From: an uncultured Clostridia bacterium
Lineage (GTDB): Bacteria > Bacillota > Clostridia > Lachnospirales > Lachnospiraceae
Assembly (NCBI GenBank): GCA_948472945.1
Contig: CAOKVX010000009.1
Location: forward strand, 9,752-73,751
Direction: 5' to 3'
DNA length: 64,000 bases
The notes beneath the pieces are model-generated. The model was given only the letters and a program-made list of their open reading frames with translations, was not told the origin of the DNA and did not search any database. How positions within the stretch are numbered: the first letter of the stretch is position 1; every line of letters starts with the position of its first letter. The position numbers were made by a program, and so were the translations under genes. Of this stretch, positions 1 to 64,000 are shown piece after piece.

Positions 1-1
1 A

Positions 2-496
2 TATGGAGCGCAGGATGCGTCGACGGCTGGCGGTCCGTTCGTGTCCGTCCACGTGTGCGGAGCAGTTGGGGCGTCCGGGGTATACGAGCTTAAAGCCTCC
101 GCGAGAGTTGGCGACGCCGTGGATGCGGCTGGCGGGTTTAAGAAAAATGCCGATGTTGATTACCTGAATCTTGCAGAGAATATATACGACGGCCAGAAGA
201 TTGTCGTATACACTAAAAAACAGGTTCGCTCGTTTGGCGGCAAAGGTCCGGCAGACGGCATGAATGGAATTAAAGATGACATATATACAAAAGGCTATGG
301 CAGCGCTCTTGTAAATATAAATACCGCGTCAAAAGAGGAGCTGATGACTCTGCAGGGAATAGGGGAGTCAAAGGCTGCTGACATAATCTCATACAGGGAA
401 AGTAACGGCAGGTTTAATAGTACAGATGAACTTATGAATATTCCGGGGATAAAGGAAGGCGTATTTTCAAAGATATCTGATAATATTACTGTGTAA
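2..496 (+). CDS. comEA: ComEA family competence DNA-binding protein (SLBB + HhH), 5'-partial
   Basis: VHVCGAV..GVY SLBB motif and VNINTASKEELMTLQGIGESKAADII helix-hairpin-helix. The frame is open from position 2, so the real start lies upstream of the window. Confidence 0.9.
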   Translation, partial: YGAQDASTAGGPFVSVHVCGAVGASGVYELKASARVGDAVDAAGGFKKNADVDYLNLAENIYDGQKIVVYTKKQVRSFGGKGPADGMNGIKDDIYTKGYGSALVNINTASKEELMTLQGIGESKAADIISYRESNGRFNSTDELMNIPGIKEGVFSKISDNITV

Positions 497-519
497 ATGT
501 AATAGAAAGGTCGTTTCGC

Positions 520-1212
520 ATGGCAAAGAGGGTTTTGGTTGTTGATGATGAAAAACTGATTGTTAAGGGAATAAGATTTAGTCTTGAACAGGAGGGCATG
601 GAGGTTGACTGCGCCTATGACGGTGAGGAGGCGATCGCCGCGATTAAGGAAAATGATTATGACGTTGTACTGCTTGACGTGATGATACCTAAGTTCTCGG
701 GATTTGAAGTATGTCAGAGTGTAAGGGAATTTTCTGATGTGCCTATAATTATGCTCACTGCAAAAGATAATGATATGGATAAAATACTTGGGCTTGAGTA
801 TGGAGCGGATGATTATATCACAAAGCCGTTCAACATATTAGAGGTTAAGGCGAGAATTAAAGCCATAATGAGAAGAAATAAAAGACAGGAAACGAAAACA
901 AGCGTCTCAAAGACTGCCGAATTCGGCAATCTGAAAATTGACTGTGAGGGAAGGCGCGTGTTTGTAAATGACGTTGAAGAAAACCTTACGGCAAAGGAAT
1001 TTGATTTGCTTGAGCTTCTTATGAACAATCCGGGAAAAGTATATAGCAGGGATAACCTTCTAAATATCGTATGGGGATACGATTACCTTGGTGACGTGAG
1101 GACGGTTGACGTACATGTAAGGCGTCTACGCGAGAAAATAGAGAGAGAACCAAGCAATCCGGAGTATTTACATACAAAATGGGGTGTTGGCTATTATTTC
1201 AAAGCTAAATAA
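520..1212 (+). CDS. OmpR/PhoB-family response regulator
   Basis: Receiver domain (VLVVDDE, LLDVMIP, GADDYITKPF) and winged-helix C-terminus (RTVDVHVRRLREKIE, TKWGVGYYF). Confidence 0.95.
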   Translation: MAKRVLVVDDEKLIVKGIRFSLEQEGMEVDCAYDGEEAIAAIKENDYDVVLLDVMIPKFSGFEVCQSVREFSDVPIIMLTAKDNDMDKILGLEYGADDYITKPFNILEVKARIKAIMRRNKRQETKTSVSKTAEFGNLKIDCEGRRVFVNDVEENLTAKEFDLLELLMNNPGKVYSRDNLLNIVWGYDYLGDVRTVDVHVRRLREKIEREPSNPEYLHTKWGVGYYFKAK

Positions 1213-2629
1213 GAAGTTTAAGAAATTCAGGAGCCTTGGAGTCCTGCTTTTTATAGTATTAATATTGTTCGGCGTACTGCCTGTATCAGTATATTCGGTT
1301 ATATCATCCAGGCTCTTTTTGTCATCCGCAATTTCACAGAGGATATCTGAACTGCAGTCTCACGCAGCCATTATTTCAAATCTTGTAGTTAATTCGGCTT
1401 TCTTCACAAGTGAAAATGTTACCGAGCTGAACACCGAACTCAATCAGGTTGCCGACGTTTACAGGGGACGAATCCTCATTATCGACAGAAGGCTGACTGT
1501 TGTAAAAGATACATATGGGTTTGAGGACGGAAAAATAATAATTTCACAGGATATAATAAATACGTTCAGCGGAACTAACAGTAAATATATTAACAATAAA
1601 AGCGAATATGTTGAGATTACGGTGCCGATTAAAGATTCTGAAAAAAAGGAAACTATCGGAGTAATATTTATGAGTTTTTCGATTGAGAATATTTACACGC
1701 TGTACAGAACAAGGCTTCAGCAGAATGTGACGTTTGTGATTGTGTTTACGGTTATACTGATTGTTTTGGCGGTTCTCGTAGTAAAAGCGGTGATAAAGCC
1801 GGTGAGCTCGCTCTCATCCACAATCAAAAAAATTACGGCGGGCGGCGACATAGATTCGCAGGTCAATTTTAACGGTTACAGGGAGTTTGAGGATATAGCG
1901 TCCTCATACAGGGATATGGTTGCCGAGCTGCAGACGATTGACGAGTCAAGACAGGAGTTTGTATCGAACGTGTCCCATGAGCTTAAAACTCCTATTACAT
2001 CTATGAAAGTGCTTGCGGATTCTCTTGTGGGGCAGGAGGAACTGCCCGTCGAATTATACAGGGAGTTCATGCAGGATATTGATAATGAGCTTGAAAGGAT
2101 GAACAATATTATCAACGACCTCTTAATCATTGTTAAGAGCGAGGGGGCGTCCTCCACGAGTATAGTGACGTCAGTCAATATAAATGAATTTATAGAGGGG
2201 TTGTTAAAGACGCTCAGGCCAATAGCGGCGGAGCGCAATATTGAGCTTGTATACGAGACGTTCAGGCCAATTACGGCTGAGATAGACGAGGTCAAACTCG
2301 GAATGGCGTTCAATAACCTTATTGAAAATGCGATTAAATACAACTATGACGACGGATGGGTCAGGGTATCCCTAAACGCCGACTACAAGTATTTTTATCT
2401 GAAAGTTGCAGATTCCGGAGTCGGAATACCGGAGGAGCTGCAGAGCAGAATATTTGAGAGATTTTACAGGATTGACAAGGCAAGGTCAAGAGATACGGGC
2501 GGTACGGGCCTTGGACTTGCGATTACTAGAAATGCCATACTGCTTCACAGGGGGGCGATAAAAGTATACAGTAAAGAGGGACAGGGAGCGGTATTCACCG
2601 TAAGAATCCCGCTTTATTTCCAAAAGTAG
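1184..2629 (+). CDS. Membrane sensor histidine kinase (2 TM, HAMP, HisKA, HATPase)
   Basis: H-box FVSNVSHELKTP, N-box NNLIENAIKY, G-boxes DSGVGI and GGTGLGLAI. Exact start codon is uncertain. Confidence 0.95.
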   Translation: MLAIISKLNKKFKKFRSLGVLLFIVLILFGVLPVSVYSVISSRLFLSSAISQRISELQSHAAIISNLVVNSAFFTSENVTELNTELNQVADVYRGRILIIDRRLTVVKDTYGFEDGKIIISQDIINTFSGTNSKYINNKSEYVEITVPIKDSEKKETIGVIFMSFSIENIYTLYRTRLQQNVTFVIVFTVILIVLAVLVVKAVIKPVSSLSSTIKKITAGGDIDSQVNFNGYREFEDIASSYRDMVAELQTIDESRQEFVSNVSHELKTPITSMKVLADSLVGQEELPVELYREFMQDIDNELERMNNIINDLLIIVKSEGASSTSIVTSVNINEFIEGLLKTLRPIAAERNIELVYETFRPITAEIDEVKLGMAFNNLIENAIKYNYDDGWVRVSLNADYKYFYLKVADSGVGIPEELQSRIFERFYRIDKARSRDTGGTGLGLAITRNAILLHRGAIKVYSKEGQGAVFTVRIPLYFQK

Positions 2630-2636
2630 GAGGGCT

Positions 2637-3590
2637 GTGCGTATGAGAAACAAAATATGTATACCGTTTTTTGTGAGTATGCTATGTATGCTGTGTGTGC
2701 TGCATTTTTCCGGCTGCACAGATTCAGAGACGGAATATGAATATCAGCTTTATTACATTAATAAGGCGGGAAATCAGCTTGTTCCGGAGGGGTACAACGC
2801 ATATTCAAAGGACGCATACAGCCTTGTAGGTGAATTTTTGGACGCACTTGCCTCAAAGCCGGTAAACAAGGATGTCCTAACTCCCGGATTTGACAGTATG
2901 AGGATAATAGGTTACAGCGATATAACACAGGAGGGCTATGTTACTATTAATTTCAGTGTGGATTACAGCAACCTACCGGACATTAAGGAGATATTATGCC
3001 GCGCTGCCATTGTAAAAACGCTGTGCCAGATTGACGGTGTAAACGGTATAAAATTTGAAATTGAAGGTGAGCCGATAAAAAATTCCGCCGGCGAGGATTT
3101 CGGATATATGTCTGATGAGACCTTTGTCGACAACATGAGAGGCGAGACCGCATATAAGCAGACTATAAGCGTTTCGCTTTATTTTGCGAACAAGTCGGGC
3201 AGGAGACTTGTAAAACTTCCGGTCGACGTCACGTTCGACGGAACGATATCTATGGAACAGCTCGTCGTCCAGCAGCTAATTAATGGACCGCAGGATATTG
3301 ACGGCGTCAACGAGAATATACAGGCGACTGTGCCAAATAAATGTGTTATTAACCAAATAACGGTAAGGGAGCAGATATGCTATATTGACTTAAGCATAGA
3401 TTTTCTTACGGCACTGCCCGGCATATCAAGAGAGGCCGCACTATATTCCGTCGTAAACTCGCTGGTTGAGCTGCCGGATATTAATAAAGTACAGTTCTCC
3501 ATAGACGGGGATGTTATAAGATATTATGGTGATTCACATATTGTTTTTGATGTTCCTCTTGAGAGAAATCTTGAGATAGTTAAGGAGTGA
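2637..3590 (+). CDS. GerMN-domain lipoprotein (two GerMN repeats)
   Basis: Lipobox-like FSGC after a hydrophobic leader; two repeats with AAIVKTLCQIDGVNGIKFEIEG and SVVNSLVELPDINKVQFSIDG. Confidence 0.8.
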   Translation: MRMRNKICIPFFVSMLCMLCVLHFSGCTDSETEYEYQLYYINKAGNQLVPEGYNAYSKDAYSLVGEFLDALASKPVNKDVLTPGFDSMRIIGYSDITQEGYVTINFSVDYSNLPDIKEILCRAAIVKTLCQIDGVNGIKFEIEGEPIKNSAGEDFGYMSDETFVDNMRGETAYKQTISVSLYFANKSGRRLVKLPVDVTFDGTISMEQLVVQQLINGPQDIDGVNENIQATVPNKCVINQITVREQICYIDLSIDFLTALPGISREAALYSVVNSLVELPDINKVQFSIDGDVIRYYGDSHIVFDVPLERNLEIVKE

Positions 3591-5988
3591 TTTTAACGAA
3601 AAGGCCATTGGTCGTCATATTTACTTCTATGGCGGCCGTTATAATTTTATACAGATTGTATGTCGGGCCATCAGACGATTATATTTCGGTTGACGCGGCA
3701 TTTAATGCCACCGGAACGGTGACATCTGTAGATAAGTCAGAAAATAAATATACAGTAACGATTGAAGATGTTAATGTTCTAAAAGGAACATGTACAAAGC
3801 CGCATGAAAGGCTTTTGTTATATGTAAAGTCAGATAATCAGATTATCAGTAAAATCAAAAATGACTCAAATGATTCCTCATCATTTCAAACAAGCAAGTT
3901 TAATATATTAAATGATATCGAGAAAACAGAATATGAATTGGGCAATTTAAAAATAGGAAACACGGTTGAGGTCCAGGGAAAGGCCGAGGCGTTTGAAAAC
4001 CGGGAAATCCCGGGCAGTTCGACGCCTATGCTTATTATATGGGAAAGGGCTATGCTTATAAGGTGTTAGCTGACAGATGTAATATTATAGACGGCAAAGT
4101 GAGCTGCAGGGAGTATCTTAGGAATATAGCCGACTATTGTACTATCCTTTATGAAAAGTATCTTCCTGAAAACGAAGCGGGAATACTCTCGGCAATGATA
4201 TTTGGACGGAAAAACCATTTGTCATATGAGGACAGGGAGCTCTATAAAATAAACGGTCTAATGCATATTCTTGCCGTCTCGGGAATGCACATAGAAACAA
4301 TGTCGTTAATTTTTCTTTTTATAATGACTAAGCTACCGGTTAATTTCAGGGTCGGTCGGATTTTTCTGTTTATTATCCTTGTTTTATATGGAATTATTAC
4401 AGGATTTGGTGTGTCGTGTATAAGGGCTGTGATAATGTGTGGATTAAAGATTACGGCTGAACTTGTCGGAAAAACTTATGACGTTCTGTCTGCTATTTCA
4501 TTTGCAGCCGTAATAACGCTCTTAATCAATCCGGCAAACCTGTTTCGCTGTGATTTTATCCTGTCTTATATTGCGGTTACGGCTATCGCCGTAGTGTATC
4601 CCGCTCTGGAGCGTGGGATGAATATCGGGACGGAAAGCCGTGGACCGATTTATAATATAATTGTAAAGCCCATGCTGTTTGGAGTTTGTATAAATATAAC
4701 CACATTACCAATGATATTATTTTTTTATTATGACGCAGCGCTTTATTCTGTCTTTATTAGCATTATTATAGTTCCTTTAATTTCCGTACTTTTTTTGAGT
4801 GGAATTCTATGCGCGGTATTTGGTGGAATTTTTCCGCCCGCAGGTATGTTTTTGGCGGGAGGCATTCATTTCATTCTGTCATTTTACAGAGTTATATGTG
4901 AATGGTGCATAGATAATTTGTATGGAATACGTATTATAGGATATCCCGGCGCTGTCAAGATGATATTATGCTATTTCGTAATAGCGGCTGCTGTATGCGC
5001 CGTGCGCCGTATAAATAACAGACGCGCATGTATATTTTTATGCGCGGTGTTTGTCATATTTCCGGTATACATATTGAGTTATAGCAGAGACGTCGGAGTA
5101 AAAATAACATTTTTAGACGTGGGACAGGGCGACGGGATTGTAATACGTATGCCGGACGGCAAAGTTGTCTGCGTTGACGGGGGAAGTACCGATGTCGGCG
5201 GTCTTTCAAAATACAGAATTGAGCCGTATCTCAGCTATGAGGGTATACGACATATTGATTACTGGATTGTGACGCACATTGACAGTGACCACTACTCGGG
5301 GCTGAAAGAACTCCTTGAGCGCCGCAGATATAACGGCGTTGTAATAGATAATATTGTAATAGCCGATACTAAAATATGCCGCGGTGAATTTTTTAATGTA
5401 TTTTCTGATGTGCTTTCTGATATGAAGACCGAGACATCTGCTGATATGCTTTCAGATTTGATATCTTATGTATCTAATGATGTGATTGATGATATTCCTG
5501 ATATTTTATATATTGACAATAATGACAGCCTTGAGTTTGGGGATGCAGTTTTGCGTTGCTTAAGTCCTGTTTCATCTGTGTCGCCGGGGTGTGGTGCGTC
5601 TTATAAATATAATAATCAAAATGAAAGCTCTATAGTCTTTGAATTATCATATGGAAGTTTTAATGCGCTATTTACCGGGGATATCGAGGGAGAATCGGAG
5701 GATAAGCTTCACATTGATACCGGTAAAAGATATGAACTATTGAAAGTTGCACATCACGGCTCTAAAAATTCTACGTCCGAAACATTTTTGCAAAAATTTT
5801 TATGCAGTGATGCGGTAATCTCATATGGAAAGAAAAACAGATACGGGCATCCGCACCGGGAAACGGTGGAGCGTTTAAAAACATATGGTATTAATGTACA
5901 TAACACTGCCGAGGGCGGTGCGGTTACTGTCAGAGTGGTCGGAAACGGTTATAAAATAGAGGAAAATCTTCTCAATCAGGAGAAATAA
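3587..5988 (+). pseudogene. comEC: ComEC/Rec2 DNA-uptake channel split by a 1-nt frameshift near 3996-4002 (true pseudogene or sequencing error)
   Basis: ORF 3587..4069 holds the N-terminal TM/OB part. The NPGQFD..Y motif begins in the other frame at 4003 and continues into ORF 4039..5988 (HILAVSGMH competence domain; DVGQGD, THIDSDH and KVAHHGS metallo-beta-lactamase domain). Confidence 0.85.
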
Positions 5989-6067
5989 ATAATTGTGTTA
6001 TAATAAAAATGGTGTTATGATATTATACATCATGGTATAAAGAGTAGTAAAATGTGGAGGATTAACG

Positions 6068-6715
6068 ATGTCAGCAGTGTCAATACCGGAATATAAACTA
6101 TCAGAGGAGCTTATGAATTCAATAACACACGGTATAGGCGCGGGACTTGCCGTGGCTGCGCTTGTGCTTTGCGTTATTAAATCGGCTGTGCACGGTGACC
6201 CGTGGGCTGTTGTCGGAAGCTGCCTGTACGGATTTGGTACGATAATGGTGTACGTAATATCATGTGTGTACCACGCGCTTAAAAGAAACAGGGGCAAAAA
6301 GGTGCTTCGCGTGATAGACCACTGCGATATATTTTTTATGATTGCATGTACATATATGCCCTACTGTCTTGTATCGCTGAGAGGCGTTACGGGCTGGATT
6401 ATGTTTGGCGTTATATGGGGACTTGCTTCTCTTGGAATAGTATTCAATGCGATTGATTTGGAAAAGTATGAGAAGATATCCGTAGTTGTGTATGTAGTCC
6501 TCGGATGGGGAGTAATCGTATTGTATAAACCGCTTGTCGACGTCGTTACTTTTACCGGAGTAATGTATCTTATTGTCGGGGGGATTTTATATACCGCAGG
6601 AGCGGTCATATACGCTATAGGTGAAAAAATAAGGTATATGCACTCGGTGTTCCACCTTTTTGTAATTGCGGGAAGTATATTTCAGTTTTTTTCAATCTAC
6701 AATTATGTAATATAA
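6068..6715 (+). CDS. Hemolysin III / PAQR family membrane protein
   Basis: EELMNSITHG, SCVYHAL, DHCDIFFMIACTYMP, HSVFHLFV; multiple TM helices. Confidence 0.9.
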   Translation: MSAVSIPEYKLSEELMNSITHGIGAGLAVAALVLCVIKSAVHGDPWAVVGSCLYGFGTIMVYVISCVYHALKRNRGKKVLRVIDHCDIFFMIACTYMPYCLVSLRGVTGWIMFGVIWGLASLGIVFNAIDLEKYEKISVVVYVVLGWGVIVLYKPLVDVVTFTGVMYLIVGGILYTAGAVIYAIGEKIRYMHSVFHLFVIAGSIFQFFSIYNYVI

Positions 6716-6736
6716 AATATTTAAACAAAAATTATT

Positions 6737-6775
6737 AAAGCTTACAGAAGAATATAACTTTTGTAGGCTTTTTTT
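6737..6775 (+). terminator. Rho-independent terminator
   Basis: AAGCTTACAGAAG-loop-CTTTTGTAGGCTT followed by a T run, just after the hemolysin III stop. Confidence 0.7.
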
Positions 6776-6936
6776 ATACGTTTTTGCGTTTTAGTTTACA
6801 CATATAAACGAATATTGTTTTAAAAATTAGAAAATAATAATTCGTAAAATGGTAGAATAGAGAATAATCCATTACCCTCAAAAGAGGATAATTGGATTGT
6901 ACGTTGTATATATGTTTAAACATGAAAAAATGTTTT

Positions 6937-6943
6937 TTCGACA
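6937..6943. promoter_or_regulatory. Possible Spo0A box (TTCGACA = reverse complement of TGTCGAA)
   Basis: Exact 7-mer 30 bp upstream of the yyaL-like start. A 7-mer can occur by chance. Confidence 0.35.
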
Positions 6944-6973
6944 AGCAATAATGTAAGAAAACGAGGTATTTAA

Positions 6974-8989
6974 ATGGCAAACAGGCTTGCGGGTGAAAAA
7001 TCACCCTATCTCTTACAACATAAAGATAATCCGGTAAAATGGTTTCCCTGGTGCAAAGAGGCCTTTGATAGAGCAAAAAAAGATGATAAACCGATTTTTT
7101 TAAGCATCGGTTACTCGACCTGCCATTGGTGTCATGTGATGGCGCATGAGTCATTTGAAGACTTGGAGATTGCCGGACTGCTCGACGATTATATATGTAT
7201 CAAAGTTGACCGTGAGGAGAGGCCGGATATTGATTCGGTATATATGTCCGTATGCCAGGCGCTGACCGGCTCGGGCGGCTGGCCGCTGACAATTTTCATG
7301 ACCCCGGAACAGAAACCGTTTTTTGCCGGGACATACTTTCCGAAAAAAGACCGCTATGGTCAGATGGGACTTTCCGGGCTGCTTAAACAGATAACTTATC
7401 TCTGGAAGTCAGAGCGCGGAAAACTGCTTTATTCGAGCGAACAGGTAACATCGGCAATAAAAAAATTTCAATCATCTGACAATGCGGCGCCTGATAAAGC
7501 TATTTTTGAAGACGCATATCGACGCCTTTTGCGTGATTTTGACTCTGACTGGGGAGGATTTGGATCGGCTCCTAAATTTCCTACTCCTCACAATCTGCTT
7601 TTTCTCATGAGGATGTACGAATCGGAAAATGTCCCGGAGATGCTGAAAATGGCGGAGATTACATTGAAAGCTATGGCTGACGGTGGAATCTTCGACCATA
7701 TCGGAGGAGGGTTTTCACGTTATTCAACTGACAAGAAGTGGCTTGTACCACATTTTGAAAAGATGTTGTATGACAATGCCCTGCTGATGTCAGCCTATCT
7801 AGAAGCATTTCAGATTACAAAAAATCCTTTCTATGCGGACATATCAAACCGGACCGCAGGCTATATCTTGGAAGAACTGACCGCCGCTGACGGCGGATTT
7901 TATTGCGGGCAGGATGCCGACAGCGACGGGATTGAGGGAAAATATTATGTGTTTAAGCCTGAAGAAATTGTAAACGTACTCGGAGTGCAGGATGGAAACG
8001 CTTTCTGTGAGGCATATAATATATCGGAACATGGAAATTTTGAAGGAAAAAATATACCAAACCGTATCAAGAAATATGACAGGGCTTGGAGCGCGGATGA
8101 TAACAGGCTGAAACGGCTTTTTGAATATAGAAAAGAGCGGACTCGCCTTCATCTTGACGATAAGATTCTTTTGTCCTGGAACGCATGGACGATTATAGCG
8201 TTAGCAAGAGCCGGCCTTATTCTCGGCAATACCCGCTATACTGACGCCGCGGTTAGGGCGCAGAATTTTATTCACTCAAATATGACGGATGAAAAAAACA
8301 GGTTATTTTTGCGCTATTGTGACGGCGAGGCCGCCCACGACGGCCAGCTGGACGATTATGCCGTATACGCGCTGGCTTTGTTTGAACTATACCGCTGCAC
8401 TTTCGAAGCTGAACATTTAAAAGAGGCGGTATTGCGTGCAAAACAGATGATTAAATATTTTGAAGACAAAGAAAACGGAGGGTATTTCCTGACCGCCCAT
8501 GACGCTGAAAAATTGATTATAAGGCTAAAAGAAACTTACGACGGGGCGATTCCGTCCGGTAACGCCGTCGCCGAAATGGTTTTGGAGGAGCTCGCATCCC
8601 TTACGGGAGATACACAGTTTAGGGAGGCCGCAGACAGACAGCATCAATTTATGGCGGGACAGGTTAAAGGCTATCCGTCGTCCCACTGTTTTGCTTTAAT
8701 TGCTATGACAAAGCAGTTCTATCCGCACAGGGAGCTCATTTGCTGCGGTACCGAACCGCCTGCTGAACTCTGCGAATATTTGAAAGGTCATCCGTCACAT
8801 GATTTGAGTGTTATTTTCAAATCCGCAGAAAATAGCAGTGATTTGTCTGAGGCTGCCCCGTTTACAGCAGATTACCCGGCGTCGGTCCGTACGGTATGGT
8901 ATCTCTGTGAAAACGGTGCCTGTAAAGCCCCGCAGGACGATTTTAGTAAATTGAACCTAGCGTCGACGAGATGGGAAAAAGACAGATGA
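6974..8989 (+). CDS. Thioredoxin-domain protein, YyaL/SSP411 (DUF255) family
   Basis: [60 protein letters not shown]. Confidence 0.92.
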
Positions 8990-9097
8990 AAGTCGGTTCT
9001 GCGATCTGCTCATAGTGATTTTAAGCGTATTCAAGAAAGATGAATGAGGCGTACAGAGACGTACGCCGATTGAAGATGACTCTGAAAACGCTTGAGT

Positions 9098-9104
9098 CAT
9101 ACTA
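9098..9104 (+). promoter_or_regulatory. Possible forespore sigma (SigG/SigF-type) -10 element CATACTA upstream of Ku
   Basis: Exact CATACTA 23 bp before the Ku start; the matching -35 is poor. Confidence 0.3.
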
Positions 9105-9126
9105 ATGTTTATGGGAAAGGGGTGTT

Positions 9127-9639
9127 TTGATGGCTGTGTCGCGCAGAGGAGCAATTTCTTTCGGCATGGTGCATATTCCGGTAGGATTATACACTGCCAC
9201 ACAGGATAATGTTCCCGAACAGGGTGGAGATAAGGCATTCGAGCTGTTGAGGCGTGCGATGAAAGATGAAAATAAAATTGCCGTGGCAAAGACCGTAATG
9301 GGAACAAAAGGGAAACTGCTGGCGCTTATTCCAACGGATAACGGTATTTTAATTGAGACCCTTTTCTTTGCCGACGAGGTTAAGGAGGCTCCGAAAGAAG
9401 CAGAGCATACAGAAGTAAACGAGTCGGAGCTGCAGATGGCAAAAACTCTTGTAAACGCTATGGTAAAGGAATTTGAGCCTGAACAGTACAAGGACGAATA
9501 CCGTGAAAAGCTTTGGGAAATAATTAACGGTAAAATACAGGGAAACGAGGTTACTGCTCCTACGGAAACCGTTAACAACGTGATTGATTTGATGGAGGCT
9601 CTTAAACAAAGCATATCAAAGGCGGGGGCGGCACAGTGA
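9127..9639 (+). CDS. ku: Prokaryotic Ku (NHEJ) protein with a large in-frame internal deletion
   Basis: N-terminal GAISFGMVHIPVGLYTAT joined directly to VPEQGGDKAFELLRRAM, then YKDEYREKL and VIDLMEALKQSI; only 170 aa. Confidence 0.88.
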   Translation: MMAVSRRGAISFGMVHIPVGLYTATQDNVPEQGGDKAFELLRRAMKDENKIAVAKTVMGTKGKLLALIPTDNGILIETLFFADEVKEAPKEAEHTEVNESELQMAKTLVNAMVKEFEPEQYKDEYREKLWEIINGKIQGNEVTAPTETVNNVIDLMEALKQSISKAGAAQ

Positions 9640-10580
9640 ACGATTTATTTGAACAAAAAAGTATAAAACCAATGTTAATCGGCTCTGAGAAAGGAGCGTT
9701 CGATTCGCCGGATTATCTGTATGAGTTAAAGATAGATGGGGAGCGCTGTATTGCCTATCTCGACCCGGAGACCGGAACAGAACTAAAAAATAAACGAAAT
9801 TTAAAAATGCTGCCGAAAGTTCCTGAGCTTGCAGATATTCACAGACATATAAACTGCCGATGTATTCTCGACGGAGAGCTTGCTGTTATAAAAGACGGTA
9901 AACCGGATTTTTATGAAATACAGCGCCGTTCTCTTATGAGCAATACGATAAAGATTGAGCTTGCCTCCCGAAAATATCCTGCCAGTTTTACCGCTTTTGA
10001 TATTTTATACTACAATGACCGTTCAGTCTGTGAACTTCCGCTGACCGAAAGGAAAGAATTACTTAAAAAAGCCGTCTTTGAGGAAACGGCCCGGTTCGCT
10101 GTTTCAAGAGTTATTGAAAACAGAGGAATTGCATTTTATGAGCTTGCCAAATCACAGAATTTAGAAGGTATTGTTGCAAAGCGTAAAGACAGTCTTTACT
10201 ACTTTGGAAAAAGTACGAAAGACTGGATTAAATGCAAGAATCTAAAAGACGACGATTATGTAGTTTGTGGTTATATTCCAAAGAACAACGGAATGACAAG
10301 TATTATACTCGGACAGTACGCGGATGGAATATTAAAATATAAAGGTCATGTCACGCTCGGAGTTGGGGGCGAGGGTTTTGGTAAAATAAGGGAACAGCCT
10401 AGACTGGGCAGCCCATGTTTTAAAATACCTCCCGGGAATGAGGATGCCGTATGGGTGGAGCCTTCGCTTTGCTGTACGGTTAAATATATGGATAAAATGC
10501 AGTCAGGCGGCCTTAGGCAGCCCGTTTTTAAAGGTCTGCGTGAAGACAAAATGCCGGAGGAATGCGTAGACAAAAATTAA
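9636..10580 (+). CDS. ATP-dependent DNA ligase (LigD ligase-domain type, no polymerase or phosphoesterase domain)
   Basis: ELKIDGER (KxDG), LDGEL, AFDILY, EGIVAKRKDSLY, WIKCK, LRQPVFKGLREDK; overlaps the Ku stop (GTGA). Confidence 0.9.
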   Translation: MNDLFEQKSIKPMLIGSEKGAFDSPDYLYELKIDGERCIAYLDPETGTELKNKRNLKMLPKVPELADIHRHINCRCILDGELAVIKDGKPDFYEIQRRSLMSNTIKIELASRKYPASFTAFDILYYNDRSVCELPLTERKELLKKAVFEETARFAVSRVIENRGIAFYELAKSQNLEGIVAKRKDSLYYFGKSTKDWIKCKNLKDDDYVVCGYIPKNNGMTSIILGQYADGILKYKGHVTLGVGGEGFGKIREQPRLGSPCFKIPPGNEDAVWVEPSLCCTVKYMDKMQSGGLRQPVFKGLREDKMPEECVDKN

Positions 10581-10666
10581 TGATGGTATAATTGCTGCTA
10601 AGTTAGGGCATAATAATGCATGATTCAATCAACATTTATATTGTAATAGTAAGGGGGTTTATTATT

Positions 10667-11122
10667 ATGTTTGAACTTAGGCCTTACCGTAAAAGCGGTG
10701 CGGTTTCATACAATCCTTTTAGGGAAATGGAAGAGTTTGAAAAGAGATTTTTTAGCACGCCCTTTTCATCCTTTTTTAACAGCAGGTATATTGGAGAGTT
10801 TAAGACTGATATTTCCGAACAGGGCGATAATTATATCTTGGAGGCAGATTTGCCCGGATTTGATAAAAAAGATATTCATCTTGAAATTTCCGATAACACT
10901 CTGACAATCAATGCGGAGCGAAATTCCGATTATGATGAAGAAAAAGATAGCGGCAAATATATACGTATAGAGCGTTCTTATGGGAAATACAGCCGTCAGT
11001 TTGATATATCGTCGATTGATTCTGACAATATAAAGGCAAATTATGAAAACGGCGTACTTAAGCTGACAATGCCAAAGAAGCAGGAAGTGTTGCCCGAAAC
11101 GAGACACCTGGAAATTGAATAG
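10667..11122 (+). CDS. Hsp20/alpha-crystallin small heat-shock protein
   Basis: LEADLPGFDKKDI, RIERSYGKYSRQF, ANYENGVLKLTMPK. ATG 10667 follows RBS AAGGGGG; an extended -10 TGgTATAAT lies at 10584-10592. Confidence 0.92.
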   Translation: MFELRPYRKSGAVSYNPFREMEEFEKRFFSTPFSSFFNSRYIGEFKTDISEQGDNYILEADLPGFDKKDIHLEISDNTLTINAERNSDYDEEKDSGKYIRIERSYGKYSRQFDISSIDSDNIKANYENGVLKLTMPKKQEVLPETRHLEIE

Positions 11123-11148
11123 GATATTATAATATTAGGATTTAATAT

Positions 11149-11183
11149 AAAAGAAAGCGCTTTATCGACGCGCTTTCTTTTTT
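11149..11183. terminator. Bidirectional terminator between hsp20 and tRNA-Ser
   Basis: AAAAGAAAGCGC-9 nt-GCGCTTTCTTTTTT between convergent genes. Confidence 0.8.
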
Positions 11184-11188
11184 GGCTA

Positions 11189-11278
11189 CGGAGACGGTGG
11201 GATTCGAACCCACGTGCCGGGATTAACCGACAACTCGATTTCGAGTCGAGCTCGTTATGACCTCTTCGATACGTCTCC
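11189..11278 (-). tRNA. tRNA-Ser (anticodon CGA), CCA not encoded
   Basis: Acceptor stem GGAGACG/CGTCTCC, anticodon arm CTCGA-CT CGA AA-TCGAG, long variable arm, T-arm GTGGG-TTCGAAT-CCCAC, discriminator G. Confidence 0.95.
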
Positions 11279-11349
11279 CCATTGTTAAAATGTGATAAGT
11301 CAATCAAACTTAATCCTTATTAAAGACAAGTTTGATATCACACCTGTTG

Positions 11350-11378
11350 ATTATATATTAAAAAGCCTTATTGTGCAA
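11350..11378 (-). promoter_or_regulatory. SigA-type promoter for tRNA-Ser
   Basis: Minus strand TTGCAC-17 bp-TATAAT. Confidence 0.65.
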
Positions 11379-11424
11379 GTACTAATTTTATTTTTTGAAA
11401 ATGCATAGTTTTTATGTTGACGTG

Positions 11425-12402
11425 TTAATGTGACGCAAGCTGAATTATAAGCGTCTCAATCGCAATCTGTGGCTGAATCTTTCCGGTTTTAAAGCATGTC
11501 TCGGTCTCTACGCAGCAGTTTAACCGGCTGATTAGTTCGTGCCTGTTATAGATACCGGCCTGCGATTTGTATTTTTTTACTGCAAACGACGGAATTGACA
11601 GCAGCTTTGCAATGTTCATGTCTGTCTCATGGGACATATCTTTAATCTGTGCGAGAATATTATAGTGTCTTGTCAGAAGAGACAGAATCTTTGACGGTGA
11701 TTCCTTGGCAAGTACAAGGTCACGGTACAGGCTAAGCGCCTCCGTTTTCTTTCCTGAAACGATATAATCCATCATTGTGAATATCCGGCTTGAAAGAATA
11801 GAAGTACATATAGCTTCAACTTCAGGCATGTCTATCTCTTTGGTGTCTGCGCTGTACGCAATAAGTTTTTCCAGTTCGCATGACAGAGATGTCTTGTCTG
11901 AACCGGCCTTGCTTATAATGAGCTTTGCGGCGCGCATTGTAATTTTGTAGCCAAAGTTATTAAGATATCCGGCAATCCACATCGGAAGTTCGCGGTCGGA
12001 CTCTTGGTTAAGCTCGACAACGGTTCCCTTGTTTTTGACATACTTGTACAGGGAATTTCTTTTGTCGACAGCCGATTCTATGAACACGATATAAGTTGAG
12101 TCGGGCATGTCGCACAAGCTGTCGCATAAGCTGTTTGACGACTTGAAAAGTCCGCTCGCTGTGACGATTATAAGCTGCCTGTCCGAAAAGAACGGCAGTG
12201 ATATAATCTGTTCGATAAGGTCGGAAATGTTATAAGAATTACCGTCAAATCGGTGATAGTTCATATTTCCCTCTGCGGGCTCATTTAATATGTTATCGGT
12301 GAGCATCTGCCTGCATTTCCTTATGTTATAATCCTCCTCGCCGTAAAGCAGATATATATTAGAAAATTCTCTGTTTTTTATATGTTTTAAAATAGTCTGC
12401 AA
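11425..12402 (-). CDS. holA: DNA polymerase III delta subunit
   Basis: IYLLYGEEDY, SLPFFSDRQLIIV, ELEKLIAY; TTG start after RBS GGAGG. Confidence 0.9.
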   Translation of the reverse strand: MQTILKHIKNREFSNIYLLYGEEDYNIRKCRQMLTDNILNEPAEGNMNYHRFDGNSYNISDLIEQIISLPFFSDRQLIIVTASGLFKSSNSLCDSLCDMPDSTYIVFIESAVDKRNSLYKYVKNKGTVVELNQESDRELPMWIAGYLNNFGYKITMRAAKLIISKAGSDKTSLSCELEKLIAYSADTKEIDMPEVEAICTSILSSRIFTMMDYIVSGKKTEALSLYRDLVLAKESPSKILSLLTRHYNILAQIKDMSHETDMNIAKLLSIPSFAVKKYKSQAGIYNRHELISRLNCCVETETCFKTGKIQPQIAIETLIIQLASH

Positions 12403-12435
12403 AATATTTGGCCTCCATACGAACTAATTAATAGC

Positions 12436-12463
12436 AGTATAACATATATCGGTAATTCCGCAA
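12436..12463 (-). promoter_or_regulatory. Candidate holA promoter
   Basis: Minus strand TTGCGG-16 bp-TATACT with an extended TG motif. Confidence 0.45.
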
Positions 12464-12539
12464 TATATTCAGTCGTTATAAATTTTATAAAAGTAAAATG
12501 TTTAAAAAATCAATACATAACTAAAAATTTCCTGTAATG

Positions 12540-12568
12540 TTTACAGTAATTAACTAAAATGGTATACT
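12540..12568 (+). promoter_or_regulatory. SigA-type promoter of the polysaccharide locus
   Basis: TTTACA-17 bp-TATACT with an extended TG motif. Confidence 0.6.
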
Positions 12569-12599
12569 ACACACATAGGTATTATAAGGAGGTCATTAA

Positions 12600-13757
12600 A
12601 TGAGAGCGTTAATGTTTGCGTCTGTTGCTTCAATGGTTGATTTGTTCAACAGGGACAATATAAGAATACTGGAGGAACTTGGTTATAAGGTAGACGTTGC
12701 CGCAAACTTTTTGGAGGGCAGCGTGTACAGCGCCGGACAGGTAAAGAGATTTAAAAAGGAATTGATTAATTCGGGACATGATGTAATAGACGTCCCTGTT
12801 CCGCGCTCAATGTTTGATATTGCCGGGATGGTTAAGACTGTTATCAGGCTCAGAAAACATATGGCTGCAAAACACTATGATATAATACACTGCCAATCGC
12901 CGATAGGAGGAGTTTTGTGCAGGCTTGCGGCGGCGTCTTTTAGGAGAGATGGCACAAAGGTTGTATATTACGCTCATGGGTTTCATTTCTATAAGGGGGC
13001 CGATTTGTTTAACAGGATAGTATTTTACAATATTGAGAAGATTTGCGCGCGTATTACAGACTGCATTATAACTCTCAATCATGAGGACTACGGGGCGGCT
13101 TCGCGGAAATTTGCGGCGCGGGTTGAATATGTGCGCGGCGTTGGGATGAACATTGACGAGATAGAGCGAATTCCGGCCGATAGGGAAAATGTAAGGAAAG
13201 AGCTTTTAATACCGTCGGACAAAAAAATAATTCTGTCCGTCTGTGAGCTTAGCCGCAGGAAGAACTGCGCCGTGGCAATTGAAGCGTTTGCGAGGGCGGA
13301 CAGGGATGACGCCGTGCTCGTTTTGTGCGGAATAGGCGAACAGATTGATATGCTTAAGGAACTTGCGGCGACGCTTGGCGTGGAGAAAAAAGTGATATTT
13401 GCCGGATTCTGCAATGATATAATAAGGATGTTTAAGGCTGCCGATATGTTTATATTCACATCAAAACAGGAGGGGCTTCCTGCGGCGCTTATGCAGGCGA
13501 TGGCTTGCGGGCTTCCGGTAGTATGCTCAAGAATTCGCGGGAATACGGACCTTATAGAGAATAAAAAGCAGGGATTTATGTGCGCGTATGATAATGTTGA
13601 AGGTTTTTGCAAAGGTATTAACATACTGCTCGACAATCCTAAACTTGGACGTAAAATGGGTTCAAGAAGCAGGGAAGTAATTAAGTTGTACGATAAAAAG
13701 TACGTTAATGAAAGAATGAGGGAGATATATTTGTCTTTGAAGGATGAAAACCTGTGA
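12600..13757 (+). CDS. GT4 family glycosyltransferase (EpsD-like)
   Basis: IIHCQSPIGG, YYAHGFHFYKG, TSKQEGLPAALMQAMACGLPVV. Confidence 0.88.
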   Translation: MRALMFASVASMVDLFNRDNIRILEELGYKVDVAANFLEGSVYSAGQVKRFKKELINSGHDVIDVPVPRSMFDIAGMVKTVIRLRKHMAAKHYDIIHCQSPIGGVLCRLAAASFRRDGTKVVYYAHGFHFYKGADLFNRIVFYNIEKICARITDCIITLNHEDYGAASRKFAARVEYVRGVGMNIDEIERIPADRENVRKELLIPSDKKIILSVCELSRRKNCAVAIEAFARADRDDAVLVLCGIGEQIDMLKELAATLGVEKKVIFAGFCNDIIRMFKAADMFIFTSKQEGLPAALMQAMACGLPVVCSRIRGNTDLIENKKQGFMCAYDNVEGFCKGINILLDNPKLGRKMGSRSREVIKLYDKKYVNERMREIYLSLKDENL

Positions 13758-13797
13758 CGCAAGAACACTGTTGAAAGGAACGGGGTGGTAATAAAAG

Positions 13798-14700
13798 ATG
13801 GATAAAAAAATACAGATACTTATGTCGACGTATAACGGTGAAAAATTCATAAGAAAGCAGCTTGACAGCATAGTTAATCAGGACTGTAAAATATCGCTTT
13901 TGATACGTGACGACGGATCGACTGACTCGACAATTGACATAATAAATGAATACATGCACAAATACGATTTTATCACCCTTGTAGAGGGTACAAACAAGGG
14001 CGTGGTAAAAAGCTTTTTTGAATTAATCAGGATTTCGGATTCAGATGCCGACTACTATTCTTTTGCAGATCAGGATGATATATGGTTTGGGGGAAAGATA
14101 TCAAGAGCGGTGAAGAAGCTTGAGAAAATGAATGAGAGAAAGCCATGTCTGTATTGTTCAAGGCAGACGCTTATAGACGGTGATGATAAAATTTTGGCGG
14201 TAAAAATGAAGGATGTGCATATAAGGCCGGGATTTGGAAATGCTATTGTTGAAAATATAGCGACGGGATGTACGTGTGTAATCAACAAAAAGCTCCGCGA
14301 CCTTGCGGCCGGATACGAACCTGAATACACTATTATGCATGACTGGTGGCTTTATATGCTTGCATCGTATATGGGCGAAGTGTATTTTGACAACAGGCCT
14401 CAGATGTACTACAGGCAGCACGGCAGAAACACTATGGGTTCAAGGACTAATTATATAGATGAATTCAGGGAGAGGGTAAAAAGATTTTCTTCAAATAAAA
14501 ACAAATTATACAGGCAGCTTGTTTCATTTAACAAAAAGTACGGTAGAGATGATGAAAACAGACCGATAGTAGACATGGTTCTCGGATATAAAAAAGATAT
14601 GGGTAAGCGAATTAAATGTATTACGAGCGGGAAAATATACAGACAGAGAAAAATTGATAATCTCATTTTTAAAATTCTTTTTCTGACAAACCATATATAA
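13798..14700 (+). CDS. GT2 glycosyltransferase (RgpB-like rhamnosyltransferase)
   Basis: ILMSTYNGEKFI, IRDDGSTD, FADQDDIW, MHDWW, YRQHG. Confidence 0.85.
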   Translation: MDKKIQILMSTYNGEKFIRKQLDSIVNQDCKISLLIRDDGSTDSTIDIINEYMHKYDFITLVEGTNKGVVKSFFELIRISDSDADYYSFADQDDIWFGGKISRAVKKLEKMNERKPCLYCSRQTLIDGDDKILAVKMKDVHIRPGFGNAIVENIATGCTCVINKKLRDLAAGYEPEYTIMHDWWLYMLASYMGEVYFDNRPQMYYRQHGRNTMGSRTNYIDEFRERVKRFSSNKNKLYRQLVSFNKKYGRDDENRPIVDMVLGYKKDMGKRIKCITSGKIYRQRKIDNLIFKILFLTNHI

Positions 14701-14826
14701 GGCGGCACTGCAGCGACGTTTTGACGCTGTATTACGTATATATTTGATATTGCACCACACACGGAACTGTGTTATTATAATAGATATTTTTGTAATAATA
14801 TGAAGATTATGGTTAGTAAGTGAGGT

Positions 14827-15408
14827 ATGGAGATGGATGTAATTGATACAGAAGTTGTTGGAGTGAAGATACTTAAGCCGCAGGTTTTCGGAGATAACAG
14901 AGGATGGTTTATGGAGAGCTGGTCAAAAAAGAAAATGGAGGATGCCGGTCTGTTTTATGATTTTGTGCAGGATAACCAGTCGTTTTCAGCATCAAAGGGC
15001 ACTATAAGAGGACTTCATTTTCAGTATGCGGATGATGCTCAGGCCAAGCTTGTAAGGTGCGTCAGGGGCGCTGTGCTCGACGTAGCCGTTGACCTTAGAA
15101 AGGGTTCGCCTACTTATAAAAAATGGGCTGCCGTTGAGCTTACGCCTGATAATTATAAGCAGCTTCTCATTCCCAGAGGATGCGCGCACGGATTTTTGAC
15201 TTTGACTGACAATGTTGAGTTTGTTTACAAAGAGGACAACCTGTACTGTCATCCGGCCGATAGAAATATAATATGGAATGACCCTGATATAGGGATTGAT
15301 TGGGGTATTGACAATCCTGTTCTCTCAGATAAGGATGCCAAAGCGCCGATGCTTAAGGATGTCGAGAATGATGAGGCTTATATTAATTTTGTTTATGATG
15401 TACAATAA
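14827..15408 (+). CDS. rmlC: dTDP-4-dehydrorhamnose 3,5-epimerase
   Basis: DNRGWFMESW, FVQDNQSFS, RGLHFQ, AQAKLVRC, GCAHGF. Confidence 0.95.
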   Translation: MEMDVIDTEVVGVKILKPQVFGDNRGWFMESWSKKKMEDAGLFYDFVQDNQSFSASKGTIRGLHFQYADDAQAKLVRCVRGAVLDVAVDLRKGSPTYKKWAAVELTPDNYKQLLIPRGCAHGFLTLTDNVEFVYKEDNLYCHPADRNIIWNDPDIGIDWGIDNPVLSDKDAKAPMLKDVENDEAYINFVYDVQ

Positions 15409-15454
15409 ATAAAAAGTTTGATTTATGCAGCAAATATGATATTCAGAGAGGGAT

Positions 15455-16306
15455 ATGTGTATGAAAGTTCTTGTAACCGGTTATAACGGGCAGTTGGGTT
15501 TTGATGTTGTAAAGGAACTTACGGCAAGGGGTATAGAGAGCAGGGGAGTAGACATTGAAGATTTTGACATTACGGATGAGAAAGCTGTATCTGACTACGT
15601 CAGGGCTTATAATCCTGATGTTTTAGTACACTGCTCCGCTTACACTGCTGTTGATAAGGCGGAGGATAATATTCAGGTATGCAGGGCTGTTAATGTTGAC
15701 GGTCCCCGCAATATTGCAAAGATATGTAAGGAGCTTGACTGTAAGCTTGTATATTTTAGCACCGATTATGTATTTCCGGGAACCGGGGATGAATATTATG
15801 AAGTTGATTCGCCTACGGGACCGCTTGGACAGTATGGAATTACTAAGCTCGACGGAGAGCGTGCGGTTACGGAAGCAGTTGAAAAGTATTTTATAATAAG
15901 AATTTCGTGGGTATTTGGAATAAATGGAAATAATTTTATAAAGACAATGCTGAGGGTTGGAAAGGAACATGACACCGTGAGGGTTGTCGATGACCAGATT
16001 GGCTCTCCGACATACACGGCCGACCTTTCAAAGCTGGTGTGCGATATGCTTGTTACAGAGAAATATGGTATATACCACGCAACTAATGAGGGAGTGTGCT
16101 CGTGGGCTGATTTTACTGAGGAGATATTCAGGCTTGCAGGGTACGACACGGAAATAAAACGCGTCACTACTGAAGAATACGGAGCAAGGGCCCCTCGGCC
16201 TAAGAATTCGAGAATGTCCAAGAAAAGTCTTGATGAAGCCGGATTTTCAAGGCTTCCGGATTGGAAAGATGCGCTTAAGAGATATTTTGAGGAGCTGCAG
16301 CATTAA
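15455..16306 (+). CDS. rmlD: dTDP-4-dehydrorhamnose reductase
   Basis: VTGYNGQLG, AYTAVDKAE, STDYVF, YGITK, VDDQIGSPT, APRPKNS. Confidence 0.95.
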   Translation: MCMKVLVTGYNGQLGFDVVKELTARGIESRGVDIEDFDITDEKAVSDYVRAYNPDVLVHCSAYTAVDKAEDNIQVCRAVNVDGPRNIAKICKELDCKLVYFSTDYVFPGTGDEYYEVDSPTGPLGQYGITKLDGERAVTEAVEKYFIIRISWVFGINGNNFIKTMLRVGKEHDTVRVVDDQIGSPTYTADLSKLVCDMLVTEKYGIYHATNEGVCSWADFTEEIFRLAGYDTEIKRVTTEEYGARAPRPKNSRMSKKSLDEAGFSRLPDWKDALKRYFEELQH

Positions 16307-16319
16307 AAGGATTTGACAG

Positions 16320-17255
16320 ATGATTCATATATTAATGGCGGTTTATAACGGTGAAAAGTATCTGAGTGAGCAGCTTGAATCTATTGGAAAACAGACTGTT
16401 ACAGACTGGAAACTGCATATACGGGATGACGGGTCTTCAGACGGCACGTTATGTATAATAGAAGAATTTGCTTTGAGATATCCGGGAAAAGTCCATCTGC
16501 TGGAAGAAAGGCAAATTAATAATTATGGTTCAAAAGGCAATTTTGCTAAGCTTGTAGAGTGCGTAAGGGAAGACGGTGATTACGCATTTTGCGACCAGGA
16601 CGACATATGGGAACCGGATAAGCTGGAGATTTCTGAAAATGAACTTAGAAAAGCTGAAAAATGCAAGGATGGTAAAATAGTACCCGCTATGGTTTGTTCA
16701 GATGCAAAGCTCATTGATGAAAAAGGAGCTTTAACGGGAGAATCTTTTGCCGCAAACAGCAATCTGTATGTGTCGGGGCGGCAGACATTTGAAAAACTGC
16801 TGCTTTATAATTTTGCACAGGGTACGACAATGCTTTGGAATATGCAGTTACACAGAATTGTAAAGAATATACCGGCGGAAGCAGTTATGCATGACTGGTG
16901 GGTAGCGCTTGTTGCTGCCGGAAATGGCAGGATAAGATATATACCAAAGCAGCTTATCTCATACAGGCAGCACGCTAATAACGAGCTTGGCGAGTTTGAC
17001 AGGAAAGCGTGGCATAAAAGCTTTTTAAATAAAATGAAACTAAGTAATTGGAGGAGTCTGGTTAGGAACAACAGGCAGCTCCAAAGTGAGAGAGCCCGTC
17101 AGGCAGCGGCGTACAATATAATGTATGATGACCGCGCTGCGGAGCGCTATGCCGAGATAATGAAAAAAGGCAGGATTGCACGTACGGTAATAGGAATAAG
17201 GGAAGGATATATTTTTTTATCTAAAATTTATTCAATAAAATATTATATTTTGTAA
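16320..17255 (+). CDS. GT2 glycosyltransferase (RgpB-like)
   Basis: ILMAVYNGEKYL, IRDDGSSD, FCDQDDIW, MHDWW, YRQH. Confidence 0.85.
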   Translation: MIHILMAVYNGEKYLSEQLESIGKQTVTDWKLHIRDDGSSDGTLCIIEEFALRYPGKVHLLEERQINNYGSKGNFAKLVECVREDGDYAFCDQDDIWEPDKLEISENELRKAEKCKDGKIVPAMVCSDAKLIDEKGALTGESFAANSNLYVSGRQTFEKLLLYNFAQGTTMLWNMQLHRIVKNIPAEAVMHDWWVALVAAGNGRIRYIPKQLISYRQHANNELGEFDRKAWHKSFLNKMKLSNWRSLVRNNRQLQSERARQAAAYNIMYDDRAAERYAEIMKKGRIARTVIGIREGYIFLSKIYSIKYYIL

Positions 17256-18887
17256 ATGGAGGAAGGCATTCTAGTTGGTGCCGGCATAACAAGTATAATG
17301 AACAAAATATACAGCATGATAAGAAATGAGGGAATATGCGGGTTCCTGAAACGAGTTTATTGCAGTATAAAGAGAAGAATATATGTAAGACTGTATTTCA
17401 GTCGCTGCGTGAGTTGGAGTAATAAACAACTTAGCCTGCAGAGAAACGCATATTACCCAAAGAAAATTTTGTATAGTATTATCGTGCCTGTATATAATAC
17501 ACCGGAAAAATATCTGCTTGAAATGCTTGAATCGTGTTTTATGCAGACATATCCGGAATGGGAGTTATGTATTGCGGACGCTAGCGACGAAGCACATTCA
17601 TATGTCGGCGGCATTATATCAGATAAATTAAAAGAAGATTCTAGGATCAGATATTTAAAGCTGGAAAATAATAATGGAATATCGGACAATACAAACGAGG
17701 CCCTGAAAATTGCGCGGGGCGATTATATTGTACTGCTCGACCATGACGACATGCTGCATCCTTCCGCGTTATACGAATGCATGGCAGTTCTGCAAAAGAA
17801 GTGCGCGGATTTTATATATACGGATGAGCTTGTTTTTGAGAAAAAAATAAATAATGTCAAAAGTATACATTTAAAACCTGATTTTTCGCCGGATAGTCTC
17901 AGAGGAAACAATTATATATGCCATATGAGCGTTTTTTCACGTGAGCTTGTGGAAAGGACAGGTTTTTTCATAAGGGAGTATGATGGTTCTCAGGATTATG
18001 ATATGATTTTACGCCTTACTGAGCTTGCAAAGAATATTATTCATATTCCCAAAGTTTTATATTTTTGGAGAAGCCACAGCGGGTCTGTCGCGGGTGGAAT
18101 ATCCGCCAAAACGTATACTGTTGAAGCGGGCAGGCGGGCCGTTATTAGTCATATTGATAGGATTGGAAGAAGCGGAAAAGTTGAGAGTAATCCCGAGTTT
18201 CCGATAGTATATAATATTAAATATGATGTTCCCGAGGATATCCATATATCTATATTGATATGGGGCACAGATAAAAACAGGGTTTCGTATGAGAGTATTT
18301 CAAAATTAAAGATAAATACCGATTACGTTTCTTATGACATAGCTGTCGGCGGAGTCGTTTCAGATGGAGATTTGGAACTGATTAGTCAAAAATATGTATT
18401 TTATAAAAATATATCTGATATACATGAATTTTTCAATACTGTCTCCGAAAAGGCTAAGGGAAAGTATATCGTATTTATGAACGGTATGTCTGATATATTG
18501 TCAAAGGATTGGCTTCGACAGATGCTTATGCTGGCAATGTGGGACAATACCGGAGCTGTGGGGATAAGAACTTTGTCATCACAAAATAAAATAGCCGACT
18601 GCGGCGCATATGTAAAAGATTACGCCGCTAAGAAGCTGGCATACTACAGCCGAGGAGACAGCCGCAGCAACTGCGGATATATGATGCTTAATATGTATGC
18701 GCATAATGTAGATATTCCAAGTACTGCGTGTATTATGATAGGAAAGGAAAAGTTTGTTTGTGCCGGAGGATTTGATTTTGAGAGCTCTGACGAATATTGT
18801 ATGGCGGCGATGTGCTTGAAATTAAAGGAAAGGGGTTATTTTAATATATGTAACCCTTTGGCGGATATTATCAGAAAGCCGGCTTGA
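17256..18887 (+). CDS. Tandem-domain GT2 glycosyltransferase, second domain degenerate
   Basis: First domain intact (SIIVPVYNT, LDHDD, YTDE, YDGSQDYD, LYFWR); the second GT-A domain lacks its canonical motifs and ends early. Confidence 0.75.
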   Translation: MEEGILVGAGITSIMNKIYSMIRNEGICGFLKRVYCSIKRRIYVRLYFSRCVSWSNKQLSLQRNAYYPKKILYSIIVPVYNTPEKYLLEMLESCFMQTYPEWELCIADASDEAHSYVGGIISDKLKEDSRIRYLKLENNNGISDNTNEALKIARGDYIVLLDHDDMLHPSALYECMAVLQKKCADFIYTDELVFEKKINNVKSIHLKPDFSPDSLRGNNYICHMSVFSRELVERTGFFIREYDGSQDYDMILRLTELAKNIIHIPKVLYFWRSHSGSVAGGISAKTYTVEAGRRAVISHIDRIGRSGKVESNPEFPIVYNIKYDVPEDIHISILIWGTDKNRVSYESISKLKINTDYVSYDIAVGGVVSDGDLELISQKYVFYKNISDIHEFFNTVSEKAKGKYIVFMNGMSDILSKDWLRQMLMLAMWDNTGAVGIRTLSSQNKIADCGAYVKDYAAKKLAYYSRGDSRSNCGYMMLNMYAHNVDIPSTACIMIGKEKFVCAGGFDFESSDEYCMAAMCLKLKERGYFNICNPLADIIRKPA

Positions 18888-18917
18888 GAGTGAATTTTTT
18901 TAGTAAGGAGTCATAAG

Positions 18918-20285
18918 ATGAAAAAGAGATTGTTTTGTGCTTTTTTAATTATTTTTGCCGTGGCAGTTAATATTCTTATTATCAGTAAGGGCCAGAATCT
19001 TATAGATTCAGGGGTGGAAGTTGCGGTTGAGCTTGAAATGGATGCTGATAGCGATGTACAGTTGATGTATTCAGACGGGATTTTTGATTTGGAGCACGTC
19101 AGTACGCTACAGTACAAAAAAGATATGGGAAAGCAGTCTCTTGTGTTTGATATTCCAACAGAGTATACTGCATGGCGTTTGGACTATGGTGAATATACTG
19201 GTGATATAAGATTATATTCGATTAATATTAAAACCTCTGAAAATGAACATAAAGTCGATTTGGGGGCCGTTTTAAGCGCAGAGCACAATGATATCGGCAA
19301 GGCTGAAACACTTGACGGCGTGTGTGTTATAAATTCAATCGGGGAAGACCCATACAGTATTCTGGACATGTCAAAAGTTGGACTGAATCAGATTCTTAAT
19401 GAAGATTCACAGACAAAAAGCCTTGTATTGAAAATAATAATATGTGCTTTTTTTGATATTATTTTAATTTTTATATTGCGCAGGATTGATTCCCTGTACT
19501 CCTCGCTTTCTGAGATGTTCCACTGCAGGAAACTGATATTTAGTCTTGCAAAAAATGATTTTAAGACTAAATATGTCGGATCGCTACTCGGTATGCTGTG
19601 GGCGTTTATAAGACCTGTAATTACAGTGCTTGTATACTGGTTTGTCTTTCAGGTCGGACTTGGCAGTCAGGACGTCAACGGATGTCCGTTTGTGCTATGG
19701 CTGATAACTGGTCTTGTGCCTTGGTTTTTCTTTTCAGAGGCGCTCAGCGGAGGAACCGCGTCGCTGCTCGAATATCAGTATCTTGTAAAAAAGATTGTGT
19801 TTAATATAAGTACGATACCCGTTGTGAAAGTTTTTTCAGCGCTGTTTGCACATGTATTTTTTATGGCGCTTCCGGTAGTAATATATTGCTGTTATGGAAA
19901 TGCGCCGCATCTGTATATGCTTCAGCTTTTCTATTATCTTATATGTATGGTAGTATTTATGATTGCAGTTGTGTACTTTACAAGCGCGGTAGTACTATTT
20001 TTTAAAGATACAATACAGATAATAGGCGTTATTTTGGAAATTGGAATTTGGATGACGCCGATAATGTGGCAGCTTACTCTTATACCGGAGCAGTTCAGGT
20101 GGATTTTTAAAATAAATCCTATGTATTATATTGTATACGGCTATAGAGATTCGATAATCTCAAAAGTGTGGTTTTGGGATAAAATGTATCTGACGGGTTA
20201 TTTTTGGATATTAACTATATTGATGTTTGCCGGTGGAATTAAAATATTTAACAGATTGAAAGTGCACTTTGCAGATGTACTGTAG
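18918..20285 (+). CDS. Polysaccharide ABC transporter permease (Wzm/RgpC) with ~190-aa N-terminal extension
   Basis: NDFKTKYVGSLLGMLWAFIRP, TGLVPWFFFSE, WMTPIMW, INPMYYIVYGYRD; preceded by a TM + beta-rich domain + TM. Confidence 0.9.
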   Translation: MKKRLFCAFLIIFAVAVNILIISKGQNLIDSGVEVAVELEMDADSDVQLMYSDGIFDLEHVSTLQYKKDMGKQSLVFDIPTEYTAWRLDYGEYTGDIRLYSINIKTSENEHKVDLGAVLSAEHNDIGKAETLDGVCVINSIGEDPYSILDMSKVGLNQILNEDSQTKSLVLKIIICAFFDIILIFILRRIDSLYSSLSEMFHCRKLIFSLAKNDFKTKYVGSLLGMLWAFIRPVITVLVYWFVFQVGLGSQDVNGCPFVLWLITGLVPWFFFSEALSGGTASLLEYQYLVKKIVFNISTIPVVKVFSALFAHVFFMALPVVIYCCYGNAPHLYMLQLFYYLICMVVFMIAVVYFTSAVVLFFKDTIQIIGVILEIGIWMTPIMWQLTLIPEQFRWIFKINPMYYIVYGYRDSIISKVWFWDKMYLTGYFWILTILMFAGGIKIFNRLKVHFADVL

Positions 20286-20300
20286 AAAGAGGGATGTTAC

Positions 20301-21566
20301 TTGGATGGTAATGCTATTGAAATAAAGAATATTAGTAAAATGTACAAGCTTTATGATAAGAGCAGCGACAGGTTCAAAGAGGCTCTCGGCCTTACAAAAA
20401 AGAAATGTTATCACGAGCACTATGCTCTGAATAACGTCAGTTTTGAAGTTAAGAGAGGAGAGACTGTCGGTATTATCGGAACTAACGGTTCCGGAAAATC
20501 TACAATCCTTAAGATTATAACAGGAGTTTTGCAGCCTACATCTGGAGAATTGAAAGTTGACGGCAGAATATCAGCCCTTTTGGAGCTGGGTGCAGGATTT
20601 AATATGGAGTATACCGGTATTGAAAACATATATCTCAACGGAACGATGATGGGATTTTCGAGGGATGAAATAGACAAGAGAATAGACAGTATACTGCAGT
20701 TTGCCGATATAGGAGAATTTATCAACCAGCCCGTCAAGACATATTCAAGCGGAATGTTTGTCAGGCTTGCGTTTGCCGTGGCGATAAATATAGACCCGGA
20801 AATATTGATTGTCGACGAAGCGCTGTCGGTAGGGGACGTTTTCTTTCAGGTAAAATGTTATCACAAATTTGAGGAATTTAAAAAGCTTGGCAAGACAATT
20901 TTGTTTGTAAGTCATGATTTGGGAAGTATAAGCAAATACTGCGACAGGGTTATACTGTTAAATAAGGGCAATAAAATCTCTGAGGGAATGCCTAAAAAAA
21001 TAGTCGATGAATACAAACAGATTCTTGTAAATAAAGATAATGAACTTGATATAAAAGAAGAGGGAGAATCTGTTAACATAACGGGGGACGACGGAGACTG
21101 GAAAAAAGACCTGCTCATTAACCCGCAGCTTTTGGATTACGGTGAGAAAAAGGCAGAGATTGTGGACTTTGCAGTCATTGATGAGAGCGGCAGAATAACG
21201 TCCAATATAGAAAAGGGAACAGAGTTTGAAATAAAATTTAAAGTAATGTTCCACAAAAAAATTGAAGAACCGATATTTGCATTTACCATAAAGGATATTC
21301 AGGGTACAGAGGTGACAGGAACTAACACAATGTACGAAAATATCTCTACAGGAACGGTTAACGAGGGAGAGGAGCGTGTCGTATCGTTCCGCCAGAAAAT
21401 GAATCTGCAGGGCAGAAACTATGTTTTGGCGTTGGGATGCGTCGGATTTAATGACAGCCATTTTGTAGTTTATCACAGATTGTATGACGTATGTAATATA
21501 AATGTTATTTCAGATAAAAATACAGTTGGTTTTTATGATATGGAATCGGTTGTTTCTGTCAGATAG
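20301..21566 (+). CDS. Polysaccharide ABC transporter ATPase (Wzt/RgpD) with C-terminal Wzt_C-type domain
   Basis: GTNGSGKST, YSSGMFVRLAF, VDEALSVGD; ~170-aa C-terminal domain after the ATPase. Confidence 0.92.
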   Translation: MDGNAIEIKNISKMYKLYDKSSDRFKEALGLTKKKCYHEHYALNNVSFEVKRGETVGIIGTNGSGKSTILKIITGVLQPTSGELKVDGRISALLELGAGFNMEYTGIENIYLNGTMMGFSRDEIDKRIDSILQFADIGEFINQPVKTYSSGMFVRLAFAVAINIDPEILIVDEALSVGDVFFQVKCYHKFEEFKKLGKTILFVSHDLGSISKYCDRVILLNKGNKISEGMPKKIVDEYKQILVNKDNELDIKEEGESVNITGDDGDWKKDLLINPQLLDYGEKKAEIVDFAVIDESGRITSNIEKGTEFEIKFKVMFHKKIEEPIFAFTIKDIQGTEVTGTNTMYENISTGTVNEGEERVVSFRQKMNLQGRNYVLALGCVGFNDSHFVVYHRLYDVCNINVISDKNTVGFYDMESVVSVR

Positions 21567-21577
21567 AGGAGAATATA

Positions 21578-23362
21578 ATGATAATTGATAAAAAAGATGT
21601 TAAGAGATGCGCCGTCTTTGTGTTTTTTGACAAAGACGGCATAGTTGACAGGTATATTGAGACGTTTTTAAACGGAATAAAGGAAAATGTAGAGCGCATA
21701 GTAGTTGTATGTAATGGGGATGTAGACAAACGCGGAATGGAGACGTTCAGAAATATAACAGAAGAGGTTATAGTCCGGCCTAATGAGGGATATGACATTA
21801 CCGCATACAAATGCGGTCTTACTCATGTCTCTTTTGATAGTTTGAAAGAATATGATGAGGTTTTACTGCTCAATTCGACTATGTTCGGGCCTATATATCC
21901 GTTTAGTGAAATGTTTGACAGCATGAACCGAGAGGACATAGATTTTTGGGGAATGACAAATTTCCATGAAGTTCCCTATGACCCGTTCGGAACAATTGAA
22001 TATGGATATATTCCAAAGCATATACAGTCATTTTTTATGGTATTCAGACAGTCTCTGTGCCTTACGGATGATTTTAGGGATTACTGGGAGAATCTTCCGG
22101 AGATAACTGATTACAACGAGGCGATAGGATTTTTTGAAACGGTATTTACGAAAAAATTTGCCGATAAGGGTTACAAGTGGAAAGTGTACGCTGATTCAGA
22201 AGAGCTTGAGGGATACACGTATGACCCGCTAAGGGATTATCCGCGTTATATGATAGAGAAAAAGCGCTGTCCGGTAATGAAAAAGAGAAGTTTTTTTCAT
22301 GATTATGGCGAGGCTTTTTCAAGAAGCGGCGGAGAAGCTGTTAGAGAGGTATACAACTATATTGACAGAGAAACAGGTTATGATACTGACATGATATGGG
22401 AGACGTTGCTCCGCCTGCAGAATATGGCGGATATAAAGAAACGTCTTTCATTAAATTATATACTATCTTCAAGGATGCCGAAGAATACCGAAATTAAAAA
22501 AATTAAAAAGATTGCGCTTGTGATTCATATTTATTTTGAAGACCTGGCGGGGTTCTGCTGCACTTATGCAAAACATATGCCGGAATATGCGGATATATAT
22601 GTCACTGTTCCGACGAAAGAGAAGCTTATCAATGTAAAGAAAGCGTTTGCGGAATTGAATGACAGGAATGTTGAGTTCAGGGTAGTAGGAAACCGTGGAC
22701 GGGATGTGGCGCCGTTTTTGGTTGGATGTAAGAATATAATAGATAAATACGAACTAATATGTAAGGTGCACGATAAAAAGGTATATCAGCTTATGCCGAG
22801 GTCGGTTGGAGCCTCATGGGGCTATAAATGTTTTGAAAATACTCTGAAAAACAAAATATTTATTGAAAATGTAATTAAGACATTCGAGGAGAATCCAAGG
22901 CTTGGAATGCTGGCGCCGCCTGTTCCTAACCACGCACATTACTATCCAACGACGGGAAAGGGTGAATGGGGTGACAATTATCAGGTGACAAAAGAGTGGG
23001 CGCAAAAACTGGGATTCAATGTAGACATTGACAATTCAAAGGAACCGGTTGCGCCTTTAGGTTCAATGTTTTGGGTGCGCACAAAGGCGCTTAAAGGTTT
23101 GTTTGACCATGACTGGCAGTATGAAGAATTTCCGGAGGAGCCTATTGAAACTGACGCAACCGTACTGCACGCGCTGGAGAGGTTATATCCGTTCTGTGTC
23201 CAAAGCGAGGGATATTATTCGGGATGGCTTATGGCTGACAGCTTTGCCCGTATCGAAATAACTAACTGGAAATACATTAATGATAAACTGATACAGGCGT
23301 TGTTTGAAAAGACAGGCATATGCAGTTTTAATGAGTTGATTGACAGGACGAAACATTTATAG
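21578..23362 (+). CDS. Rhamnan synthesis protein F (RgpF) family
   Basis: FVFFDKDGIVD, NEGYDITAY, HIQSFF, HIYFEDL, NRGRDVAPF, GSMFWVR, HALERL. Confidence 0.88.
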   Translation: MIIDKKDVKRCAVFVFFDKDGIVDRYIETFLNGIKENVERIVVVCNGDVDKRGMETFRNITEEVIVRPNEGYDITAYKCGLTHVSFDSLKEYDEVLLLNSTMFGPIYPFSEMFDSMNREDIDFWGMTNFHEVPYDPFGTIEYGYIPKHIQSFFMVFRQSLCLTDDFRDYWENLPEITDYNEAIGFFETVFTKKFADKGYKWKVYADSEELEGYTYDPLRDYPRYMIEKKRCPVMKKRSFFHDYGEAFSRSGGEAVREVYNYIDRETGYDTDMIWETLLRLQNMADIKKRLSLNYILSSRMPKNTEIKKIKKIALVIHIYFEDLAGFCCTYAKHMPEYADIYVTVPTKEKLINVKKAFAELNDRNVEFRVVGNRGRDVAPFLVGCKNIIDKYELICKVHDKKVYQLMPRSVGASWGYKCFENTLKNKIFIENVIKTFEENPRLGMLAPPVPNHAHYYPTTGKGEWGDNYQVTKEWAQKLGFNVDIDNSKEPVAPLGSMFWVRTKALKGLFDHDWQYEEFPEEPIETDATVLHALERLYPFCVQSEGYYSGWLMADSFARIEITNWKYINDKLIQALFEKTGICSFNELIDRTKHL

Positions 23363-25238
23363 AAAAGGAATGAGAGCTTGTATGAAGATAAGTAAAGGCC
23401 AAAATAACAGATGTGGAATATTTTTGTATTATGATAAGCAGGGTGTAGTCGACGATTACGTAATGTACCTGCTGCAATCCATACGGCCATTTTTAGCCCG
23501 GCTGCTCATAGTTGTAAACGGTGAGGTAAATGAGGAGGCGTCAAAAAAATTTAGGGGTGTAGCAGACGAAGTTTTAGAGCGAGAGAATGAAGGGTTTGAT
23601 GTCGGCGGATACAGGGAGGGTATTTTTCATATCGGGCTTGATAAATTAGCAGAGTATGATGAGACTCTTCTGTTCAATTATACATTTTTTGGGCCGTTAT
23701 ATCCGTTCAGTGAAATGTTTGATAAGATGGACGGCATGGATTTGGACTTTTGGGGTATTACCAGACATTATAAGGTGGAAGTTGACCCGTACGGGGTTAA
23801 CCGTTACGGTTACCTGCCGGAACATATACAGTCACATTTTATGGCGCTTCGAAAAGAGTTTATTAAGAGCAGGGATTATATAGATTTTATCACGAAACTT
23901 AAAAATCCAACTTCATATGTTGAGTCAATCTGTGAATATGAGACTATATTTACGAAACATTTTGAAGATTTGGGATATAGATGGGATACCTATGTGGATA
24001 CTTCTGAGTATGAGGGTTATAGTTACTGTCCTATAATGTTTTATATTAAAGATATGTTTATAAAACACAGATGCCCTATAATAAAACGCAGGTCATTTTT
24101 TACGGATTATAATGATTTTCTTTTGAATGGCTGCGGGGAAGCTTCGATTGATGCATATGAATATATGAGGGAACATATTGATTACGACGTCAATATGATA
24201 TGGGACAACCTTTTAAGGCTTGAGAATATCTCTGAGATTGCAAAGGTAATGCATTTCAATTATATGCTGCCCGCAAATGAAAAGTATGTTGTGACCGGAG
24301 CCGGAAAACAGGCGGTATTTATTTACCTTGAAAATACAGGGCGTTATGAAGGATATGTAAAGTATATAGATAATATCCCGGATACGTGTGATTTGTATTT
24401 TGTCGGGACAAAAGAGGCGCTTTCAGATGTAAAAGGGAATAAAAAACCGGAGAGGGATTATGCGGAGTGCTGTATAGAAAGAAATCTTTATATTGAGGCA
24501 TATACGAAATTTGAGTATTACAAAGATAATTATGATTATGCTGCAATGCTTGTAATGTCGGATGTTGAGATTGAGAAGCCGTACAGCAATTACGACTCAT
24601 GGCAGTACCGCGACTGGGAGAACCTTATAGGTACAGAGTGTATCGTGAACAATGTAATTGCCTCGTTTGAAGAAAATGAAAGACTTGGAATGCTGGTACC
24701 TCCGGTACCGAATCATGGCATTCTGTTTGAAAAGCAGGCGGACGGGTGGCAGAATTCCTTTGAAGAGGTCATAAGATTCCTCAATAACAATGGGACGCAT
24801 GTCAGCTGTAAAAAGCAAGAAGCGCCGCAGGCGCCTTTCGGCGGCAGCTTTTGGCTTAGGACAAAGGCGTTTCCAAGGCTTTCGGGTAAGTACGTGGATG
24901 TACGTGACAATATTTTCAGAATGGCTCTGGTATATCTTGTTCAGGAACAGGGCTATTATTCGGGAATATGCTATAACAATGAATTTGCAGCTATAGAGAC
25001 GACTAATCTTGATTATGTAATGAGGGAGCTTAATAAAGCTGTTTTTGAAAAGTACGGCCCGAATTTTCATAATGTAGTAGTAAACAGGATACGTAATAAT
25101 CAAATGTACGGTGATGCTCATGTAGCGGGAAGAAGGGAAAAAATAAAGGTTTTGACGGTCAATATACTTCAAAAGATAATGCCGCGGAAATTGTATGTGA
25201 AAGCGAGACTGCGGTATATGAAAATGAGAGGATGGTAA
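23340..25238 (+). CDS. Second RgpF family protein (paralog; true start probably ~23382)
   Basis: FLYYDKQGVVD, NEGFDVGGY, HIQSHF, GGSFWLR; C-terminal half more diverged. Confidence 0.82.
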   Translation: MTGRNIYRKGMRACMKISKGQNNRCGIFLYYDKQGVVDDYVMYLLQSIRPFLARLLIVVNGEVNEEASKKFRGVADEVLERENEGFDVGGYREGIFHIGLDKLAEYDETLLFNYTFFGPLYPFSEMFDKMDGMDLDFWGITRHYKVEVDPYGVNRYGYLPEHIQSHFMALRKEFIKSRDYIDFITKLKNPTSYVESICEYETIFTKHFEDLGYRWDTYVDTSEYEGYSYCPIMFYIKDMFIKHRCPIIKRRSFFTDYNDFLLNGCGEASIDAYEYMREHIDYDVNMIWDNLLRLENISEIAKVMHFNYMLPANEKYVVTGAGKQAVFIYLENTGRYEGYVKYIDNIPDTCDLYFVGTKEALSDVKGNKKPERDYAECCIERNLYIEAYTKFEYYKDNYDYAAMLVMSDVEIEKPYSNYDSWQYRDWENLIGTECIVNNVIASFEENERLGMLVPPVPNHGILFEKQADGWQNSFEEVIRFLNNNGTHVSCKKQEAPQAPFGGSFWLRTKAFPRLSGKYVDVRDNIFRMALVYLVQEQGYYSGICYNNEFAAIETTNLDYVMRELNKAVFEKYGPNFHNVVVNRIRNNQMYGDAHVAGRREKIKVLTVNILQKIMPRKLYVKARLRYMKMRGW

Positions 25239-25242
25239 TATT

Positions 25243-26151
25243 ATGGATAAAATTGGCGAAGTCACTATGGACTTAACGTATTATACTGGCGATGATAATT
25301 ACAGTGACGGTGATGATGTTGAGAACAGGATTCTGCAGATTGTAAAGGATGAGGAAGGCTATGAGTTCAGCCACAAGGAATATGCGAGCTGGCCGGTTTT
25401 ATACCATCTAAGCAGGCAGAGGGAAAACATTATCGAGCCTATGCGGATTAGTTCTGATGATTCGGTTTTGGAAATAGGGGCCGGAATGGGTGCGGTTACG
25501 GGCGCTATTGCAAAAAAATGTAAACATGTTGACTGTATTGAGCTGTCAAAGAGGCGTTCACTTGTCAACGCATACAGACACAGGGATATGGATAATATCA
25601 ACATAATTGTAGGTAATTTTCAGGATGTTACTATTGATAAGAAATATGATGCAGTTACGTTAATCGGGGTGTTTGAGTACGCATACTACTATATTGATTC
25701 GTCAAATCCATATATTGATTTTCTGTCAAAAATAAGGGATTGTTTAAAGCCCGGCGGAAAAATTTATATTGCTATAGAGAATAAGCTTGGATTAAAATAT
25801 TTTTCAGGATATCACGAGGACCATACCGGTGTTGCCGGAAGCGGAATCGAGGGATACCGCAGGGATGATAAAGTTAGAACATTTTCAAAGTCGCAGCTGC
25901 AGCGCATGCTGACGCAGACAGGCTATGGAAATATTGAATTTTATTATCCGTTTCCGGACTACAAGTTTCCTACGGTTATTTATGACGAGGAAACAATAAA
26001 AAGTATGGAAGTTGATTATGCGAGGAATTCTAATTATGACTCGGATGTATGTATATTTTTTGATCAGGTAAAAGCATTTGGAAATATGTCGGGAACAGAT
26101 GAAATCAGTATTTTTGCCAATTCATTTTTAATTGAGGCAGTAAAGGGGTAG
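25243..26151 (+). CDS. Class I SAM-dependent methyltransferase
   Basis: VLEIGAGMGA motif I, VTLIGVFEYA, IAIENKLGLKY. Confidence 0.88.
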   Translation: MDKIGEVTMDLTYYTGDDNYSDGDDVENRILQIVKDEEGYEFSHKEYASWPVLYHLSRQRENIIEPMRISSDDSVLEIGAGMGAVTGAIAKKCKHVDCIELSKRRSLVNAYRHRDMDNINIIVGNFQDVTIDKKYDAVTLIGVFEYAYYYIDSSNPYIDFLSKIRDCLKPGGKIYIAIENKLGLKYFSGYHEDHTGVAGSGIEGYRRDDKVRTFSKSQLQRMLTQTGYGNIEFYYPFPDYKFPTVIYDEETIKSMEVDYARNSNYDSDVCIFFDQVKAFGNMSGTDEISIFANSFLIEAVKG

Positions 26152-26158
26152 CTGTGAT

Positions 26159-27220
26159 ATGAAACTCAGGTATGTTAAATTTAGTGATGAGCGGAGAAAA
26201 GAATTCTGCATTAAAACGATAATAGCGGGAGATAATGATAATCTTAAAGTATATAAAAAGGCAATATTTGATGAGGGCATAAAACATATACGAGATGTTG
26301 CTAAGAATGCCTCACTGCTTCGCAAATATTATGATACGGAGGTTTGCCGCGTTGTATTGGATGGTGATACGGCTGAGTTCGAATACATAGAGGGAGAGTC
26401 TATGGAACATCGATACATTGCCGCAATGAAAAGGGGAGACATAGAAGAGGTTAAACGGTTACTTTTAATCCATAGAGACATAATAATTGGCAATAAGGAG
26501 AATGAGACTGTTTATTCATATGATGGGAAGGTAAACGGCGTGTTTGGCGACTGCAGTATGTTTGACGGTCAGCATGCGCTTAAATGCTGTAATTATGACG
26601 CAATTGCGGGGAACATTATATTTGTGAATGAAAGTCCCGTGTTTATTGATTATGAGTGGGTGTTTGAATACCCGGTTCCGACCGACGTGGTACTTTATCA
26701 TTGTATCCATAATTTTTATGAGCATTACCCGGAGATGGAAGATTTGTATGCGTTTGATATGGCTATGGAGTATATAGGAGTATTGTCAGATATTGAAGCC
26801 CTAAAAAAGACATACCTCTCATTTTATGACTATGTCACGTCAGACGGAGATACGGAAGGGTTTGCACTTATGAAAGCAATCTGTCTGAAAAATACGCAGA
26901 CAGTTCACGATTTAAAGCGTGAGAATATTGTAAATATGTGCGAGTGTGACCGTCTTCAGGGAGTTATATCGGATATTAACGGACAATTATTGAATAAGAT
27001 GGAAAATGAGATGCGGATGGACATGCAGCTCGAAGCATTAAAAAAGGCTAATGATGAGATGGGCAGAAAAAATTATGAGCTTGAATGTAAGGTTCATGAA
27101 TTAACCGAAGTCGCTAATGAAGCTTTGGAAGCGCTGAATAAGAAAACAGTTTATATAATTGCGAGAAAGGTATACAGGGGATTCAGGTCTATAAGGAGAG
27201 GAATATGCAGAAGAAGGTAA
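26159..27220 (+). CDS. Kinase-like (APH/choline-kinase fold) protein with C-terminal coiled coil
   Basis: Catalytic-loop-like YDAIAGNII and metal-binding-like IDYEW, followed by a heptad-rich segment and a basic amphipathic tail. Confidence 0.65.
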   Translation: MKLRYVKFSDERRKEFCIKTIIAGDNDNLKVYKKAIFDEGIKHIRDVAKNASLLRKYYDTEVCRVVLDGDTAEFEYIEGESMEHRYIAAMKRGDIEEVKRLLLIHRDIIIGNKENETVYSYDGKVNGVFGDCSMFDGQHALKCCNYDAIAGNIIFVNESPVFIDYEWVFEYPVPTDVVLYHCIHNFYEHYPEMEDLYAFDMAMEYIGVLSDIEALKKTYLSFYDYVTSDGDTEGFALMKAICLKNTQTVHDLKRENIVNMCECDRLQGVISDINGQLLNKMENEMRMDMQLEALKKANDEMGRKNYELECKVHELTEVANEALEALNKKTVYIIARKVYRGFRSIRRGICRRR

Positions 27221-28239
27221 GAGAGAGAATTTTTTATTTGGATTTTATAAGAACAATAGCTGTTATCCTTATAATTATTACTCATTACAATGCGGCCTTT
27301 GTATTTGGAATGGAGCCTGCATTGACTGACAGATGCGTAATTACTGAATTTCCGTTTGGTATCTATGTTGGAGATTTGGGTGTTTCGTTATTCCTTATAA
27401 TTTCAGGCGCTGCGCTTATGTATGTCTATGAAGGGGATTTTGACATAAAATTATTTTATAAAAAGCGCTTTTGGGCAATATATCCAATGTTTTGGATTGC
27501 GTATATCGTAGCTGTACTTCCAAGATTGGAGGTCTGGAGAAATTTGGAATACTTTATTCCTAAGTGGAGATATGCCATTACCTTTATAGGAATGGATGGA
27601 TATCTATCGGAATACTGCGATACATTTTATGTTTTAGGAGAATGGTTTTTAGGATTTATAATAATATTTTATTTAATTTTCCCCTTTATAAGATGGCTGA
27701 TTAATAAAAATGAGATTGTTTTTTGGATTGTTATTTTAGTGATTTATGCGTTGTGCCTAAGATTCTATGACATGCAGATGTCGATGTCAAAATTTATATT
27801 TATCCGCCTGCCGGAGTTGTGCTTTGGAATGACTTTCATAAAGCATAGAATGAAACTTAAATGGTATTATATCATTCCTGCGATTGCAATATTAGTAATT
27901 AATACTATTGAAAAACCGCAATTGTCATCGAACATACAGACAACATACATTGGAATTTCATTTTTTCTTGTTTTGGTTTTTATTTCATATTATGTTAATT
28001 ACAGCTTTGTAAATAAAATATGTTCATTTGTCTCAAAGTATTCATATGCAGTATTTTTAGTTCACCATGTTGTTATAGAACATATTCAGGCGGGATTTAA
28101 TCTGGCAAGGTTTTCACCGGAAAAATCATATGTCTTATTTATGGTATCATTAGTATTTATTTTTATTACAGCTGTTCTGCTGAATGCTTCTTCAATGTAT
28201 GTTGTGGATGTTGTTAAGAAAAAATTATGCTGTCAGTAA
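27205..28239 (+). CDS. Acyltransferase family 3 (OafA-like) membrane O-acyltransferase
   Basis: YLDFIRTIA, GVSLFLIISG, FYKKRFWAIYP, WFLGFII, YSYAVFLVH. Confidence 0.88.
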   Translation: MQKKVRERIFYLDFIRTIAVILIIITHYNAAFVFGMEPALTDRCVITEFPFGIYVGDLGVSLFLIISGAALMYVYEGDFDIKLFYKKRFWAIYPMFWIAYIVAVLPRLEVWRNLEYFIPKWRYAITFIGMDGYLSEYCDTFYVLGEWFLGFIIIFYLIFPFIRWLINKNEIVFWIVILVIYALCLRFYDMQMSMSKFIFIRLPELCFGMTFIKHRMKLKWYYIIPAIAILVINTIEKPQLSSNIQTTYIGISFFLVLVFISYYVNYSFVNKICSFVSKYSYAVFLVHHVVIEHIQAGFNLARFSPEKSYVLFMVSLVFIFITAVLLNASSMYVVDVVKKKLCCQ

Positions 28240-28331
28240 ATAAAGGATAATATGTTCAATTTAATGTAATGAATTATTATGATACGTGAGTGCAAAAATA
28301 TAAAATATTAGCATGAAAGGAAGTATTTGTA

Positions 28332-29168
28332 ATGGATATTAAAAAAATTTTGGTAACCGGCGCGTCAGGTTATATTGGAAGACATGTTGTTAAGGAGCTG
28401 CTTAACAGGGGATACTATGTTATTGCAAGCGATTTAAATTATAAGGGCGTAGATGAAAGAGCGGAATTCTCAAATGTCGTCCTGTTTAGCGGAGATAAAG
28501 ATATTTATGAACAGTTTGGACGCCCGGATGTTTTGATTCATATGGCGTGGAGGGATGGATTTATTCATAATGCCGATTCACATATGCTTGATTTGTCAAA
28601 CCATATGGAATTCCTGATGAACATGATAGACGGCGGAGTAAAACTTGTGTCTGTTATGGGCAGCATGCATGAGATAGGATATCATGAGGGCGCGATTACG
28701 TCGGACACGCCGTGCAATCCTCAGTCCATGTACGGTATTTCTAAAAATGCATTGAGACAGGCGCTGTTTTTGTATGGAAAAGGAAAAGATGTGATAATTG
28801 ACTGGCTTAGAGCTTACTATATATTTGGCGATGATTCGAGGGGAAGTTCTATATTTGCAAAGATTGTACAGGCGGTTGAGGACGGAAAAAAGATGTTTCC
28901 GTTTACATCCGGAAAGAATCTGTATGATTTTGTTCATGTAGACGATTTGGCAAAAATGATAGCGGCGTCAAGCACTCAGGATGAGATAAGGGGTATAATC
29001 AATGTGTGTACCGGAAAGCCGGTGTCATTAGCTGAACAGGTAGAAAACTATATAGCAGAGCACGGTTTTGATATTAAGCTTGATTATGGGAAATTTCCTG
29101 ACAGACCGTATGACTCTCCGGGAGTATGGGGAGATGCGTTGGATATTAACAGGATAATGAACAAATAA
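28332..29168 (+). CDS. Extended SDR, resembling dTDP-6-deoxy-L-talose 4-dehydrogenase (Tll-like)
   Basis: VTGASGYIG, HMAWRDGF, MGSMHEIGY, YGISK (YxxxK), WLRAYYIFGDD, RPYDS. Tll resemblance is from recalled motifs, not a search. Confidence 0.65.
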   Translation: MDIKKILVTGASGYIGRHVVKELLNRGYYVIASDLNYKGVDERAEFSNVVLFSGDKDIYEQFGRPDVLIHMAWRDGFIHNADSHMLDLSNHMEFLMNMIDGGVKLVSVMGSMHEIGYHEGAITSDTPCNPQSMYGISKNALRQALFLYGKGKDVIIDWLRAYYIFGDDSRGSSIFAKIVQAVEDGKKMFPFTSGKNLYDFVHVDDLAKMIAASSTQDEIRGIINVCTGKPVSLAEQVENYIAEHGFDIKLDYGKFPDRPYDSPGVWGDALDINRIMNK

Positions 29169-29202
29169 GTAACATGACTGAAAGACAAGTTAGGAGCGTG
29201 AC

Positions 29203-29715
29203 ATGGAGCTGAAAGGTGAAAATATACGCCTTATTCCTATATCGGAAGATGATACGGCAGATATTATAAGATGGCGCAATCATGTTCGCAGTAAATTTAT
29301 TTACAGGGAACTTTTTACGGTTGAGGGCCACACAAAATGGTTAAATGAGATTGTAAAAAAGGGTAAGGCCGTACAGTTTGTTATTGATACGAATTTACAT
29401 GGCAGAATTGGCTCTGTCTTTCTTAGGGATATTGATATGGATAACAGAAAGGCGGAGTACGGAATATTTATAGGTGAAGACGACGCGCTGGGCAAGGGCT
29501 ATGGAACTGAGGCGGCAAAGCTGATTATAAGATATGGATTTGAGGAATTAAAACTTCACAAAATTGTGCTGCGAGTTTTCGCATTTAACAAAGGCGCAGT
29601 TAAAAGCTATGAAAAGGCAGGATTTGTACAGGAAGGTTATTTGAAGGATGAGATATTCATTGAAAATAATTATTACGATATTATTTTGATGGGTATAATT
29701 GATGGAGATAATTGA
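29203..29715 (+). CDS. GNAT N-acetyltransferase (probable nucleotide amino-sugar acetyltransferase)
   Basis: AEYGIFIGE, GKGYGTEA acetyl-CoA loop, GFVQEG; same module as the WecE aminotransferase. Confidence 0.78.
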   Translation: MELKGENIRLIPISEDDTADIIRWRNHVRSKFIYRELFTVEGHTKWLNEIVKKGKAVQFVIDTNLHGRIGSVFLRDIDMDNRKAEYGIFIGEDDALGKGYGTEAAKLIIRYGFEELKLHKIVLRVFAFNKGAVKSYEKAGFVQEGYLKDEIFIENNYYDIILMGIIDGDN

Positions 29716-30677
29716 AGGAGAATACAATGGACAAGGTATCGTTTGTCATTCCGTGTTATGCTTCGGAAAAAACTATTGAGTCGGTTATAAAAGAATTAGA
29801 TGAGGAAATGAAATCCGTTGCAGAATATGAATGGGAATATGTTTTGGTTAATGACTGTTCGCCGGATGGGACATTTGAAAAAATTAAGGAATTATGTGAA
29901 TTACATTCAAATATTAAGGGTATTAACCTTGCAAGGAATTTTGGGCAGCACGCCGCTTTGATGGCAGGTTTTAACCATGTCTCAGGGGATATTGTGGTCT
30001 GTCTTGACGATGACGGTCAGACTCCCGGAAACGAGGCGGGAAAGCTTATATCTAAAATCGGGGAAGGCTATGACGTTGTATATGCGCAATATGAAAATAA
30101 AAAACATTCAGGTTTCAGGAATCTGGGCAGCAGGATTAACAGCAAGATGACGGAAAGTTTGTTGGATAAGCCGAAAGATTTGTTTATATCAAGTTATTTT
30201 GCTGCAAAAAGATTCATTATAGATGAAATGATAAAGTATGAACATGCTTTTCCATATGTAATAGGCCTTGTTTTAAGGTCAACAAAAAATATTACTAATG
30301 TTCAGGTCAGCCACAGGAAAAGAACGGAGGGTAAATCAGGATACTCTTTAAAAAAACTGGTTTCGTTATGGGCCAACGGCTTTACTGCATTTTCGGTTAA
30401 GCCTTTGAGGCTTGCTACCTGTCTTGGATTTCTGGCTGCCTCTATAGGGTTTATTTCTTCAATAGTTTTGGCAATACGGAAACTGATGCATCCTGCAGAG
30501 ATTATGCTTGGGTGGAGTTCTACAATGTCTGTAATGTTGATTCTTGGGGGAATAATACTTATTGTATTGGGAATTATAGGAGAATATATCGGAAGATTGT
30601 ATATGTGCATGAACAGGGCGCCGCAGTATATTATTAGGGAAAGGGTAGGTGCCTTTTATGAAAAAAAAGAACGGTGA
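29712..30677 (+). CDS. GT2 polyprenol-phosphate glycosyltransferase (GtrB/ArnC-like)
   Basis: VNDCSPD, LARNFGQHAALMAG, CLDDDGQ, two C-terminal TM helices, GEYIGR. Confidence 0.88.
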   Translation: MKENTMDKVSFVIPCYASEKTIESVIKELDEEMKSVAEYEWEYVLVNDCSPDGTFEKIKELCELHSNIKGINLARNFGQHAALMAGFNHVSGDIVVCLDDDGQTPGNEAGKLISKIGEGYDVVYAQYENKKHSGFRNLGSRINSKMTESLLDKPKDLFISSYFAAKRFIIDEMIKYEHAFPYVIGLVLRSTKNITNVQVSHRKRTEGKSGYSLKKLVSLWANGFTAFSVKPLRLATCLGFLAASIGFISSIVLAIRKLMHPAEIMLGWSSTMSVMLILGGIILIVLGIIGEYIGRLYMCMNRAPQYIIRERVGAFYEKKER

Positions 30678-31014
30678 CGTGAGAGATTTTATTATACTGC
30701 ATATAACATTATTTTTTTATTCGATCGGGTCAGTTTTTTCTAAGCTTGCATCAAATCAAAAGTTTTTATCTTTAAAATATATTTTTTCGTATGGCATGGT
30801 TTTAATTTTATTGTTCGGTTATGCACTGGTGTGGCAGCAGCTATTAAAAAAAATAGACCTTACCGTTGCATACATAAATAAAGCTATAGTCATTGTATGG
30901 GGAATATTGTGGGGAGTTTTATTTTTTGGTGAGAAAATTCGATGGAACATGGCGCTTGGTGCGTTTATTATAATTATGGGAATAGGGATGGTGGCCGGAG
31001 ACAATGAAAGTTAG
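30649..31014 (+). CDS. SMR/EamA-type small membrane protein (ArnE/F-like flippase subunit)
   Basis: 121 aa, 4 TM, WQQLLKKIDLTVAY, LFFGEKI. Confidence 0.75.
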   Translation: MPFMKKKNGDVRDFIILHITLFFYSIGSVFSKLASNQKFLSLKYIFSYGMVLILLFGYALVWQQLLKKIDLTVAYINKAIVIVWGILWGVLFFGEKIRWNMALGAFIIIMGIGMVAGDNES

Positions 31015-31351
31015 TCCTTTTTATATAGTTATTTTTTTGGTATCAGTGTTGATATCGTCAATCTCACAGATTGTCCTCAAATTATCTGCGAAAAAAGAGT
31101 ATGGCAGCAGGATTAAGGAATATCTTAACCCTATGGTAAGCGGAGCATATATATTGTTCCTTTCCGCTACTTTTATGACAACTATAGCATATAAGGGCGT
31201 TCCACTGTCATTCGGGCCAATGCTTGAAGCGACAGGTTACGTATATATTGCGTTGTTAGGGACGTTTGTATTAAAAGAGAAAATGACAGTTAAAAGATTA
31301 ATTGGCAATATAATGATTATAGCAGGTATTGTTATTTATGCAGCATTTTAG
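31004..31351 (+). CDS. SMR/EamA-type small membrane protein (second flippase subunit)
   Basis: 115 aa, 4 TM, SQIVLK, AYKGVPLS, FVLKEK. Confidence 0.75.
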   Translation: MKVSPFYIVIFLVSVLISSISQIVLKLSAKKEYGSRIKEYLNPMVSGAYILFLSATFMTTIAYKGVPLSFGPMLEATGYVYIALLGTFVLKEKMTVKRLIGNIMIIAGIVIYAAF

Positions 31352-31405
31352 AATATAGCGTTTTATTGGCTATAATTCTGTAGTTGAGGTGGGAAGGATA
31401 ATTAT

Positions 31406-33298
31406 ATGATTATTTTTAAAGAAAAAAAACGAAATATTATATCTGCGGTTTGCATAATCGTATTTTTTGTTTTGGCCCTATTGCTGTCGCAGAAGATAAT
31501 ATATGGAAAGTGGTTTATAACTAATTGGAGCAGGGAAAACCAAAGCAATATAATAAAAGACTATTCAGATTTGATGAGTTACGATATTCATCTGGAAAAT
31601 AAAATGATATCGATTGGTGAAAATAATGACGCGCAATTGTATTTTAAGGTGCCAAAAAATACCCGGTTTCTTCAGATAAACATTACTGAAATAAGTACTT
31701 ATAAGGAAAAGCTTTTAAAAATATTTTTGCCTTCCAACAAAGGATTTACAGAAGAAAAGTTTGTTTACAAGAGAATGAAAGAAGGCAATAATGTTTTCTG
31801 TTTTGATGAGAGTATATCAGGATTGGTTAGACTGGATTTTGAAGGTAAGGGACCGTACAGCTTTAGGTTGAATTTTATACAATATAACAGCGGAACACAG
31901 AGTGTAGCGGAATTTTGGGGTATGTTCATACTGACTTTATGCATTTGTTCGCTATGTTTTGCTGCGTATTTAAAGAGAGAGCGCATATTAAATTTGCTTT
32001 ATCGGTATAAAACTGAATTGTTTGTGCTGTCTATGTTTTTCTTCCTATATCTGGTATGGTCGTTGGTGATACCATTTAATAAATCACCGGATGAAAAGAT
32101 GAGATATGATGTTGCGCAGTATATTTTTCAATATAAAAAACTGCCGCGCGGTGACGACCCGGTACTCTGTATGAAAAACGGCTGGGGAATATCGTACGCA
32201 TTTAGTCCGTATCTGGCATACTTGATATCTGCAGTATTTATGCATTTTGCCTCAATTTTTGGTGTGACTGGTGTAGGTCTTATGTATGTTTCAAGACTTG
32301 TGAGTGTTTTTTCATCGGTAATTACATTAATTTTTTTGATGAAATTAAGCAGTGCGATGAAATTTAAAAACAAATATATCCTGCCGTGTCTTGTTGGGTT
32401 GCTGCCAGAGTTCACATTTATATCCAGCTATATAAATAATGATGCATTCGCAGTCATGTCTGTGTCTATTATTGTATATGCGTGGTATACAGGTATTATG
32501 TCAGAATGGGACAAAAAAAGCTGTATTTACTTAAGTGTCGGAATGTCGCTATGTATGGCATCCTACTATAACTGCTATGGGTATCTTCTGATAAGTTTTC
32601 TTCTATTCGTATTGTTTTATATTTATAAATTTATTAAAAGTAGAAATGTAAAATTAATTGGCAGTATGGTTAAAAAAGGTTTATTTATGGCGTTTTTTAC
32701 ATCAGTTGTTTCAGGATGGTGGTTTATCAGAAATTATATTATTTACAATGGAGATATATTAGGGAACTCATACAGTAGGAATTCAGCAATCAAATATGCT
32801 TTGCCTGAGTTAAATCCTCTTAATAAGACTTCATTATATGAACAGGGATTTTCTCTGAAACAAATGTTGTTTAACAAACATTGGATAGATACAAGTATAA
32901 AAAGCTTTATAGCGTGTTTCGATTATATGGGGATATGGTTAAAAGATAATATATATATGATAGTATTATTGTTTATTTTTATTGGATTAGTTCTAAAAAT
33001 TATAAGCATGTTTAGGAAAGAGTATCATGCCGGAAAGCTTGCTTTTGATACAAGTCTATTTGCTGCGGCTGTAATTGTAGTAATACTATCGGTAATATAT
33101 TCGTATATGTCAGACTTCCAGCCTCAGGGAAGATATTTGCTGCCTGCGGCAATTCCACTGATGATATATATTTCGGAGGGATATCTGACTTTTGCAGGTA
33201 AATATAAGGCAGTTCAGGGAGCTATTATTTTATCAGCGATAGTTCTTAACTTGTATTGCTGTGTATGCGTCATAATTCCATATTATATGTGGAATTAA
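31406..33298 (+). CDS. Multi-TM GT-C fold glycosyltransferase (DUF2142/ArnT-like)
   Basis: PFNKSPDE acidic loop, SYINNDAF, WWFIRN, QPQGRYLLP; many TM helices. Confidence 0.75.
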   Translation: MIIFKEKKRNIISAVCIIVFFVLALLLSQKIIYGKWFITNWSRENQSNIIKDYSDLMSYDIHLENKMISIGENNDAQLYFKVPKNTRFLQINITEISTYKEKLLKIFLPSNKGFTEEKFVYKRMKEGNNVFCFDESISGLVRLDFEGKGPYSFRLNFIQYNSGTQSVAEFWGMFILTLCICSLCFAAYLKRERILNLLYRYKTELFVLSMFFFLYLVWSLVIPFNKSPDEKMRYDVAQYIFQYKKLPRGDDPVLCMKNGWGISYAFSPYLAYLISAVFMHFASIFGVTGVGLMYVSRLVSVFSSVITLIFLMKLSSAMKFKNKYILPCLVGLLPEFTFISSYINNDAFAVMSVSIIVYAWYTGIMSEWDKKSCIYLSVGMSLCMASYYNCYGYLLISFLLFVLFYIYKFIKSRNVKLIGSMVKKGLFMAFFTSVVSGWWFIRNYIIYNGDILGNSYSRNSAIKYALPELNPLNKTSLYEQGFSLKQMLFNKHWIDTSIKSFIACFDYMGIWLKDNIYMIVLLFIFIGLVLKIISMFRKEYHAGKLAFDTSLFAAAVIVVILSVIYSYMSDFQPQGRYLLPAAIPLMIYISEGYLTFAGKYKAVQGAIILSAIVLNLYCCVCVIIPYYMWN

Positions 33299-33320
33299 AA
33301 ATAAAAGTATAAATTATAGG

Positions 33321-34460
33321 GTGGGAAATATGATTAATTTTAATGTGCCTCCGGTTACAGGTGATGAACTCAAAAATATTGAGAAAGCAATTGAGAACAA
33401 AAAAATCTGTGGAGATGGAGAATTTACAAAAAAGTGTAATGAATGGCTTGAGAAGAATACAAAGACGGCAAAGGCTCTTCTCACTACTTCGTGTACTCAC
33501 GCTACGGAAATGTCAGCTATGCTGCTTGATATTAAAGAGGGTGATGAGGTTATAATGCCGTCCTACACTTTTGTTTCGACTGCTGACGCTTTTGTCCTGC
33601 GCGGGGCTACGGCTGTTTTTGTGGATATTAATCCAAAAACAATGAATATTGACGAGAATTTGGTAGAAAATGCGATAACCGATAAGACAAAAGTTATTGT
33701 GCCGGTTCATTATGCGGGTGTTTCGTGTGAGATGGACATGATAATGGATATTGCCGGCAGGCATGGTCTGTCAGTTGTTGAGGACGCCGCTCAGGGAATA
33801 ATGAGTACATATAAAGGCCGTGCGCTCGGAACGATAGGGGATTTCGGATGCTATAGTTTCCATGAAACGAAAAATTACAGCATGGGAGAAGGAGGTGCTT
33901 TATTAATAAGGGATGAGAAAAATGTGGAGCCTGCGGAGATAATACGTGAAAAAGGTACAAACAGAAGTAAATTTTTCAGAGGGCAGGTTGATAAATATAC
34001 ATGGGTTCAGGCCGGATCGTCTTATCTGCCAAGCGAGCTCAACGCCGCTTATCTGTGGGCACAGCTTGAGAAAGCCGATGAAATTAATGCTGACAGGCTT
34101 GAAAACTGGAACAATTATTATGACGGGCTAAAAAATCTTAAAGATAAAGGCATTATAGAGCTGCCGTACATTCCTGAGTATTGCGAGCATAATGCGCATA
34201 TGTTTTATATTAAGACCGGGAACTGTGACGAGAGGGAAAGCCTTATTGATTATCTTAAAAAAAGCGGAATTTTAGCGGTGTTCCACTATATACCTCTTCA
34301 TTCCGCACCGGCGGGAGTCAGGCATGGGAGATTTTCAGGCGAGGACAGATATACTACTGCAGAAAGCGAGCGGCTGTTGAGGCTTCCTATGTATTATGGG
34401 CTGAGAAAAGAAGAGACGGATTACGTAATCGAAAAAATTATTTCATTTTATAATAAGTAA
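33321..34460 (+). CDS. wecE: dTDP-4-amino-4,6-dideoxygalactose transaminase
   Basis: GDGEFTKKC, TTSCTHA, VEDAAQG, SFHETKNYSMGEGG, EKGTNRSKFFRGQVDKYTW, VFHYIPLH. Confidence 0.92.
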   Translation: MGNMINFNVPPVTGDELKNIEKAIENKKICGDGEFTKKCNEWLEKNTKTAKALLTTSCTHATEMSAMLLDIKEGDEVIMPSYTFVSTADAFVLRGATAVFVDINPKTMNIDENLVENAITDKTKVIVPVHYAGVSCEMDMIMDIAGRHGLSVVEDAAQGIMSTYKGRALGTIGDFGCYSFHETKNYSMGEGGALLIRDEKNVEPAEIIREKGTNRSKFFRGQVDKYTWVQAGSSYLPSELNAAYLWAQLEKADEINADRLENWNNYYDGLKNLKDKGIIELPYIPEYCEHNAHMFYIKTGNCDERESLIDYLKKSGILAVFHYIPLHSAPAGVRHGRFSGEDRYTTAESERLLRLPMYYGLRKEETDYVIEKIISFYNK

Positions 34461-34463
34461 GAC

Positions 34464-34492
34464 AAAAAGGGTGTTGACAACACCCCTTTTTT
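34464..34492 (+). terminator. Rho-independent terminator of the polysaccharide operon
   Basis: GGGTGTT-GAC-AACACCC hairpin flanked by A5 and T6. Confidence 0.75.
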
Positions 34493-34502
34493 GTGATACA
34501 TT
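34474..34502 (+). promoter_or_regulatory. SigA-type promoter of the tad operon, with its -35 inside the terminator hairpin
   Basis: TTGACA (34474-79)-17 bp-TACATT (34497-502), extended TG at 34494-95. Confidence 0.65.
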
Positions 34503-34517
34503 AAACCTAGCTCATGA

Positions 34518-34528
34518 GTGTAATACAT
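34518..34528 (+). repeat. 11-bp direct repeat GTGTAATACAT, left copy (near-copy at 34543-34553)
   Basis: Identical copy at 42704-42714 on the other side of the tad locus. Confidence 0.6.
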
Positions 34529-34551
34529 ATGAAAGGAGTGATGTGTAATAT

Positions 34552-35676
34552 ATGGATGATAATGGGCTTGAGGTCATGATGGACGAGCTCCTCAATTATT
34601 TCATTCATGTAGAGAGACAAACTTTGTCAATGGTGCAGCGGGGACTGAAAGATAAGGAAGAGTTGGAGTATGCTGCGGATTCCTATCTAAGAACAAGGGG
34701 AGTGCCAAAGGAACAGCGTCTGCAGCTTGTAGAGCATTTTAGTAAGTTTATATGGGGATATTACATTTTAGAAGAGGCAATCAATGACAGGGATATATCG
34801 GATATAAAAGTTCTTTCGGAAGACAACATACGCATTAAGCGAAGAGGCAAGAGAATGAACACCGATATAAGATTCCCAAGCAAGTCCGATTACAAAAGGT
34901 TTATTTCTATGGTTGCAGTCAAGAACAAGACTAATTTGTCAGATGTCAATGCAATTCAAAGCTTTACTGACAAGGACAGCAACAGAGATTTTATTTTGAG
35001 ATTTAACATTGCTACAGATTTCGTGAATTCGGCAGACGTGCCGTATCTGCATATCAGAAAGATTCCAAAACAAAAATATACAATTGAAGACCTCATTAAT
35101 TTAAAAATGCTTACGAGGGAGAGTGCGGATTATCTTGTGAACAGAGCAGTTTCTTCGAGCGGTATACTGTTTACCGGGAAAGGCGCAAGCGGAAAGACAA
35201 CGCTTATGAATGTGCTTTTAGACTACATTCCTCACGATATGAGCGGGCTGGTAATTCAGGAAAATGAAGAACTGTTCAGCAATTCGCACCCCGATATGAT
35301 GTTTCAGCATATAGTTATACCGCGCTCCGAGGGCAAGATTCAGTATGACTTAAAGGACCTTGGGCGTAATGGTCTCCTCACCGACCTCGACTATTTTATA
35401 ATAGGGGAGATAAAAGGCGGGGAGGCGCTGTATCTGCTAAATGCCTCGTATACCGGACACAGGTGCTGGGCCTCGGTACACGGCGTGGACAGCACGCAGG
35501 CTATTGATAAGCTTGTCGATTATGTGAGATATGAGAGTGATTATTCTCCGTCCGACATTAAGAGGATGCTAGTTAGCTTGAAGACAATTGTGTACCTTAA
35601 AGATTTCAGTGTGAAAGAGATATCGGAGATAAAAGGGATAGAAGATGGGGAGTTGGTTTATGAGAGGATTTTCTAA
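34552..35676 (+). CDS. tadA: CpaF/TadA pilus assembly ATPase
   Basis: Walker A GKGASGKTT, Walker B DYFIIGE, His box GHRCWASVH. Confidence 0.88.
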   Translation: MDDNGLEVMMDELLNYFIHVERQTLSMVQRGLKDKEELEYAADSYLRTRGVPKEQRLQLVEHFSKFIWGYYILEEAINDRDISDIKVLSEDNIRIKRRGKRMNTDIRFPSKSDYKRFISMVAVKNKTNLSDVNAIQSFTDKDSNRDFILRFNIATDFVNSADVPYLHIRKIPKQKYTIEDLINLKMLTRESADYLVNRAVSSSGILFTGKGASGKTTLMNVLLDYIPHDMSGLVIQENEELFSNSHPDMMFQHIVIPRSEGKIQYDLKDLGRNGLLTDLDYFIIGEIKGGEALYLLNASYTGHRCWASVHGVDSTQAIDKLVDYVRYESDYSPSDIKRMLVSLKTIVYLKDFSVKEISEIKGIEDGELVYERIF

Positions 35677-36550
35677 AAATTTTGCCAAAACTGACGCATA
35701 TGAAAAGCTGAGGCAAAGATATGAAAAGCGCTTAAAGGAGGAACGACGCAGACAGATTGAGGAGGGTAACACGCTTAAAAAGCCGATTATGTACCGGCTT
35801 GACAGAGTGCTTGAGTACAGCGGAATAAGGAGGCATTTTCCGTTCGTCAACGCCGAGGTTTTTATAACCCTTTATATTTCGGCGCTTGCGATAATATTTA
35901 TGTTAGGCGCAGTTATTTTTAAGAGTTCTATTGCCGGAATAATCGTTGATGTCCTGCTGTGCGTTTGCGTCTGGTGTGTCTTGTATATATTAAGTGGAAA
36001 TTACTATAAGAAGCTTGAGGATAATATAATGACGCTACTGAATCTTATTGAGAATTTCAGCAAAACAGAGGATGACATTGTCCAAATTTTCAGAAAGACC
36101 ATTCCGTATGTCGGCGAGCCTGTGAGAAACATTCTGACGGAGTTTTGCAGCGATGCTGAGACATGCGGCGATGTCAACCGGGCGTTTGACAATCTTAATT
36201 CGAGGATTGAACACAGAAAGTGCAGGGAACTAATACATAATATACGAGTATGTTCAAGATACGAATCTAACTACGATATGCTTGTCAGGGACTGCCGTGC
36301 GAGCATGATGGATTTTCTTGAGATAAAGGCGGAGCGAAAAGCGATTATTAATAATGGCAGAGCGGAGATTATAATACTTCTTTTGAGCGCAGCGCTAATC
36401 GTATACCTCTTCTCAAACATTATAAGCGGAGGCCTTGCAGGATTGCTTTTTGGGAGTGCGGTCGGACGCATAATTGTTTTGTACTGTCTTGCAGTTATCG
36501 TTGTAAGTGTGATAATGATGCTCACATATGATAAGAGGGGCGGTGAATAA
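35645..36550 (+). CDS. TadB-like pilus assembly membrane protein
   Basis: TM pair, T2SSF-like helical domain, C-terminal TM helices; follows tadA. Confidence 0.7.
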   Translation: MGSWFMRGFSKNFAKTDAYEKLRQRYEKRLKEERRRQIEEGNTLKKPIMYRLDRVLEYSGIRRHFPFVNAEVFITLYISALAIIFMLGAVIFKSSIAGIIVDVLLCVCVWCVLYILSGNYYKKLEDNIMTLLNLIENFSKTEDDIVQIFRKTIPYVGEPVRNILTEFCSDAETCGDVNRAFDNLNSRIEHRKCRELIHNIRVCSRYESNYDMLVRDCRASMMDFLEIKAERKAIINNGRAEIIILLLSAALIVYLFSNIISGGLAGLLFGSAVGRIIVLYCLAVIVVSVIMMLTYDKRGGE

Positions 36551-37243
36551 ATGGGATATGGATATATAAGAGACAGGATAAGTTTTTTGGATAAAAAGCT
36601 TACTGAATACGGTGTAAGGTTCATGTTTCCAAACGTCACACCCGCGAGATATATAGCCGTCAAAGCTTTCTTTGCTGTAATTATATGTTGTATATATACA
36701 GTCGCCGGTCTGCCTGCTTTGCCCGCGGTTCCGTGTGCCGTACTGGGATATTTACTGCCAGACATACTTATACGTATTTCAAATAATTCTGACAATGACT
36801 CCATGATGTCTGACATTGAAAGTATATATGACGTCATGAGAATTCAGGCGAGGGCAGGGGTATTTTTAAAGGACTCGCTGATGGACTGTTATATTAACAC
36901 GGCTAACAAGAGGCTTAAAGCCGCGCTGCTTGAGCTCTGTAACCAGATGTGTACTAATATGACGGTTCAGGAGGCCGTTGATAATTTTTCTGCAAAATTT
37001 AGCAACAGGCATATAGATGTTTTATGTATAGTGCTGTCGCAGTCGCAGAGCAGCGGCAAAACTGTTCAGATTTTATCTGACATGAGCGGACAAATTAACC
37101 AGTTAAGGCATTCTAGGGCCAAATGTGACGAGGGAAAGTTAGAGCGTAAAATTGAACTGATTCAGCTTTTAATATTTGTCGGTATTCTTGCAATAGGAGT
37201 GTACGCAATGGGCAGCGAGATTATGGGAATGACACAGTTCTGA
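36551..37243 (+). CDS. TadC-like pilus assembly membrane protein
   Basis: GYLLPDILI, T2SSF-like domain (AVDNFSAKF, QSQSSG), C-terminal TM. Confidence 0.72.
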   Translation: MGYGYIRDRISFLDKKLTEYGVRFMFPNVTPARYIAVKAFFAVIICCIYTVAGLPALPAVPCAVLGYLLPDILIRISNNSDNDSMMSDIESIYDVMRIQARAGVFLKDSLMDCYINTANKRLKAALLELCNQMCTNMTVQEAVDNFSAKFSNRHIDVLCIVLSQSQSSGKTVQILSDMSGQINQLRHSRAKCDEGKLERKIELIQLLIFVGILAIGVYAMGSEIMGMTQF

Positions 37244-37375
37244 GTGGTTTTAACAAATTAATTAGGCTAAGTAGATTAGAGTAAAACCGGCGGTATAAAG
37301 CAAAAAAATCGGTGGTTAAATATCGGTAAAAAATTAAATCGACTAATAAAAGAAAGGATAAACATGTGAAAGGTT

Positions 37376-37615
37376 ATGAAAAAAATTAAAATAATTTATA
37401 TGAATATAATAGAAAAAATGAAAGGCTGTAAAATGAAATATACAGATGGCTTGTACAGGAAAAAGTGCGGCGGGAAAGAAGTGATAATGGAGTTTGCGCT
37501 AGGGGCTATAGCTGTCGTAATAGCTATAGTTTTCAGAGACCAGCTTCAGGCAGTCGTGTCGACTATAGGAAGTACGTTTAATGAGAAAATACAGAGTCTG
37601 TTCGGCTCATTTTAA
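37376..37615 (+). CDS. Flp-like major pilin (true start may be 37433)
   Basis: Basic leader, GG, then MEFALGAIAVVIAIVFRDQL hydrophobic helix; ~60-80 aa; located after tadC. Confidence 0.7.
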   Translation: MKKIKIIYMNIIEKMKGCKMKYTDGLYRKKCGGKEVIMEFALGAIAVVIAIVFRDQLQAVVSTIGSTFNEKIQSLFGSF

Positions 37616-37626
37616 GGTATGGAATA

Positions 37627-38037
37627 ATGAATTTTGAAAAAAAGTACGGGAGTATGATGAAACTGCTCCCGGTACTGTTGGCGATGGCTGCAATGGCAGC
37701 AGTAACGGCATTATACGTCACTTACATGTCAGATTACGATAAACGGGAGTATGCTGACCAGATAGCTCGTGAATATATACTTAAAATGGAGACTCAGGGT
37801 TATCTTTCTGAGGCGATGAAAAACAATCTTATTTCGGACCTTAGTGACGCGGGATTTGACAGTATTAATCTCCAGGGAACGACAATGACAAAGGCTGAAT
37901 ACGGTGACGAGATTGTGCTTATGATAAACGCACATTTAGAGACCGAAGATTATGTGTTTGAAAATCTTCTATGCAAGAGAACTGACAGGAAGATAAGACA
38001 GATAAAAATAGCAAAAAAATCAACGTCAAAATGTTAG
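37627..38037 (+). CDS. TadE-like minor pilin
   Basis: KKYG leader, hydrophobic helix, AREYILKMETQGYLS, AEYGDEIVL. Confidence 0.6.
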   Translation: MNFEKKYGSMMKLLPVLLAMAAMAAVTALYVTYMSDYDKREYADQIAREYILKMETQGYLSEAMKNNLISDLSDAGFDSINLQGTTMTKAEYGDEIVLMINAHLETEDYVFENLLCKRTDRKIRQIKIAKKSTSKC

Positions 38038-38113
38038 CAACAAGAAAATCAATAACACAGTACACCGGAGTAGTCATAATAAATCAATTATACAAGAAAT
38101 ATGCTATAAACCG

Positions 38114-38704
38114 GTGGGGGAGGTTTGTATGAAAAGCAAAAAGGGCTCTATTGAGTATGTTGGCGCTCTGATGTTGGTATGCTTTGCCGGATTAATCATG
38201 TTCTATCTGATAAGCGTAAAACAGGTTAAGCTGTATCAGATTAAGATTAAGGACAGTGTCGACACTTCGGCCCTGTCAGCCGCAATAATTGATACGGATA
38301 GGCTTATTGGGGACGGGAGTGTGGTAATTGAGAATCCCGTCCGCTCAAGGGATATATTTGAGCGGACTTTAAGGTACAGCTTGAATCTTGACGATAATTT
38401 ATCACCAAGGGGGAGCGGACAGTTTGGGCAGATAAAAATACATGATTTTATAGTATATAGTTTGACGGACGGCTCACGCATCGTAAGGTATGATATCGGA
38501 GAAGACGGGGGATTAACAGAGACTTCGTATGATTATAATGAGAATCCCAGAACGCCTGACGGAAAGATTATAGAGGGCGCGACAATATATGTCGACATAG
38601 GAATGAATGTGACGGGTTTTTTAGGTGTGACAAGATATGAGCATGTAAGGACGAGTGTAGATGTAATAAAGGATTCTGAAGTGCGAAAGGATGATGATAT
38701 ATGA
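38114..38704 (+). CDS. TadG-like pseudopilin (true start probably 38129)
   Basis: MKSKKG leader, hydrophobic helix, IKDSVDTSALSAA. Confidence 0.6.
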   Translation: MGEVCMKSKKGSIEYVGALMLVCFAGLIMFYLISVKQVKLYQIKIKDSVDTSALSAAIIDTDRLIGDGSVVIENPVRSRDIFERTLRYSLNLDDNLSPRGSGQFGQIKIHDFIVYSLTDGSRIVRYDIGEDGGLTETSYDYNENPRTPDGKIIEGATIYVDIGMNVTGFLGVTRYEHVRTSVDVIKDSEVRKDDDI

Positions 38705-39330
38705 AAAAATTAATGGATTATAAGGTTGGAATGATTGCCATTCTGTGTATGGCGGCCGCCGCGGTAATAATATTGTTAACAACTGCGGGCGCAGCCGGAG
38801 GGCATGTCGTTGCCGCGGCTAAGGATATTAAAAAAGGAACTGTAATAAGCGAGAGCAATGTAGATGAGCTGTTTGACTTAAATGGAGAGGCAGGGACTGA
38901 TGGCATCGACTATATTACCGGCACGGATAAACTTGCCGGAATGATAGTAACGGAAGATATACCGTGCGGCGCTTCAGTAAATATGGGTATGGTTATGAGT
39001 GAGTACGGGCCAATCAGCAATATTAAAAACCCGGTTGTAATGGGAATACATGCGGGTGAGGCATCTCAGTTTGTATCGGGAATAATAAGGCGCGGCGACA
39101 CGATTAACATATCGATAGTCGACAGTGTTACGGATGAGTGTGAAAGCGTGCTTGAAGACGTATACGTTTGCGGCGCCTACAATGACGACGGAAGTTCAAT
39201 TGAGGGCGGCGAAGGCAGCGCAAAGTCTCTCAACATATTGGTGGAGAGGGAGGATGAGACAAGAATCAATACACTTTTACATAGGGGAACCATAAGAATA
39301 AGCAAGACGGGAAGTGGTTTAAATGATTAA
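38701..39330 (+). CDS. CpaB/RcpC-like SAF-domain protein
   Basis: N-terminal TM, VVAAAKDIKKGTVIS SAF motif, SGIIRRGDTINI. Confidence 0.65.
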   Translation: MKKLMDYKVGMIAILCMAAAAVIILLTTAGAAGGHVVAAAKDIKKGTVISESNVDELFDLNGEAGTDGIDYITGTDKLAGMIVTEDIPCGASVNMGMVMSEYGPISNIKNPVVMGIHAGEASQFVSGIIRRGDTINISIVDSVTDECESVLEDVYVCGAYNDDGSSIEGGEGSAKSLNILVEREDETRINTLLHRGTIRISKTGSGLND

Positions 39331-42049
39331 TATTAGAATATGGACTGTATTAAAACCTGTATTATTCGTAATTGTGTTTTTGTCCATACTGCAGGCAAAG
39401 CCTGCGATGGCAGGGGAATACGACAACGCTTATACGTTCTATACAAAGAACTGTTCGTTTGGGGAACCGGCACATCTCAATAAAAATGACGGATATGTAT
39501 ATTTCTGTTCTTGGGGCAGCAAGTCTGAGACGTCAACAAAATACAGGACTGTCGGCTATACAATTACGATTGACGCGGCGGGGCAAAGGGATTCAATCGA
39601 GGTAAAGCTTGGCGGAAGCATTGTGAAAAACGTGTCGTCCGTGACAAAGAACAATGTCACCTATGTGCTTAGAAGAGCGAAGCTTAGCAGGCTTCAGGAA
39701 TTATTTTTTGGCAACAGAAATATAACGTGGCATCAGATATTCAGAAAGACAAACACTTATAGCTTTGACGCAATAATGACGGTTGTAGAGGGCGGAAAGG
39801 AGCTTTGTGGAGTTGTAAGCGAGAACAGCAATAAAAGGAAACTTTCGGCCGAGCGTGAGGCTTATATGTACAGGACGCTATCCGGAATCAAGTCCGCCCG
39901 CGCATGGAAAAACGCGGATGACCTCAATAATTTCTACGGAAGGAAAGTTAAGATGACTCCTGTGAGCCCGCTTAAAGTTGAACCGATGAATATAGGCGGA
40001 AACAATATTTATTATAACGATGGAAAATGGTATGTAAAAAAGGATTCTGTTTTCAGGCTGGGTATCAATTCAAGGTTTGACGACGCCGAGTCGGCCGGAA
40101 GCAGGTATCATCCAAACTATAATGTGTATAAGTTCTCTGGATGGGGGGATAACCAGAAGTATTATGTCAGCCAGGGAACAGGGGGAAAGGATATCGGAAA
40201 AGCTGGGATTTTGCTTTACGGAGCTTCAGACAGTAAGCCTGTCATGTACAAAGGCATAGATTACAGCGCCACGACGACGTACTTGGCAAGCCCGGTATAT
40301 TTTACGAGTACGGTTGAATATTATATGTCTACGCCCGACGGCGGGACTGTGTACGCTGTACCGGAGGGTCGGGTATACTACAATAATATATATCCGAAAA
40401 ACGACAGCGATGAGGATAACCTCTGTGACCTGCAGTCAAATCCCGGAGGTAAGATAACGCTTGTCTCTGACGGAAAAGCCCCAATTATAGAGTGCCCGCA
40501 ATATATAGACGGTTATAATAATTCGTATTGTGCGTTTCCAGTATCGGTAAGCGACTATAATTCCGGAATAAATGTAATAAGGGTGTTCAGGAACGACGGC
40601 GCAATGGTATATGAGAGATACATAACGTCGTACTCGCACTATTATAATATTTTTTCGGAATGCAGCGTTAAGATTAGTGACAGTGATATTTTTCGCGTAT
40701 ATGCGATGGATAATGTCGGGAATGAAAGCTTATCCAAATGGTTTGGCGTGAGGGTTCCGAAAGCACACACAGTCAACGCATCTATATCCGGAGGATATAA
40801 TTCATTCAACAACAGTAAAATAGACGTCAATGTATTCGGCGGCAATTCTGAGATTAGCGCGCTTGTAATTATGTCTGAGGAAGAAAACAACCCGAGTGGG
40901 GATAGAATAGTAATAGCTAACAAAAGCGTTGAGTCTAAAACTTTGGAGCGCGGGCTATATAAGTATGATTACCAAGTGGATGTAATGGAACAGATACGCA
41001 GTATGCCGGACGGAAAGTACATATTCGATGTTATATCAGGTGGCAGATACGTGTCCTCAGAACCGGCAAGTTTGGTTATGATAAAAGATGTGACGCCGCC
41101 AAAGCTCACATGTCAGAGCTTTGCAGAAACCGAATGCGGGTGGTTTAGAGAATACGCATCGATTGTAGTGTCTGCGCAGGATAATCTTAGCGGCGTGCAG
41201 TCGTTTGAGTGTATATGTAACGATGAAAATATAGAGGGAAAAAGAACTTATGACGATGTAAACAATAAAGACAAATTGGCTTTTTCAATAAAAACAGAGG
41301 GTGAAAACAAAATTGTTTTATCGGCGGCAGATTTTGCAGGAAATAAGTCAAACCTTACGGATACAATAAAAATTGACTCAAGCGCACCCGAATATTTGCT
41401 GTATGGCGGACTTACAGGAACCGATACCGACGATGGCAGGTGGATTGGCAAAAGCGGTTTGGAAGGCGGTATTATGCTCACAGACAGATACAGCGGGTTA
41501 GTCGCAGACAAGCGGTACGCGCCTTTGCTTGTCAGCAGCCAATCGGTTATGTCTGAGTTTCCGGAACAGAATTATGAAGTAGTACAGCCGGACTATAACA
41601 GCGCTGAAATAAAATTTTCCGTAGATTATATAGACAATATCACGACCTCAAAAAATATTTTCGTTATAGATGTCAGGGATAGAGTTGGCAACAGACTTAA
41701 ACAAAGATTGTACATTAATGTTGACTGCGACGCCCCGGAACTTGAATATCCGGATGAAAATCCTTGGGATAAAAATACATTCAGCGGGAATATTGAGATT
41801 AGCGATATACATTCAGGGATAAGCAGTGTTCGGGTGAAAAGGGATGACGTAATATGCGGATCATACTCATTTGATGCGTCCCACAAAGAAAAGATATATC
41901 TGGATTTTTCCGAGTATGCGGACGCAACCGATTCTGTGTCTGTAATTGTGGCCGACATGGTCGGCAATATGAAAGAATACGATCTTGAATGCAGCAGTGC
42001 AAAAAAGATGGAGCGAATGCTTAGGAGTATTAGGACAAGGCTTAGATAA
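39323..42049 (+). CDS. Secreted 908-aa protein with C-terminal bacterial Ig-like repeats (putative pilus-associated adhesin)
   Basis: Signal peptide ending AKPAMA; repeated D..AP / D..SG[IV] / D..GN units; no LPxTG or C-terminal TM anchor. Confidence 0.6.
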   Translation: MINIRIWTVLKPVLFVIVFLSILQAKPAMAGEYDNAYTFYTKNCSFGEPAHLNKNDGYVYFCSWGSKSETSTKYRTVGYTITIDAAGQRDSIEVKLGGSIVKNVSSVTKNNVTYVLRRAKLSRLQELFFGNRNITWHQIFRKTNTYSFDAIMTVVEGGKELCGVVSENSNKRKLSAEREAYMYRTLSGIKSARAWKNADDLNNFYGRKVKMTPVSPLKVEPMNIGGNNIYYNDGKWYVKKDSVFRLGINSRFDDAESAGSRYHPNYNVYKFSGWGDNQKYYVSQGTGGKDIGKAGILLYGASDSKPVMYKGIDYSATTTYLASPVYFTSTVEYYMSTPDGGTVYAVPEGRVYYNNIYPKNDSDEDNLCDLQSNPGGKITLVSDGKAPIIECPQYIDGYNNSYCAFPVSVSDYNSGINVIRVFRNDGAMVYERYITSYSHYYNIFSECSVKISDSDIFRVYAMDNVGNESLSKWFGVRVPKAHTVNASISGGYNSFNNSKIDVNVFGGNSEISALVIMSEEENNPSGDRIVIANKSVESKTLERGLYKYDYQVDVMEQIRSMPDGKYIFDVISGGRYVSSEPASLVMIKDVTPPKLTCQSFAETECGWFREYASIVVSAQDNLSGVQSFECICNDENIEGKRTYDDVNNKDKLAFSIKTEGENKIVLSAADFAGNKSNLTDTIKIDSSAPEYLLYGGLTGTDTDDGRWIGKSGLEGGIMLTDRYSGLVADKRYAPLLVSSQSVMSEFPEQNYEVVQPDYNSAEIKFSVDYIDNITTSKNIFVIDVRDRVGNRLKQRLYINVDCDAPELEYPDENPWDKNTFSGNIEISDIHSGISSVRVKRDDVICGSYSFDASHKEKIYLDFSEYADATDSVSVIVADMVGNMKEYDLECSSAKKMERMLRSIRTRLR

Positions 42050-42070
42050 ATATATAAACGGAGCAATTTT

Positions 42071-42673
42071 ATGATTGGAGTAATATTAAATACGTTTGCG
42101 CTTCATAAAATATTTTGTTATGAACAGTTTGAAGTTAAAAAAAGTCATATAATAATATTTTTAATATTTAATCTGGCAGGTGCCGTCACAGCTCTCGCAT
42201 ATATTTTTTCATGCAGATTGTTTTACAGCGTACCATATATACTTTGCGCTTTCTGGCTTTCCGGCGTCGCATATACAGACTATATCAGCTGTAATGTATA
42301 TGAGATAATGGAGTACTACGCCGTAATACCGATTTTGTTATCTGTGGCAAATATATTATTTTGCGATACTGCCCATACTATGACAAAGCTCGCCGCTGCG
42401 CTTGTCACGGTAGCAGCATATGAAACTATGGCAAAGTTGGAATTTTACGGCGAGGGTGACAGCGATGTTTTATCGGTAGTATGCGTCATGTATTTCGACG
42501 CATACTATAATTGCATATTCTTTGGACTTGTCATGCTGTTATTTGTATTAAGAAATTTTAAGCATATGGTTACCGGCAGAAAGACCGGTGTAATAAGGCC
42601 GCTCGTACCAAGTATATATATGGGTTATATACTCATGCTGCCGTTTGTTGCAGGTAAAGGGCTTACAATCTAA
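42071..42673 (+). CDS. Prepilin peptidase-like (A24/TadV) membrane aspartic protease
   Basis: AYTD and GEGD aspartate motifs, PLVPSIYMG C-terminal motif, multi-TM; last gene of the tad locus. Confidence 0.7.
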   Translation: MIGVILNTFALHKIFCYEQFEVKKSHIIIFLIFNLAGAVTALAYIFSCRLFYSVPYILCAFWLSGVAYTDYISCNVYEIMEYYAVIPILLSVANILFCDTAHTMTKLAAALVTVAAYETMAKLEFYGEGDSDVLSVVCVMYFDAYYNCIFFGLVMLLFVLRNFKHMVTGRKTGVIRPLVPSIYMGYILMLPFVAGKGLTI

Positions 42674-42703
42674 ACCGTTATTTTTGTACCGATGCTTTGT
42701 CGT

Positions 42704-42714
42704 GTGTAATACAT
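42704..42714 (+). repeat. 11-bp direct repeat GTGTAATACAT, right copy
   Basis: Identical to 34518-34528. Confidence 0.6.
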
Positions 42715-42840
42715 CGCTTATAATATTGAGGATGTTTTTATACTTTCATAAAACTTTGTTTTGTAGTATAATACCTTAACTGATACAGTACACTAGACTT
42801 CGCGCAATAATAAATATAAAATAGAGTAAGCTAAACAAAA

Positions 42841-45396
42841 ATGGCGAAGCGTAACGGTTTTGGAGGATTTGTGATGACGAGAGATGAATTTTCAGCTTAT
42901 GTCAGAGAGGGAATTGTTATATTAGACGGAGCGACAGGCTCCGTCCTGCAAAAGAACGGCATGCCTTCAGGCGTGTGTCCCGAACAGTGGATACTGGAGC
43001 ACGGTGACCTTCTTGTGGACATACAGAGTAAGTATATAGAGTCGGGCAGCAATATAATATATGCGCCGACATTTACCGGCAATCGTATTAAGCTTGCGGA
43101 GTATGGACTAGACGGCGATACAGAGAAAATAAATAGCGAACTTGTAGGTTTGAGCAAAAGGGCTGTATCTGAAGCGGTATGTCTGGGAAAGAGGAAATGT
43201 CTTGTTGCGGGTGACCTTACAATGACCGGAGAACAGTTATATCCTATAGGTGAATTAAAATTTGAGGAATTGGTTGAGGTATATAAGGAACAGGTACGAT
43301 TCCTTGAAAAGGCCGGTGTTGACTTGTATGTTGTAGAGACGATGATGAGCCTGCAGGAATGCAGGGCCGCGGTTCTTGCAATAAAAGAGACTAATAATCT
43401 TCCTGTAATGGTTACTCTGTCATTTGGAGACGACGAAAGGACGCTTTTTGGAACCGACCCGGTAACTGCAGTCAATGTTCTTCAGTCAATGGGTGTTGAC
43501 GCCGTAGGGGCAAACTGCTCTTCGGGTTATGATAAGATGATACCGATAATTGAAAAAATGGCGTATGCTGCTACTATACCTGTAATTGCTAAGCCTAACT
43601 GCGGCATGCCAAGACTTATAGATAATGAGACCGTATATACACAGACGCCCGATGAGTTTGCCGACGGAATAGAGAAGCTTATTGAAGCGGGAGCGACGAT
43701 TGTTGGAGGGTGCTGCGGAACAGATGCGGTATGTATAAATAAAGTTAGTGAACGTGTAGCCGGACTTGATTACGAAAAGATTAGGGAAAAGTGTGATGAC
43801 AGAAAGAAAGCAGCCCGGTCTTTGAGGCTTTTGTCAAGCGAGAGAAAGACTGTAGACATATCAAAAAAAGAAAAGCTTATTATAATCGGTGAGAGAATTA
43901 ATCCTACAGGTAAAAAAGAACTTCAGGCCTCGCTGCGCGAGGGCAGCATGGAGCTTGTGGCGTGCATGGCGGAGGAACAGGAGGAATATGGAGCCGATAT
44001 ACTTGACGTTAATGTAGGAATGAACGGAATAGATGAGAAGTCGGTATTATTTGATGCGGTTACGACGCTGTCACAGACGGTTGACCTTCCTCTGTCAATT
44101 GACACAAGCAATCCCGAGGCGATGGAGTATGCGCTAAGAAATTATCCCGGAAGGGCTCTGATGAATTCAATCAGCCTGGATACCGAAAAGATGGACATAC
44201 TTCTTCCGATGGCAAAAAAATATGGGGCAATGTTTGTTCTTCTGCCGTTGTCGGAAAAAGGACTTCCTGAGAGTGTACAGGAAAAGAAAGATATAATACA
44301 TGCCATAATGAAAGCAGCGGCGGAACACTGTATATATGAGAATGACATTGTTGTCGACGGACTTGTAGCGACTGTCGGCGCCAATAAGAACGCCGCGGTT
44401 GAAACTGTCGATACTATAAGGTACTGTACGGACGAGCTTGGTGTTGAGACCGTCTGCGGGCTGTCAAATATATCTTTCGGACTTCCGGAGAGGATGTATA
44501 TTAACTCTGCATTTGTCACACTGGCGATAAGCGCGGGGCTTACTATGGCAATTGCAAATCCTATGCAGGAAATGTTTATGAATATCATACATGCAACTGA
44601 CCTTTTGCTTGCCAGAGATGAATCTGATTTAAGATATGTGGACAGGATTACGGTTTTTAATCCTGAACATGTAAGAAAAAATGAAAACAATGCGAATAAT
44701 AATAATGGGGAAATGTTTTCGGTTAAAACCAACATAGTCAGTGAAGATGATTTATCTGTAATTGACGGGGAATTGTATGGATTTGTCGTGAAAGGAAGAA
44801 AAGAACAATCGCTTAACAGAGTTAAGGCTCTTGTGGGTGAAGGAATTACGCCTCAGAGCATAATTGACGGAGCGCTGATTCCCGCTATCAACAGGGTAGG
44901 TGACCTGTACGAGTCGGGAAGATATTTTCTGCCTCAGCTTATGGGCAGTGCAGAGAGTATGAAAAACTGTATAGATTATCTTGAGCCGCTTATGTCCGAT
45001 GAGGACGGCATGGAGACTGAGGGGATTGTAGTTATTGCTACGGTCAAGGGTGATATACATGACATTGGTAAGAATCTTGTTGCAATAATGTTAAAAAACT
45101 GTGGTTTTAAAGTCTATGACCTTGGAAAGAATGTTGCTGCAGAGGACATAATAGACGCTGCACTAAATTACAATGCGGATATTATAGGCTTGTCAGCGTT
45201 AATGACTACTACTATGATGGAGATGAAAAATGTTGTAGATATGGCAAAGGAGAGAGGATTAAGCGCCAAGATAATGATTGGCGGTGCGGTGGTGACAGAA
45301 AGTTTTGCAAAGGAGATTGGCGCCGATGCATATTCCGCTGACGCGGGTGAGGCGGTCAAGGTTGCCAAAATGCTGACTAAGGAGAATTATGAATGA
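42841..45396 (+). CDS. metH: B12-dependent methionine synthase lacking the C-terminal AdoMet reactivation domain (likely start 42871/42874)
   Basis: LDGATGS, GANCS, GGCCGT, IIGERINPTGKK, GLSNISFGLP, DIHDIGKN B12 motif; the protein ends after the B12-binding domain. Confidence 0.92.
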   Translation: MAKRNGFGGFVMTRDEFSAYVREGIVILDGATGSVLQKNGMPSGVCPEQWILEHGDLLVDIQSKYIESGSNIIYAPTFTGNRIKLAEYGLDGDTEKINSELVGLSKRAVSEAVCLGKRKCLVAGDLTMTGEQLYPIGELKFEELVEVYKEQVRFLEKAGVDLYVVETMMSLQECRAAVLAIKETNNLPVMVTLSFGDDERTLFGTDPVTAVNVLQSMGVDAVGANCSSGYDKMIPIIEKMAYAATIPVIAKPNCGMPRLIDNETVYTQTPDEFADGIEKLIEAGATIVGGCCGTDAVCINKVSERVAGLDYEKIREKCDDRKKAARSLRLLSSERKTVDISKKEKLIIIGERINPTGKKELQASLREGSMELVACMAEEQEEYGADILDVNVGMNGIDEKSVLFDAVTTLSQTVDLPLSIDTSNPEAMEYALRNYPGRALMNSISLDTEKMDILLPMAKKYGAMFVLLPLSEKGLPESVQEKKDIIHAIMKAAAEHCIYENDIVVDGLVATVGANKNAAVETVDTIRYCTDELGVETVCGLSNISFGLPERMYINSAFVTLAISAGLTMAIANPMQEMFMNIIHATDLLLARDESDLRYVDRITVFNPEHVRKNENNANNNNGEMFSVKTNIVSEDDLSVIDGELYGFVVKGRKEQSLNRVKALVGEGITPQSIIDGALIPAINRVGDLYESGRYFLPQLMGSAESMKNCIDYLEPLMSDEDGMETEGIVVIATVKGDIHDIGKNLVAIMLKNCGFKVYDLGKNVAAEDIIDAALNYNADIIGLSALMTTTMMEMKNVVDMAKERGLSAKIMIGGAVVTESFAKEIGADAYSADAGEAVKVAKMLTKENYE

Positions 45397-46358
45397 ATAT
45401 GATAGATATTATCATACCTGTATATAATCCGGATGAAAAGCTGAAAAAACTGCTCTGCAGCCTGTACAGGCAATCGGTAAGGGCGGACAGGATAATTCTC
45501 GTTTGGACGGTGCCCGATGGAAAAGATGTCGGTTCGACAGGCTGCGGCGAGTATATATCGTGTTATGGTGATACATCTGCTGTTGATACGGTTTTTATAG
45601 AAAAAAAGGATTTTGACCACGGCGGAACAAGGGCATATGCAGCATCCTTATCCGATGCGGAATATATGCTGTTTATGACGCAGGACGCAGTACCTGCCGA
45701 TGATAAACTTATTTCCTCGCTGTTAAAAATGTTTGACTATAAAAATGTTGCGGCTGCATATGCAAGACAGCTGCCGTCGGAGGATGCAACGGTCACAGAA
45801 AGAATAACAAGGGATTTTAATTATCCTGATAAAGAGAGAGTTCAAAACTCTGACACATTATCCTGTTATGGTATAAAAACATATTTCTGTTCAGATGTGT
45901 GTGCAATGTATAAAAAAGTGTGCTATGATGAGGCAGGCGGTTTTGTTAGGCGTACAATATTTAATGAAGACATGATTATGGCGGCTTCTCTTGTAAAACT
46001 TGGATATACTGTAATGTATACGCCTTGGGCGAGGGTGATACACTCGCATCACTACACCTATATGGAGCAGTATAGGAGAAATTTTGACCTTGCCGTATCT
46101 CAGAGAGAACATCCCGAGGTGTTTAATGGCGTGCCGTCTGAGGGCGAGGGCGTTAGATTGGTAATAACAATTGCGAAAAAACTTGTAAAAGCCGGCAAAA
46201 TTTATAAGATACCGGACCTGTTTATAGAGAGTGCGTTTAAATATATGGGTTATAGAAAAGGCAAAAGGTTTGATAAATTAAGTGATAAAACAATAATGAA
46301 TTGCACTATGAACAGACTATACTGGATAAATAAACAGGATACAAACAAAGATAATTAG
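45393..46358 (+). CDS. GT2 glycosyltransferase (rhamnosyltransferase-like)
   Basis: FDHGGTRA, FMTQDAVP, AYARQLP, FCSDVCAMY, FNEDMI, HSHHY. Confidence 0.85.
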   Translation: MNMIDIIIPVYNPDEKLKKLLCSLYRQSVRADRIILVWTVPDGKDVGSTGCGEYISCYGDTSAVDTVFIEKKDFDHGGTRAYAASLSDAEYMLFMTQDAVPADDKLISSLLKMFDYKNVAAAYARQLPSEDATVTERITRDFNYPDKERVQNSDTLSCYGIKTYFCSDVCAMYKKVCYDEAGGFVRRTIFNEDMIMAASLVKLGYTVMYTPWARVIHSHHYTYMEQYRRNFDLAVSQREHPEVFNGVPSEGEGVRLVITIAKKLVKAGKIYKIPDLFIESAFKYMGYRKGKRFDKLSDKTIMNCTMNRLYWINKQDTNKDN

Positions 46359-46373
46359 GAGAGGACAAATCAC

Positions 46374-47423
46374 ATGGAAGGAATTAACAATTATGGGCGG
46401 AAAGAAAAAATTGATAATGAGAAAAAAAGGACGCGAAAGAAACGCCGCATCATTATTAAAAGCATTGTTCTGGCTGTTTTGTTTATCTGTGCGGCTGTTG
46501 CAGGAAATAGAGCTGCGGCGCTGAGATGGGGACTCCACAGCTCGTTCAAGCTTATAAAGCATGACACGACCCCTATAATACAAAATGTCGACAGGGAAGT
46601 CCTAAACAACGGAGCTGAATTCATAACGAGCGACGATGTAATAAATATTCTTCTTGTCGGCGCCGATAAACGTGAATCGTGGTCGGATACGGGGCGTTCG
46701 GATTCGTGTATGATAGCGACAATAGATTTAAAAAATAAAAAGCTTAAGCTTGTCTCTCTTATGAGAGATATGTACATTGATATCCCCGGCAGAGGAACTC
46801 ACAAATTTAATTGGGCGTACTCGTATGGCGGAGTAGAACTGCTTTATAAGACTATACTTCAGCATTTTGGAATAAAGGTTGACGGATATGTTGTAGTTGA
46901 TTTCTCAGCTTTCAAAAAAGTAGTAAACACACTCGGCGGAGTAGATATAGAGCTGACTGACGAGGAACATGAAATCCTCATGAAAAGATATCACAGGACT
47001 TCCGTACTTGACTTAAAGCCCGGAAAGAATAAAATGAACGGTACACAGGCGCTTGCATATTGCCGTCTCAGGCAGGATGTCCGCGCTGATTTCGGACGTA
47101 CTGATCGTCAGAGATATGTTATTGAGCAGGTACTTAAGAAAATGAAAAAGAAACCTGTCAGCAAGTGGTATGATGTCTTAAACGCAGTTATGCCTGAGGT
47201 TACCACTGATTTGAGCGAGGAAGAGATTATAGAATATATGACGGACGTAATTTTCCTAGGCACGACAACTATTGACCAGATGAGGATTCCTATTGACGGC
47301 TCTTTTAAAGAACTTAAAGGTACTCCGGATGGCGATGTACTTGATGTTGATATCAAAGAGAATAAGGAGGCGTTGAAAGACTTTATCTTTTCCGGCGATG
47401 TAAAGAAGAAAGAGGAAAAATAA
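46374..47423 (+). CDS. LytR-CpsA-Psr (LCP) family glycopolymer transferase
   Basis: NILLVGAD, GRSDSCMI, SLMRD, KFNWAY, ALAYCRLR, DFGRTDRQR. Confidence 0.92.
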   Translation: MEGINNYGRKEKIDNEKKRTRKKRRIIIKSIVLAVLFICAAVAGNRAAALRWGLHSSFKLIKHDTTPIIQNVDREVLNNGAEFITSDDVINILLVGADKRESWSDTGRSDSCMIATIDLKNKKLKLVSLMRDMYIDIPGRGTHKFNWAYSYGGVELLYKTILQHFGIKVDGYVVVDFSAFKKVVNTLGGVDIELTDEEHEILMKRYHRTSVLDLKPGKNKMNGTQALAYCRLRQDVRADFGRTDRQRYVIEQVLKKMKKKPVSKWYDVLNAVMPEVTTDLSEEEIIEYMTDVIFLGTTTIDQMRIPIDGSFKELKGTPDGDVLDVDIKENKEALKDFIFSGDVKKKEEK

Positions 47424-47460
47424 AATAGGCAAAAATATTTTGCAAACTTAAATAAAGGTA

Positions 47461-47489
47461 TTGACAATTTTAAAGTAGTTTATTATACT
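47461..47489 (+). promoter_or_regulatory. SigA promoter of the T-box-ilvD-ilvB operon
   Basis: TTGACA-17 bp-TATACT. Confidence 0.75.
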
Positions 47490-47511
47490 AAGTTAAATTA
47501 ATTTTTGTTAA

Positions 47512-47832
47512 AAGCAGTGATGAGGAGGAGTACATTTCCTGCAGAAGCAGAGAGAGGGTGCGGAAGGTGTAAGCTCCCGTGATGCAGATATGGAAGGTAG
47601 CCTCGGAGCTTTGGATTGAAAAGAACATGATGGCAATATGCGCTGCTGTTCACAGTAGACTCCAACGTGTTTTCCATACGTTACAGTGGAAACGATATAA
47701 ATGAAATGATTTCTGAGTATCGGTTAAGTGCAGATTGCGATGCTTATTGTGGGTTGCGTATCTGAATACAGGTGGTAACACGGACTTGATTGTTCGCCCT
47801 GAATGGATTAATCCATTCAGGGTTATTTTGTT
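47512..47832 (+). ncRNA. T-box riboswitch leader, probable Val (GUA) specifier
   Basis: Stem I with TGATGAGG..AGTA, AGAGAG and GGTG loops, and GAA-G-GTA-G-CCTC; T-box AGGTGGTAACACGG at 47770-83; terminator CCCTGAATGGAT/ATCCATTCAGGG with a T-rich tail. Confidence 0.88.
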
Positions 47833-47869
47833 TATATGATTAAATTAATTATCTGGAAGGAGAATCATT

Positions 47870-49528
47870 ATGAAGAGTGATAACGTAACAAAGGGAATAC
47901 AGCAGGCGCCGCACAGGTCACTGTTAAATGCTTTGGGATTGACAAAGGAAGAGATGGAGAGACCTCTTGTAGGCATTGTCAGTTCGTATAACGAGATAGT
48001 GCCGGGGCATATGAATATAGATAAAATAGTTGAGGCTGTAAAACTGGGAGTGTCGATGGCCGGAGGAACGCCGCGTGTATTTCCGGCTATAGCCGTATGC
48101 GACGGTATTGCGATGGGACATATAGGAATGAAATATTCGCTTGTGACGAGAGACCTTATTGCCGACTCTACAGAATGTATGGCGATTGCCCACCAGTTTG
48201 ACGCCCTTGTCATGATTCCAAACTGTGATAAAAATGTACCGGGTCTTTTGATGGCGGCGGCCAGAATAAACGTCCCTACGATTTTTGTAAGCGGCGGCCC
48301 TATGCTTGCAGGTCGCGTAAACGGAGAAAAGAGAAGCCTTTCAAGTATGTTTGAAGCTGTTGGCGCTCATGCGGCAGGTAAAATGACCGAGGAAGAGGTA
48401 CTTGACTTTGAAAATAACGTATGTCCTACATGCGGTTCATGTTCAGGAATGTACACTGCAAACAGCATGAACTGCCTTACTGAAGTTCTCGGAATGGGAC
48501 TTAAGGGAAACGGAACAATTCCTGCGGTATATTCTGAACGTATAAGGCTTGCAAAGATGGCCGGTATGAAAGTTATGGAACTTCTTGAGAAAAATATATG
48601 TCCGAAAGATATAATGACAGAAAAAGCATTTATGAACGCGCTCACGGTTGACATGGCGCTCGGATGTTCAACTAACAGCATGCTTCATCTGCCTGCCATA
48701 GCGCACGCAGCCGGAATTGAACTCAATCTTGACATTGCAAACGAACTCAGCGCAAAAACGCCTAACCTGTGCCATCTAGCGCCGGCCGGCCCTACTTATA
48801 TGGAAGACCTCAATGCAGCGGGCGGGGTTTATGCAGTTATGAATGAGCTTAACAAGAAAAACCTTCTTAACACTGACGAGATGACCGTGACCGGCAGGAC
48901 GGTCGGTGAAAATATAGGAGGATGCGTTAACAGAAATCCTGATGTAATAAGAACAATAGACAATCCATACAGTCAGACAGGCGGAATAGCCGTGCTGAAA
49001 GGCAATCTTGCTCCTGATTCTTGCGTTGTAAAGCGTTCTGCGGTAGTTGAGGAAATGATGGTACACGAGGGTCCTGCGCGCGTATTTGACTGTGAGGAGG
49101 ATGCTATTGCGGCAATTAAGGGAGGAAAGATTGTCGAGGGAGACGTAGTGGTGATAAGGTATGAAGGTCCTAAGGGAGGACCTGGAATGAGGGAGATGCT
49201 CAATCCAACATCCGCAATTGCCGGAATGGGACTCGGTTCAACGGTTGCGCTCATAACTGACGGACGATTTTCCGGTGCGTCAAGGGGTGCGTCAATAGGT
49301 CACGTATCACCTGAGGCGGCAGTAGGAGGACCGATTGCGCTTGTAGAGGAAGGCGATATAATAAAAATAAACATCCCGGAAAATACAATTAATGTAGATG
49401 TTACGGAAGATGTGCTGCAGGAGAGAAAGAAGAACTGGAAACCACGCGAGCCTAAGGTTACGACAGGATATCTTGCGCGCTATGCAAACATGGTTACATC
49501 CGCGAACAGGGGCGCTATTCTTCTTTAA
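47870..49528 (+). CDS. ilvD: Dihydroxy-acid dehydratase
   Basis: [49 protein letters not shown]. Confidence 0.97.
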
Positions 49529-49700
49529 CAATGATTTACTCAAACGTACAAGATGTTTATAAAAATCATTAACTCTGTATCAGACTGTATATATAAATCA
49601 TGAATATAGAGTTAACAAGTTAACACTACTAAGAAATATTTTTTGCTTATAGAGGATTTATTATAAAATATATAAAGAACATTTTTGGGGAGGAATATAT

Positions 49701-51383
49701 ATGCAAATGACAGGTTCACAAATATTGATGGAGTGTCTGCTTGAACAGGGTGTCGATACGGTATTCGGATATCCGGGCGGAGCGATACTCAACGTATATG
49801 ACGAATTATATAAATACAGCGATAAAATAAAACATATTCTAACGTCGCATGAGCAGGGCGCGTCCCACGCAGCCGACGGCTATGCGAGGGCGACGGGCAG
49901 AGTTGGGGTTTGTATGGCCACAAGCGGCCCCGGAGCAACCAATCTTATAACGGGTATTGCTACGGCATATATGGATTCGGTTCCGCTCGTTGCTATTACA
50001 TGTAATGTTACGGTTGCACTGCTAGGAAAAGACAGCTTTCAGGAGATAGACATAGCCGGTGTGTCTATGCCTATAACAAAGCATAATTTTATTGTTAAGG
50101 ACGTAGATGAACTTGCGGATACTGTAAGGCGCGCATTCAGGATTGCGAGAGAGGGAAGGCCGGGGCCTGTTCTCATAGACATTGCGAAAGACGTTACGGC
50201 CAATAAGTGCAAATATGAGGCGAAAACTTCTAATGATATAAAGAAAAATACAACAAGTATAAGGGAGGAAGACATAGAGAGGGCTGTGAAAGCGATTAAG
50301 ACCTCTAAAAAACCGGTGTGCTTTGTTGGAGGAGGCTGCGTCATATCGGGCGCAGACAAGGAACTGGCAAAGTTTGTCGAACTTGTTGACGCACCTGTGT
50401 GTGATTCTCTTATGGGTAAGGGGGCATACGACGGCAGAAAGCCTAATTACACGGGTATGCTTGGAATGCACGGCACAAAGACTTCCAATTTAAGCGTTGT
50501 AGACTGCGACCTTCTAATTGCGGTAGGAACGAGATTTTCCGACAGGGTTCTCGGCAATCCTAAGAAGTTTGCCAATAAGGCAAAAATACTTCATATAGAT
50601 ATTGACCCTGCCGAGATTAATAAAAATATAATGGCCGACTACAGTATAGTAGGAGATGTAAAGGAAATCCTCTCTATTCTCAATGACAAAATTGAGAAAA
50701 AAGATAACAGGGAGTGGATGGAAAAAGTTGCAGAGAGGAAAAAACAGTTTCCGCTTCCTTATGACACAGAAGAATTTACAGGGCCTCAGATTATAAGATG
50801 CATTGACGAGGCCACTGACGGCGACGCAATAATTACTACGGACGTCGGACAGCATCAGATGTGGGCGGCGCAGAATTACAAATATAGAAATCCACGCACA
50901 TTCCTCTCGTCAGGCGGACTTGGAACTATGGGCTACGGCCTTGGGGCAAGCATAGGTGCGAAGACGGGAATGCCTGATAAGCATGTAATTAACATTGCGG
51001 GTGACGGCTGTTTCAGAATGAACCTTAACGAGCTTGCTACAGCGTCGAGATATAATATACCGATTATACAGATTGTAATAAATAATCACGTGCTCGGAAT
51101 GGTAAGGCAGTGGCAGACTCTTTTTTACGGACAGAGATATTCAAGTACAATACTTGACGACAAGGTTGACTTTGTAAAAGTGTCTGAGGGGCTTGGAGTA
51201 AAGGCAGTGAGAGTTTCAGATATTGACGGATTCAGGAAAGCATTTGACGAGGCTCTTGCGCTTTGTGCACCTATGGTAATAGAGTGTGTAATTGATAATG
51301 ATGATAAGGTATGGCCTATGGTTGCACCGGGCGATTCAATCGGAAATGTATTTACACAGGAAGATTTGGATAAAAAGGATTGA
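49701..51383 (+). CDS. ilvB: Acetolactate synthase large subunit
   Basis: FGYPGGA, HEQGASHAADGY, TSGPGATN, DVGQHQMW, GDGCFRMN, LGMVRQWQ. Confidence 0.97.
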   Translation: MQMTGSQILMECLLEQGVDTVFGYPGGAILNVYDELYKYSDKIKHILTSHEQGASHAADGYARATGRVGVCMATSGPGATNLITGIATAYMDSVPLVAITCNVTVALLGKDSFQEIDIAGVSMPITKHNFIVKDVDELADTVRRAFRIAREGRPGPVLIDIAKDVTANKCKYEAKTSNDIKKNTTSIREEDIERAVKAIKTSKKPVCFVGGGCVISGADKELAKFVELVDAPVCDSLMGKGAYDGRKPNYTGMLGMHGTKTSNLSVVDCDLLIAVGTRFSDRVLGNPKKFANKAKILHIDIDPAEINKNIMADYSIVGDVKEILSILNDKIEKKDNREWMEKVAERKKQFPLPYDTEEFTGPQIIRCIDEATDGDAIITTDVGQHQMWAAQNYKYRNPRTFLSSGGLGTMGYGLGASIGAKTGMPDKHVINIAGDGCFRMNLNELATASRYNIPIIQIVINNHVLGMVRQWQTLFYGQRYSSTILDDKVDFVKVSEGLGVKAVRVSDIDGFRKAFDEALALCAPMVIECVIDNDDKVWPMVAPGDSIGNVFTQEDLDKKD

Positions 51384-51408
51384 CAATTATTTATCAAACA
51401 CATAAAAT
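51380..51408 (+). promoter_or_regulatory. SigA promoter of serC-serA, overlapping the ilvB stop codon
   Basis: TTGACA-17 bp-TAAAAT. Confidence 0.65.
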
Positions 51409-51531
51409 AATATGTGAAACTAAACTCTATATTTAAAATGTATATGCGAATTTTGAGTAATTGCATTAAAGTTAAAACATTTAAATATATAATAAGATAT
51501 GTCAGGTTATTTCTGGCGGAAGGAGGACGAG

Positions 51532-52614
51532 ATGGGAAGAGTGTATAATTTCTCGGCAGGTCCGGCTGTTTTACCGGAAGAGGTACTAAAAGAAGCGGCA
51601 GATGAGATGCTTGATTACAGGGGTTCAGGAATGTCGGTAATGGAGATGAGCCACCGTTCAAAAGTTTTTGATACAATTATTAAGGAGGCTGAACAGGATT
51701 TAAGAGACCTTCTTAATATACCTGACAATTACAGGGTGCTATTCCTTCAGGGCGGAGCTTCCACACAGTTTGCAATGATTCCGATGAACCTTATGAAAAA
51801 TAAGGTTGCGGATTACATAGTAACCGGTCAGTGGGCTAAAAAGGCTTACAAAGAGGCATCAAAATATGGAAAAGCCAACTGTATTGCGTCATCTGAAGAT
51901 AAGACATTTTCATATATACCAGACTGTTCGGACCTCCCTGTGAGTGATGACGCAGACTATGTGTATATTTGCGAGAATAATACAATATATGGAACGAAGT
52001 TCAAGGAACTTCCAAACACAAAGGGGAAGATTCTTGTTTCGGACGTATCGTCATGTTTCCTGTCAGAGCCTATGGATATATCAAAATATGGGCTCGTATA
52101 CGGCGGAGTTCAGAAAAATATTGGCCCGGCCGGAGTTGTAATTGCGATAATAAGGGAGGACCTTATTACGGATGATGTTCTTCCGGAAACTCCTACAATG
52201 CTTCAGTATAAAATACACGCCGACAGCGATTCTCTTTACAATACGCCGCCATGCTATGGAATATATATATGCGGCAAGGTATTTAAGTGGCTTAAGAAGA
52301 TGGGCGGACTTGAGGTGATGAAAGCGAAAAATGAGGAGAAAGCAAAGATTCTCTATGATTACCTTGATGGGAGCAGTCTATTTAAGGGAACGGTTGTTAA
52401 AGAAGACCGCTCTTTGATGAATGTTCCGTTTGTTACCGGAGACGCAGAGCTTGACGCAAAATTTGTGGCGGAGGCGAAAGCGGCAGGATTTGAGAACCTC
52501 AAGGGACACCGTTCTGTCGGTGGAATGAGGGCAAGTATATATAATGCAATGCCAAAAGAAGGTGTTGAAAAGCTTGTTGAATTCATGCGGGAATTTGAGA
52601 AAAAAAATTTATAA
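51532..52614 (+). CDS. serC: Phosphoserine aminotransferase
   Basis: YNFSAGPA, EMSHRS, LQGGAS, GVQKNIGPAG, GHRSVGGMRASIYNA; ATG 51532 follows RBS AGGAGG. Confidence 0.97.
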   Translation: MGRVYNFSAGPAVLPEEVLKEAADEMLDYRGSGMSVMEMSHRSKVFDTIIKEAEQDLRDLLNIPDNYRVLFLQGGASTQFAMIPMNLMKNKVADYIVTGQWAKKAYKEASKYGKANCIASSEDKTFSYIPDCSDLPVSDDADYVYICENNTIYGTKFKELPNTKGKILVSDVSSCFLSEPMDISKYGLVYGGVQKNIGPAGVVIAIIREDLITDDVLPETPTMLQYKIHADSDSLYNTPPCYGIYICGKVFKWLKKMGGLEVMKAKNEEKAKILYDYLDGSSLFKGTVVKEDRSLMNVPFVTGDAELDAKFVAEAKAAGFENLKGHRSVGGMRASIYNAMPKEGVEKLVEFMREFEKKNL

Positions 52615-52656
52615 TCCGTAGCTGATTATAATTTTACAGAGAAAAGAGGATATATT

Positions 52657-53823
52657 ATGACAACAAAAATAAATTGCCTGAATCCTATTGCGGGTGTAGG
52701 ACTTGAAATGCTTGATGATAATTTTGAAATAACCGACAAATTTGAGGATGCCGACGCAGTCCTCGTCCGAAGCGCAGCTATGCATGAACTTGATATGCCG
52801 GAAAGTCTCAAGGCTATAGCTCGTGCGGGCGCGGGCGTAAACAATATACCGCTTGACAAATGCGCCGAGAAAGGAATTGTTGTTTTCAACACACCGGGAG
52901 CCAATGCAAACGGAGTAAAAGAGCTTGTACTTGCAGGACTTATGCTTGCGTCAAGAGATATCGTAGGTGGAATCGAGTGGGTTAAGGACAATATCTCTGA
53001 CGAAAATATTGCAAAATCAGCGGAGAAAGCTAAGAAAGCATTTGCCGGCAGTGAAATAAAGGGAAAGAAGCTCGGTGTAATCGGGCTTGGAGCAATAGGA
53101 GTAATAGTGGCAAACGCTGCAAGCACTCTTGGAATGGAAGTGTATGGATGCGACCCGTACCTATCAGTATATAATGCGCTCAACCTCTCAAGGAATGTGA
53201 ATCTTGTAAAGGATAGAAATGACATATATTCCATGTGTGATTTTATTACAGTACATGTTCCGCTTCTCGACGACACAAAGGGTATGATTAATAAAGAGGC
53301 TATTAGCAGCATGAAAGACGGTGTTGTCATTCTCAATTTTGCAAGGGACATTCTCGCTAATGACGAAGACCTTGCAGACGCCCTTGAATCGGGTAAGGTT
53401 GGGAAATATGTAACAGACTTCCCAAACACAAAAGTAGTAAAAATGAAAAATACAATTGTAATCCCTCATCTTGGAGCTTCTACGGAAGAGTCGGAAGATA
53501 ATTGCGCCGTTATGGCAGTTCAGCAGATGATGGATTTCATTGAAAACGGAAACATAGTAAATTCAGTTAACTATCCTGCTTGCAATGCCGGCGTATGCCA
53601 GTCGGCGGGACGTATAACGATATGCCACAGAAATGTACCTAACCTTATAACAAACTGTGCCGGTGTATTTTCCGGTGCAGGCGTAAATATTGAGCACATG
53701 TTTGATAAGAGCCGCGGCGACTATGCATATTCCATAATTGATATTGCATCTCCTTCGACGGATGATATGGTTAATAAGCTTAAGGCAATCGACGGAGTGC
53801 TAAAGGTAAGAATAGTAAAGTAA
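52657..53823 (+). CDS. serA: D-3-phosphoglycerate dehydrogenase with C-terminal ACT domain
   Basis: RAGAGVNNI, NTPGANA, GLGAIG, PHLGAST, HRNVPN ACT domain. Confidence 0.95.
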   Translation: MTTKINCLNPIAGVGLEMLDDNFEITDKFEDADAVLVRSAAMHELDMPESLKAIARAGAGVNNIPLDKCAEKGIVVFNTPGANANGVKELVLAGLMLASRDIVGGIEWVKDNISDENIAKSAEKAKKAFAGSEIKGKKLGVIGLGAIGVIVANAASTLGMEVYGCDPYLSVYNALNLSRNVNLVKDRNDIYSMCDFITVHVPLLDDTKGMINKEAISSMKDGVVILNFARDILANDEDLADALESGKVGKYVTDFPNTKVVKMKNTIVIPHLGASTEESEDNCAVMAVQQMMDFIENGNIVNSVNYPACNAGVCQSAGRITICHRNVPNLITNCAGVFSGAGVNIEHMFDKSRGDYAYSIIDIASPSTDDMVNKLKAIDGVLKVRIVK

Positions 53824-53884
53824 ATATTATGTGCAAATATATTTTGGAGTTAAGCATATATCAACAGCTCAGTATACTGGGCTC

Positions 53885-53920
53885 CGCCAGTTACAGTAAT
53901 TGTGACTGGCGAATTTTTTT
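53885..53920 (+). terminator. Rho-independent terminator after serA
   Basis: CGCCAGTTACAG-TAA-TTGTGACTGGCG followed by T7. Confidence 0.8.
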
Positions 53921-53955
53921 AAGAAGTATAAGAAGTCTGCATAATAACGCTATTT

Positions 53956-55293
53956 GTGTTGCATATTTACTTGAAAGGCGGCGGTAGAGTTTTGGATTTT
54001 AATGAATGTATGCAGTATTTAGACGGAGTGCGCAAGCAATGTGGAATATCAATGGGGCTTGAAAATATGAAAAGGATGCTGTCACTTTTTAGTAAGCCTG
54101 ACGCAGGACTAAGGATAATTCATGTAGCCGGAACAAATGGCAAAGGTTCTGTATCATCTTTCATTGCACAGATTTTGAGCGAGGCCGGATATACTGTCGG
54201 CAGATACGTTTCCCCGACTGTTGCCGGGTACTGCGAAAAAATACAGTTTGTCTCCGGCGGGAATACCGAATATATCAGTGAGGAAAGTGCCGCAGTATAT
54301 ATCACGGCGATAAAAAATGCTGTTGAAACTGACGCCTTATGTCCGTCTGAATTTGAAATTGAGACGCTGATGGCAATGCTGTCATTTAGGGACAGAGGGG
54401 TGGATTATGTAATATTAGAATGCGGCATGGGAGGAAGGAACGATGCGACTAATGCGGTATCAGGTAAGGAAATGTGCGTGTTTACTGCCATAGATTATGA
54501 CCATACGAAGTATCTTGGCGAGACGATTGAGGAGATTACAGCCGACAAGGCCGGAATAATTACGCCGGGATGCAAGGCTGTGAGCGCCAATCAGCATCCG
54601 GACAGCTTTAATGTGCTTGAAGAGTTTTCGAAGAAGAATTCAGTTTCAATGAAATACAGAAAGAATATTCGTAACTGCGAATATTCGCTTGACGGAACAA
54701 AATTTTGTTATGGAGGGCATACATATGAGATAGGACTTGCCGGTGTATATCAGACGGAGAATGCGGCTGTCGCAATTGAGGCGGTATCTCTTTTATTAAA
54801 TGATATTGGCTATGACGTAATCAGGGAGGGGCTAAAAAAGACAAAATGGCCGGCCCGCTTTGAGCTCATATCAAAAGGACCGCTTATTATATATGATGGA
54901 GCCCACAATCCGGTAGGAGTGAAAAAGCTTGGTGAGTCAGTGGAAAAGCTGCTTAACAGGGATGAGTATATACGCGTCGGTATAATGGGAGTTTTTGCCG
55001 ACAAAGATATTTCAGGCATGGCAAAGCTGCTTAACGGCGTATTTGACGAGATACATACGGTAACCGCTGAAAGCGGCAGGGCTGAAAATGCGGATAAACT
55101 TGCAAAAAAGATAAAAAAGAAATGTGATATTACCGTAATGCCGCACTCCGACATGAAGCCGTCGCAGGTAATCAGTTTTCTTGAGGGCCGCAGGCAGACA
55201 CACGGTAATGCTTTGGGAAAGAAAAATGCGTATATTGTTTTCGGCTCTCTGTCAATGTATTGTGATATTAGCAGTAGTGTTTGTACTTTTTAA
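53956..55293 (+). CDS. folC: Folylpolyglutamate synthase/dihydrofolate synthase (likely start TTG 53992)
   Basis: IHVAGTNGKGS, ECGMGGRNDATN, DYDHTKYLG, WPARFE, DGAHNP. Confidence 0.93.
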   Translation: MLHIYLKGGGRVLDFNECMQYLDGVRKQCGISMGLENMKRMLSLFSKPDAGLRIIHVAGTNGKGSVSSFIAQILSEAGYTVGRYVSPTVAGYCEKIQFVSGGNTEYISEESAAVYITAIKNAVETDALCPSEFEIETLMAMLSFRDRGVDYVILECGMGGRNDATNAVSGKEMCVFTAIDYDHTKYLGETIEEITADKAGIITPGCKAVSANQHPDSFNVLEEFSKKNSVSMKYRKNIRNCEYSLDGTKFCYGGHTYEIGLAGVYQTENAAVAIEAVSLLLNDIGYDVIREGLKKTKWPARFELISKGPLIIYDGAHNPVGVKKLGESVEKLLNRDEYIRVGIMGVFADKDISGMAKLLNGVFDEIHTVTAESGRAENADKLAKKIKKKCDITVMPHSDMKPSQVISFLEGRRQTHGNALGKKNAYIVFGSLSMYCDISSSVCTF

Positions 55294-55346
55294 ATAATAT
55301 CTTTAATATTGGGCCGTTGAACTAACTTATCAATACAAAGGAGGAA

Positions 55347-56210
55347 ATGAAGAAAATGGTTATCGGAGGAAAGCATTTTGAGGATAGCGGCAGGACGTAC
55401 GTCATGGGAATACTCAACGTCACGCCGGATTCATTCTCAGACGGAGGAAAATATAACAGCGTTGACGATGCGCTAAGGCATGCGGAACGTATGATTGATG
55501 AGGGCGCCGATATAATAGATATCGGCGCGGAATCTACAAGACCGGGATTTAAACTTGTAGGCGACGACGAAGAACTGAAAAGGCTTGTTCCTGTTATAGA
55601 AAACATAAAGAAAAGATTTGACGTTCCAATTTCAGTTGATACATTTCACAGCAGGGTGGCTAAGGAGGCAATGAATTGCGGCGCTGATATGATAAACGAC
55701 GTGTGGGGGCTTAAATATTCAGGAAATGATATTCCGATGGCCGAGGTTGTAAAAAGTGGCGGCGCCGCGGTATGCATTATGCATAATTCAGAGCACAAAT
55801 ATGAGAGCGGCGGCGCTGACAGAACTTTAATGGGAAAAATAAATGATAGTATTTTTGCTGAGTTAAAGGAATCTGTTTACATCGCTGAGAGCGCCGGAAT
55901 AGGCAGGGATAAAATAATGATAGACCCCGGCGTGGGGTTTGCGAAAGATTACAGCGTGAATATGAGCATGGTTGCCAACATTGATATATTTAAAAGTATA
56001 GGCTATCCGGTGCTTTTGGGAACGTCCCGAAAATCAGTAATCGGGCTTACGCTCGATGTTCCGGTAAATGAGCGGATGGAGGGGACACTTGCCACGACTG
56101 CGTGCGCAGTTTTAGGAGGATGCAGTTTTATCAGGGTGCACGATGTCGGAAGTAACGTAAAATTTATTAAGATGCTTGAAAATATTTTGGAATTCAAACT
56201 TCGCAGTTAA
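55347..56210 (+). CDS. folP: Dihydropteroate synthase
   Basis: MGILNVTPDSFSDGG, GAESTRPG, DPGVGFAK, GTSRKS, RVHDV. Confidence 0.97.
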   Translation: MKKMVIGGKHFEDSGRTYVMGILNVTPDSFSDGGKYNSVDDALRHAERMIDEGADIIDIGAESTRPGFKLVGDDEELKRLVPVIENIKKRFDVPISVDTFHSRVAKEAMNCGADMINDVWGLKYSGNDIPMAEVVKSGGAAVCIMHNSEHKYESGGADRTLMGKINDSIFAELKESVYIAESAGIGRDKIMIDPGVGFAKDYSVNMSMVANIDIFKSIGYPVLLGTSRKSVIGLTLDVPVNERMEGTLATTACAVLGGCSFIRVHDVGSNVKFIKMLENILEFKLRS

Positions 56211-56254
56211 TAACAATTACCGTTTATGCAGAGTTTGAGATAGTTGACAGGGAA

Positions 56255-57976
56255 ATGAGGATTAGCTTGACTATGAGTAAGTACGATGTAATAACTATTG
56301 ATGAGCTTGAGGTGTTTGCATACCACGGCGTAATGCCCGAAGAAAATATAGTTGGACAGAAGTTCTGCGTATCTGTCAGCTTGTATGCCGACACGGCGGC
56401 GGCAGGCGTGAGCGACGATATTGACTTAACAATAAATTACGCCAAAGTATGCGGGGATATAAAAAAGTTTGTAGAGGGCAATACGTTTAAACTAATTGAA
56501 GCGGTTGCCAATAAACTTGCGGACATGCTGCTGAAAAAATATAAAACAGTACAGAAGATTACTGTTGAGATAAAAAAACCGTGGGCGCCTATTCATCAGC
56601 CGTTAAATAACGTGTCAGTAAGGATAGAACGCGGATGGCATGAGGCGTATTTAAGCCTTGGATCCAATATAGGCGATAGAAAGCACAATCTTGACAATGC
56701 AGTTGCTTCTATTAAGAACGACGAATGCATTGAGGTTTGCGTCGTTTCAGACTATATTGTGACTGCGCCTGTCGGATTCACCGAACAGGAAGATTTTTTA
56801 AATGCGGCTGTAATGGTAAAAACGCTCTATGAACCGCATGAGCTCCTCGCAGTTATAAACGGTATAGAGGCATCCGGAGGACGAAAACGAGAAGTTCACT
56901 GGGGGCCTAGAACTATAGACATAGATATTATTTTGTTTGATAATCTTGTGATCGGTGATGAAAAGCTAAACATCCCTCACCCTGAAATGCTTAACAGGGA
57001 ATTTGTTTTAAGGCCTCTTGCCCAGATTGCACCATATGCGCTTCATCCAGTTCTTGGAGAAAGCGTGGCGAAGCTTTTGGAGGAATTTTATGAGAAAACA
57101 AAATATGTTTCGGGAGCGGACTATGAAATTGAATTTGAAGGGATAAACAGTCTTCGCATTTTTGAGGAGACAAAAATCGCCTATTTTGGTACGAAAGGGT
57201 CATATTCGCAGAGGGCTATGGAGAGTTTCTTCGGTGAAAGAGGCTACAGTTCGTATGCAATGCCATCGTTTACCGACGTCATGCGTGCGGTCGAAAGCGG
57301 AGAGGCTGATTACGGAGTTGTTCCTATAGAGAACTCCTCGACAGGCGGTATTACCGATATATACGACCACATAGGAGACTATAATATATATATTGTAGGC
57401 GAGCAGATAATAAAAATAGAGCATGCGCTTCTGGGACTTCCGGGCAGCTCAGTCGATGATATAAAGAAAGTGTATTCGCATATACAGGGAATAATGCAGT
57501 GCCCGTCATTTTTTGAGGCTCATCCACAAATAAAGCCGGTCGAGAAATCGAGTACTGCCGAGGGCGCCAGGCTTGTTGTAGAGGGAAAAGACAGGTCGGT
57601 AGGCGCAATAGCCGGAGTGCAGGCTGCGAGGGTGTACGGACTTGACATACTTGAAAACGTAATCAATGACAGGAATAACAACAGCACACGTTTCGTAATA
57701 CTTTCAGGCAGAAAAATATATATAGACAGCTCGAGGAAAATAAGCATATCGTTTGAACTCAAGCATGAGAGCGGTGCATTGTACAGAATATTATCTCATT
57801 TCTACCACAATGGAATCAACCTCGAGAAGATAGAATCCAGACCGATTCCTGAAAAGACATGGGAGTACAGGTTTTTTGTTGACATAGCAGGCAATCTGAA
57901 AATGCAGGGAGTTAAAAATGCATTGTCGGTAATAAACCGTGACGCCGACAATGTCAGGATTATCGGAAATTACTAG
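56255..57976 (+). CDS. Apparent fusion of FolB (dihydroneopterin aldolase), FolK (HPPK), prephenate dehydratase and ACT domain (likely start 56273)
   Basis: FAYHGV..EE and TINY (FolB); YLSLGSNIG, WGPRTIDIDI, IPHP (FolK); GSYS, VPIENSSTG, VYSHIQG, NSTRFVI, KIESRP, YRFFVDI (PDT-ACT); one open frame. Confidence 0.85.
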   Translation: MRISLTMSKYDVITIDELEVFAYHGVMPEENIVGQKFCVSVSLYADTAAAGVSDDIDLTINYAKVCGDIKKFVEGNTFKLIEAVANKLADMLLKKYKTVQKITVEIKKPWAPIHQPLNNVSVRIERGWHEAYLSLGSNIGDRKHNLDNAVASIKNDECIEVCVVSDYIVTAPVGFTEQEDFLNAAVMVKTLYEPHELLAVINGIEASGGRKREVHWGPRTIDIDIILFDNLVIGDEKLNIPHPEMLNREFVLRPLAQIAPYALHPVLGESVAKLLEEFYEKTKYVSGADYEIEFEGINSLRIFEETKIAYFGTKGSYSQRAMESFFGERGYSSYAMPSFTDVMRAVESGEADYGVVPIENSSTGGITDIYDHIGDYNIYIVGEQIIKIEHALLGLPGSSVDDIKKVYSHIQGIMQCPSFFEAHPQIKPVEKSSTAEGARLVVEGKDRSVGAIAGVQAARVYGLDILENVINDRNNNSTRFVILSGRKIYIDSSRKISISFELKHESGALYRILSHFYHNGINLEKIESRPIPEKTWEYRFFVDIAGNLKMQGVKNALSVINRDADNVRIIGNY

Positions 57977-58110
57977 TGAATTGATTGCACTATACTTTTT
58001 ATAACTAACCGGAATATAATCACTGTGCGCAATAAGGCGACCGTTTGACAATTTTTGTGATTAGGCTTCAGAGTATATAAAATTTTTTGTTGCAATACGT
58101 AATAATCACT

Positions 58111-58335
58111 ACAGGCGCTTGGAATTCGGAATTTTGAGCCTGTCAACCTAATCTTAGCGGTAGGTTGAACATTGAAAAGTAAATATTGTTCAGAACGGAA
58201 CAGCTAGAAATAATTGCCTTGTGATATTTCTTCGTCAGAAATTTGGAAGATGCAGTTAGCTTTCAAAAAGAAACGGTTGTGTGGAGACAATCCTTTTAAG
58301 GATGAGTGAACCGTGTGGTTGTAGTTCTGAACATA
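58111..58335. ncRNA. Candidate structured non-coding RNA (family not recognised)
   Basis: Nested helices: 10-bp perfect closing stem 58187-96/58324-33 enclosing two branched arms, preceded by two stacked hairpins; no long ORF. Confidence 0.4.
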
Positions 58336-58533
58336 TGTCCCCAAAATGCCCCAAAGTTTATCTATAGAATGAAAATCCTATTAAAGAAAGACAAGACATT
58401 GTTGCTAACTCACTTCTTATTCCAAATGCAATGAGCCTTACTGCTTCATCATTTATTACAATAACAGCGACGTTGACTAAGGGAGACATTGTAATTACAA
58501 GGAAAATGTTTGCGAGAGTCGCTGCAAAAGTAG

Positions 58534-58585
58534 ATGCCACCGCCTATATTTGGTATACTTAACTGTCAAATACAGGCGGTGGTAT
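58534..58585. repeat. 20-bp-arm inverted repeat with a 12-nt loop
   Basis: ATGCCACCGCCTATATTTGG / TCAAATACAGGCGGTGGTAT: 17 Watson-Crick pairs, 2 G-T pairs, 1 mismatch. Confidence 0.8.
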
Positions 58586-58648
58586 TGTAATTGAACAACA
58601 GCAGAAGTGAGTGTTAATCGTCTAACGATGCCATATTACATAACTATC

Positions 58649-58677
58649 TTGCGTATATCTTTTTTATGCTGTATAAT
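58649..58677 (+). promoter_or_regulatory. SigA promoter of ppi
   Basis: TTGCGT-17 bp-TATAAT. Confidence 0.6.
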
Positions 58678-58729
58678 TACCAAATAATACCCCGTCTCAT
58701 GCGGCGGGCATGGAAAAAGGAGAGTAATC

Positions 58730-59263
58730 ATGGCAGTAAATAATCCTATAGTGACGATAACAATGGAAAACGGCGATACCATAAAGGCAGAGCTTTATCC
58801 TGATATCGCACCAAATACAGTGAAAAATTTTATATCGCTGATAAAGAAAAAATATTATGACGGACTTATATTCCACAGGGTAATCAACGGTTTTATGATA
58901 CAGGGCGGCTGCCCGCAGGGAACAGGTATGGGAGGACCGGGCTATTCAATACCGGGAGAGTTTTCATCAAATGGATTTGAAAACAATCTTAAGCATACGG
59001 CCGGCGTGCTGTCGATGGCGCGTTCTCAGATGCCGGACTCGGCCGGCTCACAGTTCTTTATTATGCATAAAAACTCACCGCATCTTGACGGAATGTATGC
59101 GGCTTTTGGAAAAGTCACCGAGGGAATGGACAATGTCAACAAGATTGCCGATACGGATACGGATTATTCGGACAGGCCCTTAACACCGCAGATAATGAAA
59201 GCTGTTACGGTTGAACTTTTTGGCGAAACATATGATGAGCCTGAAAAACTGGAGGAATATTGA
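58730..59263 (+). CDS. Cyclophilin-type peptidyl-prolyl cis-trans isomerase
   Basis: APNTVKNF, YYDGLIFHRVINGFMIQGG, GVLSMAR, AGSQFFI, HLDGMYAAFGKV. Confidence 0.95.
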   Translation: MAVNNPIVTITMENGDTIKAELYPDIAPNTVKNFISLIKKKYYDGLIFHRVINGFMIQGGCPQGTGMGGPGYSIPGEFSSNGFENNLKHTAGVLSMARSQMPDSAGSQFFIMHKNSPHLDGMYAAFGKVTEGMDNVNKIADTDTDYSDRPLTPQIMKAVTVELFGETYDEPEKLEEY

Positions 59264-60273
59264 TGATATATCCGGAATTTATTCGGAGGGGCGATACGGT
59301 ATATGTGACGGCGCCGTCCGACGGCAATAAAGACGATGTTGACTATATAAGGCTTGACAGGGCGAAAGAGGCGCTTAGGGAGTGTGGTGTTGATACGCTG
59401 GAGACTCCGGATGTTAGAAAGAGCGAGAACGGCAGAAGTTCGGATGCAAAGTTAAGGGCGGACGAATTTACAAAGGCATGGCTAAGCGAAGCGAAAGCTG
59501 TATTTGCCGCAAAGGGCGGTGATTACCTTATGGAGATGCTGCCGTATGTTCCTTTTGGCGAGCTTTGCCGTAAACCGAAGTGGTTTCAGGGATTTTCTGA
59601 TAATACTTCCATAGGCTTCATTCTCAGTACGTGTTATGATATCGCTTCAATATATGGAGACAATTTTAACACCTTTGCGATGGAGGAATGGCACAAGTCA
59701 GTTTCTGACAACTGGCGCATCCTCTCCGGCGAAACCGTAACACAGTACAGCTTTGACATGTATCAGGACGAATGGATTAAGCACGAGACCGGTAAGGAAG
59801 GGTATGTGCTTACTGCGCCTGTAAAATGGAAGTGCATAAATGAAAACGGCGGGGTTTCCATGACCGGACGTCTTACAGGGGGATGTCTTGACGTTCTTCT
59901 GAATCTTGTCGGCACAAAGTACGACCGTGTAGGGGAGTACGTAAAGCGTTATTGGCGCGACGGCATACTTTGGTTTATTGAAAGCTTCAGCCTCGGCAGT
60001 GGAGACATTGAGAGGGGGCTGTGGCAGCTCGGGGAAGCCGGATGGTTTGAGAATGTAAAAGGGTTTGTGTTTGGAAGACCTGCATTTTTTAACTCTGACG
60101 ACGGCACGTCATATGAGCAGGCGCTTATAAATCAACTTGGAAAATATAATGTACCGATAATAACGGGTGCGGACATAGGGCACAAGCCGCCTCAGTTTAC
60201 AGTAGTGAATGGAGCGTATGGGATATTTTCGTGTATGGACGGAAAGGGAAGTCTTGATATGAGATTTGTGTGA
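59260..60273 (+). CDS. S66 family LD-carboxypeptidase (MccF-like)
   Basis: AKGG, WFQGFSDNT, GRLTGGCLD, LWFIES, DIGHKPP. Confidence 0.88.
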   Translation: MMIYPEFIRRGDTVYVTAPSDGNKDDVDYIRLDRAKEALRECGVDTLETPDVRKSENGRSSDAKLRADEFTKAWLSEAKAVFAAKGGDYLMEMLPYVPFGELCRKPKWFQGFSDNTSIGFILSTCYDIASIYGDNFNTFAMEEWHKSVSDNWRILSGETVTQYSFDMYQDEWIKHETGKEGYVLTAPVKWKCINENGGVSMTGRLTGGCLDVLLNLVGTKYDRVGEYVKRYWRDGILWFIESFSLGSGDIERGLWQLGEAGWFENVKGFVFGRPAFFNSDDGTSYEQALINQLGKYNVPIITGADIGHKPPQFTVVNGAYGIFSCMDGKGSLDMRFV

Positions 60274-60387
60274 TAATTATCTTATCTCAACGGCGCCTGC
60301 GAAAAGTCTGCATGAAGTTTGGCTGATATGTAATTTATCCGCGAAATATATCAAAGTTTGTAAACCGATAAATAAATATAACCTGAC

Positions 60388-60422
60388 TGTATAAGACATT
60401 TTCTGCAAAGGGAATGTCTTAT
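60388..60422. repeat. Inverted repeat TATAAGACATT / AATGTCTTATA
   Basis: 11-bp arms in the S66-spoIIGA intergenic region. Confidence 0.6.
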
Positions 60423-60448
60423 AATCGTTTCATGAAGTCGATAACTTT

Positions 60449-60477
60449 GCCGGCACAGGCAACTTACCTGTGCCGGC
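60449..60477. repeat. GC-rich inverted repeat GCCGGCACAGG / CCTGTGCCGGC
   Basis: 11-bp perfect arms with a 7-nt loop and no T tail. Confidence 0.7.
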
Positions 60478-60614
60478 GGGGCGTGACCTTAGCGGCATGG
60501 CATATATATTTGTATGAAAAGCTTACATATTAAATTACATGAGAGTTGATGCTGAAACCTGAATGGATTTTTATACTAAGCTTGGCACGCTGCACGAGTT
60601 TATGAGGAAGGAGT

Positions 60615-61467
60615 GTGAAAGACGAAGATATACATTGACGTGTTTTTTGGAATCAATTTTTTGATGGACTGTTTTCTTATTATCACATATATGTGGTTAG
60701 TCAATTATGTCAGTACATTTCCAAGAGTAATTGCCGGGGCTTTTATCGGCGCAGCCGGTGCATGCCTTGTTCTAATAAACGGCAGTAGTATAGTTATATC
60801 ATTCTTTATCGGGGTGATATTCTCCTGTATAATTATATTTGTGTTGTATTACCGCAGGATGTACATAGATTTTTTGAAGCTTGTTTACCTGACAGGTGTG
60901 TGGTATTTCAACGCATTTGCGATGGGAGGGGTATTTAATTATTTTATAAGCGGAAAGGTAACGTCGGTCATCCTTGTAAGAATGTGCGCGGCGGTTCTCA
61001 TTGTAATGTATATTCTTGCGGGAAGAAACAGAATTGGAAAAATAAGAAACAATAACAGAAACATGTACAATGTCACTGTTTTGAGAAGCGGAAAAAATAT
61101 ACGCGGTTACGGTTATTATGACAGCGGCTGTATGATAAGGGAACCTATATCCGGCGAGCCCGTAATAATATCTTCGTATAAGTATGTAAGGCCATATCTT
61201 TCAGACGGGGAACGTACTTATATAGAGATGTTTCCGATGTTGCCGGACGAGTGGGATGGCGAGACGTATATACGCAGCATACCATACAGCTCTATTGGCA
61301 ATTCAAACGGTCATCTGCCCGGCATTGCGGTGGAAAATATAGTACTTGAATGCCAAAAGGAAAAAGAGACTTTCGGGCCGTGTTATATAGCCGTTTACGA
61401 TGGGAAATTATCTTCGGATGGCAGTTATGATTTCATACTTCATTGTGATATGAGATTAGGGGGTTAA
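60615..61467 (+). CDS. spoIIGA: SigE-processing peptidase SpoIIGA (5' end out of frame with the RBS-linked GTG)
   Basis: [13 protein letters not shown]-terminus, multi-TM, YYDSG aspartic motif, IPYSSIG; directly upstream of sigE. Confidence 0.82.
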
Positions 61468-61471
61468 TTTT

Positions 61472-62221
61472 ATGATGTTTCGGATTTCTGTTCCTAATTG
61501 TTTTCAGTTTAGGATGATTAGGAATATGAGAGATGTTTTTTTTGATAAGGGCGGTGATATCCACTACATAGGAGGCGCTGAGATACTTCCGGCGCCGTTT
61601 GAGCCGGAGGAGGAAATAATCTGGCTTGAGAAGCTTGAAGACGACGACTATAGAAGCGAGGCAATTTCTGTGCTCGTGGAGCACAACTTAAGGCTCGTAG
61701 TATACATAGCCAAGAAATTTGACAATACCGGAGTTGGTGTAGAGGACCTCATTTCCATTGGGACGATAGGTCTTATGAAAGCAATTAATACGTTCAAGGC
61801 CGAGAAAAAAATAAAACTTGCCACATACGCGTCGAGATGCATTGAGAATGAAATACTTATGTACTTGCGCAGAACGAGCAAGACAAAGATGGAGGTGTCA
61901 ATTGACGAGCCGCTCAACGTAGATTGGGACGGCAATGAGCTTTTGTTGTCCGACATACTAGGTACCGACGAGGACATAATATCGAAAGAACTTGAGAGCG
62001 AGGTCGACAAAAAGCTTTTGAAAAAAGCTCTTGACAGGCTGAACGACAGGGAGAGAATGATAATACAGCTTAGGTTCGGCATAGACTCAATACAGGGAGA
62101 GGAAAAGACTCAGAAAGAGGTGGCCGACATACTTGGCATTTCACAGTCGTACATATCAAGGCTTGAGAAGAAGATAATGAAACGCCTTAAAAAGGAGATT
62201 ATAAAGATGGAGTCATCGTGA
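61472..62221 (+). CDS. sigE: RNA polymerase sporulation sigma factor SigE with pro-sequence
   Basis: [65 protein letters not shown]. Confidence 0.95.
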
Positions 62222-62512
62222 CGGTTTATTTGTACAATATTATACTTTGAAAGTATAAATTTATTAATTTATATAATTTATATAAAATATTTTTTTTATA
62301 TGACGATATACTAAATATAGAATTTTGGGTCGGTATGCCGCTATAAGAATGGACAAATGATGCGCAGCTTATAGCCGGACGGATATTTTAATAAGTTCAG
62401 TGGCGTCGGTTTACGATTCATTGCTCAAACGAAAAATTAACAATTAAAGAAACAGGCAGGGTTCAAATTGGCTGTGTTAAAATAACCGCATTAGCTTGTT
62501 TTGGGTTAAATA

Positions 62513-62558
62513 ATCAGCCGTATCATGGGAATTAATAATCTGTGATACGGCTGATTTT
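62513..62558. terminator. Terminator hairpin between convergent sigE and GH43
   Basis: AATCAGCCGTATCATGGGA-loop-TCTGTGATACGGCTGATT with flanking T runs. Confidence 0.7.
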
Positions 62559-62586
62559 ATATGTTTTATGAACAATCAATTGAGTT

Positions 62587-63999
62587 TCAAACCTGCGTAT
62601 TTATACTAAGATAATCGAAGTATGCTTTGTTTTCCGAAGGTCTGGCGCTCTCTGCATATAAACCGAGACATGTTCCGACGAACCCGCCAGCGGTGTCGGT
62701 GCACAGTATGCTTGCGTCAGCGTTGTCCGCCACGACAAATTCGTCGTTTTCGCCGATTTTGCATTTGAATGTAAGCGTCTGCATTTCCTGCCTTATATAT
62801 AGGCAGACAGGAGGGAGAGGCGCGTTTTGTTCTTTGATAACATGCTCGCCTATTATCTCTATTTCGGCATTGCCGTCTTTTCCTGTAGATTTTGTGGCGG
62901 TTATCTTGTATTTGTCGTTTTCTTTAGTTATACCGAAATGATAATTGAAAAATTCGTTCTGCAGCAGAATCAGTCCGGCCGCTTCGCTTTCTTCCGGTGT
63001 GAAAATGATGGATGTGCCAAGCTCGTAGCTCATTGACGTCTGTCTTTTGCAGAGAACTGTAGGCGATGCGCTGCCATAAAGCTTCTCCGGCGAAGGGGTC
63101 AGCGCCACAAAACCCGGTTTGTCCGACAGTGAATACATAGTCATGTCAGGGTTTCTCACGAACATATACTCGAAAGGAAACGCGTCGTATTCAAAGTCAT
63201 CGCGGCTGCACCCGGTTTTTGGTGTTGACGCGGGAAGGCTTGGACGTGTGAATGTGTCCTCGACGATGCCCTTTCCGGGATTGATAAGAGGCCAGCCGTT
63301 TTCCCATGTAAACGGAACGAGAAAAGTTTCGCGCCCGAGATTGCGGTGGTAACCGCCTCCGTACGGCCTTGATGCGAGCAGAACCATCCACCATTCGCCG
63401 TTCTGAGTTTCGACAATGTCCGGATGTCCGACGTTGACGATTGGGTAATTGAGGCCCAGATGTCTGTGCGTTAGTATAGGGTTGCCCGGATATCCGGTAA
63501 ACGGCTTGCTAAGGCTTTTGCTTCTTGCTATTGTCACGCTGTGCATGTGTCCGGTTCCCGCCTCTGAAATAAGAAGGTAATACCAGCCGTCTTTCTTATA
63601 TATATGCGGACCCTCGGGCCACTCGACGTTTCTTAACGCGCCGTGCCATGCCGGCCACGACTCGCCGACGAGCTTCATGCTGTCTAGGTCGAGCTCACTT
63701 ATGTATATTTCGTTGTCTCCAAAATAGCGCGCGCCATCTCGTCTTGGCTTTGTGCCGCAGTAGTAGCATTTGCCGTCGCCGTCAAAAAAAAGTGAAGGGT
63801 CGATTCCTTCGGTGCCTAGCGGGTAAGGTTCAGACCACGGTCCGGCAGGGTCTTTCGCGGTAACTATGAAGTTTCCTTGTTCTCCTCCGACGTTTGTTGT
63901 AATCATATAAAATGTTCCTTCGTGATATCTTAGAGTTGGGGCATATATTCCCATACCTGCGATATTAGGGCTATTTAACGGCACCTGCGTCGGACGGTC
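62587..63999 (-). CDS. GH43 beta-xylosidase/arabinofuranosidase, 5'-partial (runs off the window end)
   Basis: GIYAPTLRYH, GIDPSLFFD, EGPHIYKKDGWYYL, GHPDIVET, LGRETFL; C-terminal beta-sandwich; frame open to the window end. Confidence 0.92.
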   Translation of the reverse strand, partial: DRPTQVPLNSPNIAGMGIYAPTLRYHEGTFYMITTNVGGEQGNFIVTAKDPAGPWSEPYPLGTEGIDPSLFFDGDGKCYYCGTKPRRDGARYFGDNEIYISELDLDSMKLVGESWPAWHGALRNVEWPEGPHIYKKDGWYYLLISEAGTGHMHSVTIARSKSLSKPFTGYPGNPILTHRHLGLNYPIVNVGHPDIVETQNGEWWMVLLASRPYGGGYHRNLGRETFLVPFTWENGWPLINPGKGIVEDTFTRPSLPASTPKTGCSRDDFEYDAFPFEYMFVRNPDMTMYSLSDKPGFVALTPSPEKLYGSASPTVLCKRQTSMSYELGTSIIFTPEESEAAGLILLQNEFFNYHFGITKENDKYKITATKSTGKDGNAEIEIIGEHVIKEQNAPLPPVCLYIRQEMQTLTFKCKIGENDEFVVADNADASILCTDTAGGFVGTCLGLYAESARPSENKAYFDYLSINTQV

Positions 64000-64000
64000 G

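Follow-up and report, generated by a model that had tools for sequence, protein, structure and literature searches.

A FolB-FolK-prephenate dehydratase fusion in Lachnospiraceae, probably formed more than once by deletion between neighboring operon genes

Can a single polypeptide carry enzymes of both folate and phenylalanine synthesis, and if so, how did it arise, and are the two pathways tied together by it? This question is raised by a stretch of 64,000 nucleotides (here called the window) from an uncultured member of the Lachnospiraceae (GenBank assembly GCA_948472945.1, contig CAOKVX010000009.1), in which one open reading frame joins dihydroneopterin aldolase (FolB), HPPK (FolK), prephenate dehydratase (PDT), and ACT domains (Table 1). 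Our best explanation, to which we assign a probability of roughly 0.8, is that this gene encodes a trifunctional enzyme, combining predicted FolB and FolK activities with a phenylalanine-type PDT and its ACT domain, that arose by a deletion between tandem operon genes, probably recurrently.

The domain make-up had been proposed from the letters of the DNA alone, and the open reading frame list, Pfam, and NCBIfam all bear it out. FolB, HPPK, PDT, and ACT each exceed the curated Pfam cutoffs within the one frame, and the protein also passes the NCBIfam models for folB (TIGR00525; 123 bits against a cutoff of 72), folK (TIGR01498; 143 bits against 54), and the prephenate dehydratase equivalog PRK11898 (NF008865; 228.3 bits against 219). 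Translation may begin at ATG 56273 rather than at ATG 56255, since homology to relatives starts at fusion residue 8 to 11 and close relatives are 567 amino acids long. The predicted stretch of the protein that spans the junction reads …EEFYEKTKYVSGADYEIEFEGINSLR….

Table 1. Features of the fusion gene and its operon (positions are those of the window)
Feature	Position	Strand	Description	Basis
Terminator-like hairpin after serA	53885..53911	+	12-bp stem, 6 G-C pairs, then T-run	Consensus match only
folC (folylpolyglutamate/dihydrofolate synthase)	53956..55293	+	First gene of the operon	Pfam Mur_ligase_M, Mur_ligase_C
folP (dihydropteroate synthase)	55347..56210	+	Directly upstream of the fusion, same operon	Pfam Pterin_bind, 258 bits
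Fusion gene folB-folK-pheA(ΔCM)	56255..57976	+	573 aa from ATG 56255, 567 aa from ATG 56273	ORF list, Pfam, NCBIfam, ~85 same-architecture clusters
FolB (dihydroneopterin aldolase) domain	56291..56629	+	Residues 13-125	Pfam PF02152, 127 bits
HPPK (FolK) domain with C-terminal helix	56648..57100	+	Residues 132-282	PF01288, 134 bits, at 132-260
Out-of-frame GGAGG-N6-ATG	57079..57092	+	GGAGG 57079-83, ATG 57090-92; chance by-product of L-E-E-F-Y-E codons	
Linker	57101..57175	+	Residues 283-307	Column-for-column alignment with post-CM linker of CM-PDT
PDT catalytic domain	57176..57712	+	Residues 308-486	PF00800, 192 bits
ACT regulatory domain	57743..57973	+	Residues 497-573	PF01842 at 497-557, 29.2 bits, cutoff 27

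The continuity of the frame needs scrutiny at the junction, where a Shine-Dalgarno-like GGAGG and an ATG lie out of frame just ahead of a run of four A residues (57095-98). The sequence-only reading had warned that a fifth A in this run would give two open reading frames, folBK and a separate pheA, the latter without chorismate mutase (CM). Its arithmetic is correct, and the linker, the motif, and the A4 run are all present as it quoted them, but a frameshift through sequencing or assembly error is refuted at the assembly level. Across positions 56800 to 57400, the contigs of four DNA runs, drawn from four studies, agree exactly and contain no indel, confirming the A4 run, and contigs of four RNA runs (three metatranscriptomic and one transcriptomic by label), which come from a strain 2 to 3% divergent from the window, likewise cross the junction without an indel. 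About 85 protein clusters of 91 to 40% identity share the architecture in a single frame while differing in their junction nucleotides. The architecture is rare: among 1.84 billion representatives clustered at 50% identity, no more than 3 span both halves. Neither is the start-like motif conserved: a relative at 91% identity (P0001) has TAC in place of TAT and hence lacks the ATG, and one at 77% identity (P0005) has CTT GAA GAA and hence lacks the GGAGG. GGAGG-N6-ATG occurs 11 times in the window, compared with 7.3 ± 2.7 times in shuffled sequence, which is chance frequency. We give an artifactual frameshift next to no credence. The absence of the motif at 91% and 77% identity and its chance frequency also rule it out as a relic of an ancestral pheA start, an idea we considered because the pheA starts of tandem operons overlap the end of folK.

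The fusion is thus real, and it is under selection. Relative to P0001 (dS of 0.85), dN/dS ranges from 0.047 to 0.092 across the linker and the domains other than ACT, with 0.09 in the linker and the lowest values in PDT and ACT, the latter having a dN, and hence a ratio, of 0. In more distant comparisons, divergence is far higher in the linker (pN of 0.45) than in the domains (0.22 to 0.29).

The anatomy of the junction points to the proteins from which the fusion descends. For its PDT half, the closest relatives are CM-PDT proteins (47 to 56% identity), and the whole protein corresponds to an entire FolBK followed by a CM-PDT that has lost the ~85 N-terminal residues of its CM domain but retains the post-CM linker. 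Ahead of the YFG motif lie 30 residues that match that linker in both alignment and length (residues 86 to 115 of the tandem-operon protein T016), and phmmer alignments start at query positions 287 to 296, equivalent to CM-PDT residue ~93, in agreement with the resemblance that the sequence-only reading had noted. FolBK is intact up to its usual C terminus, which in unfused FolBK proteins corresponds to fusion residue ~279 to 286. No CM remnant was found in the fusion, either as a CM_2 domain by Pfam or as a match of a CM hidden Markov model to the linker, and the fusion scores 169 bits against a cutoff of 577 for PRK10622, the model of Escherichia coli-type CM-PDT. By alignment, then, the linker is inherited from the inter-domain linker that follows CM in CM-PDT, and because it is homologous to that segment and the alignments begin just after CM, FolBK stands where CM stood.

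That FolBK replaced CM was also part of the sequence-only reading, which went on to suppose that the fusion had carried pheA into the fol operon. The first part holds in the sense that FolBK occupies the place of CM; the second does not, because pheA was there beforehand. Nine species genomes contain a tandem of folP, folBK, and a CM_2-PDT gene, with folBK and pheA 0 to 6 nt apart or overlapping by 4 to 11 nt in six of the nine pairs and separated by gaps of 28, 43, and 161 nt in the other three, and folBK lies within ~6 kb at 23 of 48 PDT loci. Judged from these arrangements, pheA encoding CM-PDT was in or beside the fol operon before fusion in many Lachnospiraceae, a group in which the link between pheA and folate operons is frequent and takes the form of tandem genes, genes spaced by a DUF5050 gene, or fusion of pheA to FolBK or FolC. 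This preexisting adjacency would account for the fusion. The ancestor would have had folBK next to a pheA gene for chorismate mutase-prephenate dehydratase, the two co-oriented and tightly packed, and a deletion would have removed the folK stop codon together with the ~85-residue CM domain, sparing the post-CM linker and FolBK in its entirety. Most likely this took place independently in two or three lineages of Lachnospiraceae.

The number of events was assessed with neighbor-joining trees built on distances, in which internal branches are short. Three fusion clades, A, B1, and B2, were each recovered in 200 of 200 bootstraps, whereas the bipartition uniting all fusions appeared in 0 of 200; it was likewise absent from all 100 replicates with each of three alternative distance corrections, and with either half analyzed on its own. 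Clade A joins tandem operons (T015, T016, and T018) in 79 to 89% of replicates, B2 falls within a different set (T042, T071, T051, and T037) in 73 to 74%, and B1 has a one-residue deletion in common with T039 and T076. Because the fusion clades sit with different tandem-operon lineages and their monophyly is never recovered, we favor recurrent fusion, probably two or three times. A single ancient fusion, inherited or horizontally transferred, would require the scattered tree positions to be an artifact, caused either by unequal rates or by recombination that affected the PDT half. This is unlikely but draws on real observations: the breakpoints and linker lengths of A, B1, and B2 agree within ~2 residues, which under independent origin would be a coincidence unless only such a boundary is viable; a tree of the FolBK half by itself has poor resolution (32% support); and the internal branches are short. 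Long-branch attraction, however, should unite the long fusion branches, yet these remain apart, and a single fusion would need several reversions regaining CM at the exact spot, in addition to conflicting with the placement of clade A and with the indel of B1. Downstream synteny does not discriminate between single and multiple origins, as the downstream genes differ in every lineage.

The operon runs folC-folP-fusion, with the fusion gene last and the terminator-like hairpin standing between this operon and serC-serA. Other genomes that carry the fusion include GCA_000621985.1, GCA_002372545.1, and GCA_964648695.1. The order of folP followed by the fusion recurs at six other loci (L001, L003, L009, L090, L091, and L092), in two of which (L091 and L092) folC is likewise upstream; fusion loci of relatives show the order folC-folP-fusion or folE-folP-fusion. 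Contigs from the RNA runs continue from folP into the fusion gene. No riboswitch or T-box was matched in Rfam at an E value of ≤1 between 51 and 59 kb of the window, and Pfam annotation revealed no other aromatic-pathway genes in the window. The link between fol genes and pheA may reflect coregulation of folate and aromatic amino acid synthesis.

Enzyme function is predicted here from conserved motifs. Across 86 aligned members of the fusion family, the FolB residues E30, Y62, E82, and K108 do not vary, and the HPPK residues GSN136-138, R212, W216, R219, D222, D224, H242, R248, and F250 show little or no variation. In PDT, ENS359-361, SHxQ408-411, QC415-416, and T478-R-F480 are invariant throughout clade A, and also in clade B with the exception of R479K, seen in roughly half of its members, and a single T478P. 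The ACT motifs G507-A-L509 and ESRP527-530 are invariant as well; we take GAL(V) and ESRP to be the phenylalanine site of ACT, as in mutagenesis of the E. coli P-protein. Each domain would keep its ancestral chemistry, and PDT would still be sensitive to phenylalanine feedback through ACT, with chorismate mutase supplied by another gene. An AlphaFold2 model is confident in all domains (pLDDT of 87.6) and has a pTM of 0.56; it predicts a helix at residues 271 to 282 and a linker that is coil but partly ordered (pLDDT of ~60 to 87). The main effect of the fusion would be fixed 1:1 coexpression and a new N-terminal oligomerizing partner for PDT-ACT in place of the dimeric CM.

Two other readings give the joined halves a different role. 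A CM-less dehydratase might have turned to another cyclohexadienyl substrate or come to serve FolBK only as an attachment with a structural or regulatory role, as might be suspected from the lack of a CM domain in the window or the flanks of fusion loci and from group B substitutions at PDT and ACT sites that are otherwise conserved (S316A, D543T/S, and, in roughly half of the members, R479K). Both observations also count against our preferred explanation. We searched six-frame translations of the 64-kb window and the flanks of six fusion loci (10 to 20 kb per locus) with a hidden Markov model trained on CM domains from 34 relatives, a search confined to the AroQ type as opposed to AroH-type CM. 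No stand-alone AroQ chorismate mutase was found, and neither the fusion reading frame nor the window as a whole gave a match at an E value of ≤1; a CM gene could, however, sit elsewhere in the genome. The preserved catalytic and ACT motifs (T-R/K-F included, one clade B T478P aside), the score above the prephenate dehydratase equivalog cutoff, and the lowest dN/dS in PDT and ACT make a change of function very improbable. The more far-reaching alternative is adaptive coupling, in which PDT-ACT passes phenylalanine status to FolB and HPPK, or the reverse, so that pterin synthesis is tied to aromatic supply. The apparently repeated independent origin, the strong purifying selection on the linker (dN/dS of 0.09), the widespread fol-pheA operon linkage, and a second fusion (FolC-CM-PDT) jointly suggest an association that is not accidental. 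Operon adjacency and tight packing are nevertheless enough to explain why deletions joined the genes repeatedly, the linker has changed far more than the domains between distant relatives, and the modest pTM and coil linker of the model suggest no fixed interface between the halves. It is accordingly improbable that lineages repeatedly exchanged CM for FolB-HPPK because of phenylalanine-responsive pterin synthesis or a higher-order assembly of FolB octamers with PDT dimers that has novel regulatory properties; were this so, abundant gut Lachnospiraceae would possess a hitherto unrecognized allosteric enzyme bridging two pathways.

The fusion also has consequences for annotation. The sequence-only reading knew of no FolBK-PheA fusion, yet public protein collections already contain ~85 clusters of this architecture, generically named, the pipelines labeling them either "prephenate dehydratase" or "HPPK." With such one-sided names, folB/folK or pheA can go unnoticed when the metabolism of gut Lachnospiraceae is reconstructed, and chorismate mutase activity may be wrongly assigned to the fused "PheA." In the literature we searched, including the main comparative-genomics paper on folate, neither a FolBK-PDT fusion nor a fol-pheA linkage is described, and we found no record of the exact fusion protein in public assemblies. 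In a homolog search with the FolBK half, the fusion proteins were not among the top matches listed. The locus offers a clean natural case of tightly packed neighbors in an operon being joined by deletion, with the precursor state surviving today, and the probable two or three fusions at the same domain boundary should be useful for studying viable breakpoints.

Each half has well-characterized counterparts, although no PDB chain spans both. Fusion residues 11 to 276 align end to end (E value of 7e-58) with the Streptococcus pneumoniae DHNA-HPPK (FolB-FolK, "SulD"; PDB 2CG8), which has the same domain order, catalytic residues, and fol-operon location but lacks the C-terminal PDT-ACT module of 290 residues; unfused FolB-HPPK proteins of 270 to 280 amino acids are abundant in relatives (50 to 58% identity). 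The P-protein (PheA; CM_2, PDT, and ACT, 375 to 380 amino acids as the CM-PDT of Lachnospiraceae) shares the inter-domain linker and the conserved TRF, ESRP, and GAL motifs, whereas the fusion has FolB-HPPK in place of CM. Residues 308 to 573 match the full length of the monofunctional PDT-ACT of Chlorobium tepidum (2QMX; E value of 2e-52), which, like that of Staphylococcus aureus (2QMW), is a stand-alone protein of ~270 to 280 amino acids rather than the C-terminal half of a product of a folate operon. Other multienzyme polypeptides are built around HPPK, among them the eukaryotic FolB-FolK-FolP (yeast Fol1; PDB 2BMB, which matches fusion residues 127 to 282) and the HPPK-DHPS of plants and Francisella, and the gene fusions and fissions through which multifunctional folate enzymes evolved have been documented (PMC4224340). 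Those proteins join consecutive steps of one pathway, whereas the fusion joins two pathways without a shared intermediate. A parallel in the same bacterial group is P0249, a FolC-CM-PDT protein of 824 amino acids whose PDT lies near clade B2 and T042/T071; its partner is FolC instead of FolBK and its CM is kept, and as a separate fusion it shows that fusions between fol genes and pheA recur.

A single 573-amino-acid frame combining FolB, HPPK (FolK), prephenate dehydratase (PDT), and ACT domains, as the sequence-only reading had described, is borne out by the ORF list and by Pfam and NCBIfam scores (see the table); the protein scores above the cutoffs of the NCBIfam equivalogs for folB, folK, and prephenate dehydratase (PRK11898, 228 bits; cutoff, 219) and below that of the model for the PheA P-protein, in which chorismate mutase (CM) precedes PDT and ACT (CM-PDT; PRK10622, 169 bits; cutoff, 577). 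Residues invariant or nearly so among 86 family members are E30, Y62, E82, and K108 in FolB; GSN136-138, T170, P172, N183, R212, W216, R219, D222, D224, H242, R248, and F250 in HPPK; ENS359-361, SHxQ408-411, QC415-416, and T478-R/K-F480 in PDT; and G507xL509 and ESRP527-530 in ACT. At a dS of 0.85 to the relative with 91% identity, dN/dS is 0.066 in FolB, 0.067 in HPPK, 0.092 in the linker, 0.047 in PDT, and 0 in ACT. Judged from sequence, the four domains are clearly intact and under purifying selection, and the protein is predicted to carry DHNA, HPPK, and Phe-sensitive PDT activities. The true start may be the in-frame ATG at 56273 rather than that at 56255, since homology with relatives begins at residue 8 to 11 and close relatives are 567 aa long. 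An AlphaFold2 model built from a 68-sequence alignment (mean pLDDT, 87.6) closes the HPPK part with a helix at residues 271 to 282, after which comes a linker, mostly coil, at 283 to 306 (pLDDT of about 60 to 87); its pTM of 0.56 leaves undefined how the two halves are placed relative to each other. The closest solved structures each match one half only: 2CG8 (Streptococcus pneumoniae DHNA-HPPK) for residues 11 to 276 and 2QMX (C. tepidum PDT) for residues 308 to 573.

Coordinates of features in the window and of two genes at related loci
Feature	Position	Details
Fusion gene	56255-57976 (+)	one ORF, 573 aa
FolB	residues 13-125	Pfam, above gathering threshold
HPPK	residues 132-260	Pfam, above gathering threshold
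PDT	residues 308-486	Pfam, above gathering threshold
ACT	residues 497-557	Pfam, above gathering threshold
GGAGG	57079-57083	out of frame
ATG	57090-57092	out of frame
A4 run	57095-57098	
Noncoding stretch	57977-58729	about 690 nt from fusion stop to cyclophilin RBS
Small rearrangement	58063-58070	in one RNA-run contig
Inverted repeat	58534-58585	19 nt, inside the noncoding stretch
One-carbon and amino acid genes	42841-53823	metH, ilvD, ilvB, serC, serA; directly upstream of fol operon
Secretion or pilus genes	34552-42673	T2SSE- and T2SSF-like (ATPase and platform), then six ORFs without Pfam match
908-aa ORF	39323-42049	one of the six
Cell wall polysaccharide cluster	12600-28239	large; GT4, several GT2, RmlD, Wzm/Wzt ABC exporter, two RgpF rhamnan-synthesis genes, methyltransferase, acyltransferase
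DUF5050 gene, locus L007	9157-10170	between folBK and CM-PDT
DUF5050 gene, locus L008	9151-10170	between folBK and CM-PDT

The earlier reading had cautioned that one extra A in the A4 run would yield separate folBK and pheA genes; the GGAGG, the ATG, the run, and the quoted linker are all found in the window sequence, and the arithmetic is correct. Four public DNA runs, each from a different mouse gut study, yield contigs identical to the window at positions 56800 to 57400, without an indel. Contigs of four RNA runs (three labeled metatranscriptomic and one transcriptomic, library types in which DNA carry-over is possible), from a strain 2 to 3% divergent from the window, likewise show no indel across the junction, and two extend from folP into the fusion. 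A homologue search recovered the same FolB+HPPK+PDT(+ACT) content in about 85 clusters of 560 to 573 aa, at identities between 91% and 40%. Relatives do not keep the out-of-frame GGAGG-N6-ATG: P0001 (91% identity) has lost the ATG (TAT to TAC), and P0005 (77%) lacks the GGAGG. In the window as a whole this motif is found 11 times, where shuffled sequence gives an expectation of 7.3. Together with the dN/dS values, these results refute an assembly artifact: the fusion is one transcribed, conserved ORF.

The PDT half is closest to Lachnospiraceae CM-PDT proteins (375 to 380 aa, 47 to 56% identity), from which its sequence clearly descends, and the FolBK half to FolB-HPPK proteins (270 to 280 aa, 50 to 58% among the best 120 matches). 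The fusions P0001 to P0086 are absent from those 120 despite being expected to outscore them, probably a property of the listing. By alignment, the fusion corresponds to a whole FolBK joined to a CM-PDT lacking its first ~85 residues, because unfused FolBK proteins end 16 to 19 residues past a conserved HPV motif and the fusion continues for 16 residues past HPV (to T282), then for 30 more up to a YFG motif, as many as residues 86 to 115 span in the tandem-operon CM-PDT T016, and phmmer alignments to CM-PDT proteins start at CM-PDT residue ~93. The likening of the linker to the post-CM segment thus holds. The simplest route would be a single deletion that took out the CM domain together with the folK stop.

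The suggestion that FolBK replaced CM and thereby brought pheA into the fol operon stands for the replacement and fails for the operon, as gene order indicates that the association preceded any fusion. With one genome scanned per species, folP, folBK, and a 375- to 382-aa ORF were found in same-strand tandem in nine genomes, including Eubacterium xylanophilum ATCC 35991, Hominisplanchenecus faecis, Wujia chipingensis, and an Anaerostipes MAG; CM_2 plus PDT was confirmed by Pfam for three of these ORFs, and a CM HMM matches all nine. Six of the nine folBK/pheA pairs lie 0 to 6 nt apart or overlap by 4 to 11 nt, and the remaining gaps are 28 (L042), 43 (L037), and 161 nt (L071). More broadly, folBK lies within about 6 kb in 23 of 48 fetched PDT-bearing loci, a fraction that is not an unbiased estimate since loci were picked by similarity to the query; these comprise 1 fusion, 9 tandem loci, 10 on the same strand at a distance of 1 to 3.6 kb, where a DUF5050 β-propeller gene often intervenes, and 3 on opposite strands. 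The DUF5050 (PF16472) gene recurs in varying orientation between the fol operon and pheA (L007, L008, L020, L021, L023, L028, L029, and L046), and an ApbE gene fills the gap instead in L034, L064, and L080.

Fusion probably arose recurrently (probability of about 0.7), as suggested by a distance-based tree of the concatenated FolBK and PDT-ACT halves (535 columns; 41 taxa, fusions plus tandem operons). Three fusion clades, A, B1, and B2, each received 200/200 support, and no replicate recovered a bipartition uniting all fusions (0/200; also 0/100 with p, Poisson, or gamma distances and for either half on its own). The clades instead affiliate with different tandem operons: clade A with T015/16/18 (79 to 87% of replicates), clade B2 nested within T042/71/51/37 (73 to 74%), and clade B1 sharing a one-residue deletion with T039 and T076. 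A single origin would fit the breakpoints, which match within about 2 residues among clades, and the test relies on a distance-based method that gives weak resolution for the FolBK half by itself; however, long-branch attraction tends to unite long branches, and the long fusion branches do not join, contrary to that expectation.

The window and the flanks of six fusion loci yielded no CM gene, and CM would be supplied in trans. The main consequence of fusion would be fixed 1:1 coexpression. FolB forms oligomers and AroQ dimers, and FolB-HPPK may stand in for dimeric CM as an N-terminal oligomerization module. The earlier idea that Phe acts allosterically on the pterin steps is improbable.

The window gene order is serC, serA, a terminator-like hairpin, folC, folP, the fusion, a 753-nt gap, cyclophilin, LD-carboxypeptidase, spoIIGA, and sigE. 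The fusion closes the fol operon in every relative examined (folE-folP-fusion, folC(-HD)-folP-fusion, or folC/HD-fusion), and locus L092 (77% identity) retains the window order through sigE and GH43. Searches around the operon detected no riboswitch or T-box. The upstream metH has its own pterin-binding domain, and the order ilvB-serC-serA-folC-folP-fusion is common to L091 and the window. The noncoding stretch after the fusion has no Rfam match and is missing in L092, whose corresponding gap measures about 80 nt.

When 1.84 billion representatives at 50% identity were searched exhaustively with phmmer, 25,917 matched at E ≤ 1e-10, only three of them across both halves (P0008, P0041, and P0066, corresponding to clades A, B1, and B2; the window fusion belongs to clade A). 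Such proteins are already in public databases under the partial names "prephenate dehydratase" or "HPPK." We found no description of a FolBK-PDT fusion or of a fol-pheA operon link in the literature searched, and prephenate and chorismate mutase both go unmentioned in a 2007 SEED survey of folate gene fusions (PMC1971073). The fusion is akin to multifunctional folate enzymes and PheA and is not a new kind of system; its building blocks are ordinary enzymes, and it constitutes a well-supported fusion across pathways, not previously described, whose precursor is visible and whose origin is probably convergent.

Outside the window, P0249 (824 aa; FolC [Mur_ligase_M, Mur_ligase_C], CM_2, and PDT) is a second, different folate enzyme-PheA fusion, its PDT lying near clade B2 and T042/T071. 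P0263 (584 aa) fuses prephenate dehydrogenase (PDH_N, PDH_C) to PDT, and PDT therefore accepts various N-terminal partners.

Follow-up and report, generated by a model that had tools for sequence, protein, structure and literature searches.

The window analysed here, a stretch of 64 kb, contains a FolB-FolK-PheA fusion gene (pheA) whose stop codon lies at 57976. It is followed, after a spacer of 753 nt, by ppi, which starts at 58730. A first-pass annotation had singled out 58055–58335 of this spacer as a multi-branched structured RNA candidate, to be understood either as an independent non-coding RNA of ~250 nt or as the structured end of a lost mobile element. The features that bear on these two proposals are the following.

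58055–58083, plus strand: promoter-like match TTGTGA-17-TAAAAT (9 of 12 matches), probably fortuitous
58110–58215, plus strand: solo terminal fragment of an IS1182-like insertion sequence (IS), assigned by nhmmer; its left edge is the IS terminus, and the interior would extend to the right
58111–58143, plus strand: hairpin 1 (ACAGGC 58111–58116/GCCTGT 58138–58143), corresponding in the IS-family alignment to the terminal-repeat hairpin (family AGGCTC/GAGCCT)
58144–58167, plus strand: hairpin 2, abutting hairpin 1 (CAACCTA 58144–58150/TAGGTTG 58161–58167), corresponding in the same alignment to the IS subterminal hairpin (family CCGAC/GTCGG)
58187–58196 and 58324–58333, plus strand: the 10-bp closing helix, TGTTCAGAAC/GTTCTGAACA
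58187–58333, plus strand: the closing helix with its two enclosed arms, a chance inverted repeat linking the IS end to the transposase fragment
58219–58392, minus strand: pseudogene fragment of an IS481/Mu-like rve (DDE) transposase, residues ~281–333 of ~415, with in-frame stops

The candidate fold and its surroundings

All of the helices listed in the first-pass annotation are present, the inner hairpins included, and RNAfold reproduced both the 10-bp closing helix and the two abutting hairpins, with interior pairings somewhat different from those originally drawn. The stability of the fold was compared with that of shuffled sequences. For the full region (58085–58340) the z-score was −1.72 on the plus strand and −1.05 on the minus strand. 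A hand-picked interval ending on the 10-bp helix (58185–58335) gave −3.2 in one run and −2.9 in another, and at z = −3.2 this 151-nt sub-fold was more stable than 200 of 200 shuffles. Such values lie within the genomic background: when 1065 windows of 151 nt were taken arbitrarily from the 64 kb, 2.1% of them had z-scores of −3.0 or lower and 1.8% had z-scores of −3.2 or lower. Perfect inverted repeats with arms of 10 bp or more and loops of up to 150 nt were likewise frequent, numbering 19 in the 64-kb window against 9.2 ± 2.1 in shuffles, and five of the 19 had loops of over 100 nt. Since such repeats recur across the window, the closing helix is unremarkable. It does not exceed chance. The two abutting hairpins do, as their conservation in an IS family shows (see below).

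The promoter that had been proposed for the RNA, TTGTGA-17-TAAAAT at 58055–58083, is probably a fortuitous match. Promoter-like sites are no more frequent in the region than expected by chance (three observed, with shuffles giving 4.3 ± 2.1). In a sister strain, 46 nt take the place of 58064–58069 (joint 58063>58070), a replacement that parts the two hexamers. The same scan detected no terminator-like site within the region. A cmscan search of both strands, as the annotation had proposed, returned no relevant match at E values up to 10; the best overlapping model in Rfam release 15 was mir-142 (E = 3.7; 18.7 bits against a threshold of 57), and the only models to reach threshold anywhere in the window were a T-box and a tRNA, both outside the candidate region. 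RNA-run contigs do cover the region, so that a lack of transcript was not what we obtained; this coverage could reflect either some transcription or DNA in those libraries. In metatranscriptome contigs the depth of the spacer attributable to this organism was 3–7, about as low as over pheA and ppi, and showed no discrete peak, these data being assembled Logan contigs that carry neither strand nor read ends.

Comparison with related genomes showed that the arrangement is not shared. In the closest species found (L001), whose FolB-FolK-PheA is 86% identical, pheA is followed by an AraC-type regulator and a glycosidase, and neither ppi nor a homolog of the spacer is present downstream. Nor was ppi found within the 4-kb flank, or a spacer homolog found, in L001–L004 and 49 more distant loci. 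Contigs of the same species (L054–L061) are at least 99.8% identical and thus uninformative on conservation. The sister strain, which is ~97% identical, keeps 58106–58400 with ~3% substitutions plus indels: a T inserted after 58226, a T>A change at 58225, the loss of 1 nt at 58349 and an additional 9 nt after 58381. None of its changes is compensatory, and two C>T substitutions (58230 and 58233) keep pairing as G-U. The strain also has ~108 extra nt before 58106, seen in DNA runs in the interval where the 46-nt replacement lies. The pheA–ppi spacer is an indel hotspot.

Further observations concern the rest of the spacer. In four mouse-gut runs (X16, X17, X25 and X28), extra sister-strain sequence is present at ~58063–58106, ~58399, ~58440 and ~58517, and the insertion at ~58399 measures at least 600 nt, possibly over 1.7 kb. 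At 58520–58617 lies a second module, a hairpin with 20-bp arms, whose depth in other organisms is very high, with maxima of 906x (DNA run X14) and 99x (RNA run X26). The copies in those organisms have AAGGAGG followed by an 18-codon ORF (MPPPIFGILNCQIQAVVL) inside the hairpin; the window's copy has no ribosome-binding site. Three viral-contig pattern scans and a plasmid blastn search retrieved no homolog of this module, only chance matches. On the minus strand, 58358–58540 encodes a 60-aa hydrophobic ORF (MASTFAATLANIFLVITMSPLVNVAVIVIN...) with no Pfam or NCBIfam match.

An insertion sequence end in the 5′ half

When metagenome contigs were placed on the spacer, depth rose in a sharp spike at ~58126–58203 (40–600x, against ~4–10x for the host strain), and this stretch therefore also exists in other, more abundant genomes. 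A blastn match to MT836936.1, a gut contig lacking annotation, together with a pattern search of metagenome contigs led us to more than 120 metagenome loci that carry the module. Aligned on it, the loci agree to the right of ATAGGCTC but are unrelated to one another on its left, which marks an element boundary. Full copies of this element, here called the reference IS, are 1848–1852 bp long and have 18-bp terminal inverted repeats. Their termini read ATAGGCTCTCGGAATC and ATAG(A/T)CTCTCGGAATC, or, in inverted form, ATAGGCTCTCGGAATC.. and ..GATTCCGAGAG(A/T)CTAT, and 4-bp target-site duplications are found in at least 11 independent copies. A 513-aa ORF on the strand opposite to the module encodes an IS1182-like DDE transposase, for which no Pfam match was found. 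Whole or internally deleted, the transposase adjoins the module in 61 of 113 loci, and the family includes internally deleted derivatives of 380–1315 bp that have both ends and target duplications.

The reference elements resemble the IS1182 family, including staphylococcal IS1272, in their single DDE transposase gene, their length of ~1.85 kb and their terminal inverted repeats of ~18 bp. They are also alike in having ends able to form stem-loops; IS1272 and some other IS1182 members combine stem-loop-forming ends with the targeting of palindromes (PMC5678879). However, whereas IS1272 replaces stem-loops without duplication, the reference copies make 4-bp target duplications. They differ further from the IS1182 family in lying ~10 nt upstream of a Shine-Dalgarno sequence and in their transposase, which matches the NCBIfam IS1182 model (NF033551) with E = 3.2e-10 and a score of 39.5 bits, far below the cut-off of 270. 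The window itself has only ~100 nt of one end, and no element.

A profile built from 16 full IS copies was searched with nhmmer over the whole 64-kb window and gave one match, which aligns 58126–58215 with IS positions 9–99 (E = 6.9e-18; envelope 58111–58235). By blastn the fragment is 86% identical over 78 nt to two of the metagenome loci (L064 and L123) and 78.7% identical to MT836936.1. Neither an IS transposase nor a second IS end was found in the 64-kb window with nhmmer and tblastn, so 58110–58215 is a relic and not an IS. It is the terminal ~100 nt of an IS1182-like insertion sequence, with two conserved subterminal hairpins. We also considered the whole spacer as one degraded IS placed upstream of the ppi ribosome-binding site, and rejected this because no second terminus lies where it would be expected and the nhmmer search was empty.

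Both hairpins recur throughout the IS family. Over 31 distinct sequences, counted as sequences and not as independent events, 93% of the cells of the two hairpins are paired, as against 17–50% when the 3′ partner is slid. For hairpin 1 the figure is 97%, and the changes are one-sided, from G-C to G-U only; for hairpin 2 it is 89% (again 17–50% with the partner slid), and GC to AU double changes occur in five sequences (columns 37–54). The non-Watson-Crick cells, likewise tallied by sequence, comprise 26 that are G.U on the plus strand and four that are A.C, an asymmetry that favours structure on the strand antisense to the transposase. We give no weight to the invariance of the TTGAAAAGTAAATATT...CAGAAC block across the family, which is an artefact of the search pattern. 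In the window's copy, hairpin 1 is altered by a local 7-nt duplication (TCGGAAT/TTGGAAT) and hairpin 2 has its helix register shifted by 2 nt.

Outside the window, the reference IS displays a strict target pattern, which we read in loci L068–L179 (for example L070, L074, L108, L112, L150 and L179). The transposase-proximal end is followed, 10 nt downstream, by the AGGAG core of a AAGGAGAAA-type Shine-Dalgarno sequence, with the ATG or GTG of many different host genes coming 5–9 nt after that sequence. At these targets the orientation is always the same and a 4-bp duplication is present. With its insertion point fixed upstream of the Shine-Dalgarno sequence, the IS therefore sits between genes and their promoters. 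One locus, L068, has two facing IS ends 7 nt apart (..GAGAGACTAT-TATAATA-ATAGGCTC..) about 20 nt to the left of the IS end; they stem either from two neighbouring insertions or from the junction of a circle or tandem dimer, and the 7-nt spacer TATAATA reads as a −10 box. The contig MT836936.1 (L062), which was deposited as an unverified 'Bacteriophage sp.', has a copy of the IS end at its start. Its genes include a relaxase, a MobC-like gene and a LytTR/histidine-kinase pair, and on this content the contig looks like a mobilisable element and not a phage.

A transposase gene fragment in the 3′ half

The sequence to the right of the IS end has a different origin, which the first-pass annotation had missed. 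On the minus strand, 58219–58392 can be read in a frame beginning DFHSIDKLWGILGTYVQNYNHTVHSSLKGLSPHNRFF... that retains 53–58 residues (~55 codons) of an rve transposase. A phmmer search with its 57-aa translation against 1.84 billion (1.84e9) representative proteins gave 31 matches at E ≤ 1e-3, with 40–61% identity over residues 1–53. The longer of these proteins have the architecture HTH_32 + rve + rve_3 + Mu-transpos_C, and their best NCBIfam model is IS481 (E = 3.6e-43, below the cut-off). When four of the phmmer matches were in turn compared with the window by tblastn, they aligned in one place, 58219–58392 on the minus strand (E = 1.6e-10 to 2.2e-9); against the spacer alone the fragment was found with E values of 1e-11 to 1.6e-13. 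Pfam gave a weak rve_2 match to the fragment itself (E = 0.064). No other piece of an rve transposase was detected in the 64 kb by tblastn, and a tblastn comparison of the pseudo-protein with plasmids yielded no match.

The likeness to IS481/Mu-like rve transposases (PF00665, rve_3, PF09299, NF033577) thus consists of an alignment at 43–50% identity (tblastn), confined to the part of these ~415-aa proteins that lies between the rve core and the Mu-type C-terminal domain. In contrast to them, the fragment has ~55 of ~415 residues, none of the region with the DDE residues, and in-frame stops. An intact frame with the DDE catalytic core is absent from it: two in-frame stops lie upstream, and residues ~281–333 of ~415 are what is left. 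It is a pseudogene fragment of a second element, unrelated to the IS.

An extension of this assignment was discarded. Past the TAG at 58204–58206, the minus-strand frame continues into 58126–58203 and there looks faintly Mu-C-like, but this stretch belongs by homology to the non-coding IS end, and aligning it would require a gap of 11 residues. A candidate integrase arm site at 58336–58355, suggested by a tandem ATGTCCCCAAA/ATGCCCCAAA repeat, falls inside the rve fragment and is pseudogene sequence; the repeat encodes ..LWGILGTY.., which aligns with ..LRGSLLAF.. of intact homologs.

The boundary between the two relics runs through the proposed RNA. The 5′ strand of the closing helix (58187–58196) sits in a conserved block of the IS, where the family has TGTCCAGAAC or TATCCAGAAC, i.e. 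T(G/A)TCCAGAAC. Because the family differs from the window there, the perfect 10-bp pairing depends on the window-specific T at 58190. The 3′ strand (58324–58333), most of arm 1 and all of arm 2 (about 58201–58315) lie inside the rve fragment. The 'RNA' is therefore stitched together from two relics. Consistent with this, a homolog search returned relatives of the 5′ part only, none with the full structure or with compensatory changes in the whole fold, and 58216–58335 had no homolog in the relatives' loci, in ~1.3 Mb of gut contigs carrying the IS family, or among plasmids or phages.

Readings of the spacer

These results favour a simple account of the spacer. We estimate a probability of roughly 0.86 that the 58055–58335 'structure' has no function of its own and that the 753-nt pheA–ppi spacer is a graveyard of mobile-element pieces. 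The region is ordinary debris of already known kinds. Piece 1 (58110–58215) is the last ~100 nt of a ~1.85-kb IS that is very common in gut Firmicutes; it retains the terminal inverted repeat, the two subterminal hairpins and the conserved unpaired block, the transposase gene and the second end having been deleted. Piece 2 (58219–58392, on the opposite strand) is a stop-interrupted internal fragment, ~55 codons long, of a transposase gene from an unrelated IS481/Mu-like element. The join is internal to both elements, so the two were most likely fused by an illegitimate deletion. The multi-branched fold arises from a chance complementarity between 10 nt of piece 1 and a stretch of piece 2, and the AT-rich pseudogene sequence in between makes the small hairpins. 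The earlier suggestion of a structured end of a lost mobile element accordingly holds for 58110–58215, an IS1182-like end with its two conserved subterminal hairpins, and does not extend to 58219–58392.

Four other readings were weighed against this one. An independent structured small RNA of ~250 nt, transcribed from the 58055–58083 promoter, is highly improbable. All of the listed helices exist, the 58185–58335 sub-fold has a z-score of −3.2 and RNA-run contigs cover the region; yet that z-score falls only within the top 2% of arbitrary windows despite its hand-picked ends. Such an RNA would have neither an Rfam match nor a terminator, and its promoter match, no better than chance, is interrupted by an insertion in the sister strain. 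Its halves have separate known origins, an IS end (5′) and a transposase pseudogene (3′). The 3′ half occurs in none of the more than 120 relatives of the 5′ half, and the arms have acquired uncompensated indels in the sister strain. A still-mobilisable, MITE-like IS derivative with a degenerate second end at 58324–58333 or nearby is scarcely credible. The internally deleted forms of the IS family (380–1315 bp), with their intact ends and target duplications, make such a derivative conceivable, but neither an unfiltered nhmmer search nor a mismatch-tolerant pattern search recovered a second terminal repeat in the spacer or the window, and the sequence to the right of the fragment belongs to the transposase of a different element. 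The absence of a second inverted terminus with a matching 4-bp duplication refutes this reading.

It is unlikely, too, that the orphan IS end has been co-opted locally, its hairpins serving as a pause, stabiliser or insulator for read-through from pheA, or as a decoy for the IS transposase. The ~14% divergence from the closest IS copies fits neutral decay, and against this divergence must be set the hairpins themselves, which have been kept, hairpin 2 having re-formed in a shifted register. No terminator separates pheA from the hairpins, and those of the IS family favour the strand that matches pheA transcription at the locus, but no U-tract follows them, the 7-nt duplication disturbs hairpin 1, the region directly to the left differs by ~108 nt between strains, and the relative L001 has no such element.

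A further reading looks to the active copies, in which the conserved end module of two hairpins and an unpaired block might be a functional transposon-end RNA antisense to the transposase, with the orphan copy still expressed and interacting with that system. The G.U to A.C ratio of 26 to 4, the GC to AU covariation in hairpin 2 and the depth in metatranscriptomes allow for this, which we nonetheless regard as very unlikely; contigs of the module do have very high depth in the assembled metatranscriptomes, a depth that many IS copies collapsed into one contig would also explain. The IS200/IS605 omega-RNA and the IS110 bridge RNA offer a parallel, being structured, conserved non-coding blocks at an insertion-sequence end, and the hairpins of the IS family share this character and show a strand-specific G.U pattern. 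However, omega-RNA and bridge RNA are components of TnpB and IS110 recombinase systems, whereas the transposase of the reference IS is of the DDE type. Unlike in those systems, no guide-like variable segment was found in the IS end, the window's copy is truncated, and Rfam omega-RNA and bridge-RNA models gave no match on either strand at E values up to 10.

Under the favoured reading, that the spacer holds debris of two mobile elements, only the abutting hairpins are a selected structure, and they are selected in the active IS and not at the pheA–ppi locus. The G.U/A.C asymmetry suggests that in active copies the hairpins of the strand antisense to the transposase probably function at the level of RNA or of single strands, perhaps in handling transcripts that read into the IS end.

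For the organism, the unusually long and non-conserved pheA–ppi spacer is explained as a rearrangement scar, because synteny with the nearest relative breaks exactly there, and a false non-coding RNA candidate is removed. There is also a lesson for similar cases: when an orphan spacer shows a tidy multi-branched fold, both of its strands should first be examined for transposase fragments and IS termini. The sole lead of wider interest lies with the reference IS family, whose insertions keep a constant distance to the ribosome-binding site downstream and whose end hairpins show a strand bias.
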